NCBI GenBank assembly: GCA_030704615.1
Contig: CM060733.1
Coordinates: 65,658,001 to 65,722,000 of the forward strand
Reading direction: 5' to 3'
Source: Takakia lepidozioides
Lineage: Eukaryota > Plantae > Bryophyta
Length of the DNA: 64,000 nucleotides
Shown here: one piece after another, positions 1-64,000 of the stretch
How the letters are laid out: each line of letters starts with the position of its first letter
Numbering within the stretch: the stretch's first letter is position 1
Made by a program: the position numbers and the translations under genes
The notes under the pieces: model-generated
The model's database searches: none
What the model was told of the DNA's origin: nothing
Seen by the model: the letters and a program-made list of their open reading frames with translations, nothing else

Positions 1-1443
1 TTAACACAAAGGCCAGTGGAAGGTAAAGCACCACGGAAGCTCACCCAGGGCGAAATGAATGAGCTCAGACTGTAGGTGCAGAACATTGCCACAACTACTA
101 TAGACAATGTCTATAGTAGGATAGCGGAGCTACAGGAAGATGTAGAAGGCCTGCAGACTCAGGTGGATGACCTGAGTTCAAATATTGACAAGAGAGTCTT
201 TGTACCTGAGGAGCAGCTGGTGACTACTTATATACATGCCATGACTCTAATTTTTCAGTCTTCTTCGCAAGGGGTGCATGAGATGCCAGTGGTAGAAGGG
301 CCAGTGGTACCAATACCACAATAAGTGACTGTGCAGGTAGCTGACCATGTTGTTACTACAGCCACACCACAGCCTGAGGTATGGGGGGATGCTGCTTTTA
401 ACCCACCTAAGACTCCTGCTGCACGGGAGTACAGTCGGGCTATGATTATGCCCTTCAACCAAATTCCCATTGTGTTGGATTTGGCTTCGAAGGAATTTAG
501 TCCTCCGCAGTCGTTGGCACATTACTACCAGATCATGCGCATTTGGCTGCCAGTGACAACTAGGACTAAGGTTCTTCCGAACAATCGACCCATTGAGGAT
601 CATCACTTTGCGAGGTACTGGTCTGAAGCAGGTACCATGTTGAAGGAATTAATTGCCTTCCAAGTTGTACATGGGTACATTTATACCAAGACCAAGGAGG
701 TATCAAGTATTGTCATGGGCTGTGGATTATACTATGCTGTTTGTTTTCTGGCACGTTATCACATTGAGCAACAGAGGATGCAATCCCGATTTCTAAGTTA
801 TTCCAGTGGGGATCATTGGGTCTTACCTTCAGTGCCACCTCATATGTACCTATATGATACAAAAGTTATGATGTAGAAGGATTCCCAACTTCGTTCATGG
901 TTTCATTCGGCTTGGAACAATTTGACAACACAGAAATTCGGCCCTGAAGATATTTTCTTTAAGGGACATGAGGCATGGAAATACTTGCACTGTTCCAAAG
1001 TCATTGGCACACCTCTTACCTATACAGATAAGGAGTTCAGGACGTTCACTAATTTTGCTTGCCAGCGCTTACAACAAGTTGTACAATTTAAACTTCTAGA
1101 TATGGTCGGACAACATTGTATGCCACACAAGATTCCACTTAAAGTTCGGCCGTTAAAACACCTAAGGGGAGACGAGGATTCTGATACTACTGTTTCTTCA
1201 GCGGACTCTTTTGACATGGCAGAGGACCATGCACTTCAGATGGTAGAGAAGAAATGACGGGGATCTCCTATGCCTGAGAGGTTACCTCGTTATCAGCCAA
1301 AGGAGGGTCAGACATTTCCAGGTAGTGCTCAGTCATCTCCGTCAACCAGTGACAGAACTCGGGCTTGCACACGGAGTCCTTCACGAGACTCTCATCGTCA
1401 GAAGGGTGCTCGCTCACAAAGGTTTGCTAATCCCAAACAGTAA
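1..1443 (+). pseudogene. C-terminal part of a long accessory ORF lying just upstream of the PPT/3' LTR of a Ty3/gypsy element
   Basis: ORFs 76-324, 325-876 and 922-1257 share one frame that runs from base 1 to TAA at 1441-1443, broken only by single stops (TAG 73, TAA 322, TAG 874, TGA 1255). A PPT and LTR start follow directly. Confidence 0.65.
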
Positions 1444-1464
1444 ACCATGAGGACACGGCTTTTT

Positions 1465-1545
1465 GAGAGGGGGAGGGGTAAATGTTAGAGGGCTGCTTGG
1501 GACTTAGACGCTTTTACGGAATCTGTGGGGTACCCTTAATTTTGC
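1465..1545 (+). mobile_element. Polypurine tract plus the start of an LTR (same family as the element at 20654-30192); similarity stops after ~63 bp
   Basis: GAGAGGGGGAGGGG (1465-1478), then TGTTAGAGGGCTGCTTGGGACTTAGACGCTTTTAC...GGGGTACCCTTAATTTTGC from 1483, which matches the reverse complement of 30130-30192. Confidence 0.8.
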
Positions 1546-1650
1546 AGGGCATCTGGCAACGAAATGCCATATGAAAGACAAATATTGTGATATTTCTCAT
1601 ATGAGCAACCATAATACCAGCCATTGTATTTACAATCAACGAGACAAGGG

Positions 1651-1836
1651 AAAATAAAATAATATATATATAGACGCGTTGCCAAAGCAAGCGTAACTTA
1701 TGGTGTCACTTGACTCCATAGGGCTACTGCCTTCCGGTGGGAAGGTGGACACCGCAATGACTTCCAACAGGGTGGATTGAACCCACAACCACTCGTGAGA
1801 GGGTGTGTGCCCTTACCACTAGGCTACATGCTGATT
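1651..1836 (-). mobile_element. tRNA-derived SINE (tRNA-Glu-like head) or tRNA pseudogene with a tail
   Basis: Minus strand has A box TAGCCTAGTGG, an anticodon-arm-like CACCCTCTCACGAGTG, B box GGTTCAATCC (1783-1774), a ~90-bp body and a (TA)n/T-rich tail. No clear TSD. Confidence 0.65.
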
Positions 1837-1849
1837 CAGGGGACAAGAA

Positions 1850-3130
1850 GAGTGAGTACACACGAGAGGTGGGGTTACACAAGTCCAAGTTCGACAAGGA
1901 GGAACGGAAGGGCTACGACGATATAATACTTGAAATTGTTATCAAATGCCACGGGATGACCATCCACCATGGGATAAGGAACATCAACCCAAAAACAAAG
2001 AAACCACGAGATGCCACTATTGCAAGAAAGAGGGACACTGGAAACACAATGCCAGTTACGACTCAAGCATGAGGCAGAATTGGGAAATATGGAGGCAGGA
2101 CCAAGTGTAGCCATGAGTGTGGTAACACCTATAGTGGATACCCTTGTGGTATCCTGAAATCAGGCCAAGAAACAGAAACCCCCAGACAAGGAATCTAAAT
2201 CCAACGAAGACCAAAAACATTATCCAAAAAGTGCGGCATGGCAGGAGAAAAGAGCTTGTACACCAGGAAGTAAGCAAGGCCATAGCCCAAATGCAGGAAG
2301 GAACCCATATACCTTACGGAGATCCAACTCCGGATGATCATCTGGATCAGACCAAGGCGATTCACCTCCACCGGTGGCACCACGATCTTTGCCAACTCCA
2401 CGTCCTCTATCACCAAGGCCATGTTCTTCTTCCCACCCTCTCCCTTTTTTGTAGCCTCCTTCCCCTGCTCCTTTGTTATCCCACTGCCCTCCCCCGCATG
2501 CACACTCACCCCTTCCTCTCCATGGGACTTCTTCTTCTTCTTCTTCTTCTTCTTTTCCTTCCCCTTCTCCACGACCATCTCCTTCTGGTGTTTTTCCCAA
2601 TGTGTAATCTTCATGAGCCTCCACTTCCAATGGTTCCTTGAAGGTGTTTCACCTAAGCTCCCCAGACCTCGTTCCACTTGTAAAGCTGTCTCCAGTGCAT
2701 CGTCTATGTTGACAAATCTTGTTCCCAACATTAATCGCATGATCTCTGGACGCAGCCCGTTGAGGAACCTTCTCCTTCTTTCCAGATCTGAAATCTGACC
2801 CTTCGTGAACAATCTTGATAGTCTGTCACAGTATGTTTGTACAACTGTATGCCATCCTGTCTTATGGAGTTGAGTTTCATCTTGAGCTCCGTAGGATCAA
2901 CCTGTCCATACTTTGCCAACACCAATTTTTGAAATTCATCCCAGTTAGTAGGCTTGGGATTTTGACGTTTGCACCATTTGTCTGCCCTCCCTTGTAGATT
3001 AAGTCTAGCTACCTTAAATAATTTGTCCTCTATTAGATCCCTTACATCTCCAATCAGTTGTAGCTTTTCCAACCAATCAGCTACATCCTCTACCTCATTG
3101 CCATAAAATGGTGCATCTATACTTGATGGA
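1850..3130 (-). mobile_element. Degenerate Ty3/gypsy gag remnant
   Basis: ORFs 2731-3162 and 2195-2812: FYGNEVEDVADWLEKL...LQGRADKW...NWDEFQKLVLAKY...SIRQ...RFLNGLRPEI (Retrotrans_gag pattern), with frameshifts and a (CTT)n tract at ~2528-2553. Confidence 0.75.
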
Positions 3131-5339
3131 CTCGTTATCTCGAATCTCTCGACCATATGCACTTCAAAAGTTATTCATTGAGATTTTCATTCACAGTCCA
3201 TCTTTCTCCATCATGCACTTCTTTCATTGAGTGTTAGTCTGCATGATATTGCTGCTACTCAAAACCACATATCTGCTCTTTTGGTCCATGAAATAATGGT
3301 CATACAATTTTCTGCATGTGTGACCCTCACACACAGATCACCCTTAGGGACAGGGTGTGTAACTTGATCTTGGGGGGTCACTCCCCGTATTTTCAAACCA
3401 CGTGAGAACAAATATAGGGCGTAGTTTATTTTTTTGAGGTAAATTTAAAAATATATATACTTAGAAAATATGGTAGGACAATATCCTTTCACTCAATTTT
3501 TTTAAAAAAAGGGTCACAAAAAATCCAGAGTTTTGCTTAAAAAGATAATGTAATTAAAGGTTTTATCTACAGTATAATATATCTATCCTTGTGAAGTTTC
3601 TCATATTTCATCCAACTCTAATCTATCAGGATGAAATCTTCTCAAAACTTCATTTATTCATCAGGCTTATTTGATGAATAAGTCTGTTCTACCCAAATCT
3701 GGGGGTCCTTTGATTATGATGTTTTTGAATTGGTTTTCTAAAGGTAGAGGTCACCTGAAGTTCAAATATGATTCCAGTGATATACAGTGGATTGATGTTG
3801 AGACCATAATCTCAACAGTGACTATGACATTTGAAACATCTCAGAACTTGTACTCTTTAGATCCAAGTGATGTTGAGGCTTTGAATGAGTTCGTGGCTAA
3901 TGAAAATTAAACTTTTCTTTGGATCCAGCATGTCACTTATGTATGGAATGTTGTTTGTTTGCAATTATTAAAAAAGACAATTTAAAATAAGGTCTAATTA
4001 ATTGTTGCAAAAAACAATTATAAAGAAAAATAGGATATTATGAAACAAAGGGTTTTACTATATTACCTAAAGATAGGGTGGAGAAAAATGCAAAATTTTA
4101 AAAATATAGCCTAGTATAAATATACCTTTGTACACACGTGATATGGAAAAAATACATATAGTGACCACCCCCCCCCCCCCCCCAACTTGATAAAACCTTG
4201 GCTGTGGGTTGCTATACGGTATGATACGATAGTCATAAGTAATTAGCACATCTCCTATTGTTGGATTAGCTGGTGCAAGAAACCTGTTTTGGCTCGTCAT
4301 GTTTCATTACCTTTTGATCCTACGATCTACATCACGAGGATAATCAAGATATTCCTTGTGAACACATCTCCAGCTTCTAGCTCTTGTTCTATCTACCGTT
4401 AGTTCAAAATACAAAATTGATTAGAAACACTAATTAATTGAAGGATGATGTATGACAAAAATCTTGATCTGTAAGAGTAGAACAAACGAGTTTGAGCTTT
4501 GCATTTTTAGTGTTTTTTCCAACCCCATTCTTGATTAAATCTATATGACATCCTTCAATTAGTCATGTGTACTTTGCATAGTATGTATGAACGACATTTT
4601 TTACAAGTCGTCTCATTTGGCCTCTAATGTTTGTTGCAATTGCGTGTTATGTGGATGTAAGGTAAAATCGCAAGGAGTTGATAGATTTTGATTGATGAGG
4701 GTTGAAGGATAGACAACATTTGGAAAGGGCTTTGATGTCATTCAATACTAGTACAGACAATGAATGCATCTATACAATGTACGTGTGAAATACCTTTCGG
4801 ACAAAGGAGCTCCCAAAGCATAACGACATGATGTGGTTTATGCTGATTTTAAATTACAAGAATTGAACTTGTCAAATCTATGTTGTAACTCATGCTTCTC
4901 GCATGTAGTAATGTTTTCCCAATCATACCGCCCATCCCAATTTTCTTTAGACAATAGCCAACCATAAGGTACATTGCTGACAGTGCATTTCCAAAATTAG
5001 CTAGATCATTACTAGCATGACAATAGTAGCCTCTGAATGACAGACTGTGCCTCTATTGGTATATGAAATAGGGGTCTGAATTTCAGGTGATACCTCTACA
5101 ATAATGTAGCTTGGGAATGACAAACTATACCTCTACTGGTATATGAAACATGGATCTGATTTTCGGGAGCAGACATGGTGCACCCTGTATCAATAACACA
5201 AGAAAAAGAGAGGTGACCAATGTGGCACTGGGTCATTAAAGGATGTATGCGCTCCTTGCGTATCATCCTAGTGGCTTCACAATGCATAAGTTTAAAATTC
5301 ATGAGATAACACAGCACTGGCCAGTCTGCGGGTTCTTAC

Positions 5340-7900
5340 TATGATCGTCCGGCACCCTCACAGACGACCGTTGGCGTTTAAATCCCCTTTTTGGTTCTTT
5401 TCTTCTCAAACCGTTCAATGAGCGCAGGCAATTGGGACTGGTAAGGGCAGAACCTGGTGTAATGCTCCTTAGACTTGCAAATCATACATGCAACAACTGA
5501 CAACCTGGCCTCATACCTATTACCAGTGTTAGTCTTGCCCTTGTTACTGGACCCACTTGTACCAGAGGGCCTCCAGTTAACTTCAGCCTTGAATGCTTGA
5601 AGCTGGTCTCAATTTCATGATGAAAGGAAGATAGTTCTTGCACAATGGAAGGCACCAGGTTATCAACACTATCTGCCACCCTCAAATTCCCATCAATACA
5701 TTCAACATGTTTTCCTTCACTGTAAGATGTGTGTGCTTGTTTTGGCAAGGCCAGCCTTAGCAGCCTTTCTTCTATTAGTTCAACCATCTCATCCTCACTA
5801 ATATACGTCTGCTTATGGAGAAACACTTTCTCAGCAAGTGGCAGCCCTATCACAAAAGCAATGCTTCAAAATAGCTGGTCTTTCAGAGGCAATTAGGACA
5901 GACTTACATATGGCAGTCCTCAAATCAGAGTAGTATTTCCACACACTGTCACCATGGTGAAATTTCAAGTGTGGAGTAGTGTAAGCTATGGGCTTTTCTT
6001 CTCGAAATAGCTTTCATGCCAACTCCTCCTACCGATGTGAGATTAGCCTTATCTTTGATGTTGGATTCAAAAGCTTCCTAGCCTCACCCTTGAGACAAAT
6101 TCGAGAAACACTTTCTCAGCAAGTGGCAGCCCTATCACAAAAGCAATGCTTCAAAATAGCTGGTCTTTCAGAGGCAATTAGGACAGACTTACATATGGCA
6201 GTCCTCAAATCAGAGTAGTATTTCCACACACTGTCACCATAGTGAAATTTCAAGTGTGGAGTAGTGTAAGCTATGGGCTTTTCTTCTCGAAATAGCTTTC
6301 ATGCCAACTCCTCCTACCGATGTGAGATTAGCCTTATCTTTGATGTTGGATTCAAAAGCTTCCTAGCCTCACCCTTGAGACAAATTCGAAAGGGTTTAAC
6401 TTGAAATTTGGGTGGGATACCATCTCAGTACTGATTTCAAAAAACTCCAAGAAGGACTCATAATCGTCCCCCAAGTTGTACTCAGGGTACTGTTGCTTAT
6501 GCATGCACTCTCCAGTCTCACTTTTCCGAGATGCAGTATCTGCAACCAGCATCTTCATCATGGGCAATTGGAAATCACCCCCATGGTTTCACACAGCTCC
6601 TCCACATCAAATGTGGGTTGAGGAACAGCCGCCAGATCTTTCTGTTTGAATTCTCCTGACGACTCTCCTCGTTCAGTATTATTTCTCTCATTGGTTGTTG
6701 TCTATTCCCTCTCCTCCGCTGCACGTTTTTCCAACTCACTTAGTCCATCCATTTCTTCTGCTTCCTTTTCTAGCATAGCTCTTGTAAAACCATGCATGAG
6801 GCAAGGATAGCACAATTACCTGTCCGAAGGGGCACTGAGGTACTTCTCCCAATGGGCCACACAATGGGAGGTGATATACTTGTGCTTATGAAGCAGGTAT
6901 ACTCCTTCACCCAGGCACTGCCACACACTTCGTTCAGACTTGAACCAAAAAATAACCCTTACAATGCTGCGAAGGACCTTCTCTTTGACCAGAAGAGTGT
7001 GCGCATGCAGGAAGACTGTCGGCAGTGGTAGGGTTGCAGAGCCCCACTTTCTTCTTTCTGAAGTTCACACCAGGAAACATGAGCACGTCAGTAGAACAGT
7101 AAGGAAATTCACCAACAGGTATTCCCACAACAACTTCCTCAAAGGTGAGTTCCCGAGTAGGTGGCGGTGGGATTCTAGGGCGAAGGTTCGCCAACACTAT
7201 GGCTGTACCTCCCTTGACAAATTCCCACAAGTGCAATGGGCTGGGAAGGAGAGGAGGCAGACAGCTCTCAAGCTCGATACCCACTTCCCTGGTTACTACT
7301 GTAAACTGCGGTCTACCAAGCTCAGCCCAGCTGAGAGTTTGCCCTCCATGCAGCCTTGCCTTGGCCTCTGCAAGAGGAAGCTTAAGGGCAATCTCCTTGG
7401 CATGTAGAGACTGAAGAAGTTGCCAAGCCCAGGCTCCTTGCAGAGCCTCGTGAATCTTCCGGCGCTGCAGTCTCTTCTCCAACTTGCCGGTGACCACCCT
7501 AGCAGCTTCTCAAGCGGCTGTCGCCTCAAAGCACTTCACCCAGTATTCGGACCGCGTATCGAGTTCCAACTCGGGTCGGGGAATCGGCTCGCCTTCTGGA
7601 TACTCTACGAAGATGCACTGCTCAGGACGCAGCTTGCAAACAAGCTCATGAATATACACAACCTCAAAATTAGGGATGCGCTCCACAGTCAGAATCAAGC
7701 AAATTACAGCTGGAAGCCATGGTTGAAGCTAATGAGGAGCAGGATAGACAGGAAAACGCAAGAGCAAAGCAGTTCGTCTCTCCCAACAGTGCCTGTATAG
7801 CCCGCCGCCATTTTGCTATATCCTGTATGCACAATGATGCCTTTCCTCCGATACAGAATCCACTGACTATCAGGTATTTCATACGACAAACATTCTCTTA
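5340..7900 (-). mobile_element. Degenerate retrotransposon gag with CCHC zinc knuckle and a long upstream coding extension
   Basis: Manual minus-strand translation gives YPEYNLGDDYESFLEFFE, LKFHHGDSVWKYYSDL, HCFVIGLP, and the knuckle CMICKSKEHYTRFC at ~5450-5492. Upstream ORF pieces at 6934-7882 are on the same strand. Confidence 0.55.
5818..6389. repeat. Near-perfect 285-bp tandem duplication
   Basis: GAGAAACACTTTCTCAGCAAG... starts at 5818 and 6103; both copies end ...GACAAATTCGA (6104, 6389). Only one difference noticed. Confidence 0.95.
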
Positions 7901-7991
7901 ACAAATTTAGTTACCCCACATCTCCACCACGATTCCGGCTCCAGGGGGGTTATTCCCCTTCCTCTACCGGCTTAGTTTAGCAACGTGGGAA

Positions 7992-8277
7992 CAATGTTTT
8001 TTTTTTCAAAATTTGAAAAGAACAGGACTGGCTACTGAGTTTTGCAGGAAATAGCCATATTTTCTGCTCATCCACTGCAATTTGGACAGAATCATCCTCC
8101 TATGTACTTTCATCCATGTATATCATCCATATTAGGCGAATTCATCCATTATTTATTTATTTTTTTGAGAATTTTGGCGATTTCATACATGAGAAAACAG
8201 GGAATTTACGACAGAATATTCGATTTTGATTTTTGAGGTCGAAAAAGTGCGAAATTTCGCCAGAAATAAAAACACTG
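7992..8277. mobile_element. hAT-type MITE (286 bp)
   Basis: 8-bp TSD CGTGGGAA at 7984-7991 and 8278-8285; termini CAATGTTTTT...AAAAACACTG. Confidence 0.85.
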
Positions 8278-8285
8278 CGTGGGAA

Positions 8286-8736
8286 TGTAGTCTATAGAGC
8301 AAGCCTTGCAAAGAGGACGGAATCCCCCTCAGAGGATACAACGACCTCTGACATCCACTGTCAGTTCACAGCATCCATGCACACACTCAAGTACACCGCC
8401 ACGCAGCACTTCGTACACACTTGAGATCAAACCCACCACCCGGATTGCCACGGCAGTCCAGTTTAAATAGAATTAGGGTGTAATCTAATTCCCATGCCAC
8501 ATGGCACTTACACATAGGCTAGCCAATGTCGTTCCAGATAGCCATAGAAAGAAGCCACATCCTCTAGTCCCATCCTAATCTGATCTTAAACTGATCCTAA
8601 TCTGATCTAGAATAGGGGAGTTCTTATTAAAACCCTAAGCTGTGTCCAGCTCATCCTCATAAAGTTCATCCAGGCTACATCCTACATCCGTTCATCCAGG
8701 CCGAATAAGCAGGTGAGGAGGAATCCCACCTCCACA
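8286..8736 (-). mobile_element. Candidate 5' LTR of the gag remnant at 5340-7900
   Basis: TGT...ACA ends (8286 TGTAG, 8736 ...TCCACA), TATA-like CTATTTAAAC on the minus strand at 8461-8470, and position upstream of gag. No second copy in the window. Confidence 0.3.
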
Positions 8737-8896
8737 AGATATTGAATTTCAAGTATTTTTCATCACTGGAAATTCATGAAAGTTGAATATGTCCTGAACG
8801 GCGCAGGCCACACTAGTATTGTCTAGAAAGCAACGACTTGTAGAAAAGCCTGTCTCAAAGAATTATAATTTACAAAATCCCGTGTGCTTGGCCTGA

Positions 8897-11485
8897 TCAG
8901 CTTAAAATGAGTGCCTCAATAATTTCAAAATGCATTTGCAAGCTGGCCCGCCGCTCCCCGAAGTAAAAGCTTTCAGAGACCCTCAACTTGCCATCCCCAT
9001 TCTTGTGGGCTGCCTCTCGCAATAGGGAAACACACAGATCCTTCTCTTGGACAACCCACCGTCGGGTGCGATCTTCCCACTGGCGAGGTGTTCCGTGGAA
9101 CGAAAGAGACAGACCTGCATCCCTTGCTCTTGCTGCCCTGGCCAGGCCTTCCAGCACATGTGGGTCGGTCTGGTAGGCTCCTTGACAATTCAATCCAACA
9201 TCCACAAAATGCACTTCCTCTACACTTCTCAAAAATTCTTCCACTGTCACAGGCATTACCACACCGCTCGGAATAGTAGCCCTTACTTCGGCACCATCAC
9301 TCTCCCTCATTGCTGCCTGCATGCCTCGTTTGCATTAGAAATTGTCATGTAAGAATTAGACATGAGCACAACTGTCAACCAAAATTTAGTGGTACCTGCC
9401 AGCTCCCGAAGACTGGACTTCTAAGCCAAGCAGCCCATTTTCCACCAAGTAATTGATTTGAGTCATGCCTCCTACTTTCACAGAACACATAATCATAGAC
9501 TTACCAAGTCTTGATCTACACAATAATGTCGTCTCTTTGTTTTCCCCAATGAATTTGCACTCCCTTCGTCCAGAGAGTTCTCATAGTGTACAAGCTCTGC
9601 AAGTAGCTGATTGAGCACCACCCCTCCCTTGCTGAACCCAAACAGGATTGTCCGAGGGATACTCCTTGCAGGCAAAGTTTGATTGAGCTCATCACAGTCT
9701 AAACAAAATCCTGTGTCCCCAGGCGGATCCACTAGTGCCACCTGTTCTCCATGGCCCAGCAGCAGCTGTGTGTGTACCTGCACAAGAATAAAAGGGCTGA
9801 AATGTGACTTCATGCTTGTTCACATATTCATAATGTGCATTACCAATGCCATTTCCTTTATCACTGATGACCCAATTTCACACTATTTTCAGAAAGCCAT
9901 GCAATCAGAGAGTAATCACACTGACAAGAGTCTGATACGCAACTCGTACTCATACACCTAAGGTAAGCCACAAACATGCAAAAAGAAAGGAGAGGTGGAG
10001 AGAGATGTGTGCTGATAGTTCTTTTTTAACTGTAGCTTTGTGGCCAAGGGCCTCACACTCAATTTGAAAGCACAAGAGAAGGGGAAAGAGCAGGAGATCC
10101 CACCGACAGCAGAGAGGGATCCACTACAGCCCAGAATGACAATAAAAGGGATGCACAGTGTTGGGTGAGAAATGCAATTATTTCGCGTGTCTTGCCATAG
10201 CCTTGTGGGCATAGACCCTGTATCAAGTGAGGATGGTGCAGCTTTCCGTAATAGAATGCACTCATAAGACGTTGTTTGCCATAGCCTTGTGGCCATTGAC
10301 CCAGCGCCCGGTTTGAGCGTTTGAGCTTTCTGTAATAGAGAGAAGGGCAGAGACAGAACAACAGACAGGGACCTGGAGAAAGGAAGCGCCCTCCAGTCCA
10401 CAGACATCCAGAGCTTTGGAAGGCAGATGCATAACAAACCATTTCAACGTGTACGTACCAAATTGCCGACGCCAACTACTCACCAGCACAAGTAAAGCAC
10501 CACACACAAGCAATGTCACACAGCACAAATTTGCATTAAACTGTAATCACTGTCCTCATGATTTTCTCTCTCCATGCTTGACCCATGCCATACCTGCGAC
10601 AAACAGTTGGTGAGAAGAGACAAAGAGGCTCGAGAAGCTGGCAGTCCTTTCGGATTGTAGCCCAGAGGCTCTCCAGAAGCCGTCAGAGAAGGTAACAAAT
10701 TTTCGTAGCATGCAAACGAACCCTTGTAATGTGATGGCTCCACCACCCATGCATTGACCGAAGGTCCCAGTTTGGAAACCAAAATCCCTGCAATAGTCTC
10801 CAGCTGCGAGAGCCGCTCAATCTCTGGATTCTCTGGAACTCTCACGCGGTCGCCCACAAAGAAAATTGCATTGCTTGATGGCGCCTGCTTGCTATCCCAT
10901 GCCACCAAACCAGCGCATGCGTCTATGAGCTTCTAGCAACAACACACACGCTCTCATTCTCCACTAGGCAATTACAAACCAAATCGTCAAAAAGTTTAAT
11001 CTTGCTCGGCTGTGGGACAATTATTGCAGTTCATACTTCATACTGAGATAGTCACCTAACAGCCAAGAGGGATATATTTTGCGGGGTTTGTGACTGCAAG
11101 GCTGCAGCCTCGGTGTAAAGGCACTTTTGAGTACCTCTCTCAGTGTATTTACCTACCACAATCATCAAACTACTGCAACCACGTTATATCTTGTCCCTGA
11201 ACTTAGAAAATTCGCTCATCACCCGCCGCTAGTGGGCACTTCATATGATTAATTTGACGCAAATCTCAAATGTGGCTCAGTCCATTAAGATATAGAGTGA
11301 GAATGGTAGAAAAAGTCAGGCTTTGACACCATAGTCCTAATACCCATTCATAAGGGAGAGGGGGGAGGGGGCAGCACCATAAGGGCGGGGGTGGAGGGAG
11401 AGAAACAGAGGGAGGCCATGACCCGACTGTGCCCTCCGGTGCCGCTGCTTCGTGCCTGCAAAATGCCCTTCCACCTCTCGGCCAT
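8897..11485 (-). CDS. C2orf69 / UPF0565 family protein, 4 exons (11485-11378; 10884 or 10932-10594; 9777-9505; 9316-8897)
   Basis: MAERWKGIL...ASLCFSP, SNAIFFVGDRV, GSFACYENLL, LFGFSKGGVVLNQLL, HFVDVGLN, HGTPRQW...QEKD, SLQMHFEII. GT-AG junctions join the exons in frame. Confidence 0.88.
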
Positions 11486-12267
11486 TGCACAGTCCCCGCC
11501 TCTCTTCCTCTTCTGCTCTTCCAATCAAGAGAGCTGCTTTCAATGGACCCAAAAGCTATTGGCACGCACCATTCAGCCTCCACTGCAGATGGTGGGCCCA
11601 GACTGGAGAATGTTAGGGCTTGACGATCCTCCACCGTCCGTCTGAGTGAAGGAATCATGCAATCATTCAAAAAGGCTTTGGATAGGATGGTAGGGTGCTT
11701 TTGCTCCAATCCCGGGGACAGGTCAGCTCGAGCATTTTTGGGGATGCGATCTGTGTTTTTGATCCAAATCTCACTCCAAATTTGGGTGCCATCGTTTGAT
11801 GAGACAGAATTTTGTCGCACTTACAGTCGCTCCTCTGTTCTTCTTCCGTCACCTCTCGTCTGTTATCGTCCAGAAGTCATGTTCGTTTGATCTTCGTTTG
11901 TTCCATCAACAGAGCGTCGTTGGTTCTTTCTTCCTTCCATGGACGGGACGGCTGTCCTGTTGACGACAAGGGCAACGGAGTGCATAACTGAAGGAAGCTT
12001 GTAGAGCAAGAAGGAAAGGATTGCAACCCTAGTCTTGATTGCAAGCGATTTTTGAAACCCACTTCGGTTGCCAGTTTTGCGCTGCATTCACACGTAGAAA
12101 TCGATACCTCGTTTTTGGAGCTTGCGTGGAGGACTCTTGGTATGAGAGCTTCTTGCCTGGTACCGCATCCAGTGCTGCCCGTTGAAACTGCCATCGCAGC
12201 CAGTGTTGTCAAAAGATTGAGGTTGTGAGTAAAGGATATATGGAGCAAGCGCTGAGCTACTAAGCCG
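11486..12267. promoter_or_regulatory. Shared divergent promoter / 5' UTR interval
   Basis: ~780 bp between the start codons of two head-to-head genes; individual sites were not defined. Confidence 0.5.
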
Positions 12268-12621
12268 ATGGTGATGGCAGGCATGGCAGTGGCAGCAGCA
12301 CCCGCGCAGCAGCAGCCTGCCAAGCCCAGAGTGAAAGAGAAGAAGGGGATGGTTGCATATCCGATGGCCGCACCGGTGGCCAAGGGGAAGAACATGGACA
12401 GCAGGCTACCAGACAAAATGGAGGTAGAGATGGCGCGCCAAGATGTGATTCGCATCTGCAACCCTGATTTCAGACAACCGTTTTCTTCAATTGAAGACGC
12501 TTGTGAAAGGTAGTAACATGATGAGATGTAGTCGTGCGGGTTGAGAGAAGGAGAGAGATGTACTCATAGAACTGTGCCTGCGACTTGCGACTATAGCACG
12601 ACGCCACTGTTGTGTTGCCTA

Positions 12622-12661
<40 letters not shown>

Positions 12662-14030
12662 CTCCAAGTCCAAACTGATGGAAGAGTAAATGTAATGCAG
12701 TGGGAGGGCAAGTTTTTTGGTATCCATTTCAAATGCCTAATATTCAAGTCTCCAGGAGTTACCCCACCAACTTGTTTTGTTTCGTAGTGCAAAAAACAGA
12801 CACCCCAGCGTCATTTGTAGGGGTGGGTACATTCTGGGAGCACTCACACAATCAGGGTATAAGTCACCGTGAACCAAATCGAGTTTGATGTGTTGCATAA
12901 AACTGCGAATGCAGTTTCAATGGTCGTCGGCATGTCTAGGGTGAGGGAATTGAGGGAATTCCAGAGTCCTCGACACATATTGGAGAAGTGTAGCACACTA
13001 TTTAGAAGGAGGTATGCCTTTGGGCTTGAGTATGGAAACTCCTATTGGGCATAGACACTCACTAATACTTTACTGGGTCGCAGGCTGCTGCCGTATCATG
13101 TGGTGGCTGAGTATGAGCCCGATGAGATGGAAGTTTCAACCTCAGAAGCGTCCAACCTGTCTGTCTCCCGCCTGCAAGCTTGGAATGAGAACATGAAGTC
13201 AAAGAGCCTGGAGTACATGGCGACATTAGAAAAGCAAATCAGTTCTTTCAATGTTATACTAAAAAGAAGGGCCGAAGGAGATATGCGAGGTGAGGAGAGG
13301 CTGCTTGTGGAGAAATGGTTACTGCTAGATGAGAAGCAAAAGCTTGCTGACGCACGTGCCCAGGTTCTGTTGCGCCCTGCCTCACATGCTAATGATCAAG
13401 TAGTTACTGCAATAATGATTTCATGGCCCAGTAGCCACAGTATGCACTTCAAGTTCATCACAGCACCATGGGTGCCCAGTCTTGATAAGTGAACCCGGTT
13501 GTAAGTATCTCCGGTGATGTCATATTGATATATGCATGGATGGTCAATTTGCTCCTATTCTCATCCTAGCTTAGTGCAACGTTTGATGGCTACTTCCTGA
13601 AGTATTAAGGATGCTTGCAATGCCATACCAGATTGAGGCAAAGGAGAGGGCCGAGAGAGCAGCTGCTGAGGCACGGTTAAAGGAAGCACTAGCTCAAGCT
13701 GAACGAGCGCGTGCCGAAGCTCAGGCTCAGGCTGAAGCTAAAGCTAAGGCCGAGGCAGCCCTGCAGGCAGAGGTCAGCTCCCAGCAAGAACATCTAGAGG
13801 CAGGCGATACTGGGGAAAAAGGACCGCAATCAGATCTGGGCGGGGAGGGCCTGAACTCTCTGGAAGGCTGGGGGACTTCTGAGGGTGAGGAAGAAGATGA
13901 TGATGATGTGTCAGAGGGCTTGTTTGCGGAAGAGGATGGAAGGGGGAATGGTGCTGAATTTGAGGGGGGAATCGTTAATACTGTGCAGAATGAGTTTGGT
14001 GAGGGTGATGAGCTTCAGTTCAGTGTGTGA
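12268..14030 (+). CDS. GLTSCR1-domain protein (BRIP1/2-like SWI/SNF subunit), exons 12268-12509, 13084-13363, 13632-14030
   Basis: ARQDVIRICNPDFRQPFSSIEDACER|LLPYHVVAEYE...EKQISSFNVILKRRAEGDMRGEERLLVE, followed by an Ala/Glu coiled coil and an acidic tail. Canonical splice sites restore the frame. Confidence 0.85.
12622..12661. repeat. Compound microsatellite (TG)11(AG)9 in intron 1
   Basis: Read directly. Confidence 0.95.
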
Positions 14031-14681
14031 AAACAGTGATGGATGTGGCCAACACGTTGCAATTCATGACTGACTAACATTGCATCAAATGTGTTCGCCC
14101 CACACGGGTCTAGTTCTTCTTTTTAAGAAAGAATTGAGTACTTTTCGCCTTTACCAGAAAATTGAACAACACAGGGTTTGCGTTCTCTGTTCAAACCAAT
14201 ATGTTCAAATCTGTGGTACATCAGAATGCAGACCCAGTAGAACTCAGGTGAAAGCCAAAGGTGGCTCTATGTATTATACTTGATTGAAGGCCAAAAATTG
14301 AAGGCCTTTCACATCCAGCATAGCATCTGTTGCAAAGTCTTTGTGGATGCAGTCAACCATCCTGACATTGAGTACAATAACAATTTGGGTTTAGTAATGT
14401 GTTCATTGTGACTCTTTGTTGTGCACCTAAGCATCGTGCCACAACATACATCGTTGTTCAACCACACTTCTTAAAGTCCTAGAAAGCTATGCCACAATTG
14501 AAAAGAGATGAGAAATGAGAGAAATAGAATGCAATGGAAATACTCTTTGCATGAAACCACATCACATCAAGAGCACACATAAACCTTCTTGCAATTCATG
14601 GCTTTAATTGGGTATCCATGGTATTGAACTCCCGTTAGCTAGACTTTGGATAACTAGTTAATCTCACCACTGTCATTCCCA

Positions 14682-17600
14682 TTACCTCTGTCCAAGGCAT
14701 TGTGGACACCACCATTCTTCGCTAGGAACCTCCTCAAGTGGCAGTGTTAAGCATCTCATGTGTCACCGGTGCCCTTGAGCATCTATCACACAGCGGCATG
14801 GTTGTGGCACCACCAGCATGCCCACATAGCATGCAACGCAACCTTGCAGGTACCACTGCAAGGTTGGGACCTATCATCCCATCCACGTGGAAAGTGAGAT
14901 GGCGCACACGATCCTTCCATACCATGTCATCTACCCTCCAGAATCAACGCTCCTAAATGCAACACCTCCCTGACTCTTAGAATCACACGCCCTGCTGTGA
15001 CATCCAAGGTCGTAGGCGCTGTCTGCTGCAAGTAAACATAATCCCCAGGGTTGAATCTCCAAACACACGGTCGATATCCTCCTCCATGTATAGTGACATA
15101 CCTCAATGTGTCTCGGTGTTGGGCAATAGCAAGGTTCTCAAAAGCCATAGGCATGACTCTCTTGAACAACTTTGCCCGCTGGTCACACGCTTGTGTCCAC
15201 ACATCCGGATTATCAAGGTTGAGGACTATTGCAACCTCCCTGCGAATAGATGCAGACAAATCCGGCTCTCAGCCAAAGAGAAGAAAGTAAGATGAGAATG
15301 AGGCAAGTGACGCTTGTTTGCTGAACCGATAGATATAGCCAACCAAGGCAGCTGAAGGTCCCAGTCTCCCAGGTGTCCCTTCTGCAAGCCGTACTTGCGC
15401 AAACCCCTCTTGACTGTTTGAATAACTCTCTCCGCCAAGCCATCAGCCCCGGGATGATCCTGAGAAGTAGTGCGGTGATCTATCAAGGCTTGTTCGCACA
15501 AAGCCTGAAACTCCCCCAAGAACTCTCTCCCCTGGTCCGTGAGTACCTCGGCTGGAGTACCAAATTGGCTAAGCACTCGATCTAAGAATGCATACGCAGC
15601 CCCCTCACTTGCCTTGTCAGGCAATGCCACCAACTCAATCCATTTCAATCCATTTAGAAAAATGTTCTACCATCACCAGCACATACTTATTATGGCGAAT
15701 CGCTAGTGGCAATGGGCCGGCGAAGTCAAGACTCCAACGGTAGCCCAAACTCAGAATGGATAAATGATGCAATTGTGGAGTAGGTGCGTTGAAAGAAGCC
15801 CGCACTCTATTACACACCATGCACCTTGTCATTAACTGTTGCACATCCTCATGCCCCGCCACCAGTACTATCCTTGCAGCAAACTATGAGTGCGTCGCAC
15901 CCCAAAATGTCTCAACTCCTCATGGGCATGACGTACCAATCGCGCTCATTGTGTTGGATGAGGCACAATCCTCACTCGTCCATCCTCCCATACCCGAAGT
16001 AGGTGAGTCCCTTCCCACTTAAACCTCTTGACTCGTTGTAGGATCCGATCTCTCTCCTTAACAGTCACACTAGCTGCCGTCCTTCCAGTACCAAGTAGGC
16101 CAACACTGCTGCATCTTCATGCACATCTTAGCACCACCAAGCTCATCACTGATCTCTGGATCATCATACACACCATCTACATGACCAATCCCATGGGGTG
16201 GACCAGCTTGAGCTCCCATTGCTAGAGTGCACAAAAAAGCAGATACATGTCATCCTGACATTATCTCCTCATCCGTCTCACCATGCCACCGAGCTCCAGT
16301 ATCATCATGTGTTCGCTCGTGCATGAATTACGACTCAATCCATCTGCATCCCGATTGACTATACCAGCTCGATGCACCACCTAGAAGTTGTACTCTCGAA
16401 GCATAAGTGCCCACCATGCAAGCTTCCATGTAAGCTTGTCTGACTCCATCAACCACTTCAATGGTTGGTGATCCGTGACAAGGGTGAAGAGATTGCCATA
16501 GAGATAGCATCTAGAATGTGCCACTACCCATACTACAGTTAGACACTCTCCTTCATATAAGCTATATTTCGTCTCAGCATCATTGTTCGAGCAACTAGCA
16601 TATGCCACTATGAACTCTCTTTCCTCATCATCCACCTGTACGAACACTGCTCCAATCCCCAACATACTCCAATCCGTATGTACCTGGAAGGACCGCCCCC
16701 GAATAGGCCGCCTCAGAATAGGCGCAGAAGTCAATCGAGCCTTGAGTTCCTCAAAGGCTTTCTCCTGCTCCTCCTCCCACTGTCATTCCTGACCCACCTT
16801 GATCAACTTGGTAAGAGCCTTTGCAATGCTGCTAAATCCCTTGACAAACCGACGATAATAGTTTGCCAACCCTATGAAAGCCTGTACTCTGCTCACATCT
16901 GTGGGACGTGGAATGCATGCTATGGCCTCCACCTTTGTCTGTTGAACACCCAATCCTCCATAGTATATCATGTGGCCCAAATACTCAATCTAATCGTGGA
17001 AGAACTTGCATTTTCCAGGGTGCAGTTGCAACCCGTGCGCTCTCAAACGCTCAAACACCACCTGAAAGTGTCTTTTATGCTTCTCAACCGTGGCACTAAA
17101 GATGATGATATCATCAATGTAACACCGGACAAAGTCTAGCCCTGCGAGAATTCTATCCATGATCCTCTGAAACTCTGCAGAAGCATTTTTCAACCCAAAT
17201 AGTAGGAAGCGCCATTGGTACAAACAATCCTTCCCATGCTGGTCAATCCCCCAGAATGTCGTCTTTTGCTTGTCAGCCTCTTTGATTGGCAACTGGTGGT
17301 AACCAGATCGCAGGTCCAATGTGCTAAACACCTTTGCATGCCCAATGACATCAAAGATCTTCTCTGGAGTTGGCATGGCATATCTATCGGACTTAGTTTG
17401 ACGGTTCACAAGATGATAGTCCCCACACATCATTTTTTCTGTCCAACTGCCATAGATATCCTTCTTAGTCGGCATCACCTTGCCGAGGCATATTCCCCGC
17501 CTGACAACTCCACCAATCCAGCTTCGAACAACTCCATAGTCCGTGACTAGATCAAAGACCTCTCCATGTCACTATATCTGTAGGGCCTTCGAAAAATTGG

Positions 17601-18100
17601 CGTGTCACTTGCCAAATCAATACGAATCTCCTGACCCTTCAAACTCCCAAAATCCTTCAAACCGAAGGCAAAGCAATTTCTATAAGCCCTTAGAAATCGC
17701 TGGATCTTCCATCTCTCTCCTCCGCTAACTGTAGGTCCAACATCTGGTTCCCAATTGTCCTCACTGACTGCAACCTTGGGTACACCAAGCTTGCTCCACC
17801 ATAGCCACATTGAGAACATCTTCCGTGCAAGAAACATTCTCAACCTCTTCAAAAACCATAGCCACATTGGTCTCCAACTGATCCTCAGTGTATGGCTTTT
17901 CCCACTCCTCATACTGCTGCTTGAGAGATCTAATGACTCTTTATTTGCGCATCTCATCCCACATCTGCCATGGGTGTTTACACCCCATGATCCTGTGGTC
18001 GCCCCTACTCACTTCCTCAACCGTCCTGGTTGGCAGAGAGGATGCAATACCAAATGAGAGTGCAGAAGTAACCACCATTGTTTGCAACCTCCGTTGTTCA
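14682..18100 (-). mobile_element. Degenerate Ty3/gypsy pol (RT-RNaseH-integrase) ending in a PHD finger
   Basis: RT LDLRSGYHQ, FGLKNA, YIDD; RH VHTDWS...YEGEC, TDHQPL; INT WSLDFAGP, TDQGREF, GLAERV; PHD CMLC...LCDRC...HMRCLTLPLEEVPSEEWWCPQC (frameshift near 14762). No LTRs found. Confidence 0.9.
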
Positions 18101-18102
18101 GT

Positions 18103-18503
18103 CACTACAACAAAAAGTGGGTTTTTCGACTTTGTGGTTGACTTTATTTTGAGTTGTTTGTGACACTTTTACTGTAGTCAAACTGCTCTGACAAGTAGTG
18201 ACAATGGTCAAGTCGTTTCAGGCAAGCAGTCAAACCGAGGTGCCAGGTTCTGACAGTCAAATGTGACGTTGGGACAGAGGATGATGACAGAGGATGATGA
18301 CGTGTAGTTAAGTGATTTAACTACAGTATGACGTAAATGCGACTTGGATGCGACGTGGACATGACGTGTAGTAAAGTTGTTTAACTGCATTATGACGTGG
18401 ATGCATGACGTGTAGTGAGTGGCTTAAGGGCAGAGTGACGTGGATGCATGACGTATAGTAAAATGGTACTACTGTAGTATGACGTGGATGGATGACGTGT
18501 AGT
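18103..18503 (+). mobile_element. Left end of a CACTA element with subterminal repeats (no matching right end seen)
   Basis: CACTACAACAAAAAG at 18103, where the gypsy element stops; ~43-bp TGACGT-rich tandem units at 18295-18503, then an AT-rich tract. Confidence 0.65.
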
Positions 18504-18964
18504 ATATATATACATAAATAATAATATATATATATATATATAATTGGGGAGGCTTTTTGTTTAATATTTGATTTTCTTGTTTTTGTTTATTACTGTTATT
18601 TTGTTTTTTCCATTTATTTTATATTTTATATCTATATCTATGTCAAAATATATATATATCAATTAGTGGGTTTTGTATTTAAATTTTTTGATTCGCTGCA
18701 CTGCATTGAAAATATATTACAAATACAACAAAACATAGAATACAAATACATGGCAAGAACCAAAAACATTTGGATGACTCAAAACTAGAGTGTTTTGTAA
18801 AACAAGTTTTGGCCACATTCTACAGATCACCAACATGAGGGCCATGTTGCCATATCCATAGATCAGTGCCCAAGTGAAGTCATTGAGTAAGGAAAATCTG
18901 CTATGCAGCTAGGTCTAGCACTATCGTGGACATGTTAAGAGAACATCAGAAATCATTTCGAGAA

Positions 18965-19640
18965 TCAATTCAAGAACTTGTAGTTCCAGAGAATGGTAAT
19001 GCCAGCTACCATGTTACTCAAAGTGACATCCACTTCCAGGGCTGCCTTGACATACATATCCACCAAGGCAGTGTTTAGAGTGACATCTAGTGGTACAATC
19101 CCCATGTCCACTAGGGCAGTGTTCAAAATGACATCTGGTACAAATCCAGCTTTGACAATGTCACCATGGACCTCTTTCCCCTTTTCCAGAGTTCCTAGGC
19201 TTGCACACGCATTGCAAACACAAACAAACGTGATGTGGTTGGGCTTCACCCTTCGCGTAGCAGTTGCTCATAGCTCTCCAAAGCATTCCTACCACACCCA
19301 TCCTTGGTAAATCCTGCCAACATTATATTCCATGTGATCAAAGATCGTTGAGGCATTCTGTGGAAAACTTGGTGAGCATCCATGATGCTCCCATACTTAA
19401 CATACATGTTGACAAGGGTGTTGAGTAGAAAAACATTTGGCGTGAATCCACTATGGATAATGTGAGTGTGCACCTGTTTCCAGCTTCCAGACCTTTCATC
19501 TTGATGCACTTAAGCAAGAGACAAACATACGTATCTGAATCTGCTGAAATGCCTCGTTGGTTGAAAGTTTGTAGAGCCTCTGTCAGTCTGCCTGCCTCAC
19601 AAAGCATCTTCACATGCGCAACATAAAAGGCATTGTGGAC
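18965..19640 (-). pseudogene. PLS-class PPR gene fragment
   Basis: LCEAGRLTEAL, TYVCLL, NVFLLNTLVNMYVKYGSIMDAHQVF, ITWNIMLAGF, KPNHITFVCVCNACASLG...GKEVH; frameshifted. Confidence 0.85.
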
Positions 19641-20334
19641 TCCCTCTCTTGATCCTCTTTTAGAAGCTGTGGTCATGGTTGAGGTGCCTGATTTTATCAA
19701 TTGTGCCGCTGCAGCTGCTACCTTTAGTTGACCATCTACCCATGCAGGTTTCTTGTAGCTATTGAACCACATGAAATCATAGGTAATCTGGAGCTTGAAG
19801 TCCGGCCCTCTTGGATGAATTTGGACCCACACTCTATCCCTGCTCCTTCAGCTATCCCTGCCTTGCTGCTAGCACCTGACAATGACAGCCTAGATTTGTT
19901 CTAGGAAACACCCAACTCAACTTATCACACTAGTTCACTATGGTCAATTGCATTTGCTACTCTCTGTAATCCAACAGGCATTCACCTTTTTGCCTTGATT
20001 GCCCCACCATTGACTGGGGTCAAAAAAATATTCATTCCACAGCTTCTCCTCATCTCAACTGTTACCTGTTTCTGGATACTTCCTTGTTGTCACATTGGCA
20101 GTACCATGTCAAAGTCACTCCAAACTATCAAAGGTTCGCTCAACCAGCTAACTTGCAGAATTCAACATGAAGATTTAGGGCCGATTCTGATAAGAGGGAA
20201 AAACAGGGTGAAATGTGTTGAAGAAGATGCCGTCATTAGCAGCGTTTGATTTTATCATTGTGCCGCTGCTGCTGCGGCTTCCAGTTGACCATCTACCCAT
20301 GCAGGTTTCTTGTAGCTATTGATCGATCTGGTAC

Positions 20335-20653
20335 ATTTCCAGCTTTTTAGATGCAACCATGCACCTCTTTGCCCTTTTCCAGGGCTGCCAGGCTTGCATA
20401 TGCACTGCAAATGCACACAAATATAATGTGGTCGAGCTTCCCCCCTTCCCTCATCATTTGCTTTCAGGTCTCCAAAGCCCCATCCGGCGCCCCTGCTCTG
20501 CACACCTTGCAAGCATCACGTTCCACGACACCACATCTCATTCAGCCATTATACTCCCTTGGCATCCTCAATGCTACCACATTTGGCATACATGGCCACC
20601 AGAGCAGTGTTCAGGATGACATCTGGTACAATTGCAGATTTGATCATGTCACT
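20335..20653 (-). pseudogene. Degenerate PPR fragment
   Basis: Same motifs (DVILNTALVAMYAKC, KLDHIIFVCICSAYASLAALEKGKEVHG) with deletions. Confidence 0.75.
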
Positions 20654-21987
20654 AGGGATCTCTTGAGTGTCATGCTTATGGAACTCATAAGCATGGCCTG
20701 CTGTGGATCTTCATGGTGAACTTGTTGCTGTTCTCTCTGATCCTCCACAATGTGATATTTCACCAACCATTCAGGCCACGTTCCCACAAGATCTTCTTCC
20801 TGAACGACCTCATTCTCCACAGGCGTTGCAGTGCCCTGACATTCTACCTCTGGAACCTCCGCCAAAGGTTTGGGTATTACATGCACAACAGGGATTTCCT
20901 TGGAACTCTGCACCCCTGGTACCACTGGTTCCCTGACCAAGCCAGAGTTTTCATAGAGAAGGTCACCCTTCTCAATGTCTGCCACGACCTGCTCTGTAGT
21001 GGGAATGTCAAACCCTTCACCTTCCAGAGCAATAGGCTCTGGTGCAACAACATGTACTAACTGAGGGACCTCTGAGACAACCGAGTCAACTGGTTGTGAT
21101 GGCTGTGGTATCGAAGTGACTTCTTCTTCCCTCTCCAAAGGTCATGCTTCCAGTAATAACAGCCCTCGGTGCTGCTGTTCCCCATCTTGCACAAGAACTA
21201 TGGAAACATCATCATTTCGCGGTTCCTTGAAACTAGTGGATCTGCCACTATAGTCATGTCCCTCTTTTGTCTCTTGGACTGGTGCCGCCCCTCCAATCCA
21301 CCTTCACCATGTCAAGAGCCCTGCTCCTCAATTGCAGTAGTTGCTGCCTCAAACACTCACATCTCCTTACGTTCTCGCGCATCAAGTATGCAAGAATCAA
21401 GAATAATTTGCGCAATCACTGGGCCAGACACAACGATTGGAGACTTAGCAGCAGTGCCTTGTAACCACTTCATCTCTTCCACCAAACCATTGTACATTAA
21501 GTCCGCCCAAGCCACATCTTCCCCCCTTAAGGCTTTCAGTATCTCCTCCGTAAATAATCTGCTAAGGTATTGTTGGTTCTATTTCATGGCAAACAACGTT
21601 AAGAACCTGACCAACTTCTTTGAACCCTGGGTACTCGGCCTTGGTGCAAGTGTATCCCTGAGTCTTAAAAAAACTCCCTTCTTGGAACAAATTGCCTATC
21701 TGCAATCTTGCCCTGTGCTCATCGACATTTACACGGCCTGAGGGCAATTCAAACAATTGCTGCAAGTATTGGGGAGTAATCTCTATATCTACTCCCCTCA
21801 CTTGTGTAACTCTCGTTTGAGGTTCAAAGTTCTGAATGAATTGTATCATGAACGCCCTATGATGCAAGGACCATTCCTTGCGTAGCAGTCCCTCCAATCG
21901 CAACTCCTTCCACAGTTGCACTGCCTGAGGTGTAGTAATTGTCTGCTTCTGCATAATCGTGGTGCTCTTCACCCTGACATCCTCCAT
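20654..21987 (-). pseudogene. Accessory ORF3 downstream of integrase (resembles the Athila-type 'putative plant transposon protein' region)
   Basis: MIQFIQNF...VRGVDIEITPQYLQQLFELP; after a frameshift, ALRGEDVAWADLMYNGLVEEM...GPVIAQII; then an acidic Pro/Glu/Val-rich region (20644-21138). Confidence 0.6.
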
Positions 21988-22789
21988 TCCCCGAATTCTC
22001 TTCATTCCAGATAAACAAGATGGCCTTGTTTGAAATAGCTCTAAGAAAGCTTGCAAGGCGTAGAGCATAAAAGTATGGTTGGCACAAAATGGAACGGGTA
22101 AGTGCGTATAAGCCTGTGGGGCTTGCAAGTATCGAGTGAGAGAGAATGTACTCTCAACCCGTCCGTCCTTGCGCCACTGCGTAAGAAGTAAAGCGAGCGT
22201 ATAATCTGTAATATCCGCCATAGCTACAAAGCTATAGCTTTGATTGCCCCTCCCGTCGAGACACTGGTTATTCGGAGTCACCCCGACTCTTCCGCTCATA
22301 ACTCTTCTAATTTATTGTTCTTGTTTCTTGGAGGGAACCACCTGCATGAAATTCTCGCTCCTGATTGGTTGTTGTCTCCTTGGGTAACTTCTTAACTTTA
22401 CCCTCCTCAGTGGACATTCCCACCTGGAATGTCCACTAGGACAGCACATGTGGCAAAAGTCCCCCTTTTCTGTACTCGTAAAGGGTTCCGTTACTTTTGC
22501 CCTGAAGCATTAATGGGCCCACAAATAGTTTTGGCTGATGTACCGGTTAGGTACTTTGATGGCCCAGTTTGTCCTCTTGCATGATGACACCCACTTTTGC
22601 AGTATATGCACCGCGGTGTGCTTCGCCCTAGTGACCACGTGTTTGTTTTTAGACATGCCTCCGTCTTCTCCTGTCCGCGTGGCATATTCTCCGAGTTTGA
22701 CTTCCAAGCTGTCTTTTCACCCGCCGGCCACTTTTCTGACGTTAACCCGCATCCACCTGTCACTAACCCTATGGACTGTACAACCCGCG

Positions 22790-22935
22790 TGGGCTGTGTT
22801 AGGCTGTGACAGGCTGTGTCAGACTGTGACGAGCTGTGATAGGCTGTGTGATGTTGTGATGGGTTGTGATAGACTTTGTGACACTGTGGTGGGCTGTGAT
22901 AGATTGTGTCACACTGTGGTAGGTTGTGATAGCTA
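22790..22935. repeat. 10-bp-period CTGTG array between pol and ORF3
   Basis: GGCTGTGTTAGGCTGTGACAGGCTGTGTCAGACTGTGACGAGCTGTGATA... Confidence 0.85.
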
Positions 22936-23033
22936 TGCGAACACCTGTACCTTCTGCCCTGGCCATACACACTCGGCTTAATGACAAGTGCTCCATACTC
23001 CGTTGGTATCACCGGTGCAGTCCGTGACTATTT

Positions 23034-25562
23034 CTATGTTTCAACATGCAAATCGTGCCGTAATGGTTTGTCATGGATACCACTATATCCCTTCAATTTA
23101 TTGGCATTGACTCTTCCCAGCATCTCTTTGTTAATGGTTTGTAACATAACTGTGTTGTTATCATACATCTTTTGTATGACATATGGTCCTTTCCATGGTG
23201 ATTTAAGCTTAGAAGCTTTAATCTTTCCCTTCTTCTGCAACCACAGTACCAAATCTCTCGTCTTAAAAGTCTTTAATCTACCTTCATCAAACTGATCTTT
23301 CCTCCTTATCTGAATTCTGGTCATGTTATCTGCTGCATCAGCACATACTTCTTCCACATGGTATAATTCATGTTTCCTGACCTTAATTGAATCTTCCAAT
23401 TCCATTCTCCTTCCCCATTCAGTTCTCATGGTAGGTAACAAGAACTCCACTGGAAGTAAAACTTCCATACCATAAACTAATTGGAATGGTATATACTTAG
23501 TGGTGACTTTATATGAAGTCATGTATGACCACAAAGCTATGCCAGCAGCTTTGTATCCCAATCTGTTCTGTTTGCATTGACTATCTTAGCCAAGATAGTA
23601 CATAGTATTTTGTTGGTAGCCTCTGCCTGCCCATTACCCCGTGGGTAATAGGTTGTACTCTTCCTATGCACAATCATGAACTCTTTAGTCAATAGTTCTA
23701 TGGTCTCATTAATGAAGTGACTTCCCTGGTCACTGCTAAATTCCAGGGGACAACCAAATCTTGTAAGTATGTTCTCATACAGGAACCTTGCTGTAGACTT
23801 AGTTGTGTTGTCCCTCAGAGCTTTAGCTTCCACCCACTTTGTAGTATAATCAGTGGCTGTGATTATATACTTGTTCTGTGTATTTCTGGCTGGTGGGTTA
23901 ATTTGTCCAACAAAGTCTAGTCCCCATTTCTGAAATGGTTCAGTAGGCATCGTAGGATGCAAAGCCATCTTCCCATATCTCTGCAATGGTCCTAGCCTTT
24001 GACACTCATCACAACTCTTGCAATATTTGTGTACATCCTTGAACAAAGTAGGCCACCAGTAACCTGCAAGTAGTATCTTTCTATTGGTAGTCTCTTCTCC
24101 AAAATGACCTCCAGCCACTCCTTTATGAACTTTCTCCAAAACTTTATTTACTTCTTGGTGGTACAAGCATCGTTTAAGAACTCCATCAGGTCCTAGCTTA
24201 TACATTCTGCCCCCTATCATAGTGTAAGGTAAAGCCTTGATAGTTATTCTCTTCCTCTGCTCCTTCCCATAACTAGGTGGGCACTGACCATGAGTAAGGT
24301 AGTATCTGATTGGCCACTGCCAATCTAACGAATCATCTGCACTTCCCTGCACCTCCACTGCAAATAAACTCGCATTAGGTAGTTGGTCGCGGGCTCTCCT
24401 GTTGCTAGGCGTGACAAGTGATCTGCCACAAGATGCAAACGGCCAGGCTTGTAAACAACTTCGAACTCAAACTCGTGCAAGATTATTAACCATCTTGCTA
24501 TCCTGCCACTTATCAAAGGCTTGTTCACCAGATAAATCAAAGCCTGATGATCCACATAAAACATAAACTTCCTTCCCAATAGGTAATGCCTGAATTTCTT
24601 GACTGCATAAATCATTGCCAATGCTTCTCTTTCAGTTGTGCTATAGTTCCTTTCAGCACTGTTCATCAACCTGCTAGCATAATACACAGGTGAATCTATG
24701 TTTCCTGTAACATTTTGGGCTAACACTGCTCCCAATGCTTCTCCTGAGGCATCACAGTGAACATGAAATACTCTATTTCAGTGAGGGTTAATCAGCACAT
24801 GTGTAGTTGTTACTGACAATGTAAGTTCCTCAAAAGCCTGTTGACATTCAGTTGTCTATGCAAACACTACATCTTTCTTCAGAAGCTTGCTCAATGGTGC
24901 TGCTATCTGTGCATACCGTCTGACAAATCTTCTGTAATAACTGGTTTGTCCAAGGAATCTCCTTAGACTCTGAACATTTCCTGGTGGTGGAGAGGCTTTA
25001 ATAGCCTCTGTCTTTCTGGGATCCACTAGCAGTCCCCTCTTACACACAATGTGTCCCAAAAGTACCCCTGAGTTCACACAGAAAGTACACTTCTCTGGAT
25101 TCAGGCCCAGACCTCTCATCCGAAGGGATCTTTCTTTGTACAAGCATTCAACTTCTTATAGTTCACACAGACTCTCAGTTTACCATTCTTTTTGGGAACT
25201 ATCACAATGGGTGACAACCATGTTGTATACTCTACCGGGTATATGAACTTAGCCTCAACCGACTTCTTGATCTCCTCCCCAACCTTCTGTGCATAGTTGG
25301 GATTCATTCTGTACCTTGCCTGTTTGATTGGTACTGACCCTGGTTCCAGTTCAATCTTATGCTGACAGATCTCAGGTGGTATCCCTTTCAGATCCTCATA
25401 GCTCCACGCAAATACATTTCTGTATTTGATGAACAGACTCTTGGCTTCCTCAAAGAATTCTGGCTCCAAGTCAGCCCCCACTTTCACCATTCTCGGTTCC
25501 TCCTCAGTTCCTACATTCACTTCTCTCACTTGCTCATCAGCTGTGATTGTCCAACCAGTCAC
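23034..25562 (-). pseudogene. pol (RT with internal deletion, RNase H, integrase)
   Basis: VFAWSYEDLKGI, WLSPIVIVPKKNGKLRVC, KKDPF fused directly to GLNPEKC (YxDD core missing), NYSTTEREALA, GGHFG...CDECQR, WGLDFVG, SDQGSHF, GQAEATNK, WKGPY. Confidence 0.92.
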
Positions 25563-25792
25563 TACTTCATCCTGTAAACTTACAGTGCTGGTTCTTCTAG
25601 GATTTCCATTTCTCCCTCTCTTTCCTCATAGAAATGTGGTGGGTAACTGCTTGTTTCACCCTCAATTGGTGTTGCTGTTACTACACCACAACATATACCT
25701 TTTAAACAACTTAGGCCTTCCAGTTGCATTTCTGCAACCTGCTCCCACTCTGGGTGTGCAGCGAACAGGGTAGCTTCCTGTTCCTCATCAAG

Positions 25793-28647
25793 TCATTTTC
25801 TCCAGTCATACTCTTTGACTCCTCGAGGTCTTCTCATAGCAGGTAGTCTACTAGATTTCTTAGTGGTGATTTGTATCTTGCGCTTCCCATCATGCACAGT
25901 TAGCAACTGGGAATTCCAGTCATGGAATACCCTGGCCTGTTTCAGCCATGGTTGACCTAGCAATAAGGAGTAAGCTTCCATGACATCATCTATTTTCAAT
26001 ACAGTCACTGTGATTTTAAAGATCATCTTTTGAATCTGTATCTTGACTCCTCTTATCAAGCCTAATGGCTGAACACTTCTTTGATCTGCCATTGTTATTG
26101 TGAATGGGGCTGGTTTCATGATACTTAGACCAAGCTTCAGCCTTAATTGGTCTGTCATGATATTCACTCCAGAGCCTCCATCTATCAGTACATCAGTCAG
26201 GTCTGTGCTTCCAATTCTCAATTGGATTACTGGCATTGAATCATCAAAGTCCATGACTGTTTCTCGCCCTTCCGGCTTCACATTATAACTGGTCACCCTG
26301 CTGTTCATGCCTGTGTTCTCTGTCACATGGGCAATCTGATTGATTGCTTGATACAGGCTGTGCCTACAATGAGGTGCCACAGCCAATAGCTGTCCAATGG
26401 TAATCTCCGCCTTGGACTGACATATTACTTCAGCCAAAGTCCCTTCATTACCCTGCACTTGTGTAGCTTCTTTCTTCACTTCATCTTCACTCTCTTCATC
26501 TTCTCTTCCAGAATCAGAGGATTCTGCCATAGGGATATCAGTACTCTTCTGCATTTCTCTTATGGTATCAGCCACTTCCTTGTGCAGTTCCTTCTCATCT
26601 CTCCAAGCCTCATCATCTTTAGGCACATCATTGCCATCTTCATTATCATCATCTTCCTCATCTACTGGAGGTATTAATTTAGCTTTGCTTCTAGTTACTA
26701 TCATTATACTTTCTTCTAGTACAACACATGGCCTAACCATGTGAGCTGCCACCACTGGGCCCCCCTCATTCACAGGAGCTCTCATGTCATTCTGGTGTCT
26801 AATCCAGAATGACCAGGCTGCCTTGCGATGTTCTGCCTGATTACAATAGTAACACAGTTCTTCACCATTGGGTCCTCGCCCTTGATCTGCTCTGGGATTA
26901 TTTCTATAATCCTGATTCCCTGGCTGGTAATTCCCCCTTGGATTACCCTGATAGTTGCCTCTGGGATTGCCTTGGTAATTCCCTCTTGGATTACCTCTCC
27001 CTTCCATACCATTGTTATAACCACCAAGCCTTCCATAGTGGTCCTGATCATTGTTTCTTCTTGGCTGGGGCTGCACTTGATGCACCCTTACTTACATAGG
27101 TTCTCTTGCAGTTGTTCTTCTGTTGTAGTTACAATTCTCAGTAGAATGGTTATCCATTTTATAGATAGTACAGTGTTTCTCCTTCATGTGGCATTCAGCT
27201 GTGGTATGGCCTTCATTCTGGCATTTTGCACACCAAACACCCTTCCTCCAATGTGTTGCAGCCTCTCATACTTCTTCAAGATCTCCTCCAGCCTTTTCTC
27301 ATAGTTTTCCCTCTTCAACTTTTCCTTCTTCTTACTCTTCATTTTGAGCTCTTGCTCTTCTTCCTCATCTGACTCCTCTTCAGAGTCCTCATCATCCATT
27401 TTCTCTCTTCTGAGCATCCCCAATTGCTCAATTTTGTTGGCTGTTTCAAATGCCTCTTCCACTGTATTATGGGGTAGCATGTCCACTATATTTTGTAATT
27501 CAGGTCTTAATCCACTCACAAACCAGGTCTTCTGTAACCTTGGTGCTGGCACAACAGCCAACTTTCTCATCATCAATTCCATCTTTTCCATGTACTCCTC
27601 AACAGTTTCATGCTTCTTTTGCTTTAACTGTTGTAAACTACCATACACTTCATCCTCAGTTTTGCTTGTCCTAAACCTGTTTCGGAATGTTGTACTAAGG
27701 CCATTCCAGGTTAGGAAATGATTATCAGGAAATCTTGCATACCATTCACTTGCTTTCTTAATAAGTGAACATGGGAACAATCTCATCTTGGCATCATCGC
27801 CATTTTCATTGTTCACAATACACATGTGGTCAAATTGGCTGATGTGTACATCAGGATCCCCTTTTCCTGCATATATTGGAAAAGGTGGTTTTGCCCGTGT
27901 TGGTTGTACCGCCATCTGCGGCCCTACACCCTGCCCACTGACAGGTGCTGGTCCCCCTGCTGGTGCTGGTCCTTGAGGACCTGTTGTAGTAGTGGTGGAA
28001 CTCCCACCAGGTGCTGGCCCCTGAGCACTCCCTGCTACTGGCCCCACTATATTCACAGTATTCCCAGCTCCAGTTGCACTACTTCCCACACTCCCTGTCC
28101 CCCCAGAGCCAGATCCAGGCTGCCCGACTGATCCCCCTGAGCCGACACCTTCGTTGGCCTGTGATCCAAGTGCTCCACTTGATCCAGGTCCAACAGGTTG
28201 GGATGTCCTGGTTGTAGTCTCAACCTCAATTCAATTGCAATGGTGTTGGAGAGTCTGAACTCTCCGTTGGCTCTGCCACATCCTCCCCTCCTCTTTGTCT
28301 TCTGTTTCAGAAACTGGAGTTCTTGCTTTTGGTGTTCCATGCCAACTCTTATCAAAGATTTTTATCAAATCTTTTATCCAGGGATGTACCTCAGATCTCT
28401 CCCCTCGTGGCTGATCTTCTTCTTGTACCAAATCCCTTAATCTTTCTTGTAAAGAATAAGAATGAGTGGCATCCAACTCTGGTTCCTCCGGTATGGGTGA
28501 TGTACTCTCCGATCTTAATGGTGTGAGAGGTCCAGATGACTCCCCAATGTCTATTCCTCTCTCCCAAAGATATGGATAATTAGCTTTCAAATAACTCTCT
28601 CTCTTTGCTGAATATCTTTGAAGTCTAGCTTCACTTTCATCACTCAT
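25793..28647 (-). pseudogene. gag-zinc knuckle-aspartic protease
   Basis: ORFs 28231-28647 and 27184-28089 are in one frame (single TGA at 28231); YAGKGDPDVH, LKQKKHETVEEY, FVSGLRP, CYYCNQAEH, protease VLIDGGSGVN. Confidence 0.9.
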
Positions 28648-28667
28648 GTCCCATGTCTTTCATATCT

Positions 28668-29360
28668 TCAATGAGGCAATAACCAAAACTCTCTTCTGTA
28701 GTATCTCTCGTATATGCCTGGGTTTCTTTCAAGCTTCAAAGCACCCTTGGCTATACTAGAAGTCTCTATTACCATATAACCATATGGCAAACACGTTTGG
28801 AAAGCTGTTCTTGGTGTAAGTTTGATCCACAAGATATCCTTGGGAATCCAATTCTTTACCAGTACCAACTCTTCATGCATATGAGTGTAAACATTCACTT
28901 TCCGTTCCTCCCAGCCTTCAAACTCCACTCGTTTTATGGATAGCAACGCTATCACATAAACCAGCGTAGGTAACCAACTTGCTCTCCCTCTACAGGCCAC
29001 TTGATAAATCTTTATCACTCCTTTCTCCAGACCCCACTCAGGATCTGCATCATGCACTCTCTTAAGAATGTTTTCTTTGCAACCGTCCGGCAGTTCCAAG
29101 AATCTCTGAAAGAATTCTTTGGACAACCTTTCGTTCTCAGTTCCACAGGGAATTTGATTCACATCAAATTCTTTAATTCTCCAACCACCATGATCCCACC
29201 AGATGCCTGTTACATCTGGTTGTTCTTGACCCAATTCCCCAGTATGGTCGCCAAATGTCGAGCTTTTGCTCACCCATCCCTTCGCTATCCGAGGTGGAAA
29301 CTCCAAGATAGAAGAGTTGTATATCTCTAAGCACTCAGCCCGCTCAGAACAATCAGTCAT
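28668..29360 (-). CDS. Uninterrupted 230-aa extra ORF upstream of gag, unknown function
   Basis: ATG-initiated, globular-looking composition, same strand as gag, stop 20 bp before the gag ATG. Confidence 0.6.
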   Translation of the reverse strand: MTDCSERAECLEIYNSSILEFPPRIAKGWVSKSSTFGDHTGELGQEQPDVTGIWWDHGGWRIKEFDVNQIPCGTENERLSKEFFQRFLELPDGCKENILKRVHDADPEWGLEKGVIKIYQVACRGRASWLPTLVYVIALLSIKRVEFEGWEERKVNVYTHMHEELVLVKNWIPKDILWIKLTPRTAFQTCLPYGYMVIETSSIAKGALKLERNPGIYERYYRREFWLLPH

Positions 29361-29894
29361 GACCTACAGCTAGTGAGTCATGGTTGTGCTTCCTATTGGT
29401 ATTTCTTCTTGCCTTCATGTTAGCAATTTACCTTACTGTGTATACTGAAGCATCAGATTGCTTCAGTATCTACCAAGTTCCATTCACTCATCCATTCATT
29501 CCACAGCTTCACTCATGTCTCTCTACTCAGTGTGATTGTATCGAATAAGTATCAGATTATGATTTATCAGGTATCAGGCCAATGCCATGGTGACTCTAAT
29601 CTGCCCTACAATATCACTACAGCTTTGCATGTAACAAGCATCTAATGTTCATCTTTCCTCCTTCACCGTGCTCTCCATCCTTGCTCCCGTTCTTGCTCTC
29701 CGTCTGATCTCCTCTCATGCATGACCAAGAAGCGCTCCCCGTGAAGTGATCCCCTACCTGGTGCTGCTCTGCCTAATCTACCTGCAAGCTGTTCCAACCG
29801 CCTAACTAACTAACTATCACCCCTGAAGTAACACGTTCCCTCTGCAAATGTCGTTCCCACACAGTAGTCCCTGCTAATGATAACCGTTCCCTCC

Positions 29895-30075
29895 GTGTGC
29901 TGTGACAGACTGTGCCAAACTGTGTTGGGCTGTGACTGTGCCGAGCTGTGACTGGCTGTGTAAAGCTGTGTCGGGCTGTGACTGGCTGTGCAAAGCTGTG
30001 TCGGGTTGTGATAAGCTGTGATAGACTGTGACGGGCTGTGTCGGGCTGTGATAACCCATGACTTGACTGTGTGAG
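29895..30075. repeat. 10-bp-period CTGTG array inside the LTR
   Basis: GAGCTGTGACTGGCTGTGTAAAGCTGTGTCGGGCTGTGACTGGCTGTGCAAAGCTGTG... Confidence 0.9.
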
Positions 30076-30192
30076 CCTGTCTACCACCCCTAAACATGTG
30101 TGGCCTAAGTCTACCATTTGTAAGTCTGCGCAAAATTAAGGGTACCCCGCAGAACCAGTAAAAGCGTCTAAGTCCCAAACAGCCCTCTAACA

Positions 30193-33100
30193 AGAGCCCA
30201 TTCCAATGGGCTTTGACCATGCGCAGGTCTCAGCCACAATATCCATCCCAAACTCTCAAGCTAGGGGGAGAGGAATCTATAGGCTGAACACCTCCCTCCT
30301 CTCCATCCCAGCCTTCAAACATGGATTAGCGCTAGCTTGGGCTCAAGCGGGGAATGGCTCTACCAACCCAGTCGACAGATTCCTTCTCAAGTTGAACGCA
30401 GTAGCAGCAGCCAGCAAAAAGCTTAGCAAACAAATCACGGAAGCCAGGAAAAGGAAGTTCCAAGCCTTGACGAAATGCCTTAAGGTTTGCCAAACCAGAA
30501 TGGAATCCCCTAGATGTGACAAGTCTACTTACCAAACGTATTTGAAGGCAAAGAAGAATATGGAACTCTTCCAATCGCTCAAGGAAGAGAAGTTTAGGCT
30601 CAAGGCTAGTATAAACTGGTCAACAAAGGGTGAGAAGATGACCAAATTTTTTTTTGATAAAGCCAGGCAGAAAAGAGTGGCCCACTCGATCGCGGAACTC
30701 AAGGACCCTATCTCCGGCCATTCAGCAAAAACTCCCAAGGAGCTAGCGGCATTGGCAGCCATCCACTTCAGGAGCCAGTTTCACAGCGATTTGAGCTGCC
30801 AACCCCTAACCCCAGAACAGATCTAGAGCCTAGATCACACCCCTAAACTGATGCATCCCTCGGAGGCCCAGTCGCTGGATGGCGAATTCACGGACATAGA
30901 GCTGCAGGACGCACTGGACAAGCTTCAGATCGGTAAATCCCCGGGCCTTGATGGCATCCCGGCTGAGTTCTATAAATCGTTGTGGACACACATAGCGCAA
31001 GATTATTTTTTGGAGATGGCCAACCACATCTTTCTCACTCGGAGCATGCCACCCCAGCTATCACAAGGGGTCATCATCCTCTTTTTTAAGAAAGGGGACA
31101 GAACAAACATTGGAAATTATAGACCCATAACCCTGCTGAACGTGGCCTACAAGATAATTGCCAAAGCTTTGGCAATCCGCCTGCATCCCCACCTCCCAAT
31201 CATCATTAGACCCAGCCAAACTGGCTTCATTAAGGGCAGATACATACTAGACAACTTGCTGTTGGCCCAGGAAATTCCAGTCTTTGCAAAAAAAACCAAC
31301 CAGGCTATTGCAATGCTCCTTCTTGACTTTGAAAAGGCATTCGATAGAGTGGAGTGGTCCTTCCTACTCGGGGCACTCCACAGGGTTGGAATTTCCTAGG
31401 AGTTCTGCTTAAGGGTTCAAACACTATTGATGGGGTCGTCCAACAGGGCTCTCCTCAATGGGCATCTATCCAAGTCATTTCCACTGCTCCGGTCGGTATG
31501 CCAGGGGTGCCCCCTGTCCCCCTTCCTCTTCATTATAGCAGCAGACACGCTGGGCCATATGATGGAGGCAAGTCACCACATCACAGGTCTTCATATCACA
31601 AATCACTTCACTAGACAGCCGCAGCAAATTAAGGAATCCATGTTCGTAGACGATACGTTCCTAGCTTTACAAGCCACACACTCCAATTTAGATAGTGCCA
31701 GCAGTTTACTACAATCATTCTGCCAGGCCTCTGGATTCAAGGTCAACTGGGGCAAAACGTGTGCCCTTCTCGTGGGAGAAACCTCGGCCTCAACTCTGGG
31801 AGTTGACCCAACTTGGGGGCAGGATAAAGGTCTTAGATGGCTGAAACCAGGGCAATCAACAACCTTGCTAGGTTATACGTATGGCATTGATCTATCAGAT
31901 TTTTGAGGCAACGCAATCCAAATTTAAAACCAAGCTGGCTCATTGGGGCAGCTACCATTTGTCTTTAACTGGTAGGGTGCTGGTAGCCAATCAGGTCCTA
32001 TCAGCTGGCCAATGATATTTCGCCTCAGCATGGAGGCCCAACGAAATGCAAGTGAATGAAATGAAAAAGCTCATGCGCAACTTTGTCTGGGGGGCAAAGC
32101 ACCCCTCGGAGAAAAAAAGGCCACAGGTGTCGTGGAAGCAGATATGCCTACCAAAGAAGAAAGGGGGGCTGGGCATTATAGACCCACAAACTCAGTTTAC
32201 TGCTCTCCTAGCGAAATGGATCCCTAGATTTATGGGACCAGAAGGAGGGGCCTGGAAACACCTGGTAAGTGACAACATTGCCTTGGCCTCTCCACTAAAG
32301 ACGGTGATCTGGAACCCTTCTTATAGATGGTTGGTAAATGGCTTCAAACATAAACAAGTCGGATCCCCCCTGTGGACAGCAATTTGGCAGGCATGGGCCA
32401 AGCTCAGGCCCTTTCTTACAAAATCAGACCCGGTATCGTACGAAGAAACCCTCCGCCAATCCCTGTTTCTCAATACCAATACCCCACATACAGATCACAA
32501 AAATCAGGCTCGCAAATGGTTTGCCTGGGAGGTACATGGCATTCATAAAGTCAAACACATCTGGTCGAACGCCAGCTTCCGGTCTAAAGATCAAATTGCA
32601 GCCTCCGTAGGTGCAGTCAAAGCCACCAAGTCATACGATACCATTCTCCGATCAGTGTCTGCACTGTGGCTACCTAACCTTATTAAAGGCCCAGTAATGC
32701 CCAATGACACTTTCTGGACGCTGGAAATAATCAACAGCACTATTACCATTCTGTTTGTCACCGGAAAAACCGAATACCAATTCTCCGGATATCACTTTCA
32801 CTGCGAAGTGAACTCCATGAGGCTTACCCTTCAAAACCGTCAACCCCTAGCCACCCCTCGTTTCACCCACACCCCCATAAGGGTCTGCTGGTGGTCATCC
32901 CCAGCTAAGGAGATGAACCCTCTCCCACCGCTCACCACTTCCCTGATTAGCTGGCTGGCCAGCCAAACATTTGTTTGGATTGGTGGAAGACCCCTACAGG
33001 ATCTGGACATGGACCCCAAAGAATGGCAGTGGAATTTCAGGCCATCCTCCAAGCCATTTTTTGAGTACACAACCAAAAAAGCATACTCGGCAATGCTGAA

Positions 33101-34050
33101 CCCCTAGCCCCTATTGGGTAAATGGAACGAAAGATGGAGTCGCCTGAACTTCCAGATTGAAAACTGGAACTCCGTCTGGGGGACGATCTGGAACAAAACA
33201 AGACCAGCCAAGGTAGCAGCGTTTCTCTGGCAAATAGCAAACAGGGCAATAAAAGTGGGGGAATGGTTGGGATTTGATGCTGCCCTCCTCTGCAATGCTG
33301 TTCGGCTGCCCTAATGGAAACAATAGAGCACTGTCTGTTCCAAACCAGCTGCAGTCTGGCCCCTCGTCGCAAGCTTCTACAGAAAACTAGAACTTCCTCA
33401 CTCCTCGCAAAAATCTACATGGACATACAAATTGAAGCCAGGAAAGCGTGGAAAAAACTATGTACAGATATCGAGAGAGCACGATCGGACCAACAAGCTT
33501 CCCAGCTACACTCTACCTTCATTGCGACCTGGGGACGGAATGGGATGATCTGCAACAGCCCCAATCCGGATCGCTGCGACTGGAACAAACTGCCCCCAAG
33601 GGCTTGGAGAGACGCCACGGGTACCATCCACAGCCTCGCCGGAGTTTGACAGGGATATCAACTGGAAGCACGTTAAGCAATCATCAAAGGCCTCCAGGCT
33701 CAGCTTCCGCTAGGTCCGTCGGGCAAGCAATCCGCTGGAGCAGGCCTAACCGTAGCTAGTTTTTGACTGCAGGAGCTATGGTTTTGAGAAACACACATTA
33801 TCGAATCCGGTGGGATCGCCACCACTTAGCAACATTAAGCAAAAAAGCCAAAGGCCTCAGGCCGGACAATTCGTTATTACTCATCATGAGTGGTTAGGCT
33901 CCGAATCATTGACTACGGTGTGTGTGCCTTATGGCGTAATCGGAGGGTGTAATTTTTTCCCTCCCAGTAACCATCTATGTAAGGGCCTAGCCCACCAAAA
34001 ATATTTCAGAATAAAGTTAACCAGGGTTAACCAATATATATATTAAACTC
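30193..34050 (+). mobile_element. L1/Tx1-type LINE, 5'-truncated ORF2 (end of endonuclease, RT, C-terminal region) with stops
   Basis: FDH...YRLN, KSPGLDGIPAEFYK, NYRPITLLN, QTGFIKGR, LDFEKAFDRVEW, QGCPLSP, MFVDD, PKKKGGLG, ETIEH; AATAAA at ~34011. The 3' boundary is approximate. Confidence 0.92.
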
Positions 34051-34095
34051 ATGTAATTTAAAATACATATTAATAGTTTGATAAAATATACAGTG

Positions 34096-34097
<2 letters not shown>

Positions 34098-34130
<33 letters not shown>
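34098..34130 (-). repeat. T33 tract, probably the poly(A) tail of a minus-strand retroposed sequence
   Basis: 33 T followed by (GTTTT)n. Confidence 0.6.
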
Positions 34131-34167
34131 CTTTGTTGTTTTGTTTTGTTTTGGAGAACAGGGGCGA

Positions 34168-34530
34168 GGCCTCTCATTTTTGAGTAATTGGGAGTTTATG
34201 TCGCGCGTGTGGGACAGGGCGCGCACGCCCGCAAGGATGCGGGGTCGCCCTCCCCCGCCCCGCCCACCCCCACCTGCCAGCCGCGCACTGCGGTCGGCAG
34301 CCCCGCAGCCGCCCGCGGCCCTGCCCGCCCGCCCTCGCCGCTGGGTCCGCCCGCCATCGGGTCCCCAGTGGGTCTGCCCTTGCTGGGGTCTGCCCAAGCT
34401 TGGTCTGCGAGGTCTGCCGGCAGACCACCCCAGACCGGCACAACAGACCCAGACGCACCCCAGATGATGTGCCGCCCATCTCACCGTGATGCTGCGCTGT
34501 TATCGTAGCCGCCCGGATTTAGGGCATGGC
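34168..34530 (+). repeat. Left TIR (~360 bp)
   Basis: Inverted match to 44318-44625; the mirrored spurious ORFs MGVYVARVGQGAHA appear at both ends. Confidence 0.92.
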
Positions 34531-34704
34531 AGCCGCCACCAATTGTGGGCAAAGACTATTTCATCGATCTTTTCCTCCCTCTGGTCTGTTCCTGCCAACG
34601 CGCTTCCATCCTGCCAAGAACGTGCGTGCTGTCGTCCTTCGCTTCCACTTTTCCAGGTCGTATTGCAGGTGCTTTCGAGTGCGCAAAGGGGTATTGCAGT
34701 GTAT

Positions 34705-37700
34705 ATGGCAGCGGCCGTCGATGCCCAACCAGAAAGCTTTCTTATACGTCCACTGCGACAATGTCTTCAAACACCAAAAGATGGGCCATTTTCCTGCAAA
34801 GACCTTTACTGGAAGAACGAGAGTCGCTCTGGATACATGGGCTCTCAAGTGCGGGTCCGCACGGCCTGTATTTCCTGGCAGAGAGTGCCCGACTTTGTAC
34901 TTGGAGAGGAGAGTAGAGACGGGTGTTCCACCCAATTTTACATAAATGTGCATGTTAACGCGAAGCCCGGACCGCGAAGAGCTCCAAGAGCTAACACATA
35001 TCTAACCTCTGTCATGTTTGCACCATATTCCCGCACTGCCTCTTTGTTCATGCCCTGTGTTTGTGCTTGCCGGACATGTACATGCATGATATGTAGATAG
35101 GGTTTAGGCTGTCTTACATGCTTGCAGAACTCCATGGGTGTTGATGACATACTCCGATGTCGATGACATACGACCCTGTCCAGGTATCAGTGTTGTTATG
35201 GACCAGAGGACAAGCGCACCAACAATTTGACTGTCACGGATCCTAAAGTCAAGCGAGGAGGTCCGGACGTTGGGGCTGGAAGCAGTAATCCTCACAAAGG
35301 TCCAAGACGAAAGAAAAGCCAATACGGCGAGTCTTACAAGCGTGGGTGTCTCTGTTGTTTCAAAGTCTCGCAATGTTATCTTGCTCCAGACATTGGGGTC
35401 ATCACATATTATAACAACATGCAACACCTGGATGTGTCCGGAAAACCCTCTCATGGCGGATATGCTGAGTTCTAGTTCAGCCGATATGCTTATGCTCCAC
35501 ATATTAGCGAGGAGCTCAAAAAGTGGATCATGGAATGCTTGTCTCAAGGCTTGAGTGTCGCCCAAGTCATGATTGAACGCAAGGAGCACGTCATGCAGAA
35601 CAGTGGCTTGGGAGACGCATGGACACGCGACGACTTTCTCCTCGAGCAAGATGTCCGAAATCTCGCTGAAAAACGAGCCTAGCAGACCTTCAAAAAACGC
35701 GCTGATGACGCACAATCCGTGCGTATGTGGAAAGATCAAAACCCGGACTCGGTCTTCTTCTACCAGGAGGAATCATTGGCACCCACATTTCAACATTTTG
35801 ATGGAGATTTGACCTTCACCATTGGGATTCAGACTCCTTGGCAGCGGCAGAAGATGTTGGACTTGGGCCATGCGCGCATCGTAGCTTGTGACGCTACATT
35901 TGGAACTAACCATCACAAGGTCTGCCATTGACCCTCTCCACGGGCTTTTGCTAGCATGATAGCATACTACAATGGTCTCCCACTCTTGTGGTGCATTGCT
36001 TATTTGTCCTCAATCCCGATAGACCTAACTGTTGTAGACCCTGTCCCAGTACACCCTGTTCTAGCAGACCTTCCACTGCACTCTGTTTTAGGGCAGACCC
36101 TTTTGCGTGTTCACCCTGTTATAGTAGACCCTGTGCCTGTTCACCAAGTTGCAGTACACCCTGTGCGTGTTCACCAAGTTGCAATACACCATGTGCGTTT
36201 TCACCCTATTGCAGTAGACCCTGTGCCTGTCGTTACGATACTGGTCTGCTAATTACAAATTGTCATTTCATGCAGTTCCCCTTGTACACGTTGATGGTGT
36301 TCGACCAATGGTTGAACGGAATTCCGGTTGCATACATTTTGTCAGCACGCAATCGAACATCAGACCTTATCCTGTGGATGCTAGCATTGCGTGATGCCCT
36401 CCTTCAGGAAAAGCCCAACTGGCGGCCAAATGCCTTCATTGTCGACGACGCTCATGCAGAAATCAATGCAATCCGGTATGCCACATCTCAATCTGCCCTA
36501 TGGTCTGCTGTATGGTCCGCTGCAAGGTCTACCATGTCTGGTCTGGTATGCCACATCTCATTCTGCCCTATGGTCTGCCCTATCGTCCGCTTCAGGGTAT
36601 GCTATATGGTCTGCCCTATATGGTCTGCCCTATTTAATCTCATGCTTGTGGCAGTGCTGTATACGAATGCCCGGTTCAGGCACTTCTGACTTTGTGGCCG
36701 CATGCAGGTCTGTTTTCACAGGAGTATGCATTTTCCTTTGCCTTTGGCATGTACGGAAGGCCTGGGTCAAGCAATCATGCCAGAAAATCAGTGATCCGGG
36801 AACATCCTCGAAACTGTTGGCAGATATGGGCGACCTTATGTACTGCAGAGGTGGACCGCAGAAAGAAGACGAAGCTGTGAAATGGGTTAAGAAAAAATTG
36901 AAGGCAATGAAAAAGAAATATCCGTCTGGTCAGTTGTTCCTCCACTACATTCATGTGTACTGGGTTCCCAAAATCGCTATGTGGTGTACTGCTGCCCGCA
37001 ACATTCCACATGCAAGCCAAGATACTAATGCGAGCATCGAGGCATACCACGGAAACTTAAAGGCGAGACTTAATATGGGCAAAGGCAAAATGACCGGTCA
37101 AAGAGCCGATTGGCTCATATGGGAGTTGACTAGGCGTGTACTGGTCCACTACTAGTACGACATTCATCTGAAGACGCATGGGTTTATTCGCAACGATAAA
37201 CAGGAAAAACACATTTCCAGTGCAATATGTGCAGCCCGTGACATACCTCTTTCACATGTGACTTTGCCTGTAGCGCCTGGGCAGCCTGCTTACGTCATCA
37301 GCTCCTCCGATCCGAATACAACGTACACCGTGTTGAATCCAGAGTCGCAGTGGGCCTGCTGCACCTGCCCGTGGGCGCTGAAAGGCAATATGTGCAAGCA
37401 CCAGGTTCGGGTCATAAAGTTGCTAAAACCAGACCTGCAAGACGGTCTCATTGTCCGAACATGTGGTTCCCACTTCGGTACTGTTCACGGTGGCTGGAGA
37501 ATTTGGACGAACACGACGACATGGCAGCATGCGACTTCGAAAGCGGTAACCTGCGTGCAAGCGCAACCCCAAACATGGCAAAGTCATTGCTCATGGTAGA
37601 CCTGTTGGAAGCTATTTTGAAACGGGAGATAACCGACCTGCTTGACCTTGTACACAACGACGCATACCTTATACACCATTGCTTGTCTGCGGTGCGTGTT

Positions 37701-37901
37701 TGTCGAGGGCAGATGCAGGACATCCTCGTCAAAAAAGCTTCCGGCATGTTACACCCGGTTGCAGCTCGAGCGTTCAATCGTGTAAAAGACAACAACAACA
37801 TGTCATTGAAGAGGAAAAATGATTTTGTGGAACATTTTCAAGCTCGGCGGAAAATGAAACTAAATGGGGGGAAAACGTGTGTCTGCCCTTCCCCCTATTA
37901 G
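34705..37901 (+). pseudogene. MULE-domain + SWIM zinc finger transposase, spliced, At4g13970/At1g60560-like; several stops and a frameshift
   Basis: KRGCLCCF, APHISEELK, TRDDFL, IGIQTPWQ, CDATFGTN, FPLYTLMVFD...GIPVAY, FIVDDAHAE, LCLWHVRKAW, QDTNASIEAYH, SWIM CTCPWALKGNMCKH. Introns ~35920-36276 and ~36476-36707; TAG at 35473, 35680 and 37153. Confidence 0.9.
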
Positions 37902-38011
37902 CCATATTTACTTGGCTCTGAGGCGGGTGTCTCATCATCCAGAACTGAGAAAGATGGATCAATCTAACTAAGGAAAGGACGTGCAATTGTCCAATGCGGT
38001 AGATCAATTCT

Positions 38012-38227
38012 CACCTGTAGTAGACCAGATCGGCAGACCATTATGGCAGACCACCTGCAGTAGACCAAATCAGCAGACCGTTATCGCATACCACCTGAAG
38101 TAGACCAATTTGGCAGACCATAATCGGATACCACCTACAGTAGACCAGATCGACAGACCGTTATTGCAGACCACCTGAATTAGACCATTTCGGCAGACCA
38201 TGATAGCACACCACCTGCAGTAGACCA
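38012..38227. repeat. 40-bp tandem repeat (~5.4 units), each unit with 2-3 AGACC motifs, between the convergent genes
   Basis: Unit approximately CACCTGCAGTAGACCAAATCGGCAGACCATTATCGCAGAC. Confidence 0.92.
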
Positions 38228-38539
38228 GCACTGACTTGTAATAGACCAATGCGGCAGAGCATCTGCGACTCCCTTAATGTGTTTTTTAAAGGTTTGATGA
38301 AGGAGACCACAAAGTCAAAAAATGAGCCAAAGTGAACCAGTAAACAAATGTAGTAGAGTAATGAAGCAAGCATAGTTCAATGAAACAGACCAAAGACAGT
38401 ACACTCGACTAACAATGGGACTGACTTGTGCCCCACATTTAGCCGACCACCGAATTTAGTATACCACTATGTCACGGAGCAGACCAGCAACCGTGGTCCA
38501 AACTCAGTCCACTGGAGGTAGCAGACCAATAACATTAAT

Positions 38540-41500
38540 TCAGTAGCAGATCACGCCGAGGAGAGCTGCATGCACTCCATGGGTCGAACTGGCCCCTACG
38601 GTGGGGGTTATCACTACTGGTACACCCTTTGTGCTTGACCACATGTTAAGCACCTGCGACGGACCACGAGCTGAGACCTCAGACGCCACAACCTTCACAT
38701 GAATATCAGACAACAAAACATCAGCAATGACCACCCAAATGCACTGGGGGAAAAAAATGGACTGCAAAAATGCAATGGAATCAAACCTTTGTGGGCGCTA
38801 TGGGTGTTTGCAATTGCACCACTCCTGTGGCAGGTACATCTTCGACTACAGTGACTGGTTTCACAGAATGAGAAGGGACAGAAACATGTGCATGTGTTTC
38901 GACAAGGTCTGATGAATGGTCTGCTATGGGGTCGAACATGCGGAGCACCCTATCAACGGATTGGTCTATTGCCAGTAGTGGGTCTACAGACGAGTCGGGG
39001 TCCACAAAAGTAAGCGGCAAAATGGCCAAAGATGCATCCTCATCTGCAATAGACCCTGCCTCTAACAGATGGGGAAGGTCACCGACCAAACTGTCACAGT
39101 CATAGTCCATTGTTGCAATTGCAGAATTGGTCTGTACTATGGATAAATGAGCACTGACGCCTTCCCGGTTCTGTTCAAGCAGTGCTGTGTCAAAAGGTCT
39201 GGTGGCAAGGGTAAGGTCCACTACCATTCTCTGCTTCTCAGCAGATATTGCAGTGGGGTGGAAAGGAATTGCTCCTCTCATTAACTCGTATGTGCCAGGG
39301 AGGATGGGCGTTGCTTCCTGGGTTATTGCCAGGTCTCCAGATGGTCTGATGTCTTGCACTGGCAAGGTCTGCTGATGTTGGAATGGTGAGGTGTCGGCGT
39401 CCATACCTGCGTCGCTATCCACTTCTGCGGTGCATTTGTCAAGCAATGTACCAGCCAGGGTGTCCTCCGGCAAGGTCTGATCTTCTCTCCTCTGCTCCAG
39501 CAAGGTCTGATCAGGTCTGCACTGGTCGGGAAATGTCTGCTCTGAGACGGTCTGGTGTGGTCTGGTCTGGTGTGGTATCCTCTGGTCTTTTGGGGTATGG
39601 TCTGTTGTGCACTCGGATCGTCTGGAGTCCTGCGCTGTGGTCTGGTCTTTTGTGGTCTGCTCTTGTCTTGTCTGGTATGAGGTGGTCTGGTCTGATTTGG
39701 TGTGGTCTGGTCGTGTCTGGTCTTGTCGGGTCTGTTGTGGTGTGCTCTGGCCTGCACTGGTCTGCTCAGGTATGATTACCACTGCAGCGGTCTGCTTTGC
39801 CAAAGTGATGGGTGCCCGCTGATCTGGAAAGGTCTGCCCATGTCCGATCTGGAAGTTGTTATCTGCAAAGGTCTGCATAACCAAGGTCTCCCCCGTAATT
39901 TCGGGTAAGGTGTGCAATGCCTCCACGAAAGTCTGTTTTGGCAACGAAAAGTTTTTGTCACCCACATTCTCTGGCTTGGGATCACTGGCAATCCAGTCGG
40001 GGGTCTGCTGGTTGGCATGTCGGTACTTGGGATTTGGCTGGGAAGGGTCTGCTCGCTCCACAGTCTGCTCGCCGCTGGTCTCCTGGGTCTCCATGGGAGT
40101 TGGGTTCTGTGTGTCTGCTGTTGTACGAACTAAAATGAGCCTACACTTAACGGGTGACTCGACTCCAGTATGGCCACGGAGGGCTCGTAGAAGCTGCCTT
40201 GCGCCATTGGCATACTGGTCAAGAGCATTCCGAACAAGCTCGTCCTCTGGATCATACTCTGCAACATGTCACAAACACGTCAAAAACAAAGCAGTCACCC
40301 TGGTCTGCTAACAAACAGAAGAATACATGGGGGTTTGATTCACATGGGGCTCTGTTGGTTGTCATGGTTCATAAAGTCTGCTAGAAGGTCCTCGTTCGTG
40401 GTCAACGTCAAGGTCTGTTTAAAAGGTCTGTTCAAAAGGTCTGTGTAAAAGGTCTGTTAACAAGGTCTGTTAGGTCTGATGACATACCATGATCTAGGAC
40501 TGTGGTCCACAGCCCAATATCTTTCATAAGCCGATCCATTAAGGCCTCGTCAAGCTCTCCCATAGCTGCAACACGGTCCTCTGCTGGAAACCCGCTCCAG
40601 AGCACTTGGAAAGCATGTCGTTTGTTGAATGCAATGTCAAAAACCGCACGCTCCTGCACAGTCACAAATCACATCATGGCATCTTGCGTGATACTTTCCC
40701 GAGCCTCTTCGCTTCCGTGTAGCAGGTCCATCTACAGGTTGTGAAGGTCTTTTTTTAATTTGGTGTAAGACCTGAAATTGCCAAATTGCATCCATTGACG
40801 GCGGAGGAAACAATCTGCCATCTCCTCAAAAGCAGTCTTTGTCAAGCTCGCTAAGTGCTTCAGACGAACACCGGGCGATGGCCATGTGCCTTATCTCCAG
40901 TGGGCGTAGGTCGTGCATGAGAAAGAGCTGCGCAATAAGTGGTGGCTCGGTCTCCTCTGCCAGAAGCGCCACTCCATACTCACGGGCTTTGTCCAAAACA
41001 CGAGTCGCCTCCTCCGCCGTGAACTCCATTGAGGAGTGCTGCGGAGCAAAGGTCCATCGGGAGGTGACAATGCGGTGAAGCTCATTGTACCAGTCCAGAT
41101 GCCGATTGCTTTCCCCACAACGAAGCTTCGGAAGAGTGGGGTCCTCCTCATCAGTTGCAGACCGTTGTGGACGACGCCATGGTCTGTCAAATGGGAAAAC
41201 AGTTCGACCATGCAATGTGGTCTGCTGAGGGTTTGCTGAAGAGGTACAAAGGTCCGCTGGAGGACGGGTCACGGAAGAAAGGTCCACTGAGCCGGGTCTG
41301 CTAGTCTGACCGGCGCTGTCAAAAGCCTTTACAGCAGACGGAGGGAGGCCTGTTGCGCGGCCAGTGGTACCATCCTGAATTGATGCAATGGCATCAACCG
41401 ACTGTGGATACAGACTCAGGATATAGTCATGAATATCACGGACCTCATTCCGGACAAGTGTATTTTCCAAGGGAGGACCGTTCAACCTGTACTTCCAGAT

Positions 41501-43119
41501 TTGCAAAGCCCTGTACACTCGGTTATCTTGCGCATTCGCCTCCTGAAAACAAACAGCAATATTGGCCTTCACATTAGAGCAGTAGACCATAGAGCAGTAG
41601 ACCATAGACTAGTAGATTGGGCCTGACAGCAGACTAGTAGACCATACACTAGTAGAGCATAGTAGTAGACCATAGCCGTGGACCTATGCAGCAGACCACA
41701 ACCACGGCAGTAGTGCGCCTTTCAAAGCAACTCCAGTACCATGTTGCGCAAAGCAGACCCAAAACAGTAGACGGTTCGCAGCAGACCACATATATAATAA
41801 TAATAATAAAACACTATGATTTGCAACAGGGGAAAGTAGTCACATGGTTCTGGACCTATAGAGTAGACCACAGCCAGAACAAGTAATGCAATACCATGTA
41901 CAGAATAGCAGACCCAGAACAGTAGACTGACGTAGCGGGCCACACATACAACACCCAGCATAGCATATCACTAATTGCAACCAGGAAATCAAAAAACTCA
42001 AATATGGTAGGACGGCAGAAAGAGTGGTTGAAGTACCTGGAGGCCGTTGTAGTCTTCATCCCTTGGGTGTGATCGTGCCTCCACCCACTTCTTCTCGGCT
42101 GTGTCAATGGTCTGCTATATCTGCCCTGATCTCACATAAGCATACAAAAAAGGGAAAAAGTCCGGATCTAATTCATCTGGGTACTGGTCTGGCAGAAGAC
42201 CGTGGGGAAGCAGGTACAATGTGCCAGGGCGGACAGGGGTGCCCGTTACATCTCCATGAGCGTCAGTCAGGGTCTGCTGTTTCTTGGTCTGCTTGTTGGG
42301 TCTGATATGTGGTGGGCGTCGTGGGTCTGTTTGAGGGTGTGATTCCTCCATGGGGATGTCCGAGTCAAGGGTTATGTCATGTACCGGTGGGGCGTACCCA
42401 ATGGGGTCGTTCACCAAGTACGGTCTCACAAGTAGTCCCGGCCGCTCCGTCGACATGTCCTGAACATGATCCTCCTCTTCATGAGAGTCTTCCTCACTTG
42501 AGTCATCCCCACTGGACGACAAAGTTGAAACGGCAGCCTGTGGTCTGCTGGTGTTGGTCTACTGGGACTGACTTGGTTGCAATTCTTTGCTACTCACTCT
42601 CATATCCCGTGGTCTGCCAGTACTGGTACTGCAAGATCTGTGACTTTTGCGGTCTACATTTTTTTTAGCTCCATCACTGAGCTTCCTTTTCTTCACTGAC
42701 ACAACGAGACCGGGGCTCAGCAGGCCGGCTTCAGTGTAATAACGCTGCCGCACTTCCTCAGCAGACCGAGCGACGGCATGCGCACCCCTACACTTTGCAG
42801 TGATTTCTTTTGTGGCCTTAGACGAACTTGGCTTGGGCCAAGGCTTGAAGTTCTCAGGGACCATACCTTTGCATCCTCCATCAAGGGCATGGCGGTTTAG
42901 AGTCTCTTTGTCCTTGACAATATCGGGGCAAAAGGGGCACTGAAACCGATCCTTTGGCCAGTTCTCTTTCTCCTTCGCTACGCGCAAGTCCAAAAATGCT
43001 TCTACTATTTTAGCATCATACTCAGTTGGCTCATACCAGTACCTTCTCTTGGCTTTGTGGCGAGGGGCATGCACATATTCCACCCAATCGGCTCCGCCCT
43101 TTGGGCAAGCTTCTTCCAT
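38540..43119 (-). pseudogene. Second, multi-exon gene of the MULE element; unknown protein with an N-terminal C2H2/C2HC-like zinc finger and a QT-repeat tail
   Basis: Colinear minus-strand ORFs 42559-43119 (FQCPFCPDIVKDKETLNRHALDGGC; KKRK NLS-like), 42115-42522 (acidic), 40826-41543, 40432-40665, 38781-40094 and 38540-38654, with plausible GT-AG breaks; frameshift near 40828. Exon limits are approximate. Confidence 0.7.
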
Positions 43120-44317
43120 GGCTGCAACCGAAGGAGGAATTGTGTCAGCGACAGTCTGCTAAATGCAAATGAAGAAGAGCAAGCAAAAAAAGAAATGAAG
43201 GTCTGGCGGTGAAGAAGTCGGGTGAAGTTGATACCTTTGCACTTCGGCAACGACGGGCACGCGGCCTTTGAAGAGTGGGCGGGCGCTACAAACGAATCGT
43301 CGAGTCGAAGAGGCAGAAACCGCGAAGCGCAACAAACCGTGCAGTCGCAAAGTGGAGAGACGCGAAAGACGCAAGAGGAGGAAGAGGCGAGGACCCCAAC
43401 GTAACGGCTCACTGCTTGGCGTGACAGGAGCACGCGTGCGACCGCCGAGGCCATGCACGTCGGCCATTGGACTGCCGTCGAAACATCAAACGTCCCGGAG
43501 GCACAATAATGGCCGCTGCCAAGGACTTTCATGGTCTGCCCTAAGTCTCCACCAAAAGGGTCGGCCAAAAGGGTCTGCCAAAAGGGTCTGTGGCACTGGT
43601 CTGTCGCATTCGTGAGGCAGCGATTGTCTGCACTCGGTCTGCCGTCGGGGTCTGACCAGAGTTCTCCAGGCTGGTATGTTGGTTCGGTCTTCTCGTCTGG
43701 ACTGGCATGGTGCACTCTTCTCTTCTCCTACTCTGCCCATCTGGTCTACCCTCTGTCTGCAGTGTGTCCCCACCCGTTTCACCATTTCAATGGTCCCCCG
43801 ACTGGGTCTCTGCATCCCCGCACTGTCATGGTAACACTCGGAAGGTCCACTGGTTCGTTGCACAAAAAATTCCGCCACGCATGCCCATTTCGTCCTACAT
43901 CGATGGGTCCACCTGCAAACAACATCCAAGAGACGGAACTCGGGAGGAAATCGGAATTTTATACAGCCAGCCATGCACATATGCTTCCGCTATTTTTGCA
44001 ATGTCATTCCACACATGCTATATGGAGGACAAGCCTCGAACAAGACAGTGTGACAAGGCCGATTCTCAATTGTTGTCCGCTAAATGAGTCGTACTTGTTA
44101 GCAAAGACCTAAATACTTCCATTCAAGTCTGCACTGTAAACTCAATGTAACTCACTTCCCCGCGCTCAAACAGTCCCACGAATAGGCGAACAACAAAGCA
44201 AAAATAGTAGAAGCATATGAACAAAAGAGGCTATTCTAAACAGTCAAACAACAAACAACAACAAGCAACACAAGAAAAAAAAAAAAAGCAAAGGGGTCTG
44301 AGGAGATCGGCGAGTGC

Positions 44318-44625
44318 CATGGCATGCCCTAAATCCGGACGGTCTGGATAAAACCGGATCTGGACGGGCAGATGCGCGCCACGTAGGTCTGGGGTGGTCT
44401 GCCGGCAGACCTCGCAGACCTCGCTTGGGCAGACCCCAGCAAGGGCAGACCCACTGGGGCGGGCTGGGCGGCGTGCGGGCAGGGCCGCGGGGCTGCCGAC
44501 CGCGGTGCGTGGCTGGCATGTGGGGGTGGGTGGGGCGGGGGAGGGCGACCCCGCGTCCGTGCAGGCGTGCGCGCCCTGTCCCACACGCGCGACATAAACT
44601 CCCAATTATTCAAAAATGAGAGGCT
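44318..44625 (-). repeat. Right TIR (~310 bp)
   Basis: Inverted match to 34168-34530. Confidence 0.92.
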
Positions 44626-44859
44626 TGATGCCCTTAGGCTGCCATAAGGCAAACCTTGACGGATGATCCGACGAACAATAACGAGCTGCAGCACTGACAG
44701 CTAAGGGGGCACACTAAGAACGTGTTTGAAGAAGCATTTTCCATGTCCAGAGGAAGCACCAAATACCCAGAGCATTGAGTCTCTGAAGAGCGGATCCCTA
44801 GTGTAATGAATGAAGATGCACTAGAAGATCAAAGAAGGGATATGAATTCTCACACCTGC

Positions 44860-45212
44860 AGCCAGGGTTTTTGAAAGGCTGAGAGCTGCCAACCTACGCC
44901 TGAACCCTGACAAGTGTACTTTTGGGAATGAAGAGTTGGTTTTTCTGGGTCATGGTGGTGTCTGCTTTGGGAGTCAAGCCTGATCCAAATAAAATAGCCT
45001 GGATTCAGGCTTTTCCCATACCCAAGAACCCCACGGGGGTGAGGGTCTTTGTTGGTATGTCTGGTTACTACCGTATTTATATTCAAGGGTTTGCTATGAT
45101 ATGTGTGCCTTTGTTCAACCTGACCAAGAAGGATGTACCCTTCAAGTGGTCTGCTGATGCACAGAATGCCTTTGAGGCACTGCGTTTGAAATTGATGACT
45201 GCCCCTGTCTAG
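44860..45212 (+). mobile_element. Ty3/gypsy RT thumb/connection fragment
   Basis: NPDKCTF...FLGH, GVKPDPNKI, VRVFVGMSGYYRIYIQGFA, FKWSADAQNAFEALR...TAPV. Confidence 0.85.
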
Positions 45213-45244
45213 GGAGTGATTCTATGCTATGATATGTGAAACAG

Positions 45245-45628
45245 GCAGGGGATAATGTGGGGTTGTTAATTCGTGGCCTAAAGCGGGATGGAGTACAGCG
45301 TGGGCAGGTAACAATGTCATTGCACGCTTCTCATGGCAAATTTGTTGTAATGTATTGCTTCATCTGTCTTTATAGCTTGCATGTTGGATTTCTTATGACT
45401 GGCCGTGGCGCTAGCTCCCTGGTAATGTGCCTGCAAAGGAAAAACATATGGGACTGATTGGATGAATGGCACCAGGTGATCTGCAAGCCTGGGATAGTGA
45501 AGACTCATAAGAAGTTTGAAGCAGAGATTTATGTGCTCACGAAAGAGGAGGGAGGGCGGCACACAACCTCCCTTTCCAACTACAGGCCTCAGTTCTATTT
45601 GCGTACTGCTGATTGTACTGGGAAAGTT
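45245..45628 (+). pseudogene. Fragment of a nuclear gene for organellar (probably mitochondrial) elongation factor Tu: two exons and the intron between them
   Basis: AGDNVGLLIRGLKRDGVQRGQ (45245-45307), GT..AG intron, then VICKPG...[19 protein letters not shown]...[17 protein letters not shown] (45476-45628). No other EF-Tu exons nearby. Confidence 0.9.
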
Positions 45629-45759
45629 GGGTCATGACACAAGGTCAAGGACAACGTGGTGAGGGCACCTTCTTCTTCGACCTATTTCAGCCTGTTTTGC
45701 CCTCTCACCAGACCTGGCCCTGAGATGCATATTGAATTCTGTAAGTTAGCTCGTTGCTC

Positions 45760-46190
45760 GTTGATAAGTAGGGTTGGGGGTGTTTGCTGGAACAATTCTA
45801 GGCTGTCATTGTCAGCTGCTAGCAGGAAGGCAAAGATGTATGCATGATTTTGTGCAGAGGCATAGATAGCTGAAGGAGCAGGGATAGCGTGTGAGTCCAG
45901 ATTCATCCAAGAGGGCCGGATTTCAAGCTCCACGTTACCTATGATTCCTTGTGGAAGGATAGATACAAGAAACCTGTATGGGTAGATGGTCAACTGGAAG
46001 CCGTAGCAGCAGCGGCACAATTGATAAAATCAGGCACTGCTAACGAAGGTACCTTCTTCAACACATTTCACCCTGTTTTCCCCTCTTATCAGAATGGGCC
46101 CTAAATTTCATGTTGAATTCTGCAAGTTAGCTGTTGAGTGAATCTAGTTTGGAGTGACTTTGACATGATACTGCCAATATGACAAGGATA
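45760..46190. repeat. Diverged inverted copy of segments at 19680-19930 and 20085-20320
   Basis: For example GGGTAGATGGTCAACTGGAAGCCG and TTCAACACATTTCACCCTGTTT...CCTCTTATCAGAAT match reverse complements in the 19.7-20.3 kb region. Confidence 0.85.
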
Positions 46191-46234
46191 TGCATTGAAC
46201 TCATTGGTAGCGGGATATTGGGATAACTCTTGGC

Positions 46235-46730
46235 CATGTGCCATCGTCAAAGCTGAAATTGTACTAGTTGTCATTCTGAACACTGCCCTGGTGGACATGC
46301 ATGCCAAATGTGGGTGCAGCAAGCCTGATGCGAAGGGAGAGTTCGACAACATGGCTAAATGAGATGTGGTATTGTGGAATGCCATGATTGCAAGGTATGT
46401 GCAGCATGGGTGTGGGATTAAGGCTTTGGAAACCTAAGAGCAAATGATGTGGGAAAGGATGAAGCCAGACCATGTCATGTTCATTTGTGTTTGTAATATG
46501 CATATGCGAGCCTAGAAGCCCTGGGAAGGGGCCAAGAGGTTCATGGTGACATCATCAAAGCTGGAATTGTACCTGATGTCATTCTGAACATTCCCCTGGT
46601 GTACATGTATGTCAAATGCGAGCCTGGTAGCCCTGGAAAGGATGCAAAGGTCCATGGTGACATTGTGAAAGCTGGAATTGTACCACTAGATGTCTCTAAA
46701 CACTGCCTTGGTGGATATGTATGTCAAATG
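46235..46730 (+). pseudogene. Degenerate PPR fragments
   Basis: ILNTALVDMHAKCG, LWNAMIARY, GQEVHGDIIKAGIVPDVILN. Confidence 0.8.
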
Positions 46731-47599
46731 CACAACAGGGGCAGAGATTGAAACACGGCGAAGCGGGGGCGGAGCGGCGCTCCGCCCTCCCACCGTGATC
46801 TTGGTTGTGTCTTAGCAAAGCTTTTAGCTATAACTATTCTCCTAGGGTTCCGCCATATTTTTTAGTTCTCGTGTCTTATCAGTTCTCTGGTTTAGCTGTG
46901 CTGCTATTTACCCGAACCTCTACATTCAGCCATGGCCGCCGCCATGGCTTCTGCTCTTGCTCACAGCACCTTCATGAGGAGTTCTCGCCATTTCACCTAT
47001 CACTCTAGCAATACCCTTTACAGTTGTTCTATAACGCATCTCTTAAGCTCTGTCTATATACGCAGTTGTCCTATAACGCATTTTTTAGAGTCGATATTGT
47101 TGGGCAATACGATCTCCTACGAAAAAGCGTCCCTTTTGAAGCTTTTACAGTGTTTTTTGAGCGCTCTGAACCTCACTCGGCTCAACCCAACTTCGACCGT
47201 GCACAAGCCTGCAGGCTTCACAACGTTCCCCACCAGCAGAGCCTGCTCCCCGCCGTTAAACTCACCAAGGGACACAGTTGGCACCCAGCAACCCTTGTTA
47301 CCATGGCCTAAAAAGAAACATTTGCATGGCTGATACTACGTCTTTGGGACACGAGCGGCAAGGGAATGGTCTCAACATGCAACCATCTCTGAGAAGTGAC
47401 ATCTACAGTGCTTCAAATATTCCCAAAGTTATGGTTAACCAGTCTGTCTTCCGGTGCTTCTTTAAGGCTTCATTCCTAGACATGGATATTATCCCACAAG
47501 GTGCAAAAATCCCCCACCCTTCTTTTACTTGCTCAAGCATACACAAGGTTCTTTGCCTCTATGCCTCAACTCGTCTCTGTTTCACTCAGCTCTGCTTAT

Positions 47600-50420
47600 C
47601 ACCCCACATCACAAGAGTCTGGCAGCCATGGAAAAGCGCAAAGCTGTACCTGATGACATCATCAAAGCTGTAGTTGTTCCAAATGTCCTTCTGCACACTG
47701 CCCTGGCAGATCTGGCAAAGGGCATAGAGGTCCATGGCGACATCTTCAGAGCTGGAATTATACCAACTGTCATTCTGAACAATACCCTGGTGGACATGTA
47801 TGCAAAATGTGGGTGCATCAAGGATGCAAAGGGAGTGTTTGACGCTATGGTTGAACGAGATACGGGCTTGAAGATTCTGCTGCAGTTGTACCAAATGTCA
47901 TTCTATACACTGCCTTGGCAGATCTGGAAAAGGGCAATGAGATCCATGCTGGCGACATCTTCAGAGTTGGAATTGTCCCCACTGTCATTCTGAACAATAC
48001 CCTGGTGGATATGTATGCAAATTGCGGGCCCATCAAGGATGCAAAGAGAGTGTTTGACACTATGGCTGAACGAGATATGGTGTCGTGGAATGTGATGCTT
48101 GAAGGTTCTGCTGTAGCTGTACCAAACGTCATTTTGCACACTGCCCTGGCAGACCTAGAAATAGGCGATGAGGTCCATGGCGACATCTTCAGAGCTGGAA
48201 TTGTACCAGCTGTCATTCTGAACAATACCCTGGTGGACATGTATGCAAAATGTTTTGCTGTAGCTGTACCAAATGCGATTCCGCACACTGCCCTGGCAGA
48301 TCTGGAAAAGGGCAACGAGGTTCATGGCGACATCTTCAGAACTGGAATTGTACCAACTGTCATTCTGAACAATACCCTGGTGGACATGTATGCAAAAGGT
48401 GGGCTTGCTGACATCATCAAAGCTGGAGCTGTACCAAATGACATTCTGAACACTGCCCTGGCAGCTCGGGTAAAGGGCAAAGAAGTCCATGGCGACATCG
48501 TCAGAGCTGGAATTGTAATGAAAGAGAAAGAGCTGCAGCCGCAACAGCAGCAGACTATACTAGAGGTGGAGAGACAACCCTTATCAACATATCTGCCAAG
48601 TGTGTCATGTGCGGCAGCATGGTGGGTGCACGCCAAGTGCTTGACAAAATGCCTGAACGGGATGTGTTTATCTGGACTATAATGGTGGCAGCAGGTTTCA
48701 AGCATGGTTTTTGGAGGGAGGCCTTAGAGATTTACGTGCACACAAACAAGGAGTAACACACAACAAAGTCACATTGGCTTGCGTTCAGACTGGTAGCCAC
48801 AGCAAAGGGCAAAGAGGCCCACGATGACATTATTGGCGCTGTAAGTGCAACAGATGTTATTCTGGAGTCTATCCTCGTTAATATGTATGCAAAGTGTGGG
48901 ATTGTAAGCACTGCTCGTCAAGACTCTTACAGGATGGCTGAACGAAATGTATTCTCTTGGAACGCAATGGCTGCAGCGTATGATCAGCATGGGTGTGGTA
49001 GGGAGGCTTCTGAGACTGTGAACAGTTGATACTGGACGGGGTAGGAAGCATTGTGGTTGTTTGTCAGTTGACAATATGGTGCAACACGATGCGCTTTTGG
49101 AACGCCATGATTGCAGGACATTCTCAGTGTGATTGTGATAGGGAAGCTCTTGAGATCTATGAACAACTGATGCCAGAAGGGGTCATGCCGGACAGGCTCA
49201 TGTTCAACTGCAGTCTCAATGCGTGTGACAGCCCCCAAGTCCTGGCAAGGGGTAATGAGGCCCATGCCACTGTCATCAAAGCTGGACTTCCACCAGATAT
49301 TACTCCACTTGTCGAAGGACAGGCCATTCTTCTATTTCCAAATGTTTTTGTTCCCATGTTTTTGGGTAACGGTGGCTGCAACCTCTTATGGCAGAATCGT
49401 ACCAAGACTGGCCACACCATGGACAATGCCAGAAGGCTGCTACTTCTTGTCAACACAAACCCCCACCGTGCCCAGCTACTCTACCCTCTGGTGTATGGTC
49501 TCCCTCCGCAGGCAGGAACTGTTGACCTGCCCTGATGCCCTTAGCTGGTGTCACATTGTGGTTGGCGCCCTCGAGTCATTCGGTACAGCTGCTAAGGAAG
49601 CCATCCTGGAGCCCCCGATGTGTCAGCATGAGCACTCTCACATTATCCAAACTGGATTCAACCCCAACGTTTTTCTGCTCAACACCCTGGTCAGCATGTA
49701 TGTTAAAGGTGGGAGTATCATGGATGCACACCAAGCCTTCAAAAAAATGCCTGAACGAGATCTGGTTACGTGGAACATAATAATGGCAGGATTTACCAAG
49801 CATGGGTGTGGTGAGAATGATTTGGAGACATATGGGCAGATGATGCGGGCAGGGGTGAAGGCCAACCACATCACATCTGTTTGCGTTTGCAAAGCATGTG
49901 CGAGCCTGGTAGCCCTGACATGGCATGTGCGAGCCTGGCAGCCCTGGCATGTGAGGACACTGTGAGGCTTGGCAACTGAAAGAGGCTCTACGGATTTTGA
50001 GCGAAGGAGGCATTTCTGCAGATTCACATACTTATGTTTGTCTCTTGCATAAGTGCATCAAGATGCCAGGCCTTGAAGCTGGAAAGCATGAGCACTCTCA
50101 CATTATCCAAACTAGATTCAATCCCAACGTTTTTCTGCTCAACACCCTGGTCAGCATGTATGTTAAATGTGGGAGTATCATGGATGCACACTAAGCCTTC
50201 AAAAAAATGCCTGAACGAGATCTGGTTACGTGGAACATAATAATGGCAGGATTTACCAAGCATGGGTGTGGTGAGCATGCTTTGGAGACAGATGGGCAGA
50301 TGATGCGGGCAGGGGTGAAGGCCAACCACATCACATCTGTTTGCATTTGCAATGCATGTGCAAGCCTGGCAGCCCTGATAAAGGGCAAGGAGGTCCATGT
50401 TAACATCATCAAAGCTGGCT
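47600..50420 (+). pseudogene. Scrambled PLS-class PPR fragment cluster with internal duplications (e.g. 49625-49920 vs 50087-50385)
   Basis: Repeated EVHGDIFRAGIVPTVILNNTLVDMYAKC, RDMVSWN and ERDLVTWNIIMAGFTKHG; many frameshifts. Confidence 0.85.
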
Positions 50421-51233
50421 ATACGTCTCTGGGGCTGCTCCCTTCTTTCTTTCTAGTCAATTGACCTCTGAATCCATATAAGATGAGTTCTCTCCCTGAT
50501 TTGCAGTTGATGTGCTATGGACTACTCACTAATCACATGTGGCGTTCCAACCTCCTGCAGGCGCAATTGCATACAACTTGTGGACTCTCTGAAGATAAGG
50601 GCAGGGACTCCATGCTAACAGCTTCCTACCATCTGCTGTACAATGTGTCAGAGCTCAGTCTCCCAGACATAAGGCCTGGTAATTTAACTCGAGAAAAGTA
50701 CAACTTTCAAGCAGGTATTCACCACGCTGCTTTTATATGCTCTTCTCTACAGCCTGCCATCTACTCTAGAACTCTTTACACTTTGCTACGCGTACCTGAT
50801 TCTAGATCACGTCCTCCCCCTCCTAAGTATATGCTGCCCTCATACCAGAGGACTATGTGCTCTCCAACTTTTGTTTTCTGCCATCTCAGTGCCAGACAGT
50901 ATCTGGGTCGTTTGCAAATATTTTTCCCTAGATGTAACACTCGAACATATCAGGATTCAATTCCAAGCTTACACTCTGCACAAAGTGCTCCCTGTACTAA
51001 CCCACGATACTCTTTCTCATGTTATCTACCACGTGATGATCACTTATCATATTACATTTCTCTTATACATGACACTGGAAACCACTGGCTCCTTGTGAAA
51101 CAAATACAGTCACACTCATGGTTCTTTACCCAAGTATTATTACACAGCGATCTCCCCAATCTTAAGACTATTTCTCGAACGATTGCCACTCAGTACACTA
51201 CCACTCTCTTTCACAAGATATTCGGAGCTACTG

Positions 51234-51434
51234 GCTACCTTGGGAAAATGCTACCTTGGGAAAATGCTACCTTGGGAAAATGCTACCTTGGGAAATTGTT
51301 ACCTTGGGAAAATGTTATCTTGGGAAAATGGTACCTTGGAAAAATGTTACCTTGGGAAAATGCTACCTTGTGGAAATGCTACCTTGCAAAAATGCTACCT
51401 TGGGAAAATGTTACCTCGGGAAACTGTTACCTCG
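51234..51434. repeat. 16-bp minisatellite GCTACCTTGGGAAAAT, ~12.5 copies
   Basis: Read directly. Confidence 0.95.
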
Positions 51435-51544
51435 AGCTCTTTCGGGTCTACTGGTTACCATGGGAAGGTCCTCCTCCCTACCTTTGCTATACAATGCACC
51501 CCACCTGCTGGGGTTCCTGCATTCCTCCTTCACAAGTTTATTTT

Positions 51545-51942
51545 ATCTACTGGCTCCCTGAGCCATACTCAATTTCACATCCACATTTCTCTCCCCAAGT
51601 CATGATTTTACATAGCGACCCACACAATTTCTATCCAGCTTATAATACATACGACATACGTATCTGTTTGATCTACTGGCTCCTTGAGCCATACTCAATT
51701 TCACATCCATATTCCTCTCTAGTCATGATTTTACATAGCGACCCATGCAATTTCTCTCCAGCTCATAATACGTATGACATACGTATTTGTTTTTACTTAC
51801 CAATACACTTCCCACAACATATACCCCACCCACAATATGCCGACCCATGCAATTTCTCTCCAGCTCATAATACAGACAACATATGTATCTGTTTTTGCTC
51901 ACCAGGGTACCACCCACGAAATATACCCCACCCACAATATGT
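51545..51942. repeat. Overlapping ~125-bp and ~100-bp tandem duplications
   Basis: ATCTACTGGCTCC.TGAGCCATACTCAATTTCACATCC twice; CGACCCA..CAATTTCT.TCCAGCT.ATAATAC three times. Confidence 0.85.
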
Positions 51943-53219
51943 CAACTTCCCCCAATCCACTCTACGCTATGCACCGGTCACTACCATCACACTACGTACC
52001 CACTACATAATTATTTCTCACCTGCCAGTATATCACCCATCATCACTGCCATCATCCAAACCCCCGCGATCCGTCATCCATCCACAACATTTATATACAT
52101 ACCTATGCCCACCCACCAGACCCATCAGACCAGGTAGGATGGGAGTATTGCAAGTGTTGTGGTGAGGGACTCAATATTCACTAGCAGCTCCAACCCATGC
52201 TCTGCTCGTCAGCTCTTTGATCATATAGACCCTCTACCACCTACCAGCCCTCAAGCTCTTAAAATCCTCTCCCATATATATCAACCATACCGCTTAACCC
52301 ACAGTCCGCATGGTAGAAACCCCATACACTTAGGGAGATCTAAACACTACCACCCCACGCCCTACATGCTCGGATATGTCCGTATACCATATCCCGCTCC
52401 ACTGTACCACCCAACTCACACCCGCCACCTAGCACACTCCTATAATCGCTACATGCTCACCCCTCATCATATCCCCCGCACTCACACTCCTCTCACCCAT
52501 AACCGACATCTCATCCAATTACAGATCCCTTCATCCGCATCTCTGCCCGAACTCATTCATCCGAATATGTCGCTCACTTATCCTATTTCCCCCACTCTAA
52601 TTAAATCTATATTCCCCACCCACCATACACTCTTATGAAATTTTTACCAACCCCATCATATGAGCTCCCGCACAACAAACCCCTTCCATGGCCACCGAAC
52701 GAATCCACACACTAATCTAAACTCAAAAAAATCCCCCCCACACACACAAGCAACCAGCTCCACTCGTACCCACTATGCTACCACCAAATCCATCCCCCTC
52801 ATACACCTTTTTAACAACTACCCCCCACGCACCCCTACCCCCGTTCCCTCAAAATCCAACTTATAACCCACTGCCCACATGGAGATATCACCAGAAACCT
52901 CTCGCATCTAAACATTCCTCTCACCATCCACCGTCCCACTTTTCTCTTCCATTTTTGGAGGTTTTTCGTAACGTTATAGAGCACCAAATTTTCATTGAAT
53001 CTTGTCATTTGTCATAGATTTTATTTTCCCCTTTCCTCATTTTAACCTCTCTGGTTTTTTCTTCCTTTTTGTCCTATGAGCACTATGTGTATTCCGCGGT
53101 CGTTATAATACCATTTCTTTCCAAATCTCATAGGGGGTACTTTTTAGCTATTTCACTGCTATTTCGGATGGGCAGCGTAAGTTCCTCTTCTTGGCACATT
53201 TTCCTCTTGGTGATGATCC

Positions 53220-53760
53220 AAATGTCTTCTCCCTTCGTTTTTGCGCTACTCTTTTCCTTTGTTTTGGATTGACATGCACTTACCTTTTTTATAGTTTACT
53301 TAGTATGTATCTTAATACCAAATTCCAAGGACAAGCCCTACTACACACACTAAGTTCTAGCGAGTGTGAGTCTTCTATATTTGTTTGTCCATTTCTTCCT
53401 TAAACCCACACCATAAAACCTTAACCTAATACCTAAACCTTTTGCCCTTACCCTAAACCCTAAGCCTTTACCCTTACCCTTCCCATTTTCCCTAAACCTA
53501 AGACCCTTATGGTTATTCAAATGTCTTCTCTCCTCATTTTGTCGCTCTCTTTTTCCTTTGTTTTGGATTGACATGGACTTTTATAGTTTGCTTGTCCGAT
53601 GCAATGACTCTTCCATAATATTTGTTTTTCCACTTTTATTTTATTTTCGACCATACTAACAACAGTAAGTTCGAGACTTCAATATTTGTTTGTCCATTTG
53701 TACCTTAAACCCTTGCCCTAAACCCTTGCCTTAAACCCAAAACCTTTATCCTTACCCTTA
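53220..53760. repeat. Two diverged ~300-bp units, each ending in degenerate telomere-like (CCCTAAA) repeats
   Basis: TTCCTTTGTTTTGGATTGACATG and ATATTTGTTTGTCCATTT occur twice; CCTAAACC variants at 53398-53505 and 53703-53760. Confidence 0.7.
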
Positions 53761-53849
53761 ATTTGGGATAGGGGGGGTACATCCATAGTATAAACCTGAA
53801 TATTCAGTGGTGCTGTTAGTATAAATATTACCAATGAGTTGTATGGCGT

Positions 53850-54760
53850 CAATTGGGTAACCAAGGTGTAAGTAGTCGTGCATGATCCAAAGATCCAAAG
53901 GCATTCTTAAAGTCAATGTATAGGAGGTAGATATCATCTTTAGTGAGTTTGGCGTCTTTTAATGCAGATAAAATATATTGTATTATGTGTTGCAGGTGGC
54001 GCGAAAGCCTTCTTGGGGGTCGCTGAGAATGCGGTGTTGCTCACCGTAGTTTGAGAGCATCGTGGTTAATGTGCTAGTGAAAAGTTTATAGATAGTGTTC
54101 GCAAGAGCTATAGGCCTGTAGTTGCTGAGATTTGGGGGATCGCCTTTCTTAAATAAGAGAATTGTACGGATATGTTTCTATGTGGGGGAATACGATGAAG
54201 ACGGTAACAGAGTTGGAAGAATTTAAAGAGAAGGGTGTGAAATTGGGGGTCTAATGCTTGAAGTATGGCGTTGGGGATAAGATCTGGACCAGGGGCCTTT
54301 GCTTTGGAGAGGGCTTTTAGGCAAGAATCGTATAGGTCCTTTGTAAAGGAGCTAAGGATACGGTCGTTGGGAGAGCCTTGTTTATCGAGGGAGAAACCAT
54401 CAAGGTCGTGCCAAGGGTAGTGTTTGACTTTACACATGTAATTGGGATTGTGTATGCTGGGGTGGAGGCAGTTCACGACGGTGGGTATGTGAGAGGAAGA
54501 GGCTTGGATCCAGATTTCATTTTTGATGTCTTCAGGGTTGGTTAACAGGTGGCCAAGTAGGTGTCTGAGGCAGTCTATGGGAGGGTTAAGCGCGGGGTTG
54601 AAGATGGCTTTGTGGGTTCTTTTGGGGTGGTCATGTAATAGTTGCCCAAAAGAAGAGATAAATTTCTTATGATTGGCAGTGGCTTTTTGTTTTGTTATAG
54701 TATAGGCGGCTTTTTTGGCATCACTGCCTAACTTGGATAAGGAGGCAATCCAAGTAGGGA
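53850..54760 (-). mobile_element. LINE RT fragment (RTE/RTEX-like)
   Basis: KAPGPDLIPN, KKGDP...NYRPIALANTIYKLFTS, QEGFR, YIDFKNAFGSLDH. Confidence 0.8.
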
Positions 54761-57653
54761 GAGTGGATGAGAAGAAAGAAAATCAAAGCAAAAAATTTAA
54801 AGGATGAGAAATGAAATGAAATGAAAAATGGTGCTTTATAACGTCCACGGAAAGGTCATAGAGAGGTTAGGGGAGAAAATGGAGGAAATTTACCTGAGAG
54901 ATGAAACTTCAGAAGAGGCAAATTGAAAACTTAGATAACAAGAGTGATTGGGTAAGGGTCCTCTTAGTGGAAGACTTCAGTGAGAGACAAGTTGGTTCTG
55001 CGGAACCAAATACAATCATTGAAAGAAGGACTAGAATTGGCAATTTTGTTTTCTGCAAAGAAAAATATTTTTATACGGAACTTAAAGTGGAATTGTGGTC
55101 CTGCCAGCCTCTTATGTTTTCGTGAACTGTATGTTTATTTGGCCAGACGCCCCCACACAGGTTTTTTTCCATTGAACAGTATGTGTACCCGGCCAGGGTC
55201 CACCACAGACGGATCAATAACCTCGAACGTCCACTGGACATTCGAGGTTGAGCGCAACAACAAAAGACTACAAAAAGAAGCCCCCGACGAAACCGACAAG
55301 TGCCATGAAGAGAAAGAGAAATTTATTTTTAAATCAAAGTACCGGAATTGACCTCAATATTTTGTTCTTGGACAACAACTCTTTCGCAAGAGTCACTTTC
55401 AGATTGAAGATTCACCTCCTCTAAATTTGCGCGTGCCTTCACTGCTTCCGCAACGGTGATTTTCTTGGTGCTATTCCTTGTCATATTCCTCCTTGGCGGC
55501 ATTGTCCACATGACGGAGTTCACGTGGATCCATTATGGAGGATCTGCGGAGTTATACTCCCAGAGTTTGGACCAGCAGTCCCTGTACCTCTCCAAGTCTG
55601 ATGGGATACCTCTTTTTTTCGGTCTCCACCACTCCACCCTGACCTTCTTAAAATTAGGATCCTCCCTTTCACGGACCACACCAGATATTGTCATCCCCAT
55701 CCAGACCGGGAATGTCACTGGGTCATGAGGTCGAACCAGCACAAAAAACCCTTCCTCAATATCCTTGAAATGATTCAATAGAATTCTCGGACGTTCACAC
55801 CTTGGGCCACAGTAAGGTTCTGGAATTTCATCCTCTTCTGCCATATCATCACTACAACAAATGAGCGTTTTTATGACTGCACATATGATTATTTTTTCAG
55901 TCCTATATGCGTTCATGACTACATCACTCTGTAGTGAAAAAAGCCTTGTCATAGCGACTAGTCTTTAGGACTGCATTTTGCAAGTCATAGCCGTGACTGC
56001 ATGCGTGGCACCTAGAGTCATGCATAAGAGAGTGATGTAGTTACAACTCTATGACTTACATGCGACTAACTATATGACTACATTGTCTGATGAGCGTTGC
56101 CTACATGGAGAGGCTTTAGAGGAACACGTGCACCACTGCGCAAGCAACACGTCACGACACCTGTTGCACTTCAGATGTGACATGTGGCACTTAGACATAA
56201 TATATGACTAGCATATATGGCAGGGTTTATGCCACGTGTCATCAAGAATGTCTCTGAAAATAATTTAATAGTTATATTTGTAATTTTAAATTCTTAAATT
56301 TATATTTTATTTTTGAAAATAGGGGATAGCAGCTAGGAAAATTTTATTAAATGGTATTATTGTTTAATTTAATAATGTTATATAAAATAAAAATAGATTA
56401 AATGATTTAAATTCTTCATTACACGGTGAAATTCTGATATAAAAAGAGAATGGACCCCTCTTGCATACTAGCAGCCACAAGGACATTCAAAATAGACAAG
56501 TTCAGGGGAATACACGCCGTGTAAATTATATTACAAAAATCCAAATGAGACCAATGTCCCAATGGACACCTCAAAGGCCACAAGGTCCAAAAATCCACGC
56601 CTGAAAAGGTCCAGTAAGCAAAAAATAAGCAAGCCCACACATGGGCTGAATTGTTGTAATACTAGTTTGTTCTAGTGCTACTAGAATCAAGGACCCTGAA
56701 GCGGGCAGAAGGGAAGACCCAGGCCCTGTCGGGGTTCAGCTGGCAGAAAAACAAGCTGCTGACAGCAACAACATGGAAGCAGAGTGGATACAAGTTGATT
56801 TTGACAAACCTGAGTCCATCAGACAAGGCATCAGAAGTCCCAAACAAAGAACACTGTGCAATATCTGTAATAACATGAGACACAGTCGTCACGTCACACG
56901 CTAACCCAACATGGGTCTTGGCAAACTTTCAGCAAAGCTGAATCAATCACAGAAGCAAAAAAAGGGGCAGGACCTCAAGGGAAGATGTATGGAGTACCTT
57001 TTGCAGTGATCAATGAGTACGTGGAAGGAGGAGAAGCTTACCCACTGCCAAGCACGGAGTACATGATGCAACCAACAGCACAAGTATCATGTCAATTCAC
57101 TCATAATGAGCTGGAGGCACTGGATGAGTTGGACGAGATATACCATATAAGTGATCACACTCCAATAAGACTACAACAACACCCCACATCAACATGTTGA
57201 CACGGGGAAGTGCAAAGAAGGCCAAAATAGGGGATGGGATGCCTATTCTGCAAAAATCCAGCCAAGACATCAAGGATTTAGGGCAAAAACATGGATTTGG
57301 TGAAGAAGAATGCATTGGCATGGACAACATCTACGGCTCAGCAGGGTTTGAGCGCCAACCAGAGATATTCATGGGAGAGGGTGACAAAAGTGAGGAAGAA
57401 GCCAAACTTATATTTTCCTCATTGTAGCATCCAACTGATGTCCCAGTTTTTTGTCCCTCACTGCTGGGGATTTAACAGATTGTTTAACTATCTGACAAAA
57501 TAATTTATGTAAGAGGTCACCTCAATATCAAGCAACTTTGTGTGCCATGCATTTATGGGGTTGGATTACTATCCATTATTGCAGGGGGAGCCATCAGAAA
57601 CATTTAAGAATAAGACAAGTGGCTAGCCACGCTGGTTGTCTGCCCAGACAAAC

Positions 57654-59676
57654 CTCAAGCTGGCGGAGAGTGTTTGGTGAAAGGCTCATCTCATTCTGCC
57701 CAGCAAAAGGACGAAATGAAGCCCCCAAGCATAGGACTTTCTCGAGTCCAAACTGTTTAAGGTAGCGCAAAGCGAGTGCCAATGCTTGCACAACTATGTC
57801 TGGCATTGCCATCACTGCTTGCATCCCAAGAACATCCATCCAGTTACAAATGCAAGCAGGGAGGGCAGGAGGCACATATCAGAGGAAGACATGGAGAGGA
57901 TTTATTGTGCCCAGCTCACCTGCAAGCCTTCATCCACCTTCTCCTCTTTGGGGGACATTTCTCCCTCTGAAGCAGTGCCTACCACACTTGAGTTTTGATT
58001 GGACTGGCTTCCATAAAAAGCGACCACCTCAGCAACAGCTCCCCCGTCTTTGAAGCAATCACGTGGCATGCGTTCAACACGAACCTCTGAGGCAGTCCCT
58101 GCAAATTCCATCAAAAGCTACACCCACAAATGCACTTAAGAACATCAACAAACTTCTTCTTACTGCCCTGCACAAGCTCCCAAATCCCTTATACACAAAA
58201 CCACAAAAGAGTAGGAATAATTGCAACAGCAACGCGGTATACCCACCTTTTCAGTTGCTGAAGCCAGAGGTGTTGCAAGGAAGAGCTCAGCTGGGGAACA
58301 TGTCAGCAACCGTGCCTCCAGCTCAGTACGCATCACCGTGTCCTTAAAATCTCCATACATAACATCCCCTGTTGCAGTCTCTACAGCCACAACCCCAAAC
58401 CGTGTATCAAAACTGCTTGCTTTTCTGTCTCCTTTTAACCCAAATCGCCCCCCCTCTTCAGCAGCAGCCATCTCACCCATTCTTCCGGGCAGTCCGACAC
58501 GTGCCTTGTTAGGGCTCCAGCCATGCAATAATGGCTGTTCTGCAATGCACATGAGATAGGTACTCAAGCGCCCAACCCTTCCCTGTGTCTCTCCTCCTAG
58601 ATCTTCAACAGCCTCAAGCGTTGCCCGGGTGTAGAGGGCCGAGAGATTACGGGTGAAAGGCCCAGTTTTGTTTGCCCCGTGTGCTTTGATTGCTTCTGTC
58701 TCTGTTTGTCTGACAACCCCAACTTTATACCCAGATTCCACAAGGCGCCGCACATGCACATGAAGTCTGAAAGTGGGAATGCTTGCTGTGAGAAAGTTGT
58801 GGTCATAGTGGGCAAAGATGCCCAGCACATGCGCGGCTGTCTCTGCATCACCTCCAAAGAACCGAAACTTATAGCCCACTTCAATTAGCAGCACCACATC
58901 TGGGTACCTACATCACCCAATGAAACAGTCTGTCTCAGTATTTGTCCATGGGTCTATTTATTCCATGGTCATTCACAAAACTGCAAAGTGGGCCAACGAT
59001 ATGGAACAGATATTCTCTCTTTAAAGTAACTGCAAGTTCAAAGGGCAATAAAACACTCCTCAAATATGAACTTGGCTAGAGAGTCCCAGAGGAATGTTCT
59101 AGCTATTAGGAAGAGGGTATGTACCTGGCCTTGAGTTCCACCACTTGCTGCTCAAGAGGGGTGTAAGTCACTTTTCCCAAGGACGGCTTTCCATACCAGG
59201 CCTCCTGCACCACACCATTCTGGTCGCTACGGGCCAATAACTTTTCAAAGAACTTCTTGTGCCGGACTGGATTAGAAGCAAGGACGGAGACCTGATTGAT
59301 ACTCTGAACTGAGGGTTTCTTGCGTACTCTGACTGGGTTGGCAGAAATCTGCAGGGACATATCTGGTTCTCCTTAAGGACATTGAGGGAGTCAAAGGTAT
59401 CTCCTCCTGGCTTGTGAAGTCTGGTTTCCAGCTCCTTAGAAGCTTTGTCCAGTACATTACAGTTGCTGACTCCAGTGTCCACCTCTCTCTGCTCCTTGAC
59501 TATGTTGTTGAAGTCACATGGATTGGGCTGTGACAATAGCTCGCTATTAGTTTTCGAGTTCTTAATATCCTCAGTTCCTGTACCCTGAGTAGCTCCATCA
59601 GACAGAGGTCTGTTGGAAAGAGTACGTTTCTTGTGACATGGAATAGCTGTTGAATCGACGTCACCCTCCCTCCCAC
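57654..59676 (-). pseudogene. MSH3: Captured MSH3 fragment (MutS domains I-II), 4 exons with introns: 59676-59125, 58907-58247, 58117-57920, 57818-57654
   Basis: YTPLEQQVVELKAR|YPDVVLLIEVGYKFRFFGGDAE...ASIPTFRLHVHVRRLV...GPFTRNLSALYTRATLE; GDVMYGDF; MSLSPNTLRQLE. Frameshift near 59360, last acceptor AG mutated to AA, no core or ATPase exons. Confidence 0.92.
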
Positions 59677-59912
59677 CTGCAACATACTTGATGGTCAAGA
59701 TACACAAATTTAATTGTTCCTGCTTTCCAAGCATACCCAGGCATACACAGTTAAAAATGTAGTCATTATGGAGCAGGACTAGAGTGGTTGCCCCTTCCCT
59801 CCGTGCTCCCCCAAGCCATAGTCAGAGATTGAAACACGCCTGCTAAGACCAAGCTGACTCTCCCAAGAACGGCGAGCTCGCTTCTCCTCATCTCCTCTCC
59901 TCCTCCTCTTCT

Positions 59913-59980
59913 CCTTCGTGCATCATTTGCTCAACGCCTCCATCCCACGCCCCTGCATATCCTGCTATCATCGCGTTCCA
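59913..59980 (-). pseudogene. Short PPR-motif fragment inside the Pack-CACTA
   Basis: Minus strand TGGAACGCGATGATAGCAGGATATGCA-GGGGCGTGGGATGGAGGCGTT-GAGCAAATGATGCACGAAGG (WNAMIAGYA..GRGMEA..EQMMHEG), similar to 62260-62340. Confidence 0.7.
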
Positions 59981-61327
59981 TCCCTCGGCTATGTGGTGTG
60001 GCGCAGGAGACAAAAAAACGCCAAGTCCCAACCCTCCTTTCTGTTCACGATTACCCTAATTGGCAACCTTATTAGCAACTTTTTAACTTTTTTAAACCTA
60101 ATGAGCAACCTTATTTGCATTATATGTGCCTTCAAAATGACACGTGTAGTGATGTAGTCGTATAAATAGAGCTGTGAAACCATCTTCAGTCATGGAGTCA
60201 TAATATTCCATGAAACGTCGTCCACGTGTAGTCAAACATATCACACTAGTCATATAAACCATCCCTGTCATCATGGTCAACAATTTTTGACCAATGCTCC
60301 CTAACTTTCCGGAGTTATGTAGTGATATCCATTACTACAAAGTCATAAAACTATGACTGCAATGCATTTCAGCGCTCTGTAGTCATCTACCTAGTGCAGT
60401 TTTTATGACTCCGCCAAAGCCGTAGTCCTAAAAACGCTCATCTCTTGTAGTGCATCCTTCGTCTGTGGTTGGATTCCATCTCTCCGGTGGTTGTTCAACC
60501 ATCTTGTTTCCGGCCAGAAACCTTCAAGAAGGTCAATCTTCTCGTCAGTCACCGGAATTGGCTTATTCGCGAGAATTTCTGATCGTATTGTTCCATTACA
60601 GCTCTGTAATGATCGTCAAGCAACATTCGTCCAGAAATCCCTGTATTTTTTTATTCCATTTTTTATGAAAGACTGTTTTCTGATGAGTCCTCCTTGCTTC
60701 CCCAGATCGGAGTTCTAGGAACAGCATCTGGTCATCTTCAGGGAGCTTGGGAGTCCCGTCAGGATTGGACTTCCACATCTTCACGCTGCTGTTCATTGGG
60801 AGCCAATCTGAATCAGTAGCTGACTTCTTATACTTCGTGATGGGCCAACCCTCCGCATCTACAAAAAACCTGAACACGTGCATCTCTGAAGTCCTGATCA
60901 GCTCTTCCTTTCCATCTAGTATACAACCTTTCACGAACTTCTTAAAGTCAAGATCCTCCTGAATAATTTGTGGAATGAATTGCAGGTCTTGCGAGATCAT
61001 GAATGACCTCATCAAATCCGGAAGAATGTAAGTGTTGCGTTCATTTAGCTTCTTCGATAGGTAGCTGAAGAAACCGTTGATATCCTCATGGGTATGGCCG
61101 ACCATGAGAAACCCTAGCTGGATCTCCTCAAAAACACCTTTGGCTGTGAGGAGGGACATGAAATCAAGCAATATCCATCTGTTCTTATTGTCCTTCGCGG
61201 AATTGTCCATTTGCAAGTAGAGTTGTCTCGGAAGCGGACGCGCACCCTGTTTGTCTTCTAGCCTACAGGGTTTCAAAGCATCCAAACATCTCGATTTCCC
61301 TCTCATGCCTCTTCTGGCTCTTCTGGG

Positions 61328-64000
61328 CATGTGAAGATGCTTCGTGAGGTAGGCAGACTGAAAGAGGCTCTACAGACTTTAAACCAAGCAACATCTCAGC
61401 AGATTCAGGTATGTATGTGGTACGATGCTTTGGATGAGCGAATGATGCACGAAGGGGTGAAGCCGAACCACATCACGATTGTTTGTGTTTGCAATGCGTG
61501 TGCAAGCCTGGGAGCCCTGGAGAAGGGGAAAAAGAGGTCCATGGTGACATCTTCAAAGCTAGAAGTGTACCAGATGTCCATGGCGACATCGTCAGAGCTG
61601 GAATTGTACCAAATGCCATTCTAAACATTGCCCCAGTGGACATGTATGCAAAATGTGGGTGCATTGAGGATGCAAAGGGAGTGTTCGACACTATGGCTGA
61701 ACGCGATGTGGTGTCGTGGGGTGCGATGCTTGCAGGGTATGCACAACAAGGACGTGGGAAGGAGGCTTTGGAGACCTATGAGATGTGGTGTCGTGGAGTG
61801 CGATGCTTGCAGGGTATGCACAATAGAGACGTGGGATGAAGGCTTTGGAGACCTATAAGAGGTCCATGGCGACATCTCAGAGCTGGAATTGTACCAGATG
61901 TCATTCCGAACAATACCCTAGTGGACATGTTTGCAAAATGTGGGTGCATCTAGGATGCAAAGGGAATGTTCAACACTATGGCTGAACATGATGTGGCGTC
62001 GTGCAAGCCTGGTAGCCCTAGAGAAGGGCAAAGAGGTGCATAGGGATATCGTCAAAGCTGGAATTGTACCAAATGTCATTCTAAACACTGCCCTGGCAGC
62101 TCTGGAAAAGGGGAAAGAGGTCCATGGCGACATCTTCAGAGCTGGAATTGTACCAACTGTCATTTTGAACAATACCCTGGTGGACATGTTTGCAAAATGT
62201 GGGTGCATCTAGGATGCAAAGGGAGTTTCGACACTATGGCTGAACGAGATGTGGTGTCGTGGAGTGCGATGCTTGCAGGGTATGCACAACAGGGACGTGG
62301 GATGGAGGCTTTGGAGACCTATGAGCAAATGATGGGGGAAGCACATCATGTTGGTGTGCATTTGCAATGCTTGTGCAAGCCTGGCAGCCCTGGAGAAGGA
62401 CAAAGAGGTGCATGGGGATACAAAGCTGGAATGGTACCAAATGTCATTCTAAACACTGCCCTGGCAGCTCTGGAAAAGGGGGAAGAGGTCCATGGCGACA
62501 TCTTCAGAGCTGGAATTGTACCAGATGTCATTCCGAGCAATACCCTAGTGGACATGTTTGCAAAATGTGGGTGCATCTAGGATGCAAAGGGAATGTTCAA
62601 CACTATGGCTGAACAGGATGTGGCGTCGTGCAAGCCTGGCAATCCTAGAGAAGGGCAAAGAGGTGCATGGGGATATCGTCAAAGCTAGAATTGTACAAAA
62701 TGTCATTCTAAACACTACCCTGGCAGCTCTGGAAAAGGGGAAAGAGGTCTATGGCGACATCTTCAGAGCTGGAATTGTACCAAATGTCATTCTGAACAAT
62801 ACCCTGGTGGACATGTTTGCAAAATGTGGGTGCATCTAGGATGCAAAGGGAGTGTTCGACACTATGGCTGAACGAGATGTGGTGTCGTGGAGTGTGATTC
62901 TTGCAGGGTATGCACAGCAGGGACGTGGGATGGAGGCTCTAGAGACCTATGAGCGAATGATGGGGGAAGCACATCATGTTTGTGTGCATTTGCAATGCTT
63001 GTTTAAGCCTAACAGCCCTGGAGAAGGGCAAAGAGGTGCATGGGGATATCGTCAATGCTGGAATTGTACCAAATGTCATTCTAAACATTGCCCTGGCAGC
63101 TCTGGAAAAGGGAAAAGAGGTGCATGGCAACATCTTCAGAGCTGGAATTGTACCAGATGTCATTCTGAACAATACCCTGGTGGACATGTTTGCAAAATGT
63201 GGGTGCATTCTAGGATGCAAAGGGAGTGTTCAACACTATGGCTGAACAGGATGTGGCGTTGTGCAAGCCTGGTAGCCCTAGAGAAGGGCAAAGAGGCGCA
63301 TGGGGATATGGTCAAAGCTGGAATTGTACCAAATGTCATTCTAAACACTGCCCTGGCAGCTCTGGAAAAGGGGAAAGAGGTGCATGGCAACATCTTCAAA
63401 GCTGGAATTGTACCAGATGTCATTCTGAACAATACCCTCGTGGACATGTTTGCAAAATGTGGGTGCATCTAGGATGCAAAGGGAGTGTTCAACACTATGG
63501 CTGAACAGGATGTGGCGTTGTGCAAGTCTGACAGCCCTAGAGAAAGGCAAAGAGGTGCATGGGGATATGGTCAAAGCTGGAATTGTACCAAATGTCATTC
63601 TAAACACTGCCCTGGCAGCTCTGGAAAAGGGGAAAGAGGTGCATGGCGACATCTTCAGAGCTGGAATTGTACCAGATGTCATTCCGAACAATACCCTAGT
63701 GGACATGTTTGCAAAATGTGGGTGCATCTAGGATGCAAAGGGAGTGTTCAACACTATGGCTGAACAGGATGTGGCGTTGTGCAAGCCTGACAGCCCTAGA
63801 AAAAGGCAAAGAGGTGCATGGGGATATGGTCAAAGTTGGAATTGTACCAAATGTCATTCTAAACACTGCCTTGGGAAAAGAGGTCCATGGCGACATCTTC
63901 AGAGCTGGAATTGTACCAAATGTCATTCTGAACAATACCCTGGTGGACATGTTTGCAAAATGTGGGTGCATCTAGGATGCAAAGGGAGTGTTCAACACTA
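61328..64000 (+). repeat. PPR-derived tandem array (259-bp and ~370-bp units), running off the window
   Basis: TGCATCTAGGATGCAAAGGG (or a close variant) recurs with its TAG ending at 61953, 62212, 62580, 62839, 63213, 63472, 63731 and 63975. Confidence 0.93.

Follow-up and report, generated by a model that had tools for sequence, protein, structure and literature searches.

Plant transposon anti-silencing factors proven so far are few: VANC, TnpA and some transposases. A recent survey describes the evidence as confined to context-specific cases (PMC12973397). The VANDAL elements of Arabidopsis that encode VANC21 and VANC6 (PMC5735166, PMC10398659) are Mutator-like elements with an accessory gene. 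Their short word is dense and co-oriented within clusters, and introns and spacers often hold it as tandem repeats; the accessory protein joins a conserved domain to repetitive variable regions; orientation clustering is described there for the VANC21 sites (PMC5735166). Ulp1-bearing VANC-type genes have also been reported from non-TIR MULEs, KIU/Kaonashi (PMC13317346). A preprint describes the AtMu1 transposase as a protein that binds motifs of the TIRs, lowers their methylation and is able, on its own, to demethylate and activate its family (bioRxiv 10.64898/2026.08.24.746577). As in TnpA of Spm, which belongs to a different superfamily from the element described here, these effects are limited to motif clusters in the element ends. 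For maize MuDR, the survey gives an interaction of MURA with MURB (PMC12973397), and host PMD proteins are described as counteracting Polycomb silencing together with DNA motifs (bioRxiv 10.1101/2024.09.27.615353).

The locus studied here is a Mutator-like element of ~10.5 kb, at 34168-44625 of a Takakia lepidozioides CM060733.1 window (the whole stretch of 64,000 nucleotides that was analysed). It holds a MULE/SWIM transposase gene, a convergent second gene (ORF2) and a high density of the word YAGACC. This word is predicted to be a docking site for an element-encoded protein, probably ORF2 and possibly the transposase, with relief from silencing as a possible outcome; the reading as a whole stands at slightly less than even odds. 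Motif binding and demethylation are established for VANC and proposed here. The element is multi-copy, and the copy in the window is broken and decayed. Its features are as follows, with array boundaries and periods taken from TRF:

34159..34436, + strand, left TIR (alignment of 34168-34436 with 44386-44625)
34732..37868, + strand, MULE transposase gene (upstream exon ~34732-34914; main exons 35167-35919, 36276-36475, 36708-37868)
36010..36250 (TRF 36104-36230), + strand, transposase intron 1: array of 30-bp units, several of them with a disrupted motif, and 6 YAGACC on +
36480..36640 (TRF 36499-36633), - strand, transposase intron 2: array of 12-14-bp units with 6 copies on -
38005..38260 (TRF 38012-38228), + strand, intergenic 40-bp array of three ~13-bp subunits, 14 copies on +
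38543..43119, - strand, ORF2 (exons 43119-42037, 41542-40488, 40258-38787 and a probable short last exon ending at 38543)
39549-39764 (TRF), - strand, GGTCT array with a 5/15-bp period within the QT-rich coding exon of ORF2
40405..40480 (TRF 40410-40471), - strand, 13-bp array in an ORF2 intron, 6 copies on -
40488..41140, - strand, conserved helical domain of ~230 aa without Pfam family (~53-55% identity to P0001, alignment A3)
41570..41915 (TRF 41575-41674), + strand, 15-bp array and dispersed copies in an ORF2 intron, 9 copies on +
42879..43040, - strand, C2HC zinc finger region with upstream helix, C-x2-C-x12-H-x5-C
43525..43660 (TRF 43552-43590), - strand, array of 13-bp units upstream of ORF2 with 6 copies on -
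44386..44636, - strand, right TIR (same alignment)

Judged by its transposase motifs and long TIRs, the element belongs to the Mutator/MULE superfamily. The TIRs are long in the Mutator sense (~270 bp; ungapped blocks are 94-97% complementary), and their outer ends, 34159 and 44636, were inferred from the termini of relatives. Each inner TIR contains seven YAGACC copies, symmetrically placed, those of the left TIR in both orientations; inner TIRs are where Mutator transposases bind. Unlike VANDAL elements, in which TIRs are degenerate or absent, this element has long, intact ones, and it has two genes instead of three. No target-site duplication flanks the window copy, which has a poly-T tract on its left side. 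Among seven relatives for which both ends were examined, three (L002, L004, L017) lie between direct repeats of 8-11 bp, and one more case is doubtful. Rfam gave no match for the element, and no relatives of it were found in prokaryote genomes. The spliced transposase reading contains DATFG, VDDAHAE, CLWH and SIEAYH, with the D/D/E residues present. In the window copy, it is interrupted by stops and a frameshift, and the start codon is not fixed. Single broken exons matched the Pfam MULE (E 0.011) and SWIM (E 0.0013) families, both under cut-off strength, and in the neighbour cluster of the Atlas, PF10551 is found on 19% of members (score 0.92). Transposase homologs are 43-52% identical, and intron positions are the same in relatives. 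The resemblance to maize MuDR (mudrA/mudrB) is one of layout: the TIRs are long and the second gene is convergent. ORF2 differs in having ~1,250 codons and a zinc finger. MuDR is not known to carry an element-wide motif.

The initial annotation had judged by eye that AGACC/GGTCT is denser inside the element, and counting confirms it: 141 copies inside 34168-44625 (13.5/kb) against 72 (1.34/kb) in the remaining 53.5 kb, about ten-fold. AGACC is the 5-mer with the highest inside/outside ratio in the window. CAGACC occurs 95 times inside and 22 times outside, TAGACC 24 and 15 times (~119 YAGACC inside). For CAGACC, the log10 p within the element is -38.7 (order-2 Markov model), whereas the best 6-mer of each of 10 overlapping window segments of equal length reaches only -2.8 to -7.9. 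The word is sharp: its single-base variants are mostly at 1-2x background, compared with 22x for CAGACC, and its neighbours show no similar enrichment. With the nine arrays masked, 51 YAGACC remain, for 6.3 expected. Copies are clustered by orientation (20 runs vs. 57 expected). The L1 and Gypsy elements of the same window have the motif at background. Density is 18-30/kb across TIRs, introns and spacer, 1.9/kb in the transposase exons and 3.8/kb in the conserved ORF2 exon. ORF2 coding DNA as a whole holds 43 copies, about a third of the total and in all three frames; synonymous shuffling gives 17.0 +/- 3.3 (maximum 28 in 2,000). The coding stretches packed with the word are of low complexity. 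Arrays had been named earlier in introns and between the genes, with copies in the TIRs; because of these 43 copies and the array at 39549-39764, the motif is not only non-coding. An origin at the protein level (Gln-Thr) or from splice sites was rejected, since the word occupies every reading frame and both strands and is present in introns as well. The enrichment behaves like a DNA-level, strand-clustered site avoiding conserved coding sequence. Such clusters resemble the sites of VANC; the word here is 6-7 bp long and, unlike VANC sites, lies in coding DNA in about a third of its copies.

All the arrays of differing unit length that had been named before were recovered by TRF, with copies in both TIRs. 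They had also been called independent. Cores of 6-14 bp around the motif are common to 27 of the 28 array pairs, some of them also occurring in the TIR; the arrays are therefore separate amplifications, but their seeds may be common. The motif is broken in several of the 30-bp and 40-bp units. Short-unit arrays also exist in the Gypsy elements of the window.

ORF2 consists of a C2HC finger, a helical domain and a QT-rich tail, its exons being read from six-frame and splice evidence and from the homolog P0001 (start at 43119 inferred). In the window copy, it has four stops and a frameshift that are absent from other copies. The helical part (41542-40488) is a single exon, with a frameshift in the window copy; the alternative of an intron at 40771-40654 was weighed and discarded. 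The finger had been described as CPFC-x11-H: a zinc finger is present, with the pattern corrected to that given above. It matches Pfam zf-C2H2_4 at E 0.012, under cut-off strength, yet ranks first among 642 pieces with the finger profile of relatives (E 2.6e-5). Used as a query among longer proteins, the finger exon found no homolog. P0001 is ~50% identical to ORF2; the second match of that search, P0002, a bacterial repeat protein, was discarded as a low-complexity chance match. A domain search with P0001 returned only P0001 itself, the Atlas had no usable match for its residues 160-395, and PDB sequence searches gave nothing significant. Two structure predictions were of low confidence (mean pLDDT 34 and 44); with these models, no Foldseek hit reached E <= 0.001 and VIA-align matched helical hairpins alone (Z <= 7.5), which neither assigns a fold nor rejects one. 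Neither DUF1985 nor DUF287 was matched by Pfam on ORF2 exons, P0001 or the domain pieces of relatives at E up to 1-10, within the reach of HMMs. By sequence, then, ORF2 is not a VANC: it differs by the missing DUF match and by its C2HC finger. That it might be a captured host gene absent from other copies had been named as a refuting condition, and this does not hold: it is open in other copies, and depth over it is similar to that over the transposase. Because a ~50%-identical homolog exists and the finger is homologous to that of distant MULE second genes, ORF2 is read as an old element gene of the family, not a recent or one-off capture. A single C2HC finger is a thin basis for a DNA-binding claim.

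The distant relatives carrying this finger, in convergent second genes, are three families (F1-F3), with copies that are old (~80% alike) and deaminated. Their second genes end in an Ulp1-like domain (PF02902, E 0.0055-0.05 in three of four pieces, under cut-off strength), an architecture parallel to that of the KIU-type VANC genes (PMC13317346). Unlike KIU/Kaonashi, F1-F3 have TIRs and no arrays, and the window ORF2 has no detectable Ulp1: a profile built from this part of the relatives' gene, with one row of four out of frame, detected nothing there. Two further exons of the second gene of F1-F3 likewise lacked a counterpart in the window. The helical domain agrees with the relatives' second gene in end-to-end profile comparison (z 4.1-6.4, with boundaries chosen by eye), whereas in local profile tests hmmsearch found nothing, hhalign gave E 0.24-0.85 and one of ten pairwise z values exceeded 2. 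Arrays were found in none of F1-F3, and their best 6-mers score like flanking DNA. GYAGAAC was considered as a motif of these families and left as weak (2-4-fold enriched, dispersed, partly a possible product of consensus building). Other relatives provide another word: L023/L013 have GAAACAT(G) 39 times, for 6.5 expected, with low density in transposase exons, the same distribution as YAGACC in the window element, and L028 has GAAACAT element-wide as well. Related elements can thus carry a different element-wide motif. No match to the finger or helical-domain profiles, and no convincing translated match, was found in L023/L013 and L028. These elements and the window element fall in one transposase clade (support 1.0), which also includes L011 and L024, both without internal enrichment; L011 is compact, without a recognisable second gene, and its repeats are confined to the TIRs. 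The expected pairing of ORF2 subfamilies with their own motifs found no support among these relatives: the word differs in L023/L013/L028, where no ORF2 homolog was detected, and the old, decayed copies of F1-F3 show no arrays.

In the mechanism proposed here, the ORF2 protein would bind clustered, same-orientation (G)(C/T)AGACC sites, and dense clusters would mark family members for activation, by methylation loss or another relief of silencing, as VANC and TnpA do. Copies amplifying the site by local tandem duplication would be favoured, and transposase exons could not tolerate its insertion. That some element-encoded protein binds the word is likely; that ORF2 is the binder falls a little short of even odds; and an ORF2 that binds it to counter silencing is plausible but somewhat unlikely. 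The enrichment with its distribution, the family status of ORF2 and the differing array periods speak for the mechanism, as do L023/L013, with the same distribution of another word, and L011, with its TIR-only repeats. The broken motifs in array units, the coding location of about a third of the copies, the array-less, though old and deaminated, F1-F3 and the lack of a detected ORF2 homolog in L023/L013 and L028 speak against it, together with the ability of the AtMu1 transposase to act alone. The word filling the inner TIRs weighs against ORF2 in particular, and ORF2 rather than the transposase as the binder is not supported; homologous gene and arrays did not co-occur among relatives. As a whole, that earlier interpretation is partly supported.

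If the transposase were the binder, the word would be its subterminal site, internal copies would load more transposase or spread activation, and ORF2 would have another role, for example aiding integration like MURB. The symmetric TIR copies, the AtMu1 precedent and the MURA-MURB interaction agree with this, and element-wide motifs occur in one transposase clade while absent from the ORF2-bearing F1-F3. Against it, AtMu1 peaks and TnpA effects are confined to termini, whereas most copies here lie kilobases inside, and L011 and L024 share the clade without internal enrichment; this explanation is considered unlikely. A word without binding function, seeded from the TIR and spread by slippage and short duplications through unconstrained parts in the absence of selection, would account for the shared cores, the units amplified with a broken motif and the occurrence of short-unit arrays in Gypsy elements. 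It is improbable, given that enrichment persists outside arrays and against synonymous shuffles, that its neighbours lack comparable enrichment, that no control segment comes near the score of the element, and that one relative repeats this pattern with a word of its own.

The distribution data do not discriminate between an element protein and a host protein as the binder, and the word could be the site of a host factor (activator, chromatin or boundary protein) exploited for expression or protection, for which the PMD proteins offer a precedent. Since L1 and Gypsy in the window are at background and related MULEs use another word, family-specific recognition fits better, and a host factor is distinctly improbable.

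A wider scenario, and a somewhat doubtful one, is that an old TIR-bearing MULE lineage outside VANDAL evolved its own sequence-specific anti-silencing factor from an accessory gene with C2HC finger, helical and Ulp1 parts, and that the window family lost Ulp1 and co-evolved with YAGACC, written element-wide, even in its own codons. If true, a VANC-like system would have arisen independently, and it would offer a new programmable tool for demethylation. In a literature search, mostly without subscription papers, neither this family nor anti-silencing by MULEs of plants other than flowering ones was found described. An accessory protein of MULEs that is unrelated to VANC, and for which a six-letter target is predicted, bears on whether such systems evolve repeatedly, and also on which protein reads the site, accessory gene product or transposase. 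Were the transposase the reader, transposase-mediated activation would extend from ends to whole elements. As the motif is known in advance, an experimental test is cheap.

The proposed relief from silencing can also be set against the base composition of the window copy. CpG o/e is 0.37-0.51 in the motif-rich introns and spacer, no better than the flanks (0.42), which weighs against it. The copy carries C-to-T decay of the kind left in a methylated element, which weighs in the same direction: in run X2, the window copy has C-to-T/G-to-A changes at 43 of the 56 majority differences, and these cluster at CG and CHG sites.

The word (C/T)AGACC (YAGACC) fills the non-exonic parts of the Mutator-like element (MULE), and this word-rich, two-gene MULE is a real feature of the window. 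The core AGACC is found 141 times inside the element (13.5/kb) versus 72 times elsewhere in the window (1.34/kb), which bears out the enrichment judged by eye in the initial annotation. CAGACC reaches a log10 p of -38.7 under an order-2 model of the element itself; in 10 overlapping control segments, the top word scores between -2.8 and -7.9. All the tandem arrays named in that annotation were recovered, and one more, unnamed there, lies inside an ORF2 exon. With nine arrays masked, 51 copies of YAGACC are left in 9,079 bp (6.3 expected).

Bounding features and density of YAGACC by part of the element
34168-34436 and 44386-44625: inverted repeats (TIRs) bounding the element
TIR regions: 18-21/kb
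Transposase introns: 22/kb
Spacer: 18.5/kb
ORF2 introns: 19-30/kb
Transposase exons: 1.9/kb
Conserved ORF2 exon: 3.8/kb
QT-rich ORF2 exon: 19/kb

The coding DNA of ORF2 holds 43 copies of the word, in all three frames, versus 17.0 +/- 3.3 (maximum 28) in 2,000 synonymous shuffles; that of the transposase holds three (1.1 expected). The consensus extends to (G)(C/T)AGACC. The majority of the single-base variants of CAGACC occur at only 1-2 times background, with the exception of TAGACC, CGGACC and CCGACC (6-8 times) and CAGACG (4 times). Orientation is clustered along the element (20 runs versus 57 expected). Contrary to a clean picture, the word is broken in several array units. The arrays have cores of 6-14 bp in common; hence, their seeds may be related. 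YAGACC behaves like a candidate site.

Comparison with relatives suggests that the true ends of the element lie near 34159 and 44636. Cut points up to ~40 bp from the ends gave no target duplication of 8-11 bp. An L1-like LINE (30191-33500, + strand), multi-copy by depth, lies immediately to the left, and the poly-T tract that follows it abuts the left TIR; this may be the reason for the missing duplication.

In the transposase, the DDE and CLWH residues and a SWIM finger are present, and most relatives have introns at the same two positions. ORF2, on the minus strand, encodes a C-x2-C-x12-H-x5-C finger, a linker of acidic character, a ~230-aa helical domain and an extended QT-rich tail. A HMMER search of one ORF2 exon against 1.84 billion representatives gave two matches, one of them real: P0001, a protein 48% identical to the exon, with matching exon borders. 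Comparison with P0001 shows 41542-40488 to be a single exon. Residues 80-145 of P0001 are a separate tandem expansion containing seven Gln-Thr pairs; if these were encoded CAG ACC, this sister family would share the word. Loose ends in sequencing runs X2 and X5 at 40760-40795 translate to P0001 sequence. The P0001 family appears to reside in the same organism as the element. In a 1,650-base contig of run X8, only guessed to be RNA, 53 bases match the most conserved stretch of ORF2 (40757-40809), and the loose ends translate in frame, resembling P0001. Hence, there is a third, more distant homolog.

The element, whole or in part, is present in contigs from runs of three studies. Summed depth in X2 lies at 2,560-8,249 along the element, also within ORF2, versus 51-66 in right-flank contigs; as summed depth does not equal copy number, this is read only as many copies. 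The four stops in ORF2 (42561, 42117, 40734 and 40669) are missing from 94-100% of the X2 depth; at its frameshift, X5 and X6 contigs are 11 bases longer. ORF2 is therefore a family gene and the window copy is dead, which disposes of the concern that ORF2 was a captured gene absent elsewhere. The decay of this copy bears the mark of methylation: at 43 of the 56 positions where the X2 majority differs, the window copy shows a transition to T or A. Among the 80 rows listed, out of hundreds more, the 45 transitions kept after dropping flank rows, transversions and other rows comprise 19 CHG, 14 CG and 12 CHH (1,235, 946 and 3,209 sites available). CpG o/e is 0.68 in the element and 0.42 in the flanks; at 0.37-0.51, the motif-rich introns and spacer give no sign of local protection.

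A metagenome scan yielded 34 loci, many of them one insertion seen twice, whose transposases reach 31-60% identity over the best segment; DNA similarity groups them into families F1 (17), F2 (6), F3 (5) and F4 (2) and four singles. F1-F3 are TIR elements of 10-13 kb, three with 8-11-bp flanking repeats, and have a convergent second gene. When 642 six-frame pieces were searched with a profile of its finger region (five copies), the window finger was the top match (E 2.6e-5). Its middle domain is collinear with the ORF2 helical domain at 10-20% identity. Local tests between the two were not significant; the end-to-end profile score, with domain boundaries picked by eye, beat 60 of 60 block shuffles in three settings (z 4.1-6.4). 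The gene ends in an Ulp1-like domain (PF02902 E 0.0055-0.05 in three of four pieces, below cut-off), and none was found in the window. In a GC-poor plant, three MULE families share this gene in decayed form (minus strands of L002 9250-14100, L004 12280-16470 and L034 12335-17170): finger, helical domains and Ulp1-like protease form a KIU-like architecture in TIR-bearing elements. This is notable because Ulp1-bearing KIU genes are VANC-type in the accessible part of a review (PMC13317346). GYAGAAC is dispersed and 2-4-fold up in F1-F3. As their copies are ~80% alike, decay may have erased a word that contains CHG.

Other relatives carry words of their own. In F4 (L023, L013), GAAACAT occurs 39 times in L023 versus 6.5 expected, in TIRs, 5' region, introns and 3' region, and is low in transposase exons; L028 has 13 in 5.6 kb versus 0.26/kb in its flanks. 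L028 also has an array of 42-bp units, rich in YAGTGAA, in the corresponding transposase intron (L028 5583-6125, intron 2, ~13 units, six TAGACC). YAGTGAA recurs near L028 10130-10310 and in 40-bp TIR repeats of L011. The latter (1-5437, the whole contig) is a young, nearly intact, compact single-gene MULE of 5.4 kb, with TIRs 94-98% alike, repeats confined to them and no recognisable second gene. An upstream reading of L028 is Ulp1-like by eye, without a Pfam match. L024 shows no word enrichment. A midpoint-rooted FastTree was built from 21 transposase rows, all threaded on the window sequence (18 of the 34 loci; duplicate and short loci left out). In it, the window pairs with P0003, a homolog from a sister family (0.94), and both belong to a clade (1.0) that also holds L011, L024, F4 and L028 and is separate from F1-F3. 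From this tree and the GAAACAT and YAGACC distributions, element-wide words recur in the window's transposase lineage and differ from family to family. The proposed pairing of each ORF2 subfamily with its own motif was not supported in these relatives: ORF2 profiles matched none of L023, L013 and L028, and the search of F1-F3 gave neither arrays nor an AGACC excess.

The layout works like that of VANDAL/VANC, the Arabidopsis MULEs and their anti-silencing protein (PMC5735166; PMC10398659). The element differs by its intact TIRs and by the lack of a DUF1985 or DUF287 match in the tests run; hence, by these tests, it is not a member. The main VANC domain resembles PMD proteins in the accessible parts of two preprints (bioRxiv 10.1101/2024.04.02.587720; 10.1101/2024.09.27.615353), which makes a remote link to ORF2 possible. 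MULEs commonly carry extra ORFs, as far as the accessible texts go (PMC6446971; PMC12973397). No account of the window element's family was found in the literature searched.

Many copies of a putative protein-binding site would have been selected for in the element, gained through local duplication wherever the sequence was free, and an element protein would be the simplest reader. ORF2 is the predicted reader (probability about 0.45), as the internal, co-oriented clusters resemble VANC targets in the accessible part of PMC5735166. The transposase, a less probable reader, gains some weight from the symmetric TIR clusters and from the relatives; the AtMu1 transposase by itself binds motifs in TIRs and switches on its own family, and TnpA acts at termini (both from the accessible part of bioRxiv 10.64898/2026.08.24.746577). 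That the word has no function is improbable, and reading by a host factor even more so. Purely by analogy, anti-silencing would be the likeliest purpose; the most daring interpretation, in which a VANC-like system arose here independently, is doubtful.

Several other repeats surround the element. A repeat of extreme depth (summed >900,000 in X2) occupies 45586-46000, and two CTGTGA-type arrays of 10-bp units (22792-22932 and 29899-30054) lie in or beside a Gypsy-like element. Degenerate tandem repeats of 84- and 259-bp units, which we take to be PPR-like, cover 46497-48700 and 61500-64000. Together with an MSH3-like reading, they point to a land plant as the host. Between them are presumably an MSH3-like exon (58160-58912) and a reading assumed to be transposase-like (60596-61369).
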